Part shown: positions 1 to 64,000 of the stretch, piece after piece
Numbering within the stretch: the first letter of the stretch is position 1
Layout of the letters: every line of letters starts with the position of its first letter
Assembly: GCA_020137815.1 (NCBI GenBank)
Contig: CM035355.1
Span: forward strand, 310,001 to 374,000
Source: Hormiphora californensis
Lineage: Eukaryota > Animalia > Ctenophora
Length of the DNA: 64,000 nt
Direction: 5' to 3'
Notes under the pieces: model-generated
Databases searched by the model: none
Told to the model about the DNA's origin: nothing
Seen by the model: only the letters and a program-made list of their open reading frames with translations
Made by a program: the position numbers and the translations under genes

Positions 1-471
1 CAGATCAATAGTAGTAATGGCAACAGAAATAAATGGGACACGTAGATGGCCCATGTTTCGATACTAATTGTTCATTGGAATGTGCCAACAACTATAGACT
101 CTGTACACTGCAGAATAATTAACTCTAATTTAGAAGCTGATATCAACTGAGAAAATAGCATTTTCTCAATGGAACAATTCCAATGACGACAGACATGGGA
201 GTTGCAACATTACAGACCATTCTATCTCTCTCTCTCTCTCTCTCTCTCCCTCTCTCCCTCTGTAAGCAGATGTTTGGCATCATGAAACACTGGGCGAGGG
301 GTGGACTGAGGACTTATAAAGGGCACTGGGCGAGACTTCCCCACCCACACATGGATGAAGATATGTAAACACGACCAACTCTTTATATATGACACATGGG
401 TGTGATGAGGTGTGATTCTAAACAATGAGGGCTATTAGAAGATTTAGATAAAAGATACAAGTTTGTTGTTC

Positions 472-696
472 TAAAGTCGGATTTTTTGAAACTGTCACCC
501 CCTGAAATAACAAAATTTGCCATATCTCCGGTTCCTGATAAGATAGAGACTTGAAATTTGGAGGTTCGGAAGAACTTAGCAAGATCTTCGTAACCTCCAA
601 ATTTCAAGTCTCTATCTCGTCAGGAACCGGTGTTATGGTCATTTACGAAGTTTGAAAGTACCCAGGGGGGTGACAGTTTCAAAAAATCCGACTTTA
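472..696. mobile_element. Palindromic MITE-like element
   Basis: TAAAGTCGGATTTTTTGAAACTGTCACCCCCTG (from 472) is inverted at ~663-696. An internal inverted pair CCGGTTCCTGA..GAGACTTGAAATTTGGAGGTT / AACCTCCAAATTTCAAGTCTC..CAGGAACCGG is also present. No coding capacity. Confidence 0.65.
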
Positions 697-998
697 CTTC
701 TTGTCGAACATCTCCCAGTAGTGCCAATCTAACCTCTTATGGTTCAATATATGAATAACATTGGTATAGTGATCACTGATTGGTCTACCCCCCTCTATAT
801 CTCTAGCTGGAACTTAGTACGTTACTGGATGACAGCTGTACACAGCTGTTAGTTGGCTGAAGTCCAATGAGCAGGACCAAATAACAAAGCTGAAGAAAAT
901 GAAGGAAACTAAAACATTTGAGAAAAAAACGACGGGGATCTGTCAAACATCATACGTTGAGTAGTGTAATTTCTACCTCCTCTTCATAGCTATAGAGT

Positions 999-1088
999 AT
1001 AGACTCTCCCCATTAGCTATACTACATCACACTGTATCGGTATCCAGTGTGATGACGTGATGTAGTATAGCCAATGGGGAGAGTCTAT
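999..1088. repeat. Short hairpin / mini-MITE
   Basis: ATAGACTCTCCCCATTAGCTATACTACATCAC is inverted as GTGATGTAGTATAGCCAATGGGGAGAGTCTAT (1 mismatch). Confidence 0.55.
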
Positions 1089-1910
1089 GTTTTGACACTT
1101 CGTTATATCCCCGATATCAGTACGTTTTCTCTATTGATGAAACTATGAACTATAGATAGCGAGGTATTATTAGACATTATATTATATATCTCTGTCAGGG
1201 ACCTTGGACAGATTTAACGAATCGCAACATAAAGCTAAGGCAAGGAATTATTAAAGGGGCGGTGGCATGGTTTCAAAAACAGATGCCCACAAAATCTAAC
1301 CTCGACACCATTACATTGCGTTTAGAATGTGGTTATGTCAAATGCACCAATCAGTCATAACTAAACATCTGTCTCTCTGACCCCCCTCTCTCTGTCTCTC
1401 TCTCTCTCTACTCTCTGGCGACCCAGCTGATGACAAATACCGCAGTTTATTTAGACCTTGTGCATTTTTTCTCCATTCCTTCTTTCATCCCAGCAAGCAA
1501 CGTGTTCTCTCCCTCTCCCCTCTCTCCCCCACCCTCTCTCCAACTCACTCTCCCCAACTCGCTCTAAATTACCTGACAAGGGTGCTGCTAAACCAGGATG
1601 CCTTCGTGTCCTTCAGCTTGATCGATGTTCGTGACATTGACGTTGATGAGTAAACTGTAAACCAATAAAATCAATCACCACTGCTGCTTTAGAATATCCG
1701 ATTGATTGCGGAGGCAGAAAGAGGAGCTCGTCGGTTGTTTGCGGAGGTAATAAGAGGAGCTCGTTTTTGTGATGCAGTGAAGCTCAAACAGTTGACACTA
1801 GAAAGGAGGCAAGTGCTCTTATTCCAAGGCAAAGTCCATTAATGTACACAGCTGCACCGGGCCAGAGAGTATAGTAAAGTTACACTTAGGAAGATGGTGC
1901 AGAAAAAGAA

Positions 1911-1992
<82 letters not shown>
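1911..1992. repeat. (AG)n microsatellite, representative of many
   Basis: Pure AG dinucleotide run. Similar tracts at ~14180-14340, 16800, 19610-19760, 25340-25410, 48075-48310, 49590-49760, 50440-50520, 54860-54965 and 56960-57118. Confidence 0.95.
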
Positions 1993-1995
<3 letters not shown>

Positions 1996-2810
1996 AAGGG
2001 AGAGAGACTAAGGGAGGGAGAAACAGAGTGTTGGAGAGAATGAAAGAAAGGAATTTTGTTCAAGACTGGATGAAGAGAAATGAAAGTTTAGGCAACGCTT
2101 TTCAAAGTTGTCAACCATACGAACCATATCAACTTACCAAATTTGGACAGCAGTAAAAGTTAGCTCGACAACAAGAAACTAATATATAAATAGTAGTAAG
2201 CAAAAATATTTAAGTCCTTTGATAGAGAGAGTAGGAAAGAAGAAGGAGAGATAGGGATTAAAATAGAAAAGGAGGGACAGGGGCTAAATAGAGAGATAGG
2301 GAAAGAAGACCACCCATAGAGTCGTATCGAGTATGATCCGGGATCTACATGAAGACGAGTTCTAATGAAGAGATTGAAACTAAAAAAGTGTCACCATGTT
2401 CTTATAAAACCACCACGTCACGTTGAGACTGAGAGAAACGAAGTTCAAGGATCCAATTCCATGGGATATCGATAGGAGACTATCACGATCACATTCCTTG
2501 AATCTACTCCTCTATAATTGGATTTCAAGAGAGGGAGGGAGGCTAGCATAAATCAAATATGTTACATGGGGAAGTTGTTACCTAGTAGTAGTTGTAGTAG
2601 TAAAACTATTCCTACCTCTAGTTATCTGGTTATACAATCACAAATCACACATTTCAGTTTTCTGTTTTAGAAAATACATTTGCAATTTGTACGTGTACAA
2701 TGTACATATTGTGTGAAAATCAACCTGACTTCAAAAGTCAGTGACTTTTTCTCCCACTCTACTCCAACCCCCGTTTTATAAAACTAACAGCAATAATGAG
2801 TAGGTACATA

Positions 2811-3418
2811 CTAGATCCAAAAACCAAACAAGTTTGGTGGATAGCCGGGGCCGCAGAAATTTAAAAACGTGCGAAAGTTTTGATACATGAACTTTCGGGG
2901 CCTGGGGTGCTGTTAAATTCGCGTTTCCACGATTATAACCAATAACATTTTCAAACTATACGCCAGGAAAACTAGTGCAATGATCAAATCATTAATTTAT
3001 TCCACATTATCATAAATACAGATCCACACATGTCACATATATTTACTGTGCACAGTGTGTCGTTTCAGAGTCTGTTTAACAGAATAATATTAATATGATA
3101 ATAATAGTGTGTTTTGAAAGAACCGCTGACTATCATGGAAACGCGAATTTAACAGCACCCCAGGCCCCGAAAGTTCATGTATCAAAACTGTGCACAGTGT
3201 GTCTGTGCACTGTGCACAGTGTGTCGTTTCAGAGTCTGTTTAACAGAATAATATTAATATGATAATAATAGTGTGTTTTGAAAGAACCGCTGACTATCAT
3301 GGAAACGCGAATTTAACAGCACCCCAGGCCCCGAAAGTTCATGTATCAAAACTTTCGCATGTTTTTAAATTTCTGCGGCCCCGGCTATCCACCAAACTTG
3401 TTTGGTTTTTGGATCTAG
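2811..3418. mobile_element. MITE with ~120 bp TIRs, TA flanks and an internal direct duplication
   Basis: CTAGATCCAAAAACCAAACAAGTTTGGTGGATAGCCGGGGCCGC... is inverted at ~3300-3418, with TA on both sides. ~3047-3190 is repeated directly at ~3210-3353. Confidence 0.75.
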
Positions 3419-3730
3419 TATCAGGCATTTTGTTATACTATGACATGCATTTTGTAATAATAAGTACTAACTTAATTTAATAAACGCGGATTGAGGATTC
3501 ACAGACTTTTTAAATCGTAGGTACTAGGTAGCCTCATAATCATCGCAGATATCCATCCATATCTCGGAGTCGGATATCAATCGCAAATAACTAATATGAT
3601 AGTAATCGCAGACAACCAATCGCGGATAACTTATCAGTTATCACGAATCCGTTATAAGTTATCGCGATTAGTTATCGCGATTAGCTATTACGATTAGCTA
3701 TTGCGATTAACTATCCGCGATTGGTTACTA

Positions 3731-3899
3731 CAGTCGGACCCCGATTTAGTGGCAACCTCGGGGGAAAAAATCCTGCCACTAAATCGGGGTGCCACTAAAT
3801 CGGGGTCAAATAATGTTAATTTCCTATATCGGGGGAAAAAATCCTGCCACTAAATCGGGGTGCCACTAAATCGGGGGCCACTAAATCGGGGTCCGACTG
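3731..3899. mobile_element. Tc1/mariner(pogo)-type MITE
   Basis: TA|CAGTCGGACCCCGATTTAGTGG ... CCACTAAATCGGGGTCCGACTG|TA, with internal GCCACTAAATCGGGG repeats. Inserted into a TTATCGCGATTAG low-complexity array (~3540-3990). Confidence 0.8.
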
Positions 3900-4039
3900 T
3901 ATTATATTTAATATTACTTGTTTCGCGACAAGTTATCGTGGTTAGTTATCCGCAATTGGTTCTCCGCGATTGGTTCCCCGTGATTATTCTATGATTTTGA
4001 TTATTAGTCACGGTATAATGATCACGGATAAGCATTAAT

Positions 4040-5126
4040 AATCAGATATATCTGATAAAATCAGGTTCTAGATGCTAATTCGCTCTTTTCTCGGTGGTTT
4101 TTAAAATCGTCTTATATTTAAGACAGTCATACCTCTAGATATGACCACCAATTATAACTGAAAATGCGGCAGTAAACCTAATTTTATAAAATTAATCTGA
4201 TTCAATGTTAATTCAGACTCTGAATCGCTTCTTTCTAGGTGTTTTATAAATCGTCTTAAATTTAAGACAGTCATAAATCTAGATATGACTACCAATTATA
4301 CCTGAAAATAAAGCAGTTGACCTACGTTGGCAAAATATATATGATAAAATCATGATTTATAGTTTAATTTGCTCTTTTCTGGTTTTTTTGAAAATCGTCT
4401 TAAATCTTAATACAGTCAGATGCCCGTAACTGAAGAACCGTAACTCGGATTTGCTTGAAATTTTGAACGTATGTTCAAGATGTCAAGGCAACACCACGTA
4501 CCAAGCGGCGTATTCGTAAAACGGCGGGAATGCCGTCTTAAGTGCCAAACAAAACTTAAGACAGTCATAACTTTTGTTATGACGGTCCGTTTTCTCTGTC
4601 CAAGCTTTAATACAAGGTACACCACTACACCTAACGACTCCCAAAGTTTCATGGCGATAGCATTAAAACTGTGGCCTCCATCGTGTACGCAAAAAAGTCG
4701 TTACTTTACGGTGGTTCGTCACGCTAAAAACGGACATTTTGTCTAAAATACGACCATCTGTAGCGCAAAAACCGTAACTCCGATTTGCATGAAATTTTGA
4801 ACGTGTGCTCTAGGTGTCAAGGCAACACGAACTACCAAACGGCAAGTTCGTAGGACAACGGGAAGGTTGTCTAAAACAAAGTTGAAATTGCCGATTTCAG
4901 ACAATAAGTATAGTAGCGCTGTCAAAATTTTCAAAAATTTTCAAAAAATTCAAAAAATTTTTTTTTCGCAATTTCGATTTTCCATTCACTGGAAGCAAGA
5001 ATGCTTGGAAAATGGACATTTTTAGGGGAAGGATGGTTGGGGGAAGGGAGGATTGGGCCCCGGGCGCTTGCCAGCGCTATGATTAAAGTTTAACTAAGTC
5101 CTAATAGGACTTAGTTAAACTATAAT
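4040..5126 (+). mobile_element. Non-autonomous Helitron/Helentron-like element with internal ~140 bp tandem repeats
   Basis: Three to four diverged copies of CGTCTTAAATTTAAGACAGTCATA-containing units. 3' stem-loop GTTTAACTAAGTCCT-AAT-AGGACTTAGTTAAAC followed by TATAAT. 5' boundary is approximate and the superfamily is inferred. Confidence 0.45.
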
Positions 5127-8100
5127 ATGTTATCCTATGTTATCACTTGTAAAACTACAAGGCTGGTGGTGACTTATAGAGGGTGTGTTGAATGTGAAAA
5201 TGATAGAGTTGATCGTGTTTACATTGCAAAAAGAAGAGTAATCCTCCTAAACAGTGACCAGATAAATGAAACTTTCATTTCTCTCTCTACCACAGCGCCA
5301 GTACTCCTCGTGATCAGTAACATGACACGTGCCCAAAACAAACTCAACCAACGGTTTCCCATGGCTAATTTGGGATCTCCTTTGAATGGGAGAACAATAA
5401 TCAACAAAAGAAAAGGTTATCAAAAAACTATGGGAGTAAAAAACGTGTCCTCGTTGAGTGGTTGAGAAGATGGGTATCACATTTTTAATAAGGTGGTAAC
5501 AAACTATAAACTAAGTATAAGTCACCCAAGGTGGCTGAATTCTCAACGACCAGACGGCTGGTAAACCTGCTTCAACGGACAGCACAATTTTAATATCCAC
5601 ATTTAACTTCCTCACAACTGCTCTCTAGCGTGGGTTGGGAGCGAATATGATATAGCAAATCAAATCACTGTGAAATAATATTTGTGATGATGCTGGGAAG
5701 AGAGTAGAGAATGATCGAGACTGGGGGTGCACAAAACAAGTTCAGAAACTTATATCAAAATTAATTGCATGACTGCAGGTATATAATGGTTGGAGACATG
5801 TCAATTGTAATGGTTGTAGAATGACAGGGTATAGCTTCTTGAATTGTCCTAGGTTACTCGCAATATGACAATATACCAAACCTTGTGTACATTACAGTGA
5901 TGTAGCAATCAAGAAAATGAACAAGAGAGATTGCTCAACATTGAACCGGTTTCAGACTACAGTGTGTAAAAAGACAAAATGAAAATCTCCGGCTGCAGCT
6001 TTCTATATAGTGAAGGGAAACTCGTCGATGAAAGGTCTTATTATCGCGTCCAACGTAGGAAGCAGAAGGTCCTATTAAAGAATAGTGAGTCTGGCGGTGT
6101 TTGGAACTTGTAAAGCACATCATGGTTTCCTCCTCTTTCCTACCTCTAGTCCACATGATGACGTGAAGGAACTAAATAAGAACAAATTAACTCTTCCCAG
6201 TTACAAACACATTAGCGCTCTGCTTAACAGTCCTGTCGTGACTTATTGAAGACCCCTCTCTAAACAAGTCGTTTTTTGAACTGTTTGCATGAATTTGTAG
6301 TAAATAGTTGTATACAGATACCCACAATAAATTAACATACTTACACGAGAGGTGGGTGGGTGTTTTACTTACACGAGCTCAAGAGGTGGGTGGGTGTTGC
6401 GTCGTTGGCCCGTCCTCCGTACCATAACAACTTTTGGTAGCTTTGGTATGTACATACTTGACATGGTCTCTACAGAGACAATCAACAAATAAAATCATTT
6501 AAAGGAATAATCAATTATAATAGTTTCAAAACAATAACAAAGCAAAAGCCAAAGATAGTTAAAATGTGAACCTAATTCTAAGACTGCCAAATGCAGTCAA
6601 TTGTCAAACTCAAAGGCCCAGATGCTATCATTATCCAGTATAACAAATGGCGGGGCCCATCCTAGGATTTCCCAGTTCAATGTACAAATGGTTTGTTGAG
6701 TAACAAATGGGCAGGGATTATTTCATTTGTACACCCTTCATGGGCTACTGAACCTGTCATAACGATGGCAAATAGTAACTACAGCTGTTACAATACACAT
6801 AATAGAGAGATACAGCTAGTCGACAAAATTGTAAGTGTTGACACGTGCCTACGATTATCATATAACGCATGGGTAATTCTTTAATCAGAATGGGTAATTC
6901 TTTAATCAGAATAGACCCAGAACTATGATTTATTCACCAGAAATAATGACCAAACACTTGTATTGAGTACGTGGAAAAGGGTGAAGAGAAAATTAACTGG
7001 AAACTCGAAAGTGCAATTTATTATAAGAGCAAACAGAGAATTGGGAGAAGAGAGAAAGGGGGACACCCTGTCACCCTACCCAAAACCCCAAACGCTTGGT
7101 CTGGATTATAGTGACTACCGTAACAATTTAAAACACCAATACTTGCAGGTCGCAAGATAACAAAAGCGGTATTCGTAGGGAGAAGTGATTTGGTGGTTTA
7201 CCAAACCACCTAACTACTATTCTAACAGGCAGCTGTTTCAGTGGAAAATATAACGAGTACAATCCAGCAGTAACAAATCAGATAACTACTGACAGCTGCA
7301 ATGTATTGTTAGAAATGTCTTTGTATGGATCGCTCTCCTCCTGTTATAATGATCCCCAGTCCCTGGTGACAGACGTCCATCTGGCGGATAGTACCAAGAA
7401 TAAGTGTATGTACAGAAATAAAATGACATTTGATAGATCTGGAGACGAGGTATAGGCCCAGTTGTTATACTATGTAATGTTTTACGAGCGAGAAATGGTT
7501 AGGGAAGTTAACAAAGAGGCCCAAATACTCACACCGGCCATATATATTTTCAATACAATCCAAGTAGTAGGCTGGATCAGAAGGATGGAGTGCCAGGTAC
7601 ATGCAGCTGGGAGCTAAAACCACGTGAGATGTGGAACAAAGAGTCTGCAATTAATATATGAACTTCAGACAGCTGCTGGAAAAGAGGCATGTTCATGAAT
7701 ATAACGCCTGACAATGGGGTTTACACAGGAAGAGAGCCGCATTTCTTTTGATAAAATACCAAGCACTTGTGATCTTTTGTCTTGCTAGCCAGGTCTGAAT
7801 TTGCTGTTTTTTAGTTAACCAATAAGCTCAATATAACATATATTCTTGACCAAAGGACCCTATTCAACTGCACAAGACCACAACACCATGTGTATGTGAA
7901 AGCCTTTCTCTGGAGCTGAATTATAGCTTGCTTTTGACTTTTGAGGGGCCCGGTGTGGGTGCTCTTCTCACAAAAACATCAAGCAGGAGACTAGCAATTA
8001 TCCTGGTGCGAGATTCAACAAAGGACGTGTGATTCATAATTCAAGAGCGGATGCTTTGAGCTAGAATCAAGATCATCTATTATCTATTACAGAGGCAAGA

Positions 8101-8747
8101 TGAGTTCTGGAGTCTACGAGTTCATGGAAACGAATCGGCTAAGGGTTTGAGTAAAGATTTTGGATCAAATGCATAGAGCGAGAAGGGCGGAATAGAGAGG
8201 GAACAGATCAGGGAACAGAGAGGGAACAAGGAGAGCGACGGGTGAGGGATAGTGGAGAGGGTAGCAGTGGAGAGGGTAGAAGTTCTGTGTAAATAGAGTG
8301 ATAAGGAGGGTACATCACTACATCTCCAACGAATGTTACCATAGAGGGAGGGTGTCAGTGTGATTGTAACATCCCAGCTGTTAACGTAACCTCTCAAAGC
8401 AGCATTCTAAGCCATTTAGGCTGAAAAAGGTCAAAGAATTTAGTGAGTAAGTGACTCATAGTAACACCAAAAGCAACCCAAATGTTCGGTCCCAACCCTT
8501 TTTCTATTTTTCTATTTGGTTTCTTGGAAAAGATCTAGAATAGGACGAAAATCATGATATTTACCCGCGTAACGCTTCAAAAAGGCCATACTACGTCACA
8601 TATTGCTTCACTCAGTGTGTCATTCATCCCACCCATTACCTATCTTACTTTCTAGTGACGGCTGCTGAACTGGAATTTGGAAAGACCATACGGCTTGCAG
8701 TAGAGTCACGTGCAAATAATCCCGTCCAGCCATGCTTTATGGTAAAG

Positions 8748-9577
8748 GGGGGGGGGCCGGCTGAAGTTTTTGAAGTTTTTGAAGTCAACTTCAAAAACTT
8801 CAAAGAGAAACTTAGGGTGGAAAACTTCAAAAACTTCAAAAACTTCAAAAACTCATATCTCCTAAACCGTTGGAGATAGGCCCTATGTTGCTTCATAACT
8901 CTTATATAAACTTGCATATTCCGAACAAGATGCACCCCTTTAAAAAGCCTATAGTCACTCATAAACCATTAAAACTGGTCTAGCCCAAAAAAAAGTCATG
9001 CGCACACACAAAATTATGAAAATATCCCATTATCCCTCGAATTAGATGAGGTGGAGACTTCATTTTGGCACGTACCCCCACTAACTCGAGGCCGCTGATG
9101 ATTTTGGTGACCATATTTTTTTCACTACTCCCTTCATAAAAAATTTGCATTTTGTGAAACTGGCAAAAAGGGTGTGGCCCCAAAAAAAATTTTGAAAATT
9201 TACTTCATAATTTTTAAACAATTTCTTAGCATTTTCTAGGCAATATTTTGAGTTATAGAATGAAAATAAAATCTGTTTTTACAAAAAATTTAAATTTTTT
9301 ACACCAATTTGTGTCATGGATTTCATGGTTAGGAATCATTGTAAATATCCTAATTTGTGGTAGAAAAAGTGCAGACAAGTACGGATAACTTTGCCACAAT
9401 ATGTGTTAAGCATGAAACTAACCTAGACAAGTGTAATAATAGTCACTGATAGCATAAAAAAGTAGTTTAGAGTTTTTGAAGTTTTTGAAGTTTTTGAAGT
9501 CAACTTCAAAAACTTCAAAAACTCAAAAAGTAGGGTGGAAAACTTCAAACTTCAAAAACTTCAGCCGGCCCCCCCCC
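8748..9577. mobile_element. MITE with poly-G/poly-C termini and 8-bp TSD
   Basis: TSD TGGTAAAG (8740-8747 and 9578-9585). TIR GGGGGGGGGCCGGCTGAAGTTTTTGAAG. Subterminal TTCAAAAAC/GTTTTTGAA repeats. Confidence 0.8.
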
Positions 9578-11338
9578 TGGTAAAGTACCCGTCTCTTGCA
9601 TGTCTACAAAGAAAGGGTTCTGACGTTCAATTAGCGAATATGGTAGACAATAGACATATCCAATATCCATATTTTATGTGGCTGGGAGAAGGAGATAAGT
9701 TATTCATGATTGAATAAATAAACAACTGATCTGCTAGACAATGACCCATTGACCTAGGTACAGCATCAAGCAAACAAGGGCCCCGGGGTTTACCAGTCAC
9801 TAAAGGGCAGGAGAGGAGAAAGGAAAGGAGGGGGAGAGAAAAGAGAGAGCAAAGGAGAGGGGAGAGAGGGGGAAAGGGGAGGAGAAAAGGAGAGAAGAAG
9901 AAAGGGGGGGAAAAGGGGGGGGGAAAAAAGGGGGGGGAAAAAATTTAAAAGGGGAAAAAAAAAAAATTTTTAATAGGCTTGTTTTTTTTGTTTTTCCCCC
10001 CTTTTTTGGGTGTTTGTTAATTTTTTTCCCTTTAGATAGAGTAGATAGATGGGGCCTTTCCTACTACAAAACTAGAACACAGTTTTCCCTTTCATTTAAA
10101 AATAAGCCAATAACCATTATTAAAAAATTGGGTTTTGGGTAACTCAGAACTTTCGAGAAAAAAAATTTAGTAAAAATTCCCTTTGATAAAACCCTCCCTT
10201 TTTTTTGGGGGGGCCCCCCCAAAAAAGGTTTTTAAAAAAACCCCCCTTTTTTCCCCCCCCTTTTTTTCCCCCCTTTTCCCCCCCTTCTCATTCTTTCTCT
10301 TCTCTCCTGGGAATTTTTTTTAATTCTCTCTCTTTTCCTCTCTCTCCCCTCTCTCTCTCTCCCCTTTTCCTGAATAAAAGGGGTTTTAAAACAGAACAAG
10401 TATAACCAGTAGGTAACCACGGTTACAGATTGACTACACTCATTGTACTCTCTCTCATTGTGCTCATGTGGTAAAATCGCATTGTAACAAAATTTAACAA
10501 TGCCAAGTGTTCTCTTTCAATCTTACTCTCCTAGCTCAGTCTCATTAAATTCTCACTGAGAATCTCAGGGTGGAAATAGAAAAGCGATTAAATGCAAACC
10601 TGTCGTTAAACCCGTATAGAGAAAATGCTAAACATATTGTCATAAAAACAGAGAGAAAATCGAGGGGATAGATAAAGAGAGAGTGAGAGAAAGGAAAATA
10701 GGGAGATAGACGAAGTAAGAGAAAGTAAAAGATAGATAAATTATTATCATTGTTATGTTCTAAACCTACATAAGTTGTAAAGTGCACGGAAAGAGGGTCG
10801 AGCAAGGCAAATAAAGTGAGGCCGGGCAAGGGAGGTATAAAATGTCCTACAATGGAACTCCGCATGAAGTGTCTAAACAAATTGTCCACTTACAACTCGG
10901 GGCCCAATTCATAGAAATACACACACACTGCCCCGACACATATGACGAACACACAAACTTGGCGACTCTGTAGATCAGATAGAGGTTCTATGTTGCAACA
11001 GAGAGTGAATCTATATTGAGTAAAATTAAAATCCATTATCGGTGTGTTGTTGCACTCTACTGTGAAAAAGCATTAAGCAAGTTGGCATGCACAAGTGACG
11101 TACTTTATGACGTAATAGCTGTAGCAGTAAGTGTATTCTGGATTAGGGAACATGGTTCTCATGACAACGAGTGACTATGTAACAGGCAGGTATATTTCAG
11201 ATTCTAACCCATGGGTTTTGTCGGTGTTAACTTTTCAAGCAGTGTGATTACTAGTTCTAAATGGATATCAGCACTGACCACAATCTACATGCTAAACTCT
11301 AAAGAGAAGTTCAAATTGAAAAAGATCTGGAACGCAGA

Positions 11339-11407
11339 AAACTAGATTGTCCTGTTAAATCCCTCTCACAATCATTGAGAGAGGGATTTAACAGGACAAT
11401 CTAGTTT
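11339..11407. repeat. Perfect 29-bp stem-loop
   Basis: AAACTAGATTGTCCTGTTAAATCCCTCTC / GAGAGGGATTTAACAGGACAATCTAGTTT around an 11-nt loop. Confidence 0.8.
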
Positions 11408-11821
11408 ATGAGGAGTGTTAGAACATTTGACACCAACAGTCTGCAAGATCATCTTGGTTTTTATCAAAATTTAAATTTATATTATATTTCACACCTCCCC
11501 CCACCCCCCAAATCCAACCGAAATTAGCAGATGACAGATCTTTACTCAGACCATTCAAATCAAATCCCATTCCCAGTTTGATTCTGCTTGGGATCAGGGC
11601 GTCCCTCACATTGAGATTGCTACCCACCCAATGAAACTCACTCGTCACATGGAGTCACAGCTATAAGGGGCGGTAGTCGGGCGAAATTCTCCTGATTCTT
11701 GTTACCGGGATCACTCTCACTTCGGGATAGTTTTCCGCGTTTTCTCAACTGAAATAGTGGAGAGGAGTTAGATAGAGATTGGGGAATAGAATGTCCGTGT
11801 ATGTATTCTTGTTCTGTATGT

Positions 11822-11823
<2 letters not shown>

Positions 11824-11884
<61 letters not shown>
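11824..11884. repeat. (TG)n microsatellite
   Basis: Pure TG run. Confidence 0.95.
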
Positions 11885-11886
<2 letters not shown>

Positions 11887-12701
11887 TGCAACGTCCATTA
11901 TCACGTCTGACGAGATCTGCACGTGCGGCTGCAGAAGCTGAAGAGGAGGGACCCGCGGTTTTTGTGCGCGCCGCGCGCGAGTTAACACGGTGCACTGTGA
12001 CAACTCATTCTTTTCTCTCTTGAAATGTCCCGCGCCCTACAAAGATGCCAGAGACGATGAATTGGCGCCATGCCGCGAATTTTCTCGGCACATTGATATA
12101 TCACACAGGTACAGATCCCAGACACACACACACACGCTCTTTGGGAGACTCAATATCATTTCCTAGTGAGGAGGAAGAAAAGAAATGTTTCCCATTATTC
12201 ACACAGCATCCTGGATCCCCGCCCTGATATATGTAACAATAGAACAATGCAGCCCGGGAGTGTCATGATCATTGGGGAATATGGTTACTGGCAGGTCATT
12301 ACCCTCTAGATGATCAACTCCCAGTGTGTGTGTGTGTGTGTGTGTATAACAGTGGGTGCTCTTAATTTGTAAGGACTGAGCAGTCCCCTCCCAGTCGCTA
12401 TACTGCCTGACAAAGCGAAGGAGAAAAGACGCGTGTATGAAGATTCGAGGACCGAGGTTCTACAGAAAATACATATCATTATGTTTCTTAATTCACTAGA
12501 AGAGTCTGTATTTTGTGACGTCATGAGACCTCTAATTGTACTTTAAACGGTGGACTCATTTAGTCATTAAATTTTTGAAAGCATTACCAATCATGCTAGT
12601 CTAGCATTGTTAGACACAACCTTCTTTCATGATCTGTTTTGTAGTAATCAGTAATTTTATGTATTGAAAAACCACCAGTTCCTTCCTATAACAGCTCTGA
12701 T

Positions 12702-13716
12702 TAGACCAGTCATATGATGTCGGTTTTGGACCGAAAAAAAACATATTTGATCTAAATGTGATTCCACTTCTAGGGCACTCCAATAGGTCCCTAGAACCAC
12801 CAAAAAAAATTGTCACTCTTTATCAAATGAATAAATGTGGTTTTTGGGCCACGCCCTTATACCTGTATTTTCAGTCATGTGGTCAAAACTGAAAACCATC
12901 TTAGGAGACGAGTAGAGAAGAAATCAAGGGCACTAAAGTGTGTAGCGTCCTCGCATTAGTGGGGGTAGGTGCCAGAATTAAGTCTCTATCTCATCTGGTT
13001 AATTAGATAATTGGATAATTAGGTATGCGCATAACCGTTTTTTGGCTATATGGCTATAGCCACTTATAAATGGTTTAGAGACTTTTCACTGGTGCCATTT
13101 TGTAGGCAATGGCCAAGTTATGGGGGGTCGACGTCGGACTTTTAAGCTCTATCTTCAACCGTTTAGCCGTTATTTGGTTTTTAAGGTGCTGAAAATGAGC
13201 AAAAAACGGGGAAAAGCCCGATTTTTACTCATTTTCAGCACCTTTGAATCGAAATAACGGCTAAACGGTTGGAGATAGAGCTTAAAAGTCCGACGTCGAC
13301 CCCCCATAACTTGACCATTGCCTACAAAATGGCACCAATGAAAAGTCTCTAAACCATTTATAAGTGGCTATAGCCATATAGCCAAAAAACGGTTATGCGC
13401 ATACCTAATTATCCAATTATCTAATTAACCAGATGAGATAGAGACTTAATTCCGGCACCTACCCCCACTAATGCGAGGACGCTACACACTTTAGTGCCCT
13501 TGATTTCTTCTCTACTCGTTTTCCTAAGACGGTTTTCAGTTTTGACCACATGACTGAAAATACAGGTATAAGGGCGTGGCCCAAAAACCACATTTATTCA
13601 TTTGATGAAGAGTGACAAATTTTTTTGGTGGTTCTAGGGACCTATTGGAGTGCCCTAGAAGTGGAATCACATTTAGATCAATTATGTTCCCTATCATGCA
13701 TCATATGACTGGTCTA
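12702..13716. mobile_element. ~1 kb foldback palindrome (MITE-like)
   Basis: Arms of ~500 bp are near-perfect reverse complements about a centre near 13212. Outer ends TAGACCAGTCATATGATG / CATCATATGACTGGTCTA, with one interrupted segment near the ends. Confidence 0.8.
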
Positions 13717-14179
13717 GATCTCATTCTTTTACCCAGAATTCTGAAACCATCTTTTTCTCTATTCGTTCGAATAGTATGACTCCTTAGCACGAGTAGGACA
13801 TCTTCACTTTTCATGGTGACAAAATGAAGAAGTCCAGTAGTAATAATTGCGTTCCTTATAGTTCCGAGATTATTAGCGGTTGTTAATCTGTCACTCCATT
13901 TACAAGATTACGGAATATTCAAGCGGTTTTCAAATCCTGGCAGGAATGTTATCGGTCAGAGAACTGTTCTTGAACCTCTGCATCTCGAGTAACATGCTCT
14001 ATAGTCTTGACCATTATAATATGACCTTTATTTCCACTCCTAGAAGTACTCCTAGAAGTACTACTTCGACTGCTATGGCAAACCCTCCTTTCACCACCCT
14101 GATCTCACTTGATGTGATTATTTTGATTACACACTTGCGTCTGCGGTTCGCGGAGAAAGAGATGGTGTGTGGTGAGAGG

Positions 14180-14274
<95 letters not shown>

Positions 14275-14277
14275 GAG

Positions 14278-14341
<64 letters not shown>

Positions 14342-16790
14342 GGAGAGAAGAGTGAGAGTAGATAGAGAGAAGAGAAGAGAGGAGAATATGAGGGATGCTT
14401 GAGATAGGAGCTTTCTCTCTCTCTCCTCTCTTACGAGAGAGGAGAGATCAGAGAAGTGAGATCGCGATAGTGAGAGAGGGAGAGGAAAGATCACATGAGC
14501 AACTTCGTCAGAAAAAAGTCTATAGTGGTCAGTATTAATTTGGGATTATCTGTCTGATTATAGTCAGCAGCTACTGCACGGGTGGTGGTGGCAGCATGAG
14601 GAGCTATATATCTCATTAAAAGATTACAGTTTCGATAATGACGTCACAAACTGTACAGTGTACACACAGACAAAACACACAGACAAACTGATTGATTATA
14701 TAAACTTGCAAGCTATGCTGTGGTCCAAGCTCGTATTATATGCAGCTTAGTTAGATGCAGAGCTGGGACCGCTTGAAGGATCTATAATACTGACACGCAT
14801 TTTAGTTGTCTCATCAAAGACTGTAGGTACTCTCTTCAGCATGCGATACATTACATTCATGTGTACTTAGAATAAAAGCATTCCGTTTCACAGGCAGTGC
14901 CAACTGACATAATCGGGATTGGAAGTCAAGTCAAGTGAGTCAATATATTGAGTAGATCTGCCCTCAAGAATCTTCTTATATTTTCTGTCCCTTTTCCCAA
15001 ATTTAATTTTCTGCAACTACTGCAGCAGTAACAAGATCGTGTTACCCACATGTGTGTGTGTGGGTGTGTGTGTGTGTGTGTGTGTGCCACCTAACAGCAT
15101 GAACTAACCAAAACATTGGGATCATGCCAGGAATTTCTAGTCTCTATCAGAACTACAGACTCATCTCTGTTATAGTATTGAAGATCTAGTAGAAACTCAC
15201 TGATTCCTTGGGTAATAGGTACTGAATGTGATTAGAAAGTAACAGGTGGGTACGAACAATTCATTTTTGTAGTACACATCTCAAGTTTCTTAAAGTGGCC
15301 CTACAACACTCTATCCATATCTGTGTGAACAATGGACTGTAACAAAGAACTATAAAATAGTTGACGGAGTGCACTAAGTACTAAAAAGGTTCTCGAGAAG
15401 CTTATTAAATATGTGAATAGGCCCTATTTACCTTATTTGAATTGCAGATTTTCCCAAAGGCCGCAATCGTGAATCTCATGATCTCTTTTCAGCACTTCCT
15501 CAACCCCAGTCCAAGATATTTCACTAAGTCATCTTAGCTACGAATGACAAGGATAAGTAAAGCAATAAAATCTACTTTATGCCGAGAGACGGTAAGTAAA
15601 ATATAGGAACAGCAAAACCAGAATAACAGATTGACTCTGTCTGGCGGCGCCATATACCAATTTAATTCTCAAATTAGTGCACTCAGATCGGGTTGGCGGC
15701 GCCAGACAGGATCTACTAGGGTAAATTCCCCAAACTGAATTATTCGCTAAACAAATTAGGATAGTCCATGGGTTGGACAATTAAAATTGGATATATTTCT
15801 AAACAATAATCCTTTTGTTTGGCCATCGACCGCAGTATTCGGATGATGCGATCACACAGCTAACACACCCAATCCTTGGCAGCTTTATCGATATACCCAC
15901 AATGTAGATCAACAAACATATTTTTCAACAATCTGTTATATCCTCATGGAAACCGTGGAATCAAGGGAGGGGAATGAACCGATATATCAGTGACATCATC
16001 CCAATATTAGAGATGCAGGAGGTTTGTGAGATTATCTCCATACAAAGAATAGTGGATACAGACAAGCAACACGTTTTAGGCTGGAACAATAGAGTCACAT
16101 GAGATTTAAATCATGCCGATATTCCCACATGGAGTACTATACATCATGCATTATATACTTGGAGATGATGGTTTTGTTCATACAGTGAGTCTGAACAAAA
16201 CAAGAAGTTGGAGGGGGGGGGGGGCAAATCTTCAACCTTCAATAGAGAACTTTCCCCTCTTTTTACAGCAGATCAGAGTGGAACAGAAATAAGCCGGGAC
16301 GGTATACATGGGTGCTGGAATAAAAGAGCGAAGTTGAGGTATAGAGGGAGCAAGTACGTAATTTACAGAGCCAGAGGGGCGACACTTTGAATAAACCAAA
16401 AGGCACCATGGCCCAATAGGAGATGTGTAAATGTCTCTAGATGTATGTGTATCATATGGAACTACTCATGAGATACCCCCACGTTACCATGGTGATTTGT
16501 ATAATAAACGGGGGAAGTAAACATGAAATATCTGGGTGATCTGCGGTAATCCCCGGGGGCAGGGGGGGGCACTATGAGCTGTAGTAATTGGGTGGTTGGT
16601 GATGAGATGATAGTTATGAGTCTACCAAGCTTTATGATCAGCTGAATATTAGAATAGATAGCCAGAAACAGATCTGACAAAGAGCGAAGCATACACCAAA
16701 GACTAGGAGGAGGGAGGGCTGATTTCAAACAAAACAGGTGGTACGAGATTCTTTATCATCAGAGAGAAAGAGAGAAGGAGATAGAGAGAG

Positions 16791-16831
<41 letters not shown>

Positions 16832-19624
16832 TAGAGAGAACGAGAGAGAGATCCTTTCTCGGTTCTCGGGAACTGAGAAAATGATCGATTTCAGGGAGAA
16901 ATTATCAAAGACTGCCAGGACCTACTGTATTGAGAGGGGTGTATCATCACATGATGCTTGACAGGTGTGATTCTGGGAGCATGCCAAATTCTTTCATCTT
17001 TTAGATTTGATAAATGATTGGTACACAACCTGCTATATTGGTTCATAACCTATTGGTACACGCTTTTCGTGTTCCTTTTTTGTCGTGGTATCCTGCACAA
17101 TTTGGATGTCCTCTACTAATTTCATATATTCAGCCTTGTCTACTAATTTCATATATCAGAGCTGCTTGTGTAGTCCAAATCTTTTGTGTGTAGGTGGGAG
17201 GGGAAGAGAAGAGAAAAAAAGATGTTGTTGTCCTACACTACATTACTACAATAGGACAAAAACAACAACGACGTAAAGTAGTAAATATGTTCTTGGATAC
17301 GAGATACATTAGTGTACTTTGAAGGTATCTTCTTGAAGGTATCAACACAAGTGCTTAACTTTTTGGACATTACACCACCCAGAATTCACACCCCGCTCCC
17401 TCTGCTTTATAGCCACTAATACTTTCAACCTTTTAGATCGATCATCATATGATTCCAATTTCCTCCGCTACTATCACTCTTTCTCAATCAAAGTTTATTG
17501 CTCGCGAAATTCTCTCAGTTTCTCTGATGAAATCCTCTCAGTTTCTCTGGTAGTGGATGATTGCAACATGGTATCACTAAGCTTTTTCCGTTTATTTCTT
17601 TGAGTGTGTACGTACGGTGTCCGACTCGGCGTGCAGTGCCATTATCTACTTACTCTCTCTGTCTTTCTATCGCACTGTCTCTCTCTCTATCTCTATCTTT
17701 CCTTCTCTCTCTTTTTCAGTACCATTCTTCAAACCACACAAACCAAATACACAGCCTACAGTGTGCGCTGAGTGTATACATAGAAAATTCGTGTATTGTT
17801 GTCGATAGTATGGTATGACAGAGATCAAGTCATAAACAAACATTTGATGTGTCACGAGTTACCATCCCAAATGACAAAAAACAATTTTTGGTGATCCCGA
17901 AATAGGAAGCTATGCTGTCTCAACTCTCGCCAGACCACTGAATTAGGATTTTTTGAAACTGTCCAACTATTCTGTGACACCCGGTATATTCTTGGTGAGT
18001 CTGAACTTCAGTTGAACTTCTTTTGGCTCTCATTCCTTTGTTTCTCTATACCAACTTCTTTTTTCTAGTGATATGCTGCAGTAAAAAAAGGAGGACAAGT
18101 TCGAAAATTTGAGCTTAGAAGGAAATTAGTCCAACCTTAGTATGCGACTACAACCCTTTCAAAATAGCACTCCCTTGACACAGTGAGACTACTAATATTT
18201 TATCTCGTCTATTATACAGAATATGAGGGCCAGCTTGGAATATACATACCTAATTTCAAATTATAATAGAGATTCTTACCGCAGAACTTCTACAGGCGGA
18301 AAACGAAGGATAATATTAAACAGGGGAGGAGGAAGCAGCTAGGGTACTGCATAATTTGACTGGCCCTGGGCCAATAGTGGGTGTCGACCCAGCTGGAGAG
18401 TCAAGCTCACTGAATTATAAACTTTCTGAGAAATATATTCCAAAGGGTATCTTCCTGGACGACACGCGGGGAGGGGGGAAGTGGGGCACTCAACAACACA
18501 CTATTTTAGGGTTCCGTGCTGAGGCCTAAAATTTTATTGTGAGGCCTAAAAGGGTGGAAGACCTGGGGCATTTTACAAAATTTGTAAATGCAAATTTTGA
18601 ATTGTGTATGGGTAGATCAAACTACATCTTGTATTGCACGAACAAGCCAAGACCATGCCAAGACCAAGCCAAGACTAGAAACATCATCATCATAAGCTGA
18701 GCATGGACCCCACATAAGAAAACAAAACAAGGATTATGATTGCCCCTCAATGCACCCCTATTATAATAGTAGACGGAGAGGGGGGTATTACCCATTAGCG
18801 TTGACCCAGGTCACACGACTACTCTAACAGCACATACGTTGAACACGGGCTCCCATCTCTCTCAGTCACCCTTTCACCCACCCACGATATATTGTCTACA
18901 TGTTTCTTTCTCTTACGGCGATTATTATACTCTCCGTATGCACGTGACACACAATACCTTATATGGGCATCACGTGACACACAACATTATTATTATACTC
19001 TCCGTATCCTTTTGCCGCTCGGTCCCCTCAATATTATATGTCGGATACACAGAGAGCTGGTTCATGAGCTAATCTTCTAGATTGTTTTCTAGCGCCAGTA
19101 TTGTGTATCAGTACTGAATGATACACCATGGAAGATTAATCTATCTATCATTCTGAGTCTAGACTAGGTGCAAAACGATATTAGAATTTTACAGACAAAT
19201 TTTACATCAGGTTGATATATAATGCATCATGTGAGATATGAGATATTCTACCACGGGGTATTATACAGAGTGTTATAAAGAAAGGCCTGACAGACCATAT
19301 ATTGGATATTGTAGTAAAAAGGCCAGGGTCTTTTAGATATTATAGTAAAAAAGGCCACGTAATGGTATTTTGGATATTTATACATGTCAGTGTAGCATGG
19401 ACTATGTGTGACAATTTGCTGATAGGCGTTACTTTGTGTGATTGTCAGATAGCTATAGGGCAACGCAAGGTAATTATGCATACAATATAATTATTCGTGG
19501 TGTTACTTTGTCATTGTGTATGATCACGAGGGTGCAATGAGCTGACATGAACATGCTAACAAGCGGGTACACTCACTATAATAACCTTTCTCTCTATCCT
19601 CTCTCCCTCACTCTCTCTCTCTCT

Positions 19625-19762
<138 letters not shown>

Positions 19763-20330
19763 TCTCCTCTCCTTTCTCTCTTCTCATCCTTTCTCCTCTC
19801 TCCTTCTCCACCCGACCCACCCCCTTTGTTCTCTATTTTCAACATTATTCAGTCTGGAGAAAAAACCAGCCCACCTTTGTCTCTTATCACACCCCTCTGT
19901 CCTGTCCTTCTCTGTCCCCTGATTCTCTGCCAAACCTCTCCCCTTTTCTTGCCGGTCAACTATGTCTGCTACTATTGCTACCATATACTTCCTTTTCTGC
20001 TGCCCGAGTGGTCAATGCTCTGGTACCTACACCTCTGCCCCTCTCCTTCCTTTCTCCTTCTTAACTCTCGGGCTTCTGTTTCTATCTCACCTTTCTCATC
20101 AGCTTCTATCTCCCCTTTCACTCTCTGCCCTCTTCCCTCTTGTCCTCCTTTCGCTCTTCTTCCTCCTTTTTCCTTCTGCACTTGGTCATTTCCTTCTGTA
20201 GTTGTAATACTTTTTAGCCTCTAAGCCCCCACCCGTCTGACCCGGTTTGTTTTCCTCTCTCCCTCACTCCTCTCTCTCTTCCCATTTCCTCCTTCCTCTC
20301 TCCTCTCTCTCTCTCTCTCTCTTTTTTCCC

Positions 20331-20366
<36 letters not shown>

Positions 20367-22147
20367 GAGTCTCAATCTGAAATCATAAAAACACAACACG
20401 CGCCTGTGCATACATGCAGGGGGGGGGGGAGAAACATAAACAATCAAATCCTACAACACCCGTCACCCATGGTAAATAAGTAAAAAACATGAGATAAGAA
20501 GGGAAACTTTTCAGAGTGGAACACGTGGATAATATTATGGACTAAAAATGGGAAGGATAGAGAGAGATAGAGCTGAGAGAGATGGCGTGTATGTTACATG
20601 TCGATAGGACTGATGACATTGGTAAAACTTTTACCTGGAACATATTGATCATACAGAACCAGACTTCTTGCTTTATAATGATCAATGAATACCCTGCTGT
20701 CCCAACCTTGGGCTGGTGACACCGACCGCGGCATAAAAGTGCTTTTTTCCTGAATGCCTGATTACACGCTAACATACGCGAGGACCAGTCGGAGCCTCGC
20801 CCACGTAAGACCAAAATCCCCCCATTACCTTAAATCCAATTTTTCTTCTACCTCCTCTAGATTATATACAAGCACCGGGGTGTATAAGGGAGGGAAAAAA
20901 TGGGAAAGGTAAGAAAATAATTTTAAGATTGTAGTTACATGCCCAAGGGTAGGGAACGGGGCTGGAAAACTTGTAAAAAATTTTTCTTTATTATCCTTCT
21001 CTTCCCTCCCTCTTCGTTCCTTCACTCGCCTCCTGTCCGCAATTTTTGTGTTAAAAACTTTGAACGCAAACAATTTAAACCCCCAAAAAACGAACCCTAA
21101 AAACCAAATTTCCCGTACATTAAGGAAAGAAAAATTTTTCAATGTTGGGGGAAATTTTATCGGACAAAAATTAAATGGGGAAGGACCCCTGAACGAGGTG
21201 AATGTCCTTACGATAGTAGTATACCAAATGCGTTTAAATTCTAACCGGGAACATTTACAATAAAAAGGCTTCGGGTATGTGGAATCCCCGGGCGGAATTG
21301 GGGTGAAGAAGAAGGGGGAAATGTTTTCGGGAAGGACTGATACGGTAAATTTTTCCCGGAAAAATTGAAAGGCCAAACCCCCTAAAAAATGAATACCCTC
21401 ACATTTACCAACCCACATCCTATATATTTTCTCTTCACTCCTCCCTCTACATGGTGGCATATATTCCCACACCACGTGTGTATAATGGGAGACAGTTATT
21501 ATGGGAAAGCTAATGACAACTCCTTTTAAACGATCTGCAGACAGGTCGACCGACAAAGATGACTGGAGGGTCGGAGACGAAGGGAGAGCTGGGAAAACAA
21601 GAAAAACTTAAGTGGGATAAAAACATAAAACGAGGAAATGGGAAAACTTTAGAAAATATTTTAAATATGGCGATGTTTTAAAGATTATCCCACGTTATGA
21701 AAGGGGTGAGCAGTTTATAAAAAATGTGAAAGACATGTTAAAATGAAACAGTTTACAAGATGGGACTGCCTTCCATGCAGCACGATGCTCATATTGTGAT
21801 TCATTTCCAAGGAGGAACAGTCACGTGACTGCATAATGACGTCACGTGACTGTATAATGACGTCACACACTTAATGACGTCATGAGAGAAGAACTTAAAA
21901 CAACAAAAACACACACACATCTCCTTTATTATACCGAGAGAGTAATATACATTGTGACTGGACAATATTATCATCACTGAGAGCTGAATGAACGCGTATC
22001 ACACTGAGCAGCACTTCGAATGATTGGATGAATTTGACCAACAACTGAGAAAAGTCACACTATGAATTACTAAGCGAGAGAGAATGGATGTGTGTGAGGA
22101 GAGAGATCTGATCAGACAAGCCAAAATTCGAAGAGAAAAGAAAACTT

Positions 22148-24189
22148 CTAAGCTGTTGAGAAGTCGCCACCTTGCAGACGAGCTTTCCATTTAACTAGAA
22201 ATTGATATATATAGCCTGTCAGTCCTACACTTATTGCTTTGGATTCTGAAGAGCCCATCAGCTGCAGCCCAGAGTAGTAGGCTATTGTTTTTGTGATATT
22301 ATTGCATGGACGACTCAGGGCGGGGGGGGGGGGGGGAGGGTAGGTTGAGAATTCCGAGCACTCTCTATCATATCGACCTCACTGGATCATCCCGCCTAAT
22401 TTTCTCTCAACCTCCCTCTCATTCATTCTCCTGCTTAATATTCCATTCCTCCATTCTCTTTCATTCTCTGACGTCATTATCTCACAGAGGTAAACACACA
22501 GAAGCCGACAAAGAGGACTGCAGCAGCAGGCCCGGGGGGGGGGGGGGGGCTTCATTGTGTACAACGAACATACTCGCTGATTTTCAATTGGGAATGCAAA
22601 GCGCGATGAAGATGGTATTAGTGAGCATGTTTGTTTTCTATGTCTGGGTTGCCAGTAAATCAGCGTGTTTGTTTGTTTGTCTGTTTGCCTGTTTCACTTA
22701 CCCCAGTTGATTGGACCAGTAAAGGAAGATTTCCTGCCCCCAGTTCCACCGTCCTTCAGATCAATACAGGACATCCTCCTCCTCTCACCAGTACAGTTCT
22801 GGGAGGACAACTCAAAGAGCCTATCAGCGAATGATACTCTCCGACTGTCACTATGAACACTCTGCAATGAGAATTGAAATTAGGAACCGACGACTTGTTT
22901 CGGTCGGTTCCTGATTGAAATATTTTATTGAGGGGAGGAAATATAAAATATGGCCTTAAATTTTTTTATCCGAGAAAAGGCACTATTTTGCTCATGTACA
23001 CACAAAAATAGAGATGGCATGGTACCAAAGTTCTCGTCTGTACGAATCTTTCAACACCTATAATTGCAGGCATAGTGTGTAGGTACTACATTTGATCTCA
23101 CTGAGATTTCATTCATCTTCCAACCTCCATCATATTCAGTGTAATCTCATATTATATACTGTTCTGGAATAATTCTAACGGCCAGTAAACACTGCTGGGT
23201 GCCGAGCTGCAGCTCAATTTCGAGCCATTTCCACAACAACACAATTCTCAAACCTGGTATTAACCCCCCTGGTAACCACCCAGTAACCATGACAACTCTC
23301 TAACCTGGCTGTAACCCCCTGGTAACCCCCTGGTAACCATGACAACTCTCTAACCTGGTAATCGTCATCATCCTCCTCCTCACTCTCCTCCTCCTGATAA
23401 TAATGGACCACTTCAAGGTTGGTGTCCAGGTAAGTGGGGGCTGTTAGAGGGGACAGTCCAGCCACCGGACCACCTCCCGCATCTATACTGCGCCGAGTAC
23501 GGGATGTTCGACGCTGAAAAAGGATAGATTGTTGTTAGATAGACGGACAGTTTTTATTTTCATTTGTTTTTGATTGTGTTGGGGAAGAAGGTAAATCAAG
23601 GTATATTTGGCAAATTTGAACTGCTCGTACTCTGTTTTACAGAGTGAGAAAGAGAGAAACAGAAAACAAATATCAGCTTGGTTTTCATGGAAAGAGTACT
23701 GGTACCAGAGAGGTAAAGGAGGTAATCATACCGAATGATATATCAAGCAGTGCAATGATCACTGATCTCAGAGAACATTCGGTAATTTGTCAAGGAACTT
23801 GGAATTACGATGACTTATCACATCGGTGATTTGATGAGAATTAATGAATGAAATAAATCTCTGGGATAATCTCTTGAGCAATGGTTTTTGATAGTTATTA
23901 GCCAAAAAATCAGCCACAAAAGCCAAAAGCAGGAGATTTGTCAAAGCTCGCCCCCCCCCCATTACAGGCTCAAAGAAAAGTGAATTTTAGATGAATAAAA
24001 TATGATATTGGGATATTACAAGCATATTTTAGGATATAACAATTAACATTTATCATTTTTCTTTGATATTATGAGATATCATCTTACCGTTGGTGGGTTG
24101 GAAGCCTTGAAGACGAAGAAGATGAGCCATCCGGCAAAGACAAAGATAGATCCGAGACTGAAGAGGTTTAACAGGTAGACGACCTCCAT
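22148..24189 (-). CDS. Uncharacterised ~155 aa single-pass membrane protein with acidic tract and RVxF (RRVSFAD) motif; 4 exons
   Basis: Exons 24189-24088, 23513-23355, 22861-22702, 22194-22148, all GT-AG and phase-compatible (0,0,1). Translation MEVVYLLNLFSLGSIFVFAGWLIFFVFKASNPPTRRTSRTRRSIDAGG...EEESEEEDDDDYQSVHSDSRRVSFADRLF...RRRMS...RKSSFTGPINWVKWKARLQGGDFSTA*. The last exon is the least certain. Confidence 0.65.
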
Positions 24190-25335
24190 GATAACACTCT
24201 GCAGCTCAACCCATATATGCACAGTCTGATACAATCACAACAATTTGTAATCCCCTCCTTCCAATGACATTCAATAAGTTTGCTATAGGAATAAAAGGGG
24301 ATATCATTACTAGTATTTTGTCAGGTACTGATGTACATAATTGTGTATTTATTAACATCAAAAAACACAGGGCCTGCACAGCCTAGCCAAGATCTTAGGA
24401 TAGCACAGACACTCATGCATAAGACATAGAATCGCTGACTAGGCCCAGACAAGAGGTACTTGTCACGGGGGAAAATTTGTATTTTTCATAAAAACGCAAA
24501 GTTGAATGAAGTCAAATTTCAAGTCCCGGTTTTAAAATTTAATATTGCGTTTGGGAGGGTTTTGGGGGAGAGAGAGAGAGAGAGAAGAGAGAGGAGAGGG
24601 GGAGGAGAGAGAGAGGAGAGAGGGAGAGAGAGAGGATGATAGAAAAGGAGAGGGGAGGAGGGGGGGAAAAGGAGAGAGAGAGAGAGGGAGGGGAGAGAGA
24701 GAGAGGGAGGGGAGAGGGATAGAGAGAGGCAGGGAGAGGAGAGAGAGAGAGAAAAGAAAAGAGGGAGAGGGGAAGGGGGAATGAGAGGGGGAGGAGGGGG
24801 ACGAGAGAAGAAGGAGGGAGAAAAGAGAGAGAGGGGAGAGGGAGAGAAAGAGAGAGATGAGGGGGGGGAGAGAGGGGGGAAAAAGAAGAGAGAGAGAGAA
24901 GGAGGGAGAAAAGGAGGAGAGAGAGAGAGAGAGAGAAAAGGGGGGTTCAGGGGGGAACCCATTTACTTTCATCTTCAGTTTGTTTTATTTCAAAAATTTA
25001 AAAAAATTTAATTTAAATATTTCAGAATGTGGGGAGGTAAAGATATCTTCTAGCGAATGAAGACAGACTCATAGCAAAAAGGCCCGAGGTTTATCTATTT
25101 GATATAAATTTGCCAAACATGAAACTTATGATCTTTTTTAAACCAAAAAAGCTTTTCAAAAAAAACGGAAAAGAAGTCGGGAAGAAAAAAGGGGAGAGAG
25201 GGGGGAGAGAGGGGAGGGAGAGAGAGAGGGAGAAAAAGGGAGGGGAGAGGGGAGACGAGAGAGAGAGAGAGAGAGAAGAAGAAAAATGAGAGAGAGATGA
25301 AAATGAAGAGGGGTGGAGAGGGGAGAAGAGGGGGG

Positions 25336-25410
<75 letters not shown>

Positions 25411-25939
25411 CAAGTGGCAAGGAGATACAATTACAGAGATAGGGAGAGATGGGGGAAAATGACAATGTTCAGACCACAAATGATGTGTACCTGTTCGTGT
25501 CATAGCCTATGTACGTGATATATATGTTTTATGATCTAAACAAAATAAATGCAGGTTAAATTACTAAATAAACCTAATTTTTGGATTTTATCCGGAGAAA
25601 TGGGAGTGGGTACGCTAAACAGAGCCATTATACGTACGATCTTACGGAAGAATAATTAGTATGAACTACATTTATATATAAGACATAAATGTAGATTTCT
25701 CACAGGAATAGTATGCGAATTTTATCGATTATCAATTATTAAATAATGAGCTAGGGATCTGGCTTTACACCATGGCGGTGAGATCAAATTAAATCAAAGT
25801 GCATAAAAATACACAATTGTGCTTATGTTTTAACAGGCTGATCTCTCGATATATAATATAATATATTATATTTGTGTGTTAAAAAACCACAAACGACGGC
25901 ACTAATATAACATTTAAGTATTTCTATCTCTCCCTCTCC

Positions 25940-25979
<40 letters not shown>

Positions 25980-26579
25980 CTCTCTTTCTCTCTCACTCTC
26001 TCACATCCCTCTATCGTTATTCCCTTTCCCGCATTTATAAATAAATGTATTAGCTGCGGTTCATTATTCGATTCTAATTAATGTCTCACATAAGTTAAAT
26101 CATAAACATCATGAGGCCTGAGGGTTTAAATAAATTCAACTTGATTATGCTAAAACAAAGTACTATGATCGAATTGATTAATGAGTAATGACGTCGCTCA
26201 ATACAGTTTTAAAGTGACTCATTATGTACCTACTTATTTTATCTTGATGGACGGCACAAACAAGACAGCGACATTTAGAACGTAAGTATGCATTATATTT
26301 TCATTTAACGCACTTTCTCACCAAAGACTTAAAGTCTGATGGACTCTAAACTAAAATATATGTTTTCTTTGTTTTATGAGTTTGTCATTTATTCAAAGTA
26401 ATTCATGAATCATGGTGGGCTCATCTTTATACAGGGCTCTATAAAACTCCATCGAGCTCAGTGTAACTGGAATCCTTGCAGAAAAACAAATAGAGTCCAA
26501 CATGAGTAACTGGCAAGTTTTGAGTGGCATGTTACAAACAAACTAGCAAATACACATACTATACAAACAAACTAGTTGG

Positions 26580-26880
26580 AAAGTTCATGTGTTGCCACGC
26601 TTGATATTAGTCTCATCTTCAATAGTTGATAGAAGTTTATGGACAACTGAGACAATGATTTTATTGCAGGAAATAAATCACACGACGGTTTCGTCGAACA
26701 TCAACATCATCAGGCTGCTCAAATTAATTTGTTTAAAGTAGTGTTAAAAAGTTTGAAGTTTCAAACTTTTCAATTTAATTTGAGCAGCCTGATGATGTCG
26801 ATGTTCGACGAAACCGTCGTTTGATTTATTTCCTGCAATAAAATCATTGTCTCAGTTGTCCATAAACTTCTATCAACTAT
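26580..26880. mobile_element. Inverted-repeat insertion (Penelope pLTR/retrozyme-like) with hammerhead cores and spliced-leader-like centre
   Basis: Inverted arms 26622-~26757 and ~26755-26880. A 12-bp direct repeat CAAACTAGTTGG at 26568-26579 and 26881-26892 is the probable TSD. Each arm reads SL-like + CAGC-CTGATGA-TGT(C/T)G..CGAC-GAAA-CCGTC + downstream AATAAA. Confidence 0.7.
26786..26822 (+). ncRNA. Minimal type I hammerhead ribozyme motif (variant with an extra U after A9)
   Basis: AGC-CTGATGA-T-GTCG-ATGTT-CGAC-GAAA-CCG-TC-GTT: catalytic core, 4-bp stem II, very short stem III, predicted cleavage after C26818. Mirror copy on the minus strand at ~26681-26716. Confidence 0.55.
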
Positions 26881-27067
26881 CAAACTAGTTGGGCAGATAT
26901 AACATTTCACAACACCTGTTATAAATCGATGGACTGCTCATAGGCTATGACATAGCCTAACATAATATATGTCATTTTTAAAATTGAGTTTGAGTCGGGG
27001 GTCCGAGTGAGTCAAATAAAATATTCTGAGAAAAAAAGCTTGGAAAGAGATTTTTCTCTCTCCCCCT

Positions 27068-27290
<223 letters not shown>

Positions 27291-27668
27291 AGGTGATCAC
27301 TGGTGCTGCAGTGTATGATCCCTGGCACAGGTGCTGCATGGGACACACATTCGTCTCACACTCGTCACTCGTTTTATATTTCTCCCTCGTTCCATCCCTA
27401 ACTACGCATTCCTTACTTTACTTCACTTCAACTCCTCAATACCCCCTCACCCAACAGTACTCAGAAGCCCCCTCTTTGCACCTCCCAAATGGGAGCTCAC
27501 ATGTTGAACCAGGACTAGGGGGGACTGGGGGAGCGTAATGACGTCATAAAAGGGGGGACAGAGAACAATCTAATAGGAGGCTATTTACAGACTCTCTTTC
27601 TCTCTCTCTCTATTTTCTTCTCCGTTCCTCTCTCCCTCTCTCTTACAACAATCTTAAAATCACATATA

Positions 27669-28568
27669 TTAGGGTGATTCATAATGATTGATCCTTGGTT
27701 ATTTCACTAAGAAATACTTGTCAGAATGATTTGCGGGTTGTTTTATCGGATCAAGGAGACGAAATATAGCTGATTAGCACATTAATTATCTGATTTTACG
27801 GTCAATAGCATTTTTGTGCCGATATTTGCAAAATTTGGTCTGGTTAGCGTCTCACTTCCCGTTTTTAGGCTCCTAAAGTCAGCAAATCGGTTCAAATTGT
27901 CTGAAAACTTCACTAAACGATAGCGTCAATACCATTTAAACAAGAAACATGTTTTTTGTTTCCAGTTGGAGGCTAAATTTTTTGTAGACTGCAAAATTAC
28001 TCGTAAAAATAAGAAAATTATGATCTGAAAAACAGCCATTTTGGACATCAGTTTAAAAAAACCACACCTATCAAAGATAACGAATGATAACATCAATATC
28101 ATTATTGATACACCTTAGCAATGGTTTGATCTAAGTTTTCTAGTGCTTGAAATGTTAATTTATGAATATTTGGTCTGGCAAGCGCTGCCGGAAGTCAAAA
28201 GACGAAAAAATAACGCCATTTCTTAAAACCCTTGCCAGAGCCGAGTTTTAAATTTTTGTTGTTCCATTTTGGGCTCATTTTAAAGCTAAGGCTATGGTCA
28301 AAGATATTGATTCGGCCACATATCAATAAACACTAAGATTTTAACGCCAGAGCTTGAAATGTGGCACCCCATTTTCTGAGGTGAGATTGCACCTTCGACA
28401 ACACTTAATATTTCTGGTGTCATGATGGCGATATATCTTCAACTGGAATATAGAAACTGTTTTCCAATCGCAAAATGTCCATACTAAACGATAAAGCATG
28501 TATTATTTGGTCCTGACTCGAAATCTGGGAGTTATTAGCCAAGGATCAATCATTATGAATCACCCTAA
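27669..28568. mobile_element. MITE with ~30 bp TIRs in a TA-rich target
   Basis: TTAGGGTGATTCATAATGATTGATCCTTGG ... CCAAGGATCAATCATTATGAATCACCCTAA, flanked by TATA on both sides. Confidence 0.75.
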
Positions 28569-31181
28569 TATATAGCGAGGGGTAACAGGACACTACTTTA
28601 TTTTACTCCATGCACCACAACTCTCATGATAGCTTTAGCTCTCTCTATCCCTCCCTCATTCCCTCTCTCTCTCTATCTTGTCCCCCTCTCTATCTCTCTC
28701 TCTATCTTGTCCCCTCCCAGCTCCCTAGGAGGAGTTGGAGCAATTTAAAGGGAGTGCCGGGAGAAGATGGGGTCTTAAACTAAAAATATATAAAGGGGAA
28801 ATAGGATGGGGTCAGGTGGCCCTAACACCTGGCGTATACCAGAGGTACGTAGGGAGATAGAGGGTGGGCGAGATAGAGATGGAGAAAGATGGAGAGACGG
28901 AGAAAAGTAAAGCAGCCAGAAAAATGCCTGAATGCACTGCTCGTGATGCTAGCTTTGTGCTGTCGGATAACTTGGAAAACATATGTTCGTTTCCAAGCGG
29001 TATTTTATCACCAATGGACAAAACCTGGAGGTCTGTAGCTGGAGGTATATAGCCGAATTTTTCTCGCTAAACAAAGAAACTATGTTACCACTGAACGGTG
29101 CAAATCATCGTGCGACAATATCATGCCGCCTTCAGAAGACTGTGGTCTGCGAGTGACGAGTGGCAAAAAGAAGGAGGTTATCGGCCCCACCCCGTGAGGA
29201 ACGAAGGTTACCTGATATGCTCAATTACGAACATGAGTAAAGAATATTCTACCGCCCTCTTGGGGCACACCATGCGGCCCATAAATAATATGAATCAGAT
29301 GGTGCGGTCATGTTGGAGCTGAAGTAAAATATAATCCTGATTGCAGCAAAGTTTAAAGAGACAATAGACGAAGATCAAGGAGCACTAATGTAATGTATCA
29401 TGATCATTCTCGTGACTCATTCAAAGTTTTAAGTAGGTTAGTCATCACAGTTCGTACTACTTCAATGGGTTAGGGGACATTCTGGGTGACATTCATAGTT
29501 TGTTTTTGTTATGTTCTAACCCTCCTTTACACAGTCTAGCTAGGCAACTGGCAAAGTTTGTTTTTTATTGTTACACGTCCTTTCTGGGGCCTGGGCGAGG
29601 AGCCGAGATCGGCGGCATTTACGCTTGCAATATTTTTTATTTCAGCACTGCAGTCTACACCACGCATAACTCGATTTCTTGTTTGATCATAGTAGTTTCA
29701 GAAAATGTGAGACTGGCCCGGTTCGGGGCCGGGGAGACTTGGTACTCGATTGAGCTGCTTATTGGGGGTCCTTCCCCAAATGTGTGTACCTTTGCTACAG
29801 AACTAGACAATTAGGCAGGCATAAGCCATTAGGCTAGCCGCTAGAAAACAAAAACTTTGTTTTTGAAAACCGTGGTCATTTTTTGTTTTTTTAAAGTAAA
29901 AAAGTGTTTCAATTCGAGTCGAACGCGCAGTTTCTTCTTTTGCGCGCGGCGTGATAATGCAATGTATACTGACAAAATCTGCGGCGGTCGTGATTCTATC
30001 TCCTTAAAAACTCTTTAGGCTGTCCGTTCAACGACAGGGGGGTCCCTTCGTGGTTTCCCGTTTAACAAGTAAAAACTAAGTTTGAAATTTAGTGGAAAAT
30101 ATAACTGCTAAATACACATAACTTTGAACACGCACACAACCCGCTGGTTCCCTTTCAGCTTCACTTTCAGAATAACATGTGAAACGACAAATCTCTCACG
30201 AAATAATAAACACATAATACACTGCAACACCGGTTTGTTTACAATATGGCTCTCTCTCAGGAGTTATAATGTATTGGGTTTGTAAGCCAACAACTTTATC
30301 TAAGATTGGGCTCTGCCCGGAAATCCCTAATAGTATTACGTTTTCTCTCTTTATGCTCTCTCTCTTTCACGTGTTAATAGTTTCTATCCCGATGCAATCC
30401 CAAGGCGAAATCAGCCCGCGGAATAACTTATGTGGTATCGTCAACATGCGTACTTTCTCATCATCGTGTCTCCCTTTTTCTCGGTTCTTCAGATTTAACA
30501 TGGCAGGACCAGGGATTTTCCTTTCAGAACTGAGATCGGAGAGAAGATGGGTTAATTGATGATAAACTGAGAATAACCAAATGGTAAATAATGAGCTCCA
30601 ACAACATTATTTCTAATATTATGAGGGCTACTACAGCCCCACTACAGCTGGAGTCCCGAGGATAGTAGGTATATGTAGATGTAACAGTTACATTGTAACT
30701 GTATGTGTATAACAGCTTCACTCTAACTGGGGAGCGGGAAGGGGCTGTCACATTATTCCATGAGGATTACCTATGCAGCAGCAACGTGGCATGGCGTGAC
30801 GTGGTGGAATCATGCTATGTGATCCAAGGGTGGAGAGATCAGAGAGAAAGGTTGATTCTCAGTTGCAGATTCACAATCAAAGCCCCATACATAATTACAC
30901 CCCTGTCCACCAACTTCAATTAAATCGCTCCGTACCTCTTCACACATACTTTCTTACACTCACACTCACTTTGAGCTATCCAAGAGCTAACTTGTTGGAA
31001 TTATAGCTACGTCGCTGCAGGACACATCACATGCGACTGCTGACTAGCCCCAACTTTCATACCTCTGCGCGTTACTGCGCGCGCCTGCCATGAGTCTCTG
31101 TGTTGTGGTAAACTGACTGCAGCTGCAGCAGAGCAAGTGTGTGTGGGTAGGAAATGCATTTGGAGCGGCGGGCTGGAGAGT

Positions 31182-32722
31182 TCAAAAGCTAGCTTCCCTT
31201 TTGTGTACTACAATTCTTGTGTCTGCTATTCTCCTTTTTGTACAAAATGAAAAATGAGTGTACAATTTACAAATTGGCATGAGTGTACATTCTGTTCTCT
31301 CAGATCTGTCTCAAATCCATATTTCGATGGCATTCGATATTTCCCACCTACCCTTGGTAATGTAGAGGTAGAAGAAGTCAATGTAGAGGACAGTCTGGAC
31401 AACTCCGGCCACAACAGCAATGGGGTCAAAGAAGGACTCGGTGTAGAATCGGAAGATCCAGTTTAGGATGTAGAGGCCACGGTACGCTCCCAACATGAAC
31501 AAGTAATGGCTGAGGGGTTAGAGAGATAGTGGAATAGAAAAGTTAATTACTTTCTTCTTGCAATAATTTATCGTAAGGAGTTATAAAAAAGAGAAGAATT
31601 GAAAGAAATAAGAAGGTTTCAATTTGCCACTAGATGGTCACCTGGTAATGGTTTCTGCCTCTCCGGTTTTGGACATCATGAAGAGCTGAGGAAGGATCGC
31701 ACCAGCCTCAAGATAGATGGAGAACGTCCAGAGAATCTGAAATCGGGTTTTAATCAAAATTTGGGATAAATTCTAAGAAACGTCTGTATTTCCTTCTACA
31801 CTGCATGGCCAATTTGGAACCTAGGCACTGGACAGTTTCTTGTGTGCTAGAAGAAACCATATTATGGAACTAGGTTCAACAATCAACATTCTAATTGCAT
31901 AGTTGCTAATGCTCCTACTGCACAGTTGCTCCTGCTAATTACACAGTTGCTAGTGCTCCTGCTAACTGGAATGTTTCTCCAGCTAATTGAACAGTTGCTA
32001 ATTGCAATGTTGCTCCTTCTAATTGCTGTACTACCTCAGAGAAGGTGAAAGAGTGGTTGAGGATCAGGGCCAGGATCAGACAGGGTCCAAGAAGGAACTC
32101 CACTCGGAAGGTATCATGGTTACTATCATAGGTTGATTTAAACTTCATGAAGATCAGGTAGCATGTTCCTGAAAGAGGATGTGTTTGTTGGTTACAACAG
32201 GTGGGAAGGGGTCAGTAGAAATAGGCGTGAGCGTGTGTACACTGGAACTACTTATAACACATGGTGCCCGACTCTCTCTCTCTCTTTCTACTAGAATAAA
32301 TTATAATAGTACCACTTACCGACACTGCAGCAGATGTAGATAATTTTCATGCCAGTGTTATAGAGGGAGACAAAGCTGAAAAACAAATCCAAATAACGAG
32401 TACAAAATACTGCGGCGAACAGAGCCTGAGATTTACCCGAAATTCCTGAGGGAAAATAATCATTTAGGTACAAAAACAATGTGACTAGTCTACCTAAGTA
32501 ATAGGAAACGTTATTCTTATCTAAGGAACGGCATGTTACCCCTCTCAAATAACAGACGTCACAGGGTAAAAGTTAAAGTAACTTTGGCATGCTCTATGAC
32601 ATAAAATTGAAATCGGAACATTTGGGTTTACCTGCACAAGATCGTGTCTTCCATATCTTTAGAAGTAGGATTACAATAGCTGCCAAATGGCTAAGATCTC
32701 CCGCCAACCGGAACAGATTCAT
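31182..32722 (-). CDS. KDELR: ER lumen protein-retaining (KDEL) receptor, canonical copy; 6 exons
   Basis: Exons 32722-32632, 32445-32320, 32168-32035, 31736-31642, 31509-31352, 31207-31182 (GT-AG, in phase). [37 protein letters not shown]...TRYLDLF...DTFRVEFL...[18 protein letters not shown]...[21 protein letters not shown]...[17 protein letters not shown]. The terminal exon frame is uncertain (VHKREASF*, or VHKGKL.. if one A is an error). Confidence 0.93.
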
Positions 32723-32856
32723 CCTATCTCAACTACTAAGTGAAGATAAAATGCGTAAAGGAGGGTTAGATTATAACAAAGGTGTCCGGGGACAGGACAG
32801 AGAACAACACTAGATTTTTTAAAAGGTAATAAAAGATTAAAAAATTATACATAATT

Positions 32857-34245
32857 TAGGTGCCGGCAGGCACCTCCGACCCGAAGAAAACAGCAAAAAA
32901 CGAAAAAAAGAAAAAAAATTTTTTGCCCTCGCACAAAACCCCAAAAATGCCGGCCCTATTAAGAACAAAGAAAGGTCTTTTTTTGGGGGGGGGGGGGGGG
33001 GGGGGGCAAAAAACATGTCAACGATTGTGGCCACACCGTTTGAGATATCGACTTGAAATTTTGTAGGCATGTTCTTGTAGTATTCCTTTGTGTCATGACG
33101 TTGGCGGATTTTTGAATTTTTAATTAATTAATTAATTATAGGTAATTAAAAACGGTGCAAGGGCACCGTGCCCCTGCACATTGCGTGTTCTGTCCCTTGC
33201 ACCGCGCCCTTGCACCAAATTCTATTTTCCGTTCTGCTTAAAATATCGACTTGAAACTTTGTAGGAATGTTCTTCAATCATAAAAGATGATGTTCGAAAA
33301 GTGGGAATAGTCAAAATTAATTAATTAGTTAGTTAGAGCCGTGCAAAAAATGGAATTTGGTGCAAGGGCAGGCAATGTGCAAGGGCAAATGGTGCAAGGG
33401 CAGCCCTTGCACCAATTTTATGATCGAACTGTGTCCACACCGTTTAATATTTTGACACGAAACTTTCTATGCATGTTCTAGTAGCATAACTACGAGTACT
33501 AGAAGAGCCGTATGATTAATATATCAATTAGGTAATTAATTATAGGCAAATTAATTAAAATTTGCCCCTGCACAATTTGTGCAAATTTCCCCTGAACATG
33601 TGCCCTTGCACCATTTTGTTTTCTCATGCACATTTTTTGCAACTTTGATATTCAAACTGTGGCCACACCGTTTGAAATTTCGAAATGAAACTTTGCATGT
33701 ATGTTCTAGTAGTATAACTACGAGTCATAACGGAGCCGGATTTTTGATTTTCTAATTAATTAATTAATTATAATCAATTAAAACTTTTGCCCCTGCACCA
33801 ATTTGCCCCTGCACAGTTTTGGCAAATTTGATATTCAAACTTTGAGCCTTTGTGAAAGTAATGAAAATTATTTATTTCAGGTTATGATGAACAATAAGCT
33901 ATAAAAACGCCCCTTTTTGTTACACAAGCCTGTGCTTGGTATCGAAGACACCTCACACTCTGTCGCCGGGCGACCTTCGCGTGCACACGCTGGCAAGGGG
34001 TAACTTCGTAACCAAAGCCTGTGCATTGTGCATAATGAAATGGATAAATTTTCATCCAGTTGCTGGCGAGAGAACTCGATAGAGTTCGATTGATTTACCA
34101 CGACAACGGAGTTGGTTACCATACTAACCAGAGAATTCGTTGTAAAATAGTCCTTTCTTGCTATAAACTCGGCCTTTAGATAGAAAATTGATTTTATTAT
34201 ACTCACACTAATGCAAGGGCATTTCACAGTTTGGTGCCGTTATTT
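32857..34245. mobile_element. Non-autonomous repeat element with internal tandem units, between the two KDELR copies
   Basis: Terminal hairpin AGGTGCC-GGCA-GGCACCT. Four diverged units of CCACACCGTTTGA..GAAA(C/T)TTTG..ATGTTCT, plus many TGCAAGGGCA/GCCC(C/T)TGCAC motifs. Boundaries are approximate. Confidence 0.5.
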
Positions 34246-34544
34246 TTGTCTCTATTTTAATAGGATTTTGGGATTAGACTGAAAGTATGGGATCATTTGA
34301 GAAGTAGTGAAGATTTGAAAATGTTAGCAACTTGCCGGTTCGACAAACTAAACCCATATGATTCCAACTTCGGGTCGGACGAGGGGAAGCTTGCCTTTTG
34401 CGAACATAATAATAAAGGTAGAAAAATGTAGATAAATCAGTATTAAGTCAGTATCAAATCAGTATCAAATCAGTATTAAATCAGTGCATATATATATAAA
34501 AGTAATAAATTAGATTAATGTCATTGGCCGATATATTGATTAGG

Positions 34545-36546
34545 CTACAGAACCGAGTTCATTTGTTCCCTTGGAGAGAACTTTAGAAGTGGGTCTGTCT
34601 CTTTCGGGTCGTCCGGTAAATGCGGAATAAGGCGGGACTTTTCAAGATGTTGGTCCGGGTTGTTTTGTTCAACACGCAAAGGGCAGTCTAGCTTGGCAAG
34701 GTCTGGGTTGGCACCGAAGAAGAAGAAGTAGAAGAAGAAGCCAATGTAGAGGACAGTCTGGACAACTCCGGCCACAACAGCATAGGGGTCAAAGAAGGAC
34801 TCGGTGTGGAATCGGAAGATCCAGTTCAGGATGTAGATGCCACGGTACGATCCCAACATGTACAAGTATAAGCTGAGGATAAGGTTGGAGATAGTGAAAT
34901 GGAAAAAGTAATCAATTTCTTCTTGCAATAATTCATCGTGAGGAGTTATAAAAAAGCGAGGAATTGAGAGAATAAGAAGTTTTCAATTTGCCACTAGATT
35001 CACCAGGTGATTCTTTCTGCCTCTCCTGTTTTGGACATCATAAAGAACTGAGGAAGGATCGCACCAGCCTCAAGATAGATGGAGAATGTCCAGAGAATCT
35101 GCAATCGGGATATTTAATATTTAGTCAAAATTTGGGATAAATTCAATGGAACATCTGCCTGTAATTCCTTCTACCTACAGTTACGGCCAATTTGTTTCTT
35201 GCACGCTAGAAGAAACCCCATTATCTATTATTGCATGGTTCAACAACTTCAATTGCACAATCTACACTGTAAACTATCTCATTGTGTGGCCCCGGTGCCC
35301 GGATTATAAAAATTTTCGATAAATACGGATTTCAGGTGTCAATTTTGCTGCCAAAATTTTTTCAATTTGCTGCCGATTTGCTGCCTCGTGAATCGAAATT
35401 TGTCCGATGGCAGTCCGCGATCGGTCCAATTGCTGCTGGCAGCATAATCTTATCTAAAAAAAGGTCACCGGTTAGATCAATTTGCTGCCTCGCCCTTGAT
35501 TTGCTGCCAAATTAAGGGCATTGATCTCTTGGGTATTTGCAATATCCGGGCACCGGGTGTGTGGCTCACACCGTCATTTTATTTCAAAATGCGAGCGTGA
35601 TCTGTGATGGTTCTGTAGATCAACTCATACCTCAGAGAAGGTGAAAGAGTGGTTGAGGATCAGGGCCAGGATCAGACAGGGTCCAAGAAGGAACTCCACT
35701 CGGAAGGTATCATGGTTACTATCATAGGTTGATTTAAACTTCATGAAGATCAGGTAGCATGTTCCTGAAAGAGGATGTGTTTGTTGGTTACAGCAGGTGG
35801 GAAGGGACTGGTTAGAAATAGGGTCAGGCGTGAGCGTGTGTACACTATACAGTATACTGAAACAACAACAATAAGTCTAAACATATGTTGCTCGACCCTA
35901 GAGAGCCCTTTCTAAGAAGGATACAACAAATTATGCAACTTACCGAGACTGCAGCAGATGTAGATAATCTTCATGACAGTGAGATAGAGGGAGACAAAGT
36001 TGAAAAACAAATCCAAATAACGAGTACAAAATACTGCGGCGTACAGAGCCTGAGATTTACCCGAAATTCCTGAGGGAATATAATAATTTAGTTACAAAGT
36101 TTTCCCCTTTTATTCTGTAACCCTATTGAAACTGATGAGCTAGTACTTACTATCGAAACAATTGTCATTCCATAAACTCGTGTTTTGTTTTGTTTGAAAC
36201 CCCAGAGAATCCAAGTTCTCTGTAGAGTTCTCTCTGAGGATTGACTCCCCAAACCAACACAGTAATAATAATTTAGTTAGGTACAAAACCAAAGTGAATA
36301 CCTAAGTAATAGGAAACGTTATTCTTATCTAAGGAACGGCATGTTACCCCTCTCAAATAACAGACGTCACAGGGTAAAAGTTAAAATAACTTTGGCATGC
36401 TCTGATGACAATGTCATCATGACATAAAATTGAAATCGGAACATTTTGGGTTTACCTGCACAAGATCGTGTCTTCCATATCTTTAGAAGTAGGATTACAA
36501 TTGCCGCCAAATGGATAAGATCTCCATCCAACTGGAAAAAATTCAT
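34545..36546 (-). CDS. KDELR: KDEL receptor paralog, divergent, with novel ~50 aa C-terminal tail; 5 exons
   Basis: Exons 36546-36456, 36069-35944, 35764-35631, 35098-35004, 34872-34545. Exons 1-4 have the same lengths as copy 1 and all splice sites are intact. Open frame [15 protein letters not shown]...[25 protein letters not shown]...QMNSVL*. Confidence 0.8.
35291..35557. mobile_element. MITE with 8-bp TSD in intron 3 of KDELR copy 2
   Basis: TSD TGTGTGGC (35283-35290, 35558-35565). TIR CCCGGTGCCCGGAT / ATCCGGGCACCGGG. Internal TTTGCTGCC repeats. Absent from copy 1. Confidence 0.8.
36095..36264 (+). mobile_element. 170-bp retrozyme/Penelope-like insertion with a type I hammerhead core, in intron 1 of KDELR copy 2
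   Basis: 15-bp TSD ATAATAATTTAGTTA (36080-36094, 36265-36279). Absent from the paralogous intron of copy 1. Contains CTGATGA-GCTAGT-ACTT-ACTATC-GAA-ACAATTGT-C (36132-36166) with palindromic stem III ACAATTGT. Confidence 0.7.
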
Positions 36547-37275
36547 CCTATCTCAACTACTAAGTGAAAATAAAATGCGTTAGTAGATAATGGAAATTGG
36601 GGGGGAACAGGTTGTTTTAGTAAAAATCATGATCCCTATTTCTGTTTTGGTTGACGTGAGAGGAAGAACGGGAAATTGTCGCGAGACTACCGTAAATTTG
36701 AGGAGTGTTTTGGAAACCCTACCGGTAAGAAGTCTTGCAAATAACATCAAAATGTTCCTGGACGATCAACTATCACAGATGTTTTCCAGATTACAGATTA
36801 CAAATAGACTGGGGAATAGTAATTTTAACTGTGCCCTCCCTTCTGCACACGCAGTAGTGAACGATAATTAAGGTCAAGAGCCTCCAAGAGCGGACCACAC
36901 ACAGAACACTCAATTAGAGGTATGTCTACCATTCAATTTGTCACACCCCTCTCACATTTGGCCAAGCCCGCCAAATTTTGGCTCCCTAATTGGAAAATCA
37001 TTCCCCCTGAGCTGACACTGGTAACTTGTGCAGCAGCTGCACGAAGAATACTACAAGATAATATATTGTCTTTCCGGGTTGAAAGTGAAGGAGAGATGCT
37101 CTTTTCATTTTCAGTGTCTCGGAGCAGGGAGCTTCGGGACAAAAAAAATTGAAAAAAGAAAGAGAAAAATTGAGCGGAATCCTAAAATTTAAAACCAAGT
37201 TAAAAAATCAGTGTTGAAATGCTCCGCGCGCCTTAGATTAAACTGTAACACGCATAAATTTTGCATAATACACGT

Positions 37276-37495
37276 AGTGGAAGCTCTTACGGTAATTCCC
37301 ACGCCCCGTGGGAAAGTTTTTGACCGTGGGAAAGTTTTCAAAGCGTGGGAAAAGAGAGATACATACAATAACTTTTAAAAAATAATTATTTTTTTAATGT
37401 TATTGTATGTATCTCTCTTTTCCCACGCTTTGAAAACTTTCCCACGGTCGAAAACTTTCCCACGGGGCGTGGGAATTACCGTAAGAGCTTCCACT
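37276..37495. mobile_element. 220-bp palindromic MITE in the KDELR2/CENP-X intergenic region
   Basis: AGTGGAAGCTCTTACGGTAATTCCCACGCCCCGTGGGAAAG... is reverse-complemented at ~37400-37495, with an AT-rich centre. Confidence 0.75.
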
Positions 37496-37692
37496 TTTTT
37501 TTTATTTAACTTAAACGGCTTTTGTCAACACAAATAATTATTTTTTAAGACGCGCGCGATAAATGTCGCGTCGTGTGAAAATTTTCCGCCCAGCTTTCTC
37601 ACTTTTCGTTTTTGCCTAAGTTTGCGTTGTTCAAAGAACTAAAAACGCTCGCAAGTAAAGAAAATTCACAATACAAATTATAGACATGGCAA

Positions 37693-40600
37693 ATGGACAA
37701 CTCTAACAGCCTTAAGTTGTTTAAAGAAGTAAGTAACTCGTTTTGATGCCGCTTTTTAAGTCTCAAAATATTAGAAGTATTCAAATTGTAACCACACCCT
37801 CCCTTCCTCAGGCCACAGTCGCCAAGTTATTACAAGAACATTTCAGTAATCAGAAAACAAAATGTAAGTTATTTTGGGGGGTATATGGGTTGTCAAGATA
37901 TTTTGCCATCTGAATCGCTTATCGTAATCAAATTGCATTTTGTTAGCTTAACTACATTATATCTGCATTTTGTAATTGATGAATCGTTTACTCCCAATAA
38001 TTTATCTTCAGTTGTTTGGCTTAAGATGATAATTGTTGTTATATCATTGAAGTACCATTGAAAGCTGTACCCACGATTGTTATTTTACGTTTTTCTAGTA
38101 TGAAACTTATTTTACTAACAGTTGGATTTCTCATTATTACCGTTCACTGCTCAAGAGACCCTCATTCAGTACTTGGCGTGTCACGCGGTGCCAGTAAATC
38201 AGAAATTCAGAAAGCCTACCGAAAACTTGCTCGGAAGTACCACCCCGACGTGAGTACGGAACCTAATGCTGAGGATAAATTTACTGAAGTAGTCGCTGCG
38301 TATGAAGCACTGACAAAAGAACCAGAGCCCCAGCAACAACAACATCGATCACGTAGTTATCAGCAGGAGTTTTATTTCAATGGACAGCGATACACATTCT
38401 CCAGTGGCGGTGGCTTTAATGGTTTCCACTTCAACGATAACTCTCGGAGGGAGCCTCATAAAGACTCGCCTATTCTCACTGTCAAGAGGTTTGAACAGGA
38501 GGTGTTACCGGACAGTTACTCAGCTGTTCACCTCGTTAAGGTCACCTCAAGGTGGTGCTTCCTATGCATGGAGTATGATAGGGCATGGCCTGACGTTATA
38601 AAACACTTTAAACCCTATCACATGAGTTTCTGGGAATTACCCTATGACTCATCTAACATGCGTTCCAAGATCTCAGTTTATGAGATACCTTCGTTTCTGG
38701 TGATAATATCAGGTCGAGTTTATCATTACACATCCATCCTGTCAATCGGGAACCTCGAGGCGTTCATCTTGTCTAAACTACAGTCGAACCTTGTGATTGA
38801 GCAGGTAACTGATAGGAGTGTGGATAACTTTGTCGGAGACTTCACAGACTACAAAGCTAAGTTGATATTCGTTTCAAAGAAGTTATCATTTAGCCAGGCG
38901 ATGGCAGCGTTTAAATACAAAGATCACTACAAGTACGGGCTCAGCTCCACTGCGAGTGATGAGGGAGCCAATTTACATCAGCTGCTACCTAGAGGGGAGG
39001 GTGTTATCATTTTCAAGGAGGATTACCCCGCCATCAGTAGGAAGGATAGTCCAGGCACAATCGATCAAATGATACGGATTTTAGACTTGGAGAAATCGCT
39101 GATTTTACCCAAAATTAGCTCTCCTCAAACATTCGATGAGACCTGCAAAGTCTCGGACACCCAGCCGTGTGTTATATTTGTATTCGAATCTAAAGCGGAT
39201 TACAGCACGACACGATCTCTCATTCAAACTGGGGAATTGGTCTTCAAACGAAACTACCAGTTTTCCTTCCTATACCGGGATGCACAATTCCAGTTTATTG
39301 AATCCTTCTACCCGCCATACCCAGTGAGTAACACTCTCATTCTCTGGAGACACTCCTACAAGACGGCACAATTTACCTGGCTGCCCAGATGGGACCTCCT
39401 CAACGTGGCTGTCCTCTACCAAAACCTGAAATCATCCAGTCCCGGCGGGTTGATAACCCTGGGAACGATCACCAACGAACACGCTCCCTCAATAGTTGAC
39501 AATATCATCGAGTTCTTCAGGTATTCAGGGGAGAGCATCATAGCCCAGGTTCACGTGATATCCCTCAACACCTGGCTATCAATCATCAGCATCATCACCT
39601 TGTTCTGTGTGACCTTCCTCATCAACACTGAGCAGCCCCACCAGGATCGACATGACGGGCAACAGGAGGAACAAAGGACATTCAGACGTAACACGCCCTC
39701 TGTAGAGCTGTTGGAGCTAAATGAGGGCACGATATCACGATTACTTCCCACTGGGAGATCCCAGATATCCCTTCTAATAGTGTGTGATAGGAGGAATGAT
39801 GTGGCACTTCCTGTGAAGGTTGTGTCTGCTCAACTGAAGGAGCTAGCCAGGACCAGTAATTTCCAACTTGCTACTGTCTCCCAATCCGACTACAAGAGTT
39901 GGTTGTTACGTTTTGCTGAGCACGCCGGGTGCAGGCTAATTGAGGGTTCGGTGATTGCAGTTAACTTTAACAAGAAGTATTACAACTTTTTTACACCGGT
40001 CAATATGTGTTCCAATAGTTCTCTCGGTAACCTGCAAGATCGGGTAACGCTGTGGTTTGAGAGGTTGTGCGAGGGCAGTTTGCCGCGGTTTAATCTTGAG
40101 AGTATGGAACTACCCACTATCTCGACGTGATTATATAATAAATGACGGATATATTCTATATATTTGTGTGTATAAATTTGTTATTTTCTTGTTTAACTTA
40201 ATTTGATTCCACTTCTTTCCTTTGAAATTTTGCAATTTTTGTTAACTTTGCCCCAACTCTAAACCAACTCCCAACACCGCTAACCGCTCTGTACACATAG
40301 TTGGTTTTATTGGAGGGATTATGGAGGTAACTGTAATACGTGATCCAGTACCCAGTAAGTATTGTCAAGAGATTCCTTGTTACACACACAATCCCAACAC
40401 TACATTTAGAAACAGACGCACTGTCTCTTATTGACAGTCATTTACTGTCAATACGTGATCTACAGTTCACGAGATAGTTCCTTCAGTGTGTTAGTTTCTC
40501 AGTAGGTGTTGTATTGTGTGTGTAAGCAGGGAATGAATTCATTGTAAGTAAGAGTGTAACATATTGTGTGTACAGTGGTACTATCCTCCACAGTACATAC

Positions 40601-41274
40601 CATGTATCACATGTCGTGTGGGCTGGCAGTTTTTGGGCCGGCCGCAACACGTTCATGCCACATACTAGGAGATGGGATAAGGGGGCAAAGAGGCATATTT
40701 TGGGCCTGCCATACTATCCCGTCGAGCTAGGGTGCTGCTGTGCACACCCGAGTAGTATAGTTGTTGTGTATTGGTGGGTGAGCTGTGCTCCCTTTGTAAA
40801 ATAGTAATCAGGGGGTTGTGTTCAGGGACGAGGGAAGGGTTTGTAACTTGCCACCCCTAACAACCATCCCTTCTTCCAGTGACTTCAGAGGGTACTGCCA
40901 TCGCGACAGAGTACCTCACTGCATTTGTCAAAGAAGCCATTGATCGTGCCGTACAACAAGCCAAAACAGAATCATCCGAGACTGTAGAGGGAGACCATCT
41001 TGAGAAAGTTATCCCACAACTGGTTAGTAGTTCTGTTTATAATACTGAAACCGAAATACTTAATTCTCAATAACTGATGATAGTTGTTACGTCATGTTGA
41101 TTGTTGTTAGTTGTCTCTTATTAGTTTTTAACAAATCTCTCTCTCTCTCCCTCAGTTACTCGACTTCTCTAACAAATCTCTCTCCCTCAGTTACTCGACT
41201 TCTCTAACACATCTCCCCCTCAGTTACTTGATTTCTCTAACACATCTCCCCCTCAGTTACTCGATTTCTCGTAA
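37693..41274 (+). CDS. CENPX: Centromere protein X (STRA13/MHF2); 4 exons
   Basis: Exons 37693-37728, 37812-37863, 40880-41022, 41257-41274 (GT-AG, phases 0,1,0) give [82 protein letters not shown]. This matches the CENP-X histone-fold signature (F..E.V..LL..HF...KTK; LEKV.PQLLLDF). Confidence 0.9.
38100..40130 (+). CDS. DNAJC16: DnaJ subfamily C member 16-like (ERdj8) ER co-chaperone, intronless, nested in CENP-X intron 2
   Basis: First ATG at 38100. Signal peptide [18 protein letters not shown]-domain (DPHSVLGV...[12 protein letters not shown]), thioredoxin-like WCFLC segment, further Trx-like regions and a TM helix ([17 protein letters not shown]). AATAAA at 40137. Confidence 0.85.
41131..41274 (+). 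repeat. Tandem 33-35 bp repeat, 4 copies of the CENP-X terminal acceptor plus LLDFS codons
   Basis: Unit (A)CA(A/C)ATCTC..CCCTCAG|TTACT(C/T)GA(C/T)TTCTC. Acceptor AGs end at 41155, 41190, 41223 and 41256. Confidence 0.9.
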
Positions 41275-41275
41275 G

Positions 41276-44200
41276 ATGACACTCAGCTTCATGGACGAGT
41301 TTAACTTTTCACAGACCTACGCCACACCTCAGACAGAGGAGTGTACAAAATGCTCAAAACTAAACACAGAGGTAATGTTGGACCTAGTGAGGCTAGTATT
41401 GCTATCTCTTCGGGAGAGTTTAGAAAAATTATTATTCGGATTGTTAAATTCTTCAGACTAATGATAACAAAGTTAGCCCACTATCACAAACATGTTTTGA
41501 ATTCTCTTTCAGAACACAGAGTTAAAGAATCTGCTGGCGACAATGAAGCAACAAGCGGCCAAGACTGGTGAAGTGCTGAAGAAATTCAATGCGGTCTTGA
41601 AAGGGAGTCAAGCCCAGAAACAGAAAATTGAAATGGTGAGTGTTACACAGTTTATCTTTTTGTTATTCCACGACCTTTTTCAATTTTCGAGCGTATAATA
41701 CCCTCTCCGCTGTCTCTACCAAGTGAGGGAACATATATGAAAATTTAATTAATGTTCCTAACATCCTTCTCCCTCTTCCCAGTTGGAACGACGCGAGGAA
41801 CAGAGATCAGGAGAGCTCCAAATGGTTCGATCGCAACTGAAGCGAGCCCTTGATAACCCCGGGGAAGACTACCAGAGGAAGATAAAACACCTGGAATCAG
41901 AGCTGGCCAATGAGAGAAGTGCTAGTGGTCACGTGAACAGACAATTTGATACCCTCCAGAAGCAGATTGAATCTCTGGACGAGGAGAGAAAGGGTCTGGC
42001 GAAGGAGAAGGCGAGCCTCAAGAAGAAGCTGGAGTACATCACTGTTAAGTGTAATAAAGCGGAGAAAGCAGCTAAACAGGCACCTGCATCATCTGCATCA
42101 GGTGCTTCAGCAGTATCTGGTGGTGGTGGTGATGAGGGGTCGAAGTTGGCTGATCTGAGGAAGGAGATGGGGGTGTTGAAAAGGGAGAACACCCGTCTTC
42201 AGAACTTCAACGAGACGAAGATAAATGACCTGGCTGACAGGAAGAATAAAGACATTACAGCCCGACTCACCAGTATGGAATCCATGATGCAGAGTATGAT
42301 GGAGAGCATGAGGGATAACGTTGCTGCTACCTCTGCTGCTGCTGGTGTCAGAAACACCTACAGAGGTACCCCAAAGATGTCGCCCAGTGGCAAGAGGATG
42401 GGACGACCTCCCAAACGACGTTTTCCCTCTCCAGAACCGAGTGAGGTTGAGGAACCCTCAACACCCCCACCTCGGTTCAAGAAGCCAGTAACACGGCCTC
42501 TAATGAGGGAGACCGCCCTAACAGATGACTCCGCATCTGATGGTGAGCTAGCAAGTCAATTGGAGTCTTCTCTGAACGATGTGTTGATCTGTGATCCCAT
42601 TCTCAAGACACCACCAAGGAAAAAGAGGGGTCGCCCATCCACCAGAGCTACATCTCAAGCTGCCGTACAAGCCATGGCAGTTGCTATATCAGCTAGGAAA
42701 GCAAAGGAAGCAGCTCCTTCACCATCTGGAAATACTCCTTTACCAACTGCAACAGAAAAGGTGGCAACTAACACTCCATCCTCTCAACCATCATCATCTT
42801 CCCGGCAATCCACCAGTTTCCAATTCCCTACCAGCGCCATATTCGATCTATTCCTACCGCTCCCAATCATCACACCCCTGGAAGCTCCAGTAACAGTCGG
42901 AGAATCATCCGCTGTTAGTGAGAGTCCGATAATTCCCCGTGAGTCAGCTGATACACCAGTTAAATCCGAGTTGAGTTCTTCAACAGCATCCCCCGCGGCG
43001 GTGAAGGCAGAACCTGCGGTGGACCCTGTGGTACCTGCCCCCAAACCAAGTTTCATACCGGTCCGGTTTGTGAAGGCAACGTCAGCTGTTCAACCTGTTA
43101 AACCTGTTCAACCTGTTGAACCAGTCAACATGGCTAAACCTGTTGAAATTGCTAAACCTGTCGTAGTTCAACCTGTGGTAGTTGAACCAGTTGAAATCGT
43201 TAAACCTGTGGTAGATGAACCTGTTGTTGAACCTGGTACTCCGGTGAAAAATGAACCTGAACCTGCAGATCTCCCAGTCATCTCTCTTGAACCTGAACCT
43301 GTAGGAACACCTGTGAAGGGTGAGGCATTCGAACCTGCTGTGAAACAAATCCCTGAAGTGGAGGAGAAACCTCTCACAAAGTTGGAACCTCTTCCAGTTG
43401 TTTCCGATCCAGTGGTAACAACTGTAACAACACCTGAGCCCGTATCACCCGCCGCTCCTTCCCTTGTTCCAGTTGCAAAGCCTGAAACTACCGCCGCTCC
43501 TACTCCTGTGACAAAGCCTGAAACTCGCGAAACACCTGTTCCCGAAACCGCTCAGGTTCCTCTCACTGTGGCGCCTGTTCCCGAAACCGCTCAGGTTCCT
43601 CTCACTGTGGCGCCTGTTCCCGAAACCTCCCCGGTTCCTGTGGAACCAGTAACCCCTGTCAAACAGGAGGTAGCTCCCAGCAATGGTCCTGCAACTCCGA
43701 CCAAAGAGGAGCCAGTACCAGTGCCGTTTGGTAGCCCTGATTTCCAGCCGATTTTCATCAAAAACAGGCGGGTCCGGTCGACTCAGCCAGTCCTAACCCT
43801 CCCTCCCATTATAATCCCTCCTGTGAAGAAGGAAGAGAAGGTTGAGGTAGAGGTGGAGGTGGAGGATGAGATATCAGTGATATGTGATCTCTCTGGGAAT
43901 GGAGATCAGGTATCAACAGCGCAACTAAAAACATCTCCAAAAACCCCAGAAGATACCCCTGTTGAAGATACCCCTGTAGAGATGGCCCGTCCTGTCACTC
44001 CTCCCCCTGCATTCCACGCATCGTTCTCTGATACAATAGTCACTGCTAATGACATGCAGTGTGCATTTGAAGTTGACGTGTTATCCACCAACAGTGAGAG
44101 GAAACTGAGACGAGTTCAGAAGATGTTGAACTCGGAGGGAAAAGGGGCGTCTCCTACAAAGAGGTTACGAAGAAGAACTATTAGTTTGAGTGAACCAGGA

Positions 44201-47113
44201 TTGAAGAAAAGAAGGACGGCCAGTACTGACAAGAAGAGCGGTGTGAAGAAGGGAAGTAAAAAGGACCAAGTGAATGGAATAGAACCAGTGGTAAATGGTA
44301 ATATCACAGTATCTCAAGACCTCCCCGAGCTATCCACCACTTTGTCTAGTTCAGCCACAGTATCTCAAGAGCCTGGCCTCTCCTCTTCCACCACAGTCCA
44401 GACGCTGTCTAGTTCAGCCCCAGAAGTTGCAGTCCCAGTTGCCCTAGAGGTTTCAGTGCCAACAGAAGACGTCTCGTGCGATGATGTGCCTCTAGCTATT
44501 GTTTGTGGAGATGATGAACCCTCCACATCCACCGCTACGGATATCCCACCGCCTGTTGAGGAGGTGGAACCATCCAGAAAAAGGAAGAAATCCACAGCTC
44601 CTATAGTGGAAACTATCTTCGACCTCTTCATTCCCCTTCCTCAGATTACTAAACCTGATCTAACCACCACCACCCCCGCTCCACCAACTCCTGCCCAGCC
44701 CCTCAACTCTGTCCCACTCCAACCCTCTGTTGTGACAACACCAGACGGACTACGCTTCCTGCCTGGATACGAAGATTACGAAGATGTGAGGTGTGATAAG
44801 AAAGTTGGGCAGCTCATCACTGAGATGTTTAGGAGGAACATGTACGACAGTGATCCTGATTTGGGGTACCTTTACCGGACATTGGTCTACAACATTCAAC
44901 ATGGTAATATTATTCAGCCTGATGTGAAGTTTTGTGCTGTCATCAGGAATGAGATTGTCATCAGAAACGGGATTGAAACAGCTCAAGCCCCTCCTCCTGT
45001 CTCTGTCCTAGTGGAGTTCTTCCACTCTCTTCTAACCAAGATTTCTGAGGCATGTCCCGGGTTTGGTAATGATGTCTTGAAGCAATTGTTCATGAAACTA
45101 ACAAAAGGTGGAATTAACTTTGATAATCGGATACCGACAATGTTCCAGTTTTGTGTCCAACTTTCCACCGCCATGTCAAGTTTTGAAGATCTCCGTGCTC
45201 ACGTGATCCGGGTTATCCTCCGGAAAACCATCCGGAATTCCTACCAACTGATGAGCCAACTAAACCAGATCACCACAGAGGTCATGCTAGGTGTTAGCAG
45301 TCCTAAAATGAACAGGAAGGACAACTTGCTGCACTTGTTGGGGTTGGAGTTCTTCCTGAGGTATGGTAAGGTGAGGTATAACCCTGCTACCACACAGTGG
45401 GGTTATGTTCACCAGTTTAATGTTGAACACAGACTGATAAAGAGGGCTCTAACTGCTGTTACTACTAAAGGAGAGGACGACTGTGGAACTGATGAGCAGG
45501 TCAGTACAGAATACACACGCTTACACACTGGTATGTAGCGTCTTGGACTGTTAGTTACATTCTGTGTGTAGACCAGTGGTGGCCCCAGCCTGGGGTGGTG
45601 GGGGGGTGGCCACCCCCCCAAAACTTTTCAAACAGGGGTTGTTGGGGGTGGTAAAATAGCTTTAAAATGTGTTCTAAATTGCTTTAAATTGATCAAAATC
45701 TTAAATTTTCCGGGGGCTTCGCCCCTAACCCACACCAAGGGCTGAAAATCGTTAGAATATTGTTCTAAATTGCTTAAAATTGATCAAAAACTAAAATTTT
45801 CCGGGGGCTTCACCCCTTACCCACACCAGGGGCTGAACATCATTAAAAAAGTTTTCTAAAAGGGCTGAAAATTGCCCCCACCAAGGGCTGAAAATCGACA
45901 AAATATTGCTCTAAATCGCTTTAATTCATCAAAATTTCCGGGGGCTTCGCCCCTTGTGACTGAAACTCGTTGAAAAAGTTTTCTAAAAGAGCTGAAAAGT
46001 GTTAAAAAAGTTGCTCTAAATTGCTTAAAATTCATCAAAAACTAAAATTTTCCGGGGGCTTCGCCCCCTAGCCCCCACCAAGGGCTCTGCCCCTGGACCC
46101 CGTTGGGGGGCTGCGCCCCCCAAACCCCCTGCCGCAGCTCCCTCGGCGCCGCTTTGCGGCACCTCGGTCGCTAGGCTTGGAGTTGAAGTGTGGCCTTTGG
46201 CCACACCACCCCCCCCAAAAAATCCGGGCTGGGGCCACCCCTGGTGTAGACGTGTATAAAACTAAAAACGGTATCTGTTTAGATGTCATTCATCACTTTG
46301 CATAAACATCTGGCTAGTTTATTATAGTCTTTTCTCTTCCAGCTGAATGTTGCACTATTCCTGTGTGTAGAAACAGTGTAACTATCAACGAACTAATCTA
46401 TATAAAACTTCTCTCTCTTCAGGGTTTATTGTGTCTACGATTGATGGCTAAATCACAGACCTGGGATTGGGTTATTGGTACCCTTCCTACCTGAAATGTT
46501 CAAGGTTTTGGAAAGTACCACGGAGTACGGTGTATCAAGGTGAGTGTGTAATTAGTAATCACCCCTCTAATGATTAGGATCTAATTAGTGTATGATACAT
46601 TTTGAAATTATACTTAGTTCAGCTAACCAATTAATTCACAGGATGTTGAGTGCAATCAGTCACCTAATTGTCTCTGAGATAACGGATAACAGGGCTGATA
46701 TTGCTGTCATCAGAGAACGACTTGTACCCTGTATCATTGATATTGCATCTTCAGGTACTAGCACAGTTGCCGCGAGCCGCAGTACAAAGCAAACAATCCG
46801 GGTTTAAAATGTCTGCGCGCCATTCAATATCACATGACCTTATTTGGGAAAATGCCAATTTATTTGTCTTCAATTGACACCGTGACAATTGTGCTGGTTT
46901 ATTAACCCCTATTTCCCTCCTTCAGGACCTACCGAGGATGTCAAGATGTCAGCTATAGGATGCTTGGTTGATGTCTATCCAATTTCCCCAGAATCTATCC
47001 GACCCGTCTTGCAACACTGGCATAATGTGAGAAACACAGCCCGCCACATGATATCAGACAGTGACAGTTTCAGAGAACTAGAGAAATGTGTGTTGAAAGT
47101 TTTAACCAAATGA
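41276..47113 (+). CDS. ICE1: Little elongation complex subunit 1 (ICE1)-like; 6 exons
   Basis: Exons 41276-41371, 41513-41635, 41783-45499, 46423-46539, 46642-46754, 46926-47113. N-terminal CxxC (CTKC) plus coiled coil, long P/S/T/E-rich disordered middle, and a C-terminal helical domain (LRLMAKSQTWDW...KMSAIGCLVDVYPISPESIRPVLQHW) resembling the ICE1 C-terminus as recalled. Needs one +1 correction at CCC 46481-46483. Confidence 0.72.
45574..46243. mobile_element. hAT-type MITE in ICE1 intron 3
   Basis: 8-bp TSD GTGTAGAC (45566-45573, 46244-46251). TIR CAGTGGTGGCCCCAGCC / GGCTGGGGCCACCCCTG. Internal tandem AAATTTTCCGGGGGCTTCGCCCC units. Confidence 0.85.
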
Positions 47114-48069
47114 TTAGGCTTATCAGCTTGGTTTTGTCACAGTGTTTTTAGCATAAAGTTTTAATTTATTCGTTTTACAAAATGAGCTGTTTCTGTTTGT
47201 CATTGAAGTGCCTAAAAAAGAATGGGTTTATTGCTGTGAGAGCATTGGCCTGACCCGGTGACCGACGGAACTTTTCATCTAGCTGAGAAACTTGACAAAT
47301 TTGGAGGGGTCTCACTCAGATTTTCCCACGAGTGGAGCGCGTACTTTGCTCACATTGTCTACTTTTTACTTGAAAACATCGCGCGTCTCTCACCGCAGTA
47401 GTCTTCGTCACATATTGGCACACATCTTTCTTAGAAGTGAGGCCCGTCAGTGTTCGAATGGCTGTCAGGTTTCGATTCACCAGGAACATTGACACTGGGC
47501 GGCTGTAACATCGGCCCGGTGCAGTGAGGACAGTCTTATTTGGGAAAAGGAATATATACTATTCATGACAACTTAACCACTCAGAACAGCATTTCCTAAA
47601 TATCACTTGTTATGTTCTAACCCTCCCTTTCGCCCGAAACACATGCACAGTCTAGCTTGGCAATACACTACTCACTAGCTCCATCATAATTTGTGGAAAA
47701 TTAGCTAATAATTACAGCACCAATACTCTAGAAATTTCGAAAGAAATGCATTGTCACTGACGTCTGACCACTGTCGGCTGCCATAGTGTCATTTCATGCC
47801 TGCAATTTCTAGCAGTACCTATAAAAATTAAATTCCATGGAAATTGTGACAGCACCCTCCCGGAAACATTAATAACTCGTGTGAATAATTCGTCCCTCCC
47901 ACGACCTACAAATTCAGGGAGGAGAGAAATGGAATTTCTAGATTAATATTGTAATTCAGCCTGTTTCCTTGATGTATTCAATCACCTTCTCTTCCCGATT
48001 GTGTGCAAGCCATTCAGTTCACATGTGTTGCTGTGTATTTGGCATCGTTTGTATCTGAAGAGAGCATTG

Positions 48070-48120
<51 letters not shown>

Positions 48121-48183
48121 AGAGAGAGAGAGAGAAGAGAGAAGAGAGAGAGAGAGAGAGGAGAGGAGAGTGAGGAGAGAGAG

Positions 48184-48226
<43 letters not shown>

Positions 48227-48613
48227 AGGGAAGGTGGGGAGAGAGAGAGAGAGAGAGAAAGAAAGAGAGAGAGAGAGTGAAAGAGGGAGAAAGAGAGAGA
48301 GAGAGACAGAGAGACAAGGCCGAATATGGTATTGCATGTAGAGTTCATCATATTAGTTGAATTGCTTCTTTGATCTCTTACAGGCTGCAGTATTCGGCTA
48401 AAGGAAGTGAATATAATATCACTCTTTCTTTTTCCAGAGAATTACCCCTCCCTTGCCTGGCTACACTCTGTTTCGGGCGCCCTAACCCTTCATTTACAAA
48501 TGTAAAGGGAGGGTTAGAACATAACAACCCCTCTCTGTAAAGAGGGACCAAATGGTCCTTGGACCCTGTTGAGTTTCAATAATTTCTAGAATCAATGATA
48601 TATTTGGTCAGCT

Positions 48614-49458
48614 GGGGGGGGGGGGACATGTTAATTTTGTTAACTTTGTTAATATTAACATCGAAAAAACAGGTGATTTATTAACATAATTAACAAAAGT
48701 TAACAAACATTAACAAATGCCATTTATACCATCTAAAGTCCCTTTAGCACGTGTTTTTTGGTATTACACATGCTGCATGTTGTTCTGCGAACAAAGATGT
48801 TCATTCTGCATGATTTGCATACCCCCAAGCCGTCTACTACAGCCTTCCCACAACGATTTGTTCCATTTTTTAAATTCGAACAAAAACTAACCAACTTGAA
48901 CCGCAATTGAGGTCAAATGACACTAATCCACATTTTCCAACCTTAAAAACTTAATAAGACTCATAAATTTACCTTCAATCGAAAAATATCCCAAAAATAA
49001 TTTTTTCTAAAAAAACACAAGGATCTGTAGCGAAGCAAATTTTCAATTTTTGACCAAAAAAGCAATTTTGGGAATTTTTGCGTATTTTTCAAACAGAAAC
49101 GTTGTACATCACTTTCTTTCGTCTGAAGAATGGATTATCAATGAAAAAATTACATTCAAGTGACATTTTACACGCTAAATTGAAATATTCGTACTCTTTA
49201 AATTTTGATCGATTTGGAGCCAAAAAACTTGTATGTTGGACTTTGGTTATCGGAGGAGGCCTTGCATGGGTATACAAACGTTAGATAAGTTATTAAACTA
49301 CAAAATTAAATCAGTTAAAGTCGTATTATCAACCGATAACACCAATATTTTAGCATTTGTTAATTTTGTTAATTTTGTTAATTAACGTTAATTAACAAAA
49401 TCGGAAAAAAGAGGTGATTTATTAACAATTAACATGTCCCCCCCCCCCCCCCCCCCCC
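48614..49458. mobile_element. MITE with poly-G/poly-C termini and 8-bp TSD
   Basis: TSD GGTCAGCT (48606-48613, 49459-49466). TIR (G)nACATGTTAATT / AATTAACATGT(C)n. Subterminal TTGTTAA repeats. Confidence 0.82.
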
Positions 49459-49589
49459 GGTCAGCTCTATTATATAAAACGTCCCTCTCCTTTGAGAACT
49501 GTATTCCATGTGGCTCTACATATGGAGTTGTTATACTGCAGTGGGTTACCCGAGTTTAATAGTTGGAGTTAGTTTAGGCGGTGAGAGGG

Positions 49590-49681
<92 letters not shown>

Positions 49682-49694
49682 GAGAGGGAGAGAG

Positions 49695-49743
<49 letters not shown>

Positions 49744-50434
49744 AGAGGGAGAGAGTGAGGGAGAGAGAGGAGAGATGGATGGCAGAGAGAAAGAATACAC
49801 CTCACACATCTGCCTAGAACTGTTGACATCCTTAGTAAGTTTCAGCTCATCACCGTTATGTGCGCCAGCTTCCCTTCACTTGTTTGTACTGACTTGTTTA
49901 GTCTGTACGGGTGACTGCCTTAAATATGGTCTGGCTACTTTCTGATTTCTCATCCAAAAGATCTAAATGCGACTTCAATAAATTCGTGATTTTGTGAAAC
50001 TAGATTTTTACTGGCTAATGAACCTGCACCGATTACCATGTAAAGCGGCAGGTGTTTTATTGCTCGACCCTCCCTCGCAGTGTCCCGCTTTGTCAGGCAC
50101 TGACTGTAACATCTCGCATGTTGCTCGATGCTTCTCACGCAGCCGCACCGGGCCTTAGGACCGGGTGGGGGAGGATAGTCGTATATGAGACAAGCCCCGC
50201 CACGATAACTATTATAAAGGAGGGTACATAACAGGTGTTTTAGAGTAATGTAGCTAGCAACATTTTACTCCTTCAAAAAGTCCCAATAAGAATTTTGATT
50301 TTCTCATTTCAGCTTATAATCTTTAGCCCCCCATCCTTAGTCCATTCTACAATTTTTTATACGCTGTGATATTTTCTCCCCTTTTCTCTTTCAAGACCAC
50401 GTTAGTCTATTATAACACTAAAAAAATAGACAAT

Positions 50435-50495
<61 letters not shown>

Positions 50496-51804
50496 AAGAG
50501 AGAGAGAGAGAGAGAGAAAGGAGAGAGTCGAAAGAATAAGAGCAAGCAAGAGAGTCTAGCGTGAGAGATAGAGACGCCATGTTTATTATTGACGGTACAT
50601 CCGGCAATGTTTTTACTGTGTTGTAAAGCTACACTAGCCTCTCAACACATTTTCTCCATCTCTCTTCACCTATTTGTCCTCTCTTCTTTTATAGATGTAC
50701 CACCTGTTGCACTACAGTGGCTGTTTAACATTTTATTATTGTGCTCTTCATGTCATGTTCTGATTGCCAGCAACAGTTTTAATGTCACATTGTGACACAC
50801 AATTAGGAAACAGAAAGTCACAAATTCCAGTTCTAATCAAACTTTTTTATATTTCTAGGATTTTAGGATTTCTTTACAGCTCAGATTTCCTCATTCCTTT
50901 CTACCTTTCCTCTTTTACGTCTGCCACATTCACAAATTACAAACTCTATTTTCCCATACACACACACTGCATTCTCTCTGCATTCTCTCACTGTACAAAT
51001 CACATAACTTCCCCTCATTCTCTCTCTCTGTCACTATACCTCTCTCAGTACAATCTCCCTCATTCTCTCTCTCTCTCTCTCTGTCACTATAACTCCATCA
51101 CTATAACTCCATATTTAGAGGGTGTTGAGTGTAGTACACAGAGCTGTAACTCAATACTGTCCATCTGTGTACCTCTCTCTTTATGTGATGCTGCAGCGGT
51201 CTGATATTCATTATTCATGCTTTGTAAACGTACCAACTTGTTTATACGTTGGAACGTCCATTGTAGGGCGAGCAATTCAATAGACTTCCTCTTCTCCGAG
51301 CGGGCACAAAAGGGGCGTGCTGAGCTCAAAACTCTTGTTTGAATTATGGCACATATATGTACATGAGTCTATTACTCTGGTAGTCGCTCTTTAAACAATC
51401 ACCGCACAGTTAAACTATGATCAAGTTCACCATTATGATGTAACTTCCATCCACCAACTGCTATTTAATTACTGCCAGTGTGTGTGTGTGTGTAATTACC
51501 CCGTAATTTCCGGGCAAGTTCCATTGTATCTCGATCACACAATGAGTCTCCAGTGCTCTATCTTATTTGTGTTTGAATGAGCTGTTCCACCAAAGCTTCT
51601 AGCAAAACTTTCTTATTGCGCAGCATCATCTTCTTAGAAGCCATAGCCCTGAAGGTGACCCGTGACCCGTGACCCGTGGGGGAGGATGTGATGCTGTGCC
51701 GGACGCCGGTTTTGACATTGGTTGTTGTATTATCTAGAGAGTTAATCTTGTTGTTGCTTGTAGCGTGAATTAATTAGGATAGAACCAACTAATATCTGTG
51801 TAGG

Positions 51805-53075
51805 ATGACGATCTTCAACGTGCTGGTTGTTGGAAGGAAGGGAATTGGAAAGTCAACTTTTATTGATATCCACACCAACGATGATGGTGAGATTTAGTGA
51901 TGACAGTGTGATCATTGATATAGCTTTGAACATATCGCTCCAATAATTCTTGTAACAGTCTATAAAGTGTAAACGACCTCACTTCAGGCACGTATAACGA
52001 TATGTCGGTCAGTAATGTTGATGGGCATAATTACAAAGTAAAGTACCATGAGTACGAAATGGAAAACGATGTCTCCCAGGTATTTTCTATTTCTGCTTTG
52101 TTTTTTTTATACCGATGTTAGCCCCATTTGAGAAATAGAAACAATCTGAACTTGTCAACGCCCAACGTTTGAAAGTGTACTTCTGACCTCTGTATACAAT
52201 ATAATCTGACTTCTGTCCCTAACAACTCACACCTTCTATTCTAGTACAAGGACAAAGATCTGATTCTGTGTTGCTTTGCTGTCAACGATGTAGACAGCTA
52301 CAAAAGCCTCGAACTGGAGTACATCGAAGAGGTAAGTATGGAGGCTCAGATGTGAGATATCCACAACTGACTGATTTATAGTTGATTTTAATCGAGATAA
52401 ACAGTTCAGCATCAGAATTCCAACCAAATTCCATGATCTCGAAGCCTATGTTTACCGTTTTATTCGTAAGAACCATTGTATCGTTATGTGTGATGTAATT
52501 TATTTTCATATATTCCAGGCTAAGCGTGAGGCTAAGAATGTGCCAATGTTGGCAGTGGGAACCAAGTGTGACTTGAGGGATGATCCTAATCGAGATGACA
52601 TGGTCAGCATCGAGCAAGGAATGGATATGGGACGCAAGGTAAAAACATGAATATATTGGAACCAGCTGGTATCCGATTAGTCTAGAATCTAGACTTCAGA
52701 TTTTCTAATACAGCCGGGAAATGTTGTTCATTTCTCCTATCGAGTATCGGCAACCATACCGATTAAATAGGCCCAATTTGCAACTATACTACATGACAAT
52801 AATTGGACATTTCATATTCCGGTCTCCCTCCCCTCCTCCCTCATCTAACCCCATCGGCCATCCTCCCTCCCATCTCTATTATAATACCCTCCTCCCTCAT
52901 CTAACCCCTCCTCCTCCCTCCTTCCAGGTCGGGTGCTACTGCCTATCTGGAGTGCTCTACAGCCTCCAACTTCAACCTGGATGAACTGCAAGTAGAGATT
53001 GTTCAGATGATTCTACACTACAAAGAAGAAACCAACCACCCACTTTCTCATTCGGAATCGTCAAGTGGCTTCTAG
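51805..53075 (+). CDS. Atypical Rho-like small GTPase; 5 exons
   Basis: Exons 51805-51886, 51988-52079, 52245-52331, 52519-52638, 52928-53075. P-loop VLVVGRKGIGKST, DLILCCFAVND..SY, G4 VPMLAVGTKCDLR, G5 GATAYLECST (after removing one G at 52931-52933). Confidence 0.8.
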
Positions 53076-53193
53076 GACGATAATTAGTTAACAAATTTAT
53101 ATTGTATATTTCGGAGAACTGTAAAAGTAGTAAATGTAAATATAACATTAATAATACTGAATATAATATATATTAAAATTAATTAACTCCAGT

Positions 53194-53951
53194 CTATCTC
53201 TTTTTGAAGCCATACTTTTTCCGTTCATAAAACAGGTCAGTTTTTGAGCTTCCCAAGTTAACGATCTTGGGGCAATCCATCCCTGTCCTTCTCTTGGACG
53301 GTGCACTCCTTGCAGTAGTAGGCATCAGACACACCCGGCCCTCCACAGATCACACAACGACCCTGAGTGAGGAGAAATAGGGATTCATTGAAACCCTGAG
53401 AGTGAGGGAAAATAGGGATTAGTGAACTATAGTGACCCCCCTTGTGCGAGGGGAGAAAGGGATAAAAGAATATATGACAGCTAAATTTAGTTTAGTAAAT
53501 CATAGTGGTTGAGTCCAGTTGAGTTGAACCATTGAAACCACACTGACAGCTTTGTACCAGTTTGTGCATGACGCGTCATACCCCACCCTCTTCCAGCATA
53601 CCCCACCCTCTTCCAGCAGACTACCGTGGGGACTGGGGTAGGGAGGGGGATAATGAAATACCTGGTAGGAGCCGTAGTTACACTCATCACAGATCCTGAC
53701 CAGGTTATTAGGACGGACAAACGAGTCACAAATCACACACCTCCCATCACCTGGAGAAAGAGAGAGGGGGGTGTGAAAATTAACAACTTTCTTACAGCAT
53801 TGCCCCATGTCTTGTCACATGTATGTTCGTGACCATGGTATAGTTGTTCTGAAGAAAATTCTGCGGAACACTTACATTTTTCACAGAGACGCCCAATGGC
53901 CACGCCTGGCTGTTTTCTACACATGATCAGATCCGGGTGATGTTTCGCCAT
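53194..53951 (-). CDS. PHF5A: PHD finger-like domain protein 5A (SF3b14b/Rds3); 3 exons
   Basis: Exons 53951-53876, 53750-53662, 53362-53194: [39 protein letters not shown]...[27 protein letters not shown]...DRDG(C)[25 protein letters not shown]. One extra base at ~53274-53275. Confidence 0.95.
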
Positions 53952-54868
53952 AACTCGGGACGATGCTAAAACATGCGGTTAATGTTAATTAGTTGATCAT
54001 CATGTCAGTATTATTAGTGGGTCATTGAAGAAACATTAATTTCAACCATGGATGACTTATCATGGATGACATAGTGTCATAACATTCTTTGCCATGTAGG
54101 ATATGGTCTTTACAATGTAAAATATCCAATACGAAAGTTAAATCATGACCCACAACCATTATAAAATGTATGATATACATCCCTCCATGGCGCGTTTGGT
54201 CCGATGTGCTAACATATTTTAATTTCCTGGCGCAATTCCAAATTCTGTTATCGTTGCGGTAGAATTAGGGCGGTGGTTTTCATCACGAGATGAATGTTTA
54301 CTTTTTAACTCCAATGTTTTGTCGCAATTTTACCTATTGAGAATTTTGTCAGTAATTGTTTTTAGGTCAACCGTTTTGTTCATTATTACGTAAGGTGACG
54401 TTAATTAGGCTTGCCTTGCTCGTCCTTGTTTCACTGTGCGAAAGGAGGGTTAGAGCATAACAAAATTAGGTTTGTTGCATCATCTCGCAATAACATGCCG
54501 TGAAATACTTTAGGTTCAGGTCACGAATTACCCAGGAGGTGACCCAAAGGTGACATTTTTGCAGCTGAAAAGCAGTTGAACTGCGATGATTTTACTAAAA
54601 ATTGAACTTCAGTTTGTATTTTACTAAAATAATTGGATTTGGGAAATTTAGACGGGAGTCCAAACGCATGGGCTATTTTCTGTATATAATGTGTGCTTCT
54701 AGTAGCTTCATGTAGCAGTTTTTATACGGCTCCATGTCGTGTATTTCTTTGCTATGTATTGGTACATATATTTGTGGTTTTCTCTTTTGTAGCTGCTTCA
54801 CACCCAACGTGACACTGCCAGTTGCATCTCACCAGTTGTATGTAATGAGCTGGGCGAGAGAGAGAGAT

Positions 54869-54967
<99 letters not shown>

Positions 54968-55523
54968 TGGATATTATAGAGAGAGAGCTAAACAAAGTGA
55001 TGCTATAGAGTATAGAGGAGTTCAGATGTACCACTAATTAGTATACACACTAATTGCAGTACATGCGAGGTGGTTGGATCACAATGTCATCTGCCTCAGT
55101 ACCCCCCTCATATTAGTCACTACTGTACTCCCTCTTTCTCTCTCCTCTTACTAGTCACTACTGTTATACTCCCTCTTTCTCTCTCCTGTCATTATACTTC
55201 TCTCTCATTCCCTTTGCTTCTCTTTGAGATCTTATCCTGTAGCTCTTCAATCTGTTTTAGATATTTGTTGTTTGGCGCAACGTTTTCTCAGCATGCCACA
55301 TATGGTTATAGTACCAGTTGTAGGAGTAAACTTAGCTTAGTTGTTGAATGATACCTCTCTATTGATCTCCCTTGGGCGTGAGAGGTAAACTTGTTACCAA
55401 GATTGCAATTGGACTGTTCAAATCCCGTTCAAATTTTAAACATTCTGAGCATGTGATGCTTGCGACTATCATTATCAAATGCAAAGTTTACGTTATGCTT
55501 CACATAGATCTTGAGCGTCTTAA

Positions 55524-56821
55524 GGGTACACCTGGCGTTTTTCATCATCGAGTGCCCAACCAAATGACTTCACCAGGGTTTAGGCCATACAAAATGGACC
55601 TCAAATATGCAATTTTAGCCCTAAAGTCGAATTCATATTTTTGCTACAGCCTATTTTCAAAGTGGCGTTTTTTCAATTTTTGTTGAAATTTTTAACCTCA
55701 GGACCACTTTTTTTGAGATAGAAACATTAAATTCTTGGAATTTGAAGAGAATATAAAGGTGAATAAGCCCAAAGAAGGATTTTTGAAATGGAGCTTATTT
55801 CTGGCCATGAGAACGGTTTACTTTTTTGCTTCTTTGACACGCTGGCTGAGAATGTTCCCATGCTTCATTAGAGATGAAAATCTGGAAATAGTTGCTCAAA
55901 ACGATTATCTATGTGGCCCAAAAATTTTGAAACTTTCCCGCCAAAGATGTGGTGTACAGAGCTTTTTTTGTGAAACCTGTCTTTTTGAAAAAGAGGGAAA
56001 TTCTCTGTATCTCAAAAACGGATGATCATAGAGACCTGGGACCAAGCTTAATCGATTCAGAAGGTCCGATTTTGGGGGGGTCTTCTGAGAGACATTTTGC
56101 TCCTACTCCAACCGATTTTGCTGTAATTGCAAAAAACTAATTCTATGAAAAGGGGAAACAACTCTATTCCAGTAGCCTGCTTCGGGCTGATTTCCCCCTT
56201 ACTTGCTGATACCTTTTTCGCAATTACAGCAAAAACGGTTGGAGTAGGAGCAAAATGTCTCTCAGAAGACCCCCCCAAAATCGGACCTTCTGAATCGATT
56301 AAGCTTGGTCCCAGGTCTCTACAATCATCCGTTTTTGAGATACAGGGAATTTCCCTCTTTTTCAAAAAGACAGGTTTCACAAAAAAGCTCTGTACACCAC
56401 ATCTTTGGCGGGAAAGTTCCAAAATTTTTGGGCCACATAGATAATCGTTTTGAGCAACTATTTCCAGATTTTCATCTCTAATGAAGCATGGGAACATTCT
56501 CAGCCAGCGTGTCAAAGAAGCAAAAAAGTAAACCGTTCTCATGGCCAGAAATAAGCTCCATTTCAAAATCCTTCTTTGGGCTTATTCACCTTTATATTCT
56601 CTTCAAATTCCAAGAATTTAATGTTTCTATCTCAAAAAAAGTGGTCCTGAGGTTAAAATTTCAACAAAAATTGAAAAACGCCACTTGAAAATAGGCTGTA
56701 GCAAAAATATGAATTCGACTTTAGGGCTAAAATTGCATATTTGAGGTCCATTTTGTATGGCCTAAACCCTGGTGAAGTCATTTGGTTGGGCACTCGATGA
56801 TGAAAAACGCCAGGTGTACCC
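55524..56821. mobile_element. 1.3 kb foldback element with TTAA TSD (Kolobok-type termini)
   Basis: TTAA|GGGTACACCTGGCG ... CGCCAGGTGTACCC|TTAA. Arms of ~610 bp are near-perfect reverse complements. RR..YY ends with a TTAA TSD fit Kolobok rather than piggyBac. Confidence 0.85.
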
Positions 56822-56959
56822 TTAAGACCTATCATTCTCTTTCTTTCTCTCTCTCCTTCTTTCTCTCTCACTCTCTCTCCCTCTCTCTCTCACCCACAAG
56901 GAAGTTAATAGTTTTATTGCACAACGATGTAGTGATAGCTACAGCTGTTGGTAGTGGAT

Positions 56960-57015
<56 letters not shown>

Positions 57016-57037
57016 GAGATCGAGAGAAAGAGTGAGA

Positions 57038-57121
<84 letters not shown>

Positions 57122-58164
57122 TACAAGATGAGTGCAGGGTGCCTATAACTGCAGCTGCTTCAGTAGCTACTTCGCCCATTGTTATTATCTACATCAGATA
57201 CTTGGGAGTTGGGCGTCGTCAATCGTCACCCTGGAACGTAGGAGTGAACCCATGAACACCCGATACCCGAGAGAGGCAATCCCTTCTTGTTTTGCTACGC
57301 TTAGTGAGCCGCTTGTTCTCGTGAACCCTAGATATACTTTTTGCAGACTGTTCCAATCTTGTTTTACCGAGTCCAACTATCCATTCATAATCTTGTTAAC
57401 ACATAATTTCTGTTTACACGACACATCTGATATCTTGCATCTTGGTAATCATTAATCATCTTTCCAGGCAATGTCGAAACAGCACTAACACTATATCCAG
57501 TGGAGCCAGATTTTATCAGATACTAATTTACTATTCAGTGGAGTCAGCTACTAATTCATTACATGGGAAGAAGCAGACGCATCGAGTATCTCTCAATCTA
57601 CAATAAACGCAGCCGTTTTGGGTTCAATGGGGCTAGATTTTTGGTAATCGCAACGCTAACCTATCAGGAGCAGGAGACTGTATGGCGGGCAAACCCTAGA
57701 CTTTATCATTCCATGTTTTCGTATTGCTAACAACGGGACGTGGGTGTATGGCACAAAACTGAGAGACTGATGCATTCTTGTTGTAATTTCAGAGTTTTTA
57801 TTCCCTCCCCCTGTATACCAGTTTAATATACAAGATATAAAGTTGTGTAACATTAATTAATTAATAACCCCTCTTCAAAATCAAGATTACTATATTATGT
57901 ACAATTACAGATAGGGATATGAAAAGTTTACAATTCACTTTTAATAGATTATGTACAATGTCTCACTCAAATCAATAAAAATCGAACTGGCCGCTATAAA
58001 AATAGTTTTCCGAAAACTGAAAAAAACTGACTTAAAATGATATGTCGTGGTTACTGTTTAGTGTTTATATAAACCATCATGTCATTAACCATTATCAAAA
58101 GTTGAAAATAACACTCTTTATCTACATGTATGTAATAATACACAGGGCGTGGATAACGGACCGC

Positions 58165-58710
58165 CTAATCCTCTGACAATAATCCCTCAGGATCTTCCTC
58201 AATCAAATCCCTCAAACTGGGAGAACTGGCAATCAACAACTCTGAACACCGCACCATATCGATCGACAACTCCGAACTAACTGAACTTGTTTCACTCGGC
58301 CCGTCTCTCTCAACATTACTCCGTGCCATCCTCAGCATATCCTTTAGGACATTAGTGGAGATTGTCACGTACGCATCCCGAGTATCCCCGCTAGGAAACT
58401 CATCCTCCCCAGGGATGTGCACGAGGCTGTTCCGCTGATAAAACATGTGCTTTGTAACAAACTGCTTGAATTGTGGATCGAGGGATGATTTCTTTATTTT
58501 CTCCCCAGCTGGCATTTTCTTGGATGTCACAGGGGGAAGAAAGTGCTGAGCAATCAATATCTCCACATGTTTAGTGCTGATTACAACTAGTTCAATATCT
58601 GAGACGAGAAGAAGACGCTCCATTAGTTTGTCCACATCTATCTCAGTGAGGAGTCGTCGACTGGATAGGGCCAGGGGCGAGGGGACATCTGGAGTTGTAG
58701 GGGTTGTCAT
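58165..58710 (-). CDS. Orphan family protein, paralog 1 (181 aa, intronless CDS)
   Basis: Open ORF aligning with the 59025-59747 and 61156-61761 products (LLVSDIELVVISTKH, KKSSL, YQRN.LVH.PGED.F, RCSELLIASSPSLRDLIEEDPEGLL). Acceptor TTTTTAG 4 nt before the ATG. Confidence 0.75.
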   Translation of the reverse strand: MTTPTTPDVPSPLALSSRRLLTEIDVDKLMERLLLVSDIELVVISTKHVEILIAQHFLPPVTSKKMPAGEKIKKSSLDPQFKQFVTKHMFYQRNSLVHIPGEDEFPSGDTRDAYVTISTNVLKDMLRMARSNVERDGPSETSSVSSELSIDMVRCSELLIASSPSLRDLIEEDPEGLLSED

Positions 58711-59024
58711 GGTGCTAAAAATCTAAAATGGGAAAAGCGTTGATTTTAGTTCGTTACAGTTGATAGCAAACTCGACAATCGTTACCACAATTCAAAAACA
58801 AACCGCAATCAATTCAAAATTATTAAAGCTCTTTAAATAAAATTTACAAACATCAAAAATACCCAAATACAAAATACCCAATACGCAATATGCAAAAACA
58901 AATTATCCGTCTTAAATGCTCAAATCTACAGTTCGCATAGTTCCATTTTTCCTTAGGCATCCCGCTGAATGCTAGATGCCTTTATGATTTCTTGGTTTTC
59001 TTTGACATCAAATTTATCCAATCT

Positions 59025-59747
59025 CTACCACTGGAAATTTTCTGGTGGGGAACGCTGAAATACCTCATCACATAATAATCCCTCTGGATCTTCTTCAATC
59101 AACTCCCTCAAACTGGGGGAACTTGCGAGCAATAAATCAGAACATCGCTTCATTTCATGGGACAACTTCCACAATCCAATGTGATTTTTGTGAACCTTCG
59201 GTACAGTTTCTACAAAGCTACTATTTGGATCCTCAGGACCCTGAGCAACAAAATCGAAATACACTTCTCCACTAATCAAGTCCTTCAGAACACCGGCACA
59301 GATCGACATGAAAGCATCCTTGCCCTCTTTTGTAGTAAAGTTGTCTTCACCCGGCGTGTGGACAATATAGTTCCGTGGGTACACTATATTTTCTATGATA
59401 TATTTTTTCATATCTTCGTTAAGAAATGATTTCTTTACCAACATACCCCCTGTTAACCTTTTACTGGATAGATAATTTGTAGGAAATAAAGTAAAACGAT
59501 CCACGATAATAGTATCTAGATATTTGCTGATGATCACAACCAGTTCAATATCAGTAACTAAAAGAAGGTCTTCCATAAGATCATCCACATCAGTCTCAGT
59601 CTTGAGAGGTCGACTAGATAGGGGCGACGATATCTCTTGAAGTATCTGCCGGGGTGGCTCACATTTGGGGGCTGTTATAGACATGGCTTTCTTCGCTTTT
59701 TTCTTCGCCTTCAGGTATGCCTTCTTTCTGGCCCGTCGAGTTTTCAT
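59025..59747 (-). CDS. Orphan family protein, paralog 2 (240 aa, basic N-terminus)
   Basis: Open ORF with the same conserved blocks. K/R-rich N-terminus MKTRRARKKAYLKAKKKAKK, which is NLS-like. Confidence 0.78.
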   Translation of the reverse strand: MKTRRARKKAYLKAKKKAKKAMSITAPKCEPPRQILQEISSPLSSRPLKTETDVDDLMEDLLLVTDIELVVIISKYLDTIIVDRFTLFPTNYLSSKRLTGGMLVKKSFLNEDMKKYIIENIVYPRNYIVHTPGEDNFTTKEGKDAFMSICAGVLKDLISGEVYFDFVAQGPEDPNSSFVETVPKVHKNHIGLWKLSHEMKRCSDLLLASSPSLRELIEEDPEGLLCDEVFQRSPPENFQW

Positions 59748-60146
59748 GGTCTAACTCTAAGGACAAGAAATTGGAAGTAAAATTATTCAAATGGAATAGC
59801 AATACAGAAAAACATCTCCACTGAAGAAATATATACAGCAAACTATGTAAAATATGACTCGTGAAAAAGGGCAAATAAGTCCACTAAAATTCAGATAAAA
59901 TACAAAATTGCCTGGCTAGACTGTGTTTCGGGCGCCCCGTACAAATGTAAAGGGAGGGTTAGAACATAACAAATACAAAAGGCCCGCCCGTGTCTTGTTA
60001 CACGTGTTGCATATGCAATCTGCAATAATCAAGTTGTTACTGTTTTGTTGATGTTATGGACAATTGAGACTCGGTGTATATACAGTATACACGGTATGTT
60101 GAGGAAGTGGCTGACCGTTGTCACCACAAGTGGCAAGTTCGTTTTA

Positions 60147-61149
60147 CAGGGTGTCCCACTGTCTTTGCGTGACCTGAGATTTTGGGTCATGACCGGGCTC
60201 CATTAAATTAACCAAAACTCATCGAAAAATTGGTCAAAATGGTTCTAACAAAAACCAGTGTTCTAGAGAATTGTCTGGCGAACATTTTAGTTGCAAGATT
60301 GACTTTCCAAGTCTTACTAATCGTCAGATATATCGTCGTAAAGTCAAAATTACGTGTTCATGAAATCTGACCGGGGTTCACGTTTTGAAAAATTCACAAA
60401 TGCAAAGTTGCTCGGATCACATTGCATTCCTCATAAGAGTTGTAGGAAATTGTCTGGCGGTCATTTTGGTACCCGGGTTTTTATCCTAGCTCAATGTTTA
60501 GAGTGTCTTATGACTGTCAGAACTGGAATTTTCCCTAAAGTGCTCTCAGGTATCGCATTGCATTTTGCCCTGTTATGAAGCTCATAGCTGCTTGAATAAC
60601 ATCTTAGTGCATGATAGGGTTGAGATAGACCACTTGCGTATCCTACACATTAACAGGGGCCTTGCCAAATCGTCATAACAACCCTGTCAAGTGTCTAGAT
60701 GAAATTGAGATGATATGTGCTGATTATCATGGGATTACACACGACACCGAGCCACCTAATTAGGGGTTGTGAGCCGATACCAACTAAGACTCAGCATAGA
60801 AAAATCTTCATGTTCCTACAGTCATAACGCAACTTAAACGCAGAGGTATGAAAAAAAAACATGGTATCAAAATGAACATTAGACGATTCCAATGAAGCTC
60901 TTGTAAATTTCAAATCATTTTACCCATTTGTTGATGACACGTTTGTTTTTGACTTTAGGACGATATATCTGACGATTGGTAAGACTTGGAACGTCAATCT
61001 TGCAACCAAAATGTTCGCCAGACAATTCTCTAGAACACTGGTTTTTGTTTGAACCATTTTGACCAATTTTTCGATAAGTTTTGATTAATTTGACGGAACC
61101 CGGTCATGACCAGTAATCGCAGGTCACGCAAAGACAGTGGGACACCCTG
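60147..61149. mobile_element. Tc1/mariner-type non-autonomous element, ~200 bp TIRs
   Basis: TA|CAGGGTGTCCCACTGTCTTTGCGTGACCTG ... CAGGTCACGCAAAGACAGTGGGACACCCTG|TA. Arms stay similar to ~60350 and ~60945. Confidence 0.85.
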
Positions 61150-61155
61150 TACTAC

Positions 61156-61761
61156 TCACCACCACCATAATCCTGACAATAATCCCTCTGGATCTTCTAC
61201 AATCATCTTACTCAAACTGGGTGAACTGGCGAGCAACAAATCCGAACACCGCTTCATTTCAGGAGCCATGTTCCAATTGCGAAAAATTTCCCTTGCCTCA
61301 ACATGGCCAGATTGCATTTCTATTCCAGATTGGACTTTTGTAATAAGGCCATCAAAAGGTTTCCTATTGTATTCTCCGGTGAGCATTTCCTTCAATATAC
61401 TGGTACATGTAGATATGAAACGCATCCCTGACCTCCTTTGTAGCAAAGTTATCTACACCTGGTGTATGAACCAGATCGTTCCGCTGGTACAGAATGTGAA
61501 CTGATATCAACTTTTTCATACCTTCATTTAGTGATGATTTATTCACTTTCATACCGGCTGTTAATCTTTTACTAGAAATATATCCAGGAAGGAAACGGTC
61601 CACAATAACAGTCTCTACATGTTTACTGGTGATCACAACCAGTTCAATATCCGATAAGGGCAGAAGACCTTTCATTAGTTCGTCTACATGACTCTCAGTC
61701 TCGAGAGGTCGACCAGATAGGGGCGACGATATCTCTTGAAGTATCTGCTGGGGTGGCTCAC
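61156..61761 (-). CDS. Orphan family protein, paralog 3 (5' end lost in the gap; one +1 frameshift)
   Basis: ..EPPQQILQEISSPLSGRPLETE..LSDIELVVITSKH..RDAF / ISTCTSILKEM..MKRCSDLLLASSPSLSKMIVEDPEGLL. The frame switches at AAA 61418-61420. Confidence 0.65.
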
Positions 61762-61861
61762 NNNNNNNNNNNNNNNNNNNNNNNNNNNNNNNNNNNNNNN
61801 NNNNNNNNNNNNNNNNNNNNNNNNNNNNNNNNNNNNNNNNNNNNNNNNNNNNNNNNNNNNN
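61762..61861. other. Assembly gap (100 N)
   Basis: Run of n. Confidence 1.
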
Positions 61862-61949
61862 TACCGAATCAGGAAATACTGGTCCTGATTGGCTGATAAC
61901 CAGTCACATGACCATAATACTTTTTACTTTGTTTGGTCGGTTCTTCCTG
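61862..61949. repeat. Short interspersed repeat (HVTGYQPIR-type)
   Basis: ACCGAATCAGGAAATACTGGTCCTGATTGGCTGATAACCAGTCACATGACC...GGTCGGTTC. A shorter relic AGGAACCGAC..GTCGGTTCCTG lies at ~22882-22912. Recalled as an abundant Pleurobrachia repeat, not verified. Confidence 0.5.
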
Positions 61950-62599
61950 CCCTGCCTAACAGTAAACTCTCTCCAGGGTGTTTGGTCCATTTCCAGCGGC
62001 CCGCTGTTACATTCTCTGGGCTCCCCTGGCAGTAGGACCTCATCTTTACTCAATGGGTCCTTTAAATGTCCTTTGGATTACAATGAAAAAAAAAAACAAA
62101 AGGAGACGCCCCTAAACTACTGAAGCACCGAGGATAACCAACTGACTGCCATGGCGGTAAGCAGAATAAATTAAGAACTAAAAACCCTACTAATATTTGT
62201 AGAGGACTTGAATCATGAAATTCTCCTCACTGCTGCGCCTCCAAAGGCGTTTGCTCTTAGTGCGATTCTCGGGACTGGTTTGGATTTTTGGTTTCTTTGT
62301 TCTTTCAACAAACCAATTATACCTATCTGAATGCGCTCTTCATGCTTTACATTCCTCAGTTGCCCACAGGTTGTTTTTAATGTTATTTCTCTTTACTGTT
62401 GATCTGGTAGAACCACGGGACAGTTTAGTGTTTATTTGGCAGCGAAACCATTTTCAATTGAATGATCACCCACTCTCCCTTGTAACGCAGTTACCCCTTC
62501 CCTTGCCGGCGGGAAGTGTGACTGTCTTCGAACTCCCCCTACAGCTATGTACCTGATCCAATCCCCTCACGCGTCTTGATCGCATGACACGATCGCACC

Positions 62600-62950
62600 C
62601 TCCAGGGTATCAATGACCTGGATAATTCATGGAGCTTGGAACAAGGAGTTTCGCAAGACTGGAGGAAGAGTGGAATGCTCGAGCACAACTACGTGCAATC
62701 TCCCCATGATGTCAACCACCATCAATACACCATCCCAAAACACTTACCTAGAAACCTCTCGAACTTTCTGTTTGAAACTGTTCACTGTAAATCTGCCAAC
62801 AAAGCGACTCACCGAATACAAGCCCAGAGGAGGTTGAAACAGGGACTGTGTGTCTACTGTGGGACTTAAACTCTTGGACGTTTTCCCATAAAAACTCCAC
62901 AGATAAACATATATGTGAGCATTCGAAACAAGCCATTTGATCTAAGACAA
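62600..62950 (+). pseudogene. Degraded non-LTR retrotransposon (L1/Tx1-like) C-terminal zinc-finger remnant
   Basis: HLPRNLSNFLFETVHCKSANKATHRIQAQRRLKQGLCVYCGT resembles the region before and including the CxxC of the LINE ORF2 C-terminal zinc knuckle. Interrupted by stops. Confidence 0.35.
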
Positions 62951-63477
62951 TTTCGAGGATAATAACACTTTTTTGCTATTTGACAATTCCATATTATTAT
63001 TGTTCCTTTTTGAATGTTAGTTCCTCAACAAATGAATCTGCTGTGGTTCTGTGTACTAGCATAAAATAGCATCTCCAAAGTAAACCGTGTGGAGAGACGG
63101 TGCATTGCATTGCATTGTCATGGGGCAGACCGCGAATTAGGTATACCCATTGATTTTCTGAGCGTGCCCGGCGACCCGATCTTTTCAAAGTATGGATGTG
63201 ATGAGAGTAGAGAGGAAGAAAAACGCTAGAACATAAAACGAAAGATCATTCCAACCATCATTGCATGTGGATATTTTCCATCTCTGAAGAGAAAAGTACC
63301 TTGCAAAAAAGTACACCAATATGGCTGAAAATATGGCCTGGTGTGTTCTGACGCGAAGTCTAAAAACCCAAAGTCCAAAAGCGACTTGAAAAGCACTGTG
63401 AAAGGGGTCTGCAGAGTGCAGTGGCACATGTCAAAAACTCGACACAGCCTTTCTTTCCTCACCATTTAAAACCGACA

Positions 63478-63960
63478 ACACCTCACAGTTTTGGCTCAAT
63501 CTAAAGTTTTATCTGTCGAAATATCAAGCAAGCCCTACGCCCAACCCCACCCTACCTAGCCCTAACCCTAACCCCACTTTAGCCCTACCCTAAAAACACC
63601 GTGATTGTGGACCTCAAAACATCGGGCCCGTTTTACGATCTGGGTGTTTGGAGCCTGTTTTAGCAGGTGCGCGCCTCCAAAAATTTGATTCACTAAAAAT
63701 GGCTCTAACCGCCAAACCACTCACAACCGTTTTGGCTGATTCCAAAGTTTCTGTGTAGGGCAATATCAGGCCTAACTCCCAACCCAACCCCAACCCAACC
63801 CTACACCCTACTTTATAGGGCCCTAACTACTCTAAACACCTTTGTCGCACTCTCCCAAAACACCCAATTTTAACAGCTGGCCCAAAACTCGGAAAACGTT
63901 AAAATCTGGGTGCCTTCCTTGCTAACAATTGTCATCGATTTTGGGCGGTCTCGAGACGTT
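63478..63960. repeat. Two diverged ~240 bp direct repeats containing CCTAACC/CCCTAA-like motifs
   Basis: CACTCACA..GTTTTGGCT..T.CAAAGTTT..AATATCA.GC..CCAACCCCA..CCCTA..AAACACC..ATCTGGGTG occurs at ~63480-63650 and ~63718-63912. Confidence 0.55.
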
Positions 63961-64000
63961 GTTAGTGCTGTTGTTAGGGTCGGGTAGGGTTTTGTTTGGG

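What the first reader, a model, noticed from the sequence alone, without database searches (positions are those of the whole stretch)
26568..26892. Spliced-leader-like sequence fused directly to a hammerhead core, as a head-to-head retroposed pair
Seen: between 12-bp direct repeats lies an inverted pair. The minus-strand arm reads TTCAAACTTTTTAACACTACTTTAAACAAATTAATTTGAG|CAGC-CTGATGATG..CGACGAAACCGTC..AATAAA. The plus-strand arm starts GAAGTTTCAAACTTTTCAA-(deletion)-TTTAATTTGAG|CAGC-CTGATGA... Recalled but unverified: ctenophore spliced leaders end in ..CACTACTTTAAACAAATTAATTTGAG. Established: Penelope-like elements carry minimal type I hammerheads in their pLTRs and often insert as inverted pairs. 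The leader is followed by CAGC, not a GT donor, so this is not an SL RNA gene. Inference: a small ribozyme-bearing retroelement RNA is SL trans-spliced 4 nt ahead of its catalytic core, reverse-transcribed to the 5' end and reinserted. The host leader would then supply the cap and sit next to stem I.
Basis: partly seen in the sequence, partly recalled or inferred. Interest (0 to 1): 0.85.

Follow-up and report, generated by a model that had tools for sequence, protein, structure and literature searches.

The report
Spliced-leader-headed ribozyme retroelement in comb jellies
This is one insertion of a small, multi-copy comb-jelly repeat in which the host's trans-spliced mRNA leader is joined four bases ahead of a hammerhead-ribozyme-like motif, and it likely spreads as a Penelope-type jumping RNA that borrows the host's leader as its front end, which would help explain the hundreds of stray leader copies reported in comb-jelly genomes.

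Summary
The 40-mer is the ctenophore spliced leader (SL): it matches the published Hormiphora leader and heads diverse mRNA contigs, while true SL RNA genes have a GT donor instead. The 301-bp head-to-head pair is an insertion: a related organism holds the empty site with one copy of the 12-mer. The 138-nt body is a multi-copy family in two organisms. It has a sharp 3' end, a second end 42 nt inside it, and other head-to-head copies, which are Penelope-like (PLE) hallmarks. One contig has a pyrimidine-AG acceptor where the leader sits. The motif fits the published minimal PLE hammerhead consensus, except for a 1-nt loop 3 and a weak 2-bp helix I. A competing hairpin is predicted to dominate, more so with the leader attached. 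Cleavage, expression and the autonomous RT/GIY-YIG partner were not shown. Best reading (0.65): a non-autonomous PLE derivative whose uncleaved, SL-trans-spliced RNA is copied from both target strands. Each ingredient has a precedent; I did not find the combination in print. New variant of a known kind.

The parts
26568..26579 (+). Target-site duplication, left copy (12 bp)
   Evidence: Exact repeat; a run X6 contig joins 26567 to 26881 with 12 letters fitting both sides
26580..26621 (-). 42-nt 3' tail, present on the minus arm only; its end is the family's main 3' end
   Evidence: Arm comparison; loose ends at 26580-26583 in all 4 runs laid
26622..26683 (-). Body 3' of the predicted cut, with an AATAAA inside a predicted hairpin; 26622 is the second 3' end
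26684..26713 (-). Minimal type I hammerhead-like core (CUGAUGA, extra U, 5-bp helix II, GAAA, 1-nt loop 3, GUC); private C>T at 26703
   Evidence: Descriptor; all other depth at 26703 has the pairing C
26714..26717 (-). CAGC linker: 5' strand of helix I; its CAG is a possible second splice acceptor (inferred)
   Evidence: Sequence; acceptor-like contigs
26718..26757 (-). Spliced-leader exon copy, last 40 of 43 nt, 1 mismatch
   Evidence: PMC8527503 leader; alignment with L088 and other loci
26757..26784 (+). Spliced-leader exon copy from its first nucleotide, with a 15-nt internal deletion and 1 substitution; shares base 26757 with the minus arm
26785..26788 (+). CAGC linker
26789..26818 (+). 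Hammerhead-like core; predicted cut after 26818
26819..26880 (+). Body ending at the second 3' end (no tail); private G>T at 26821
26881..26892 (+). Target-site duplication, right copy

Best explanation
The pair is one insertion of a multi-copy ~180-nt ctenophore repeat headed by the spliced leader, most likely a non-autonomous Penelope-like retroelement whose RNA is trans-spliced just ahead of its hammerhead motif and then reverse-transcribed uncleaved. Shown: leader identity, insertion with a 12-bp duplication, a multi-copy family in two organisms, two 3' ends 42 nt apart, recurrent head-to-head joints, and intact cut sites in both arms. Inferred steps: (1) a source copy with a pyrimidine-AG acceptor before helix I is transcribed and receives the capped leader by trans-splicing; (2) the RNA mostly stays uncut, because a competing hairpin over GAAAC is predicted to win; (3) a PLE RT/GIY-YIG protein supplied in trans nicks both target strands 12 nt apart and primes one cDNA at each of two internal start sites, giving one arm with the tail and one without; (4) both cDNAs run to the leader's 5' end and are joined head to head through one shared base; (5) the palindrome centre later lost 15 nt. 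This copy is probably dead: only one motif is sense in any transcript, and a read-through would fold into a 110-bp duplex.
For: Leader: published sequence; 113 of 121 metagenome loci carry it within 30 nt of a 5' end, with diverse bodies. Empty site in organism B (1 contig, depth 7, 57 letters on the short side). Family: summed depth over the body is in the thousands to tens of thousands against at most about 400 on the flanks in X5 and X6 (not a copy number). Main 3' end at 26580-26583 with unrelated flanks: X2 6, X5 5, X6 23, X11 12 contigs among the rows shown; second end at 26621-26622: X2 1, X11 2 (110 loose-end rows not shown). Nine further minus-arm/plus-arm joints (8 distinct) in 3 of 4 runs, of which 2 distinct joints have a side of 30 letters or more. 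Acceptor-like copy: an X2 contig leaves the reference right after the AG with a pyrimidine-rich run; an X6 contig has a T-run before the linker CAG. PLE precedents: an inverted copy at the 5' end and a 30-40 bp tail on one end (PMC8557442); tail = interval between two RT starts, both strands cut and extended, uncleaved RNA the main substrate, ATG at the start of stem II (PMC11167929); min-HHR consensus and an intron ending at helix I in D. virilis Penelope (PMC4209133).
Against: No autonomous partner seen: 0 RT or GIY-YIG hits in 79 frames scanned, and no genome was held. No RNA evidence: the one putative RNA run laid (X24) covered the leader but almost none of the body (absence from contigs is not proof). 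Acceptor-like copies rest on one contig each. The hammerhead fold is 6-11 kcal/mol above the predicted minimum, and the double hammerhead is far less stable than alternatives. Loop 3 is a single C, which cannot be palindromic; I saw no 1-nt loop 3 in the 56 published rows. Helix I is only C-G plus G-U. Core conservation is not significant (0 of 7 variable sites in 34 nt, P=0.13). The central junction of this locus was not seen bridged in any listed contig. The share of copies that carry the leader is unresolved: depth falls about 17-fold at 26716/26717 in organism B.
Confidence: 0.65

Rival explanations
1. The leader is a fixed DNA part of the master element, captured once by retroposition or by insertion at the exon boundary of an SL RNA gene. 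The family then spreads as an SL-headed SINE-like PLE derivative without trans-splicing in each cycle.
For: A junction exactly at the leader's 3' end fits a one-time capture equally well. Leader|CAGC copies occur in both organisms (X6 record 30; X2 record 16). The acceptor-like contigs may belong to diverged relatives: X2 record 10 (10 differences in 92 letters) and X5 record 22 (16 in 98) also stop matching at 26718-26719 and run on with other sequence.
Against: The plus arm starts at the leader's first transcribed base, as a full-length cDNA of a spliced RNA would. Unrelated genomic elements carry the same leader at their heads with different flanks (L028, L039, L043, L065, L072, L082), which points to a general RNA-level route. 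The sequence ahead of the arms is not the SL gene upstream region seen in L088.
Confidence: 0.17
2. These are processed copies of an ordinary short trans-spliced host RNA, mobilised by a LINE with twin priming. The hammerhead pattern is vestigial or accidental.
For: The free RNA is not predicted to fold as a hammerhead. Rfam gives no hit. SL-headed elements with a CCHC-knuckle ORF suggest that LINE-like machinery copies leader-bearing RNAs in ctenophores (identity as LINE ORF1 is recalled resemblance only). An AATAAA and an in-frame ATG are present.
Against: No poly(A). There are two fixed 3' ends 42 nt apart and tail-only contigs ending at 26613-26624. Both arms cover the same RNA segment, unlike L1 twin priming (recalled). 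The descriptor null gave 0 hits in 5.1 Mb. The ATG frame stops after 9 codons.
Confidence: 0.13
3. Assembly or library fold-back artefact.
For: Near-perfect inverted repeats can arise as chimeras. The central junction was not bridged in the listed contigs.
Against: The arms differ at 2 of 96 body positions plus leader changes. The empty site has one 12-mer. X5 contigs run from each flank into the arm in the expected orientation (25-29 letters on the element side, short of the tool's 31-letter rule). Other inverted joints occur in 3 runs.
Confidence: 0.02

Closest known systems
Minimal type I hammerheads of Penelope-like elements (Cervera and De la Pena 2014, PMC4209133)
   Same: U-rich lead-in, CUGANGA plus one extra base, G10.1-C11.1, a long helix II, GAAA, a C-G pair at 15.2-16.2, an AU-rich 3' side; copies 100-700 bp apart on opposite strands are described there.
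   Different: 1-nt loop 3 (not seen in their 56 rows), a very weak helix I, a strong competing hairpin, and a spliced leader at the 5' side. No ctenophore name was found in supplement file 2 (file 1 could not be searched).
Drosophila virilis Penelope (intron 3' end at helix I; PMC4209133)
   Same: A splice junction at the 5' end of a 2-bp helix I, giving different spliced and unspliced ribozyme contexts.
   Different: There a cis intron in an autonomous element; here inferred trans-splicing, in a 180-nt non-coding element.
Poseidon PAc of Anolis (PMC11167929)
   Same: ATG at the start of helix II, two 3' ends that define a tail, both target strands used, uncleaved RNA as the template.
   Different: PAc is autonomous with a long ORF and tandem pLTRs; here the ATG frame stops after 9 codons, the tail is 42 nt, and there is a clean 12-bp duplication.
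Non-LTR retrozymes (PMC7229834; bioRxiv 10.64898/2026.07.22.740005)
   Same: Small non-autonomous type I hammerhead elements proposed to derive from PLEs, with duplications longer than 4 bp.
   Different: Retrozymes are head-to-tail tandems with canonical ribozymes and circular RNA; this copy is head-to-head, minimal and leader-capped, which implies a linear template.
Dinoflagellate SL-relic retrogenes (PMC12014239) and SL1-trans-spliced Cer1 mRNA (PMC3315495)
   Same: A leader written back into DNA by retroposition; a transposon RNA receiving a leader.
   Different: The former are host genes; in Cer1 the full-length 8-kb RNA is not trans-spliced. Here the leader heads the mobile unit itself and abuts a ribozyme motif.

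Membership tests
Ctenophore spliced-leader exon | Matches the leader on diverse mRNA 5' ends | tested here: met
SL RNA gene | GT donor and intron part after the exon | tested here: not met
   CAGC follows here; L088 and L089 show GTAAG
PLE minimal hammerhead | Core CUGANGA, GAAA, UH | tested here: met
   no variant listed at these positions in 4 runs
PLE minimal hammerhead | Extra base between 9 and 10.1; G10.1-C11.1; helix II | tested here: met
   5 bp; the family base at 26703 gives C-G
PLE minimal hammerhead | Palindromic 15.2-16.2 and loop 3 for dimer pairing | tested here: inconclusive
   The C-G pair is present, but loop 3 is a single C, so a dimer would carry a C-C mismatch; double-hammerhead energy is poor
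PLE minimal hammerhead | Helix I of 2-5 bp | tested here: inconclusive
   C-G plus G-U only (a third pair in the plus arm comes from a private change); P<=0.02 in the ensemble
PLE minimal hammerhead | Covariation in helix II across family members | tested here: inconclusive
   No variation within this family; a possible second family comes only from a low-agreement loose-end consensus
PLE minimal hammerhead | Self-cleavage | not testable with these tools
   2 of 21 5' breakpoints lie at the cut site +-1, P=0.19
Penelope-like element | RT plus GIY-YIG ORF in the element or a partner sharing the pLTR | not testable with these tools
   None in the element; 0 hits in 79 frames; no genome held
Penelope-like element | Optional 30-40 bp tail at one end | tested here: met
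   42-nt tail on one arm; both ends recur in other copies
Penelope-like element | Inverted copy adjacent at the 5' end | tested here: met
   This locus and 8 further distinct joints
Non-LTR retrozyme | Head-to-tail tandem units, circular RNA | tested here: not met
   This locus is head-to-head; no 'go back' joint was listed; circular RNA was not testable
LINE-processed pseudogene or SINE | 3' poly(A) or simple-repeat tail | tested here: not met
   Neither arm has one; flanks at the family 3' end are AT-rich but diverse

The most novel reading that the evidence does not exclude
Spliced-leader trans-splicing is a working step in the life cycle of ctenophore Penelope-type parasites. An acceptor at helix I lets any read-through transcript be trimmed to unit length and capped, so the element needs no promoter or cap of its own. 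The added leader switches the ribozyme off, which marks the spliced, uncut RNA for insertion. Leader-headed copies re-offer an AG and can be spliced again. Several families converged on this (a second one appears to join the leader directly to CUGAUGA), and such elements account for many of the 718 genomic leader copies.
Probability: 0.2. Interest if true: 0.85.

Novelty: new variant of a known kind. Interest (0 to 1): 0.62.

Why it matters
It links three things that have been studied separately: SL trans-splicing, PLE hammerheads and the PLE insertion mechanism. (1) The leader marks the true 5' end of the template RNA. A 301-bp locus with an empty site then records both RT start sites, the nick stagger and head-to-head joining, a step left open in the PAc study. 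(2) The role of minimal PLE hammerheads is an open question; a splice junction at helix I gives a direct test (spliced against unspliced RNA). (3) PMC8527503 counted 718 genomic leader copies and suggested that they mislead read mapping; these data indicate that some of them head retroposed elements.

Tried and rejected
Rfam scan: no hammerhead; the miRNA, idnO and snoRNA matches are below their gathering scores and explained by the palindrome. Box C/D snoRNA reading: rejected, no box D near the 3' end (sequence). Type III hammerhead using the leader: rejected by inspection, no fitting NUH or helix I. MITE reading: rejected, the outer ends are not inverted repeats. Coding reading: the ATG frame stops after 9 codons. 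Second copy in the window: none. No genome was held, and records behind L028, L039, L043 and L065 were not held, so no master copy or ORF2 could be read. Scans for the core or tail gave 0 hits in metagenome, prokaryote-genome and viral collections; the leader gave 0 in viral and genome collections. The body had no real match in the 121 leader loci. X1 gave no flank cover and X24 almost no body cover; neither is taken as absence. Body against flank divergence from organism B: 4 of 138 against 14 of 168, P=0.052 (two flank contigs only), not used. Earlier findings: 0 by sequence, 0 by place, 1 by words (a fungal Coprina element, not used). Derelle 2010 (PMC2844618) was not held, and no supplement of PMC8527503 could be read; either may discuss genomic leader copies.

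Full report
Observation. The sequence shows two arms head to head between exact 12-bp repeats at 26568-26579 and 26881-26892. The minus arm (26757 down to 26580, 178 nt) is 40 nt of leader, CAGC, the hammerhead-like core and a body. The plus arm (26757-26880, 124 nt) is the same but has a 15-nt deletion in the leader and stops 42 nt earlier. The two bodies differ at 2 of 96 positions. No second copy lies in the window. The nearest Pfam-recognised exons within 19-34.5 kb are those of a KDEL receptor gene at 31314-32572, about 4.4 kb away; 0 of 79 frames scanned hit RT or GIY-YIG. The site looks intergenic, though short exons could be missed.

The leader. PMC8527503 (passages read) prints the Hormiphora californensis leader; the minus arm matches its last 40 nt with one mismatch. 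The paper reports 718 genomic copies (491 in Mnemiopsis) without saying, in the passages seen, what follows them. In 113 of 121 it lies within 30 nt of a 5' end, nearly all followed by diverse mRNA-like sequence. L088 and L089 are true SL RNA genes with a GTAAG donor, and their upstream sequence matches the loose-end consensus behind 26757 in run X1. The window is very likely from a pleurobrachiid-type ctenophore (inference from the leader).

An insertion of a family. The best holders were two coded organisms, A and B. Laying four runs on 26350-27040, one X6 contig (organism B) joins 26567 to 26881 with 12 letters fitting both sides: the empty site. X5 (organism A) has contigs running from each flank into the arm (25-29 letters on the element side, short of the tool's 31-letter rule). 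Summed depth over the body is in the thousands to tens of thousands against at most about 400 on the flanks, so the body is multi-copy in both organisms; this is not a copy number. Nine further joints link a minus arm to a plus arm at other positions (X1 5, X5 3, X6 2, one row shared; 8 distinct; only 2 distinct ones have a side of 30 letters or more), so head-to-head insertion is a habit of the family. Laying X2, X5, X6 and X11 on 26555-26729 showed a sharp 3' end at 26580-26583 with unrelated flanks (6, 5, 23 and 12 contigs among the rows shown; 110 rows hidden). It also showed a second end at 26621-26622 (X2 1, X11 2) and contigs that hold only the tail and leave at 26613-26624 (X5 8, X6 8, X11 7). 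The two arms of this locus end at exactly these two ends. At 26703 all other depth has the base that restores a C-G pair in helix II, and at 26821 the majority differs from the window, so each arm carries a private change.

What stands in place of the leader elsewhere. One X2 contig follows the body through the AG at 26718-26719 and then continues with a pyrimidine-rich run, an acceptor-like context. One X6 contig has a T-run directly before the linker's CAG. These are single contigs and may be diverged relatives. Depth falls about 17-fold at 26716/26717 in organism B and about 3-fold in A. Part of this is an edge effect. One reading is that many copies have the leader joined at the second AG; I could not test it, so the share of leader-headed copies is open. 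Loose ends directly after leader+C begin with the rest of CTGATGAT in X1 (8 contigs, agreement 0.54) and X5 (10 contigs, 0.52), in X1 followed by a different 4-bp G-C-closed hairpin, but not clearly in X6. This is a lead to a second family with no spacer; its GAAA is not resolved.

The ribozyme motif. PMC4209133 (parts 1-2 of 4 of the text, and parts 1-2 of 3 of supplement file 2) gives the PLE min-HHR consensus. The motif here fits the core, the extra base, G10.1-C11.1 and the 15.2-16.2 pair. A descriptor built on these features found only the two arms in the window, 0 sites in 5.1 Mb of simulated sequence, and 0 of 121 leader loci with a core at the junction. Against: loop 3 is one base (none such seen in 56 published rows), helix I is C-G plus G-U, Rfam finds nothing, and overall folding is no better than shuffles (z from -0.65 to 0.10). 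A 5-bp hairpin over GAAAC has probability 0.67-0.99 and excludes helix II; the hammerhead-compatible fold lies 6.1-10.6 kcal/mol above the minimum, and adding 14 nt of leader side widens the gap. These models ignore tertiary contacts and proteins: published min-HHRs cleave poorly alone, and the PAc ribozyme cleaves only with its protein. Within the family 0 of 7 variable sites fall in the 34-nt motif (P=0.13). Of 21 5' breakpoints, not all independent, 2 lie at the cut site (P=0.19) and 19 lie at or 3' of it. That could reflect cleaved templates, RT stalling at the hairpin, or detection bias. I put functional cleavage at about 40%.

Mechanism. PMC8557442 (passages) describes inverted copies at the 5' end and a 30-40 bp tail on one end of PLE insertions. 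PMC11167929 (main text read) shows that the tail is the interval between two RT start sites, that both target strands are cut and extended, and that uncleaved RNA is the main substrate. The locus fits this closely: two cDNAs primed from opposite strands 12 nt apart, one from each start site, both reaching the leader (the plus arm to its first base) and joined through one shared A. The 15-nt deletion between two CAA triplets near the centre is the kind of change that relaxes a long palindrome (established knowledge, recalled). Trans-splicing, capping, the PLE partner and the order of events are inferred.

Comparison and novelty. It works like a non-autonomous PLE derivative. Membership is supported by tail, inversion and motif, but the defining ORF partner was not testable. 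It is not a retrozyme in the strict tandem sense (PMC7229834 passages; bioRxiv 10.64898/2026.07.22.740005 part 1 of 5; PMC6155905 passages). Leaders written back to DNA are known from dinoflagellates (PMC12014239 passages), a transposon mRNA with SL1 from Cer1 (PMC3315495 passages), and a splice junction at helix I from D. virilis Penelope. Searches for the combination (listings only) showed no paper describing an SL-headed hammerhead retroelement. The library lacks most subscription papers, Derelle 2010 was not held, supplement file 1 of PMC4209133 was not searchable, and no supplement of PMC8527503 could be read. PMC7986045 (passages) gave no ctenophore leader.

Generality. Among the 121 loci, L028, L039, L043 and L065 (contigs of 2.0, 4.6, 5.3 and 5.0 kb) and L072, L082 and L086 carry the leader behind non-SL-gene flanks. 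The first four lead into a ~430-aa ORF with Cys/His knuckles. L043's ORF has 36 unnamed homologues and only weak zinc-knuckle support (1 of 18 homologues scanned, below cut-off; atlas mostly unnamed clusters). Its likeness to LINE ORF1 is recalled, not shown. These loci suggest that leader-headed retrocopies are common in ctenophores, which makes the leader here less surprising and the RNA-level route more likely.

Verdict. A real feature and a new variant of a known kind; interest 0.62. The bold reading, with trans-splicing as a functional ribozyme switch in the element's cycle, has a probability of about 0.2.

Noticed in passing
L028, L039, L043, L065 (leader near the contig 5' end): Genomic-looking leader-headed elements with a ~430-aa Cys/His-knuckle ORF family (36 unnamed homologues for L043); possibly full-length LINE-like retrotransposons inserted with their spliced leader. 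ORF2 could not be read.
   Followed up: partly
L072:74-95, L082, L086: Further leader copies behind non-SL-gene flanks, two leading into ORFs; L086 has an altered leader 5' part.
   Followed up: partly
L088 and L089, around 280-420: Two SL RNA genes with identical upstream region, exon, GTAAG donor and about 95 nt of shared downstream sequence, then divergence. The Hormiphora paper passages read do not describe the SL RNA gene.
   Followed up: partly
window 26717 (loose ends): Consensus of contigs leaving right after leader+C suggests a second family with the leader joined directly to CTGATGAT and a different helix II.
   Followed up: partly
window 26613-26624 (loose ends): Many contigs hold only the 36-44 nt tail joined to unrelated sequence on its 5' side, as if the tail inserts or is displaced on its own.
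   Followed up: no
window 26531-26546 and 26560-26575: A 14-nt sequence overlapping the target site is duplicated 29 nt upstream; X5 haplotypes have length variants at 26552. The target contains an 8-bp palindrome.
   Followed up: no
window 31314-32572 (-) and 34545-34982 (-): KDEL receptor exons (Pfam ER_lumen_recept); the frame at 34545-34982 reads like a second copy of the C-terminal part but had no Pfam hit at E<=0.001.
   Followed up: partly
window 38025-40130 (+), 41762-45538 (+): A 701-aa open frame with a DnaJ domain and a 1258-aa low-complexity open frame, both without introns over these spans.
   Followed up: partly
window 58165-61903 (-): Three related open frames (185, 241 and 179 aa) in tandem, no Pfam hit for the two scanned; the third is interrupted by a 100-N gap.
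   Followed up: partly
window 2885-3353: 164-bp direct duplication at 100% identity, and a 12-mer of the element's 3' end matching at 2885 (+), 3180 (-) and 3344 (-); probably chance or an unrelated repeat.
   Followed up: no
L067:1-93: EF-1alpha mRNA contig with an inverted copy of its 5' part ahead of a partial leader, probably a fold-back library artefact.
   Followed up: no

What the first reader, a model, noticed from the sequence alone, without database searches (positions are those of the whole stretch)
37693..41022. Intronless DNAJC16 nested on the same strand inside CENP-X intron 2
Seen: CENP-X exons 2 and 3 are separated by a 3.0-kb intron holding a complete 676-codon DNAJC16-like ORF with its own AATAAA. 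A pyrimidine-rich acceptor (TTTTTCTAG, ending 38098) lies 1 nt before its ATG. If CENP-X exon 2 were cis-spliced to it, the CENP-X frame would end at a TGA overlapping the DNAJC16 ATG (T|TATGA). Established: nested genes are usually antisense. Inference: one pre-mRNA gives mutually exclusive products, CENP-X by skipping, or DNAJC16 by SL trans-splicing or by cis-splicing with a stop/start-coupled uORF. The lack of introns suggests a retrocopy that captured the host promoter.
Basis: partly seen in the sequence, partly recalled or inferred. Interest (0 to 1): 0.75.

Follow-up and report, generated by a model that had tools for sequence, protein, structure and literature searches.

The report
Chaperone gene inside comb-jelly centromere gene
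In what is likely a comb jelly, an intron-free chaperone gene (DNAJC16-like) lies inside an intron of the centromere gene CENP-X on the same strand, and the two likely share one transcript that spliced-leader addition would cut into separate messages; such nesting is already known to be common in comb jellies, so this is mainly a clean test case for how it works.

Summary
Observation confirmed: a 676-codon intronless DNAJC16-like ORF (38100-40130, AATAAA 40137) lies on the same strand in the 3,016-nt intron 2 of CENP-X. The best named homologs are ctenophore proteins. Same-strand nested genes and SL trans-splicing are already reported genome-wide in ctenophores (PMC8527503).

Contigs from two RNA-labelled runs cross the AG at 38098 unspliced. 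A stronger acceptor lies at 38011. Relatives at 52-66% identity also appear intronless, so this is no recent retrocopy.

New here: in one contig of a relative, CENP-X itself carries the SL at 37684. The CENP-X last exon also appears to serve as leader exon of the next gene (one 11-nt hint).

Best reading (0.45): an operon-like unit in which DNAJC16 is released from the CENP-X transcript by intronic polyadenylation plus SL addition. No SL was seen on DNAJC16, and an own promoter is not excluded (0.3). I found no report of ctenophore operons in 10 searches. The scan had no note on this locus; similar layouts were noted in other animals.

The parts
37684..37728 (+). CENP-X exon 1 from the SL acceptor (AG at 37682-37683); ATG at 37693; an out-of-frame 6-codon uORF starts at 37686
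   Evidence: One 106-nt contig of run X3 (a relative, under 90% alike) has 10 loose 5' letters that, with the AG, equal the last 12 nt of the ctenophore SL in PMC8527503. uORF.
37812..37863 (+). CENP-X exon 2 (52 nt, ends in phase 1)
   Evidence: The same X3 contig runs from exon 1 into exon 2 (25 of 30 shown letters alike). Its 51 loose letters equal the length of the rest of exon 2.
37864..40879 (+). CENP-X intron 2 (3,016 nt), host of the DNAJC16-like gene
   Evidence: GT..AG. Its acceptor ranks 1st or 2nd of 188 AGs. The joined protein aligns without gaps to P0148. The 37863-40880 joint itself was not seen in the contigs laid.
37992..38011 (+). Likely 3' splice site that starts the DNAJC16 exon (AG at 38010-38011); trans or cis use not shown
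   Evidence: Ranks 1st to 3rd of 188 AGs under a matrix from 13 acceptors of this window. 45 of 5000 shuffles of 37864-38099 reach its score. An X1 contig begins at 38021.
38026..38061 (+). 11-codon uORF in the likely DNAJC16 5' UTR, in frame with CENP-X if exon 2 were cis-spliced to 38012
38090..38098 (+).
38100..40130 (+). Intronless DNAJC16-like ORF, 676 aa: J domain with HPD (48-50), WCFLC thioredoxin-like motif (152-156), one hydrophobic segment (about 486-510)
   Evidence: 66% identical over 690 columns to Bolinopsis 'dnaJ homolog subfamily C member 16-like' XP_063682040.1. Covered in part by contigs of X1 and X2.
40137..40142 (+). AATAAA, predicted intronic polyadenylation signal of DNAJC16
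   Evidence: The only AATAAA in 37001-41800. Use not shown; an X1 contig covers 40332-40636 beyond it.
40880..41022 (+). CENP-X exon 3
   Evidence: Pfam PF09415, E 2.4e-11
41144..41270 (+). Four tandem 33-35 nt copies of the last acceptor plus coding end; only the fourth copy gives the normal 82-aa end (the others give 93, 104 or 144 aa)
   Evidence: joint 41022-41257 in X1, 77 letters on the short side
41257..41371 (+). CENP-X last exon (stop at 41272-41274), which likely doubles as leader exon of the next gene (donor at 41372)
   Evidence: An X1 contig runs from exon 3 to about 41368. An X2 contig joins 9 loose letters plus AG, matching 41361-41371, to 41513. That 11-mer occurs once on the + strand and precedes the only AG|GT in 41023-41510. 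No AATAAA or ATTAAA lies in 41272-41640.
41513..47115 (+). Downstream gene B (ATG 41543; about 1,400 codons; ICE1-like only as a lead)
   Evidence: RNA joints 41635-41783, 45499-46423, 46539-46642 and 46754-46926. Atlas top hits are ICE1_C at 0.84 and 0.82, below 0.9. Pfam gave only weak coiled-coil-type hits below cut-off.
37276..37495 (.). 220-bp near-perfect palindrome (110-nt arms, 97%) between CENP-X and the divergent KDEL-receptor gene, in the region where a shared promoter would lie
   Evidence: no other copy in the window

Best explanation
An intronless DNAJC16-like gene lies on the same strand inside CENP-X intron 2 and likely has no promoter of its own: it would be transcribed as part of the CENP-X unit and released as a separate mRNA by cleavage at its own AATAAA (40137) together with spliced-leader addition at an acceptor in the intron, most likely 38011 and not 38098.

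Transcripts that pass this poly(A) signal would splice exon 2 to exon 3 and give CENP-X. They likely run on into gene B, whose leader exon overlaps the CENP-X last exon. The locus would thus be a three-gene, operon-like unit with one member nested in an intron, and each pre-mRNA would give either DNAJC16 or CENP-X.

Shown in this window: the gene anatomy. Shown in RNA-type contigs of this or a closely related species: cover of the ORF, an unspliced 5' region back to 38021, and the exon 3-4 joint. Shown in one contig of a more distant relative: SL on CENP-X and the exon 1-2 joint. Inferred: shared promoter, SL on DNAJC16, use of 38011, use of the AATAAA, mutual exclusion, and co-transcription with gene B.
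For: Only 148 nt separate the exon 2 donor from the 38011 acceptor, and 236 nt from the ATG, which leaves little room for a promoter.

The host is itself trans-spliced in a relative (X3 record 17). SL is on at least 56% of Hormiphora Iso-Seq reads (PMC8527503).

38011 scores like the true exon 3 acceptor (10.2-12.2 against 11.5-13.0 bits), and 45 of 5000 shuffles reach it. The X1 contig starts 9 nt after it.

A homolog at 53% identity (L001) also has a CTAAC-type branch motif and a CAG 11 nt before its ATG (that AG scores only 1.4 bits).

The X3 contig stops where exon 2 ends, as expected if the path forks there (one contig, assumes no indel).

The CENP-X last exon appears spliced to gene B, and there is no canonical poly(A) signal between them. 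A relative's spliced CENP-X ORF (P0148) is on a contig of up to 5,178 nt, the order of size of a CENP-X plus gene B message (4,615-4,685 nt predicted).
Against: No SL was seen on any DNAJC16 contig, and no contig joins exon 2 to intron 2 or to 38012 (tables were cut).

The one SL acceptor known here (37683, TAG) scores about -3 bits under the same matrix. A high score at 38011 therefore points as much to cis use as to trans use, and a low score at 38098 does not exclude SL addition there.

Starting at 38012 leaves an 11-codon uORF before the ATG.

The SL evidence is one contig of another species, and the window's own 12 nt before 37684 already share 7 of 12 letters with the SL end.

The gene B joint rests on 11 letters in one contig, under the tool's 30-letter guide. 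The 5,178-nt contig could not be read.

Contigs crossing 38098 may be unprocessed pre-mRNA, or DNA in the case of X1. An X1 contig at 40332-40636 lies beyond the AATAAA. Nesting in relatives was not tested.
Confidence: 0.45

Rival explanations
1. DNAJC16 is an ordinary independent gene with a compact promoter inside CENP-X intron 1, exon 2 or the first 150 nt of intron 2. It merely sits in the intron and may or may not get an SL.
For: RNA-type contigs extend unspliced to 38021 and 38060 with no SL listed. L001 has 133 unspliced nt before its ATG. FlyBase treats same-strand nested genes as too ordinary to flag (PMC4528330).
Against: The space is very short. A strong acceptor at 38011 is more than an unspliced first exon needs. 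The host is trans-spliced in a relative.
Confidence: 0.3
2. Shared first exons: SL, exon 1 and exon 2 are cis-spliced to 38012. The DNAJC16 mRNA then carries a 45-codon truncated CENP-X uORF ending at 38061, and DNAJC16 is made by re-initiation 38 nt further on. This works like unc-17/cha-1 or CPNE1/RBM12.
For: 38011 looks like a cis acceptor (CAG; all 13 training acceptors end in CAG). The X3 contig ends at the exon 2 donor. The frame closes before the DNAJC16 ATG.
Against: No 37863-38012 joint was seen. A 45-codon uORF plus a second uATG would lower re-initiation (own knowledge). In the known pairs the shared exons are non-coding (PMC3875643, PMC2568002).
Confidence: 0.17
3. One reading: exon 2 is cis-spliced to 38099, and DNAJC16 is translated by stop/start coupling at the overlapping TGA/ATG.
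For: The overlap exists on paper.
Against: Two contigs from two studies cross 38098 unspliced, with 78 and 39 letters on the 5' side. The site ranks 34th to 42nd of 188 as a cis acceptor. The spacing is not kept in L001, where the AGs lie 0, 6 and 11 nt before the ATG.
Confidence: 0.04
4. The nesting is an assembly error, or the two CENP-X halves belong to different copies.
For: No whole genome is held. No contig bridges exon 2 into intron 2 or exon 2 to exon 3 in this species. The window has a likely 1-nt error at 46486 and an N run at 61762-61861.
Against: The halves join in phase into a gap-free 82-aa CENP-X. Each part occurs once in the window. The intron has a canonical donor and a top-ranked acceptor, and there are no Ns in the locus.
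Confidence: 0.04

Closest known systems
Parallel nested intronic genes of the ctenophore Hormiphora californensis (PMC8527503; sections 17, 31 and 35 and passages read, supplements not available)
   Same: Same phylum by homology. A gene inside one intron of a host on the same strand, in a lineage with SL on at least 56% of long reads. The paper counts 2,357 nested genes in 1,654 hosts, many parallel.
   Different: [quoted passage not shown] In what I read it names no mechanism and not this pair.
C. elegans cholinergic locus unc-17/cha-1 (PMC3875643, one passage read)
   Same: One gene lies in an intron of another on the same strand, and one pre-mRNA has two processing fates.
   Different: There the genes share a non-coding first exon and act in one pathway. 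Here the upstream exons are coding, the proteins have no known link, and a shared exon is not shown.
Human CPNE1/RBM12 and Drosophila shared-promoter pairs (PMC2568002 abstract and passages; PMC4528330 passages)
   Same: A shared promoter, with the choice proposed to be made by poly(A) site use against splicing.
   Different: They use cis-spliced shared 5' UTR exons and no SL trans-splicing.
SL-resolved operons: Hydra RFC140/flp (PMC3273482 passages); nematode, tunicate and flatworm operons (PMC7986045 section 3)
   Same: A promoter-less downstream cistron released by SL addition; close spacing as for CENP-X and gene B.
   Different: In the Hydra case the cistrons are in tandem, not nested in an intron. 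PMC7986045 (2021) states that operons had not been reported in ctenophores. SL on the nested cistron is not shown here.
Nested single-exon genes of glass sponges, such as glassin (PMC10282587 passages)
   Same: A single-exon gene nested in another gene, in a non-bilaterian with an SL; 2,432 nested genes counted.
   Different: A different phylum; strand and processing are not addressed in the passages read.

Membership tests
CENP-X (PF09415) | Profile match above the curated cut-off | tested here: met
   Exon 3 alone scores 44.2 bits against a cut-off of 25.
CENP-X (PF09415) | Complete protein of about 80 aa with the LLLDF end | tested here: met
   82 aa; gap-free to P0148 (56 of 82) and 40 of 68 to Apostichopus CENP-X-like XP_071814791.1.
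DNAJC16 | N-terminal J domain with HPD | tested here: met
   PF00226, E 1.5e-18; HPD at residue 48.
DNAJC16 | Thioredoxin-like domain with CxxC after the J domain (architecture recalled) | tested here: inconclusive
   WCFLC at residue 152; PF00085 17.9 bits, below the cut-off of 23.5.
DNAJC16 | Single transmembrane segment in the C-terminal third (recalled) | tested here: met
   Hydropathy above 1.9 only at residues 486-510; a prediction.
DNAJC16 | Full-length likeness to a protein named DNAJC16 | tested here: met
   66% over 690 columns to the RefSeq 'member 16-like' protein of Bolinopsis; the name is automatic.
DNAJC16 | Orthology to vertebrate DNAJC16 by a tree with outgroups | not tested
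   The tree held only the close homologs.
Parallel nested intronic gene | Coding sequence wholly within one intron of the host, same strand | tested here: met
   38100-40130 lies within 37864-40879.
Parallel nested intronic gene | Transcript ends also within that intron | tested here: inconclusive
   Contigs reach 38021 and 40636; contigs cannot show ends.
SL-resolved operon | SL trans-splicing in the lineage and at the locus | tested here: met
   SL tail on CENP-X exon 1 in one contig of a relative; PMC8527503.
SL-resolved operon | SL on the downstream cistron (DNAJC16 or gene B) | tested here: inconclusive
   No SL loose end listed at 38012, 38099, 41315 or 41333; cover is thin (depth 2-10) and the tables were cut.
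SL-resolved operon | Polycistronic precursor | tested here: inconclusive
   Overlap of the CENP-X last exon with the gene B leader; no contig spans two ORFs.
SL-resolved operon | One promoter, none between the cistrons | not testable with these tools
   Needs CAGE, chromatin data or a reporter.
Shared-first-exon pairs (unc-17/cha-1, CPNE1/RBM12) | Shared non-coding 5' exon | tested here: not met
   The exons upstream of the nested gene code for CENP-X residues 1-29.
Shared-first-exon pairs (unc-17/cha-1, CPNE1/RBM12) | Cis joint from the host exon into the nested gene | tested here: inconclusive
   Not among the joints listed; exon 2 is not covered in X1 or X2.
Retrogene | No introns in the coding sequence | tested here: met
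Retrogene | Poly(A) relic and target-site duplication | tested here: not met
   No run of 5 or more A in 40131-40879. One shared 10-mer between the flanks, as in 451 of 2000 shuffled pairs.
Retrogene | An intron-bearing parent copy in the genome or lineage | tested here: inconclusive
   No genome held. 11 full-length ENA members in 5 of 10 clusters sit on contigs over 10 kb and appear to be unspliced ORF calls.

The most novel reading that the evidence does not exclude
Ctenophores have operons, and of a nested kind: promoter-less genes sit inside the introns of a host and are lifted out of the host pre-mRNA by SL trans-splicing plus intronic polyadenylation. CENP-X, DNAJC16 and gene B would form one such three-gene unit, and the same route would explain the many parallel nested genes of ctenophore genomes. 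In the boldest form a single transcript yields both the host mRNA and the intron-borne mRNA.
Probability: 0.3. Interest if true: 0.7.

Novelty: new member of a known kind. Interest (0 to 1): 0.4.

Why it matters
As an arrangement it is ordinary for a ctenophore: one of thousands of nested genes, many parallel. Its use is as a small, fully mapped test locus for two open points. How parallel nested genes are processed was left open in PMC8527503, and operons were stated to be unreported in ctenophores in 2021 (PMC7986045). I found no later report in the listings (open-access library only). Published Hormiphora Iso-Seq reads should settle it with one look-up. If SL sits at the intronic acceptor and there is no internal promoter, this would document an intron-nested operon in ctenophores.

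Tried and rejected
Whole-genome checks: no genome is held, so copy number and paralogs could not be tested.

Synteny in relatives was not obtained. The metagenome scan gave 1 locus from 161 pattern matches, 2,552 nt long, with no CENP-X match (best E 0.40). The CENP-X searches gave no named ctenophore record (10 of the 16 hits were looked up). The gene B search found 0 of 1,138 candidates at E <= 0.001.

P0145 and P0146 (98% to exon 3) run into intron 3 and start at a GTG/TTG, so they say nothing about the exon 2-3 joint.

Read cover: the three runs hold 0.20, 0.12 and 0.00 of the sampled words. X1 covers 19 and X2 22 of 30 bins, with holes in coding DNA too. I therefore draw nothing from missing cover, including the lack of cover over the intergenic stretch and the absence of the 37863-40880 joint.

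The first acceptor matrix had three coordinates off by one and cut translations at 400 nt; replace it. The matrix has only 13 sites, two of them (37811, 41512) resting on single contigs, and the shuffle test was made after seeing the site.

The tree is the quick version of 32 rows. P0123, P0125, P0138 and P0142 were left out as unrelated or fragmentary. It puts the window protein beside the Mnemiopsis/Bolinopsis group (support 93-94), but only two rows carry species names, so it cannot test for duplicates.

No Rfam family or tRNA was found in the window. The L001 upstream DNA shows no clear conserved block. The SL-like copy at 26718-26760 lacks a GT donor, so I rejected it as an SL RNA gene.

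Derelle et al. 2010 was not held, and the supplements of PMC8527503, which list the nested genes, could not be read; this pair may be listed there. PMC12221973 has no hit for trans-splicing or operon.
Full report
Observation. CENP-X has exons at 37693-37728, 37812-37863 and 40880-41022, and intron 2 is 3,016 nt. Exon 3 matches Pfam CENP-X above the cut-off. An X1 contig joins exon 3 to the fourth copy at 41257, the only one that gives an 82-aa protein. That protein aligns without gaps, 56 of 82 identical, to P0148, a record from sequencing-run contigs. I infer that P0148 is a spliced ctenophore mRNA, so that the exon 2-3 joint exists in a relative; whether its intron also holds DNAJC16 is unknown. 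The nested ORF is 38100-40130, 676 codons, with a J domain, a weak thioredoxin hit, one hydrophobic segment and AATAAA at 40137.

Organism. Of 819 hits, 10 cover 97-100% of the ORF at 52-66% identity; an eleventh covers 56%, and the rest of the 120 listed match the J domain only. Named cluster members are from Mnemiopsis leidyi and Bolinopsis microptera, the latter called 'dnaJ homolog subfamily C member 16-like'. The window also holds an exact 17-nt match to the end of the ctenophore SL printed in PMC8527503, within a near-complete SL copy. The window is therefore very likely from a ctenophore.

Base rate. PMC8527503 (section 35 read) reports 2,357 nested intronic genes in 1,654 hosts in Hormiphora, 484 of them doubly nested and many parallel, and SL on 56% of Iso-Seq reads. 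[quoted passage not shown] A glass sponge has 2,432 nested genes (PMC10282587 passages). In human, nested pairs are 152 antiparallel and 75 parallel (PMC2330155 passages), and FlyBase does not flag same-strand nesting (PMC4528330 passages). The arrangement is thus a known kind.

RNA evidence. Three runs were offered, all as contigs, holding 0.20, 0.12 and 0.00 of the sampled words. X1 and X2 contigs are mostly 90-100% alike and show spliced joints in neighbouring genes. Four results bear on the finding (1 loose end and 8 pieces were not shown).

No SL loose end is listed there. These may be pre-mRNA, and contigs drop rare forms, so SL at 38099 is not excluded. It is not the only form, however.

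Second, one 106-nt X3 contig from a relative (under 90% alike) begins with the last 12 nt of the SL joined at 37684 and runs from exon 1 into exon 2. The host is thus trans-spliced in that relative. A caveat: the window's own 12 nt at this place share 7 letters with the SL end.

Third, that contig has 51 letters after 37729, the length of the rest of exon 2. This fits a fork at the exon 2 donor, but it is a single contig.

Fourth, an X2 contig of gene B has 9 loose letters that, with the shared AG, match 41361-41371, directly before the only AG|GT in 41023-41510, while an X1 CENP-X contig reaches about 41368. The CENP-X last exon therefore seems to be gene B's leader exon too, and there is no AATAAA or ATTAAA between the two ORFs. 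The joints 37863-40880, 37863-38012 and 37863-38099 were not seen.

Which acceptor. A matrix from 13 acceptors supported by contigs in this window ranks 38011 first to third and 38098 34th to 42nd of 188 AGs in intron 2. The true exon 3 acceptor, not in the training set, ranks first or second. 45 of 5000 shuffles reach the 38011 score (tested after seeing the site). The X1 contig starts 9 nt after 38011. The SL acceptor of CENP-X scores about -3 bits, so the matrix describes cis sites and cannot tell trans from cis use. Starting at 38012 leaves an 11-codon uORF. A cis joint from exon 2 to 38012 gives a 45-codon truncated CENP-X ending at 38061.

Retrocopy. The ORF is continuous in L001 (53%, one segment). 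Full-length members lie on ENA contigs over 10 kb in 5 of 10 clusters (11 records). ENA records of CENP-X exon 3 run into the intron, so these calls appear unspliced, and I infer that the gene is intronless across ctenophores. There is no poly(A) relic, and the one shared 10-mer between the flanks arises in 451 of 2000 shuffles. That other animals have introns in DNAJC16, and that the CENP-X introns here sit at the same places as in human, is recalled and was not tested. An ancient retroposition is possible; a recent one that captured this promoter is not supported.

Mechanism. It works like unc-17/cha-1 (PMC3875643, one passage) and CPNE1/RBM12 (PMC2568002 abstract and passages) in offering two fates for one pre-mRNA. 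It works like the Hydra RFC140/flp operon (PMC3273482 passages) in relying on SL. It is not a member of the first kind as defined, since the upstream exons are coding, and membership of the second is unproven.

Novelty. PMC7986045 (section 3 read) states that operons had not been reported in ctenophores as of 2021. Ten searches (listings only, open-access library) showed no later report and no paper on this pair. The supplements of PMC8527503 could not be read and may list the pair. The scan had no note near this place or on this sequence; word look-ups returned similar layouts in other animals and nothing. Verdict: a real locus and a new member of a known kind, with a corrected anatomy and a cheap decisive test; interest 0.4.

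Noticed in passing
window 26690-26812 (-): A near-complete copy of the ctenophore spliced leader (about 26718-26760) sits inside an inverted-repeat element and is not followed by a GT donor. It may be a small mobile hairpin that carries the SL. Such elements could account for some of the hundreds of genomic SL copies counted in PMC8527503.
   Followed up: partly
window 41144-41270 (+): Four tandem 33-35 nt copies of the last CENP-X acceptor and coding end, each scoring as a strong acceptor. RNA uses the fourth; the others would extend the protein to 93, 104 or 144 aa. The RNA donors may have fewer copies.
   Followed up: partly
window 30160-36575 (-): Two tandem KDEL-receptor (ERD2) copies, 85-88% alike. 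The copy next to CENP-X is divergent from it, 1,109 nt from the SL acceptor, and ends in a different C-terminal extension instead of the last exon.
   Followed up: partly
window 37276-37495: A 220-bp palindrome (97%) with internal 18-nt repeats between the divergent genes; single in the window. It may be a MITE-like insertion.
   Followed up: no
window 41513-47115 (+): Gene B, about 1,400 codons, with an N-terminal coiled coil and an ICE1_C lead (0.84). The window has one base more at about 46486 than contigs of two runs, which breaks the frame and is likely an assembly error.
   Followed up: partly
cluster 2: Two Mnemiopsis PP2C-like proteins (locus G013627) are filed in the cluster of the DNAJC16 homolog (G013630) although unrelated to it. 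The near locus numbers hint that the Mnemiopsis gene overlaps or neighbours that gene. The window has no PP2C match.
   Followed up: partly
P0151, P0156: These likely ctenophore records match only the second half of exon 3, which suggests an extra CENP-X intron in relatives that this species lacks.
   Followed up: no
window 58165-59750 and 61364-61903 (-): Three related ORFs of 179-241 codons; the two scanned have no Pfam match.
   Followed up: no
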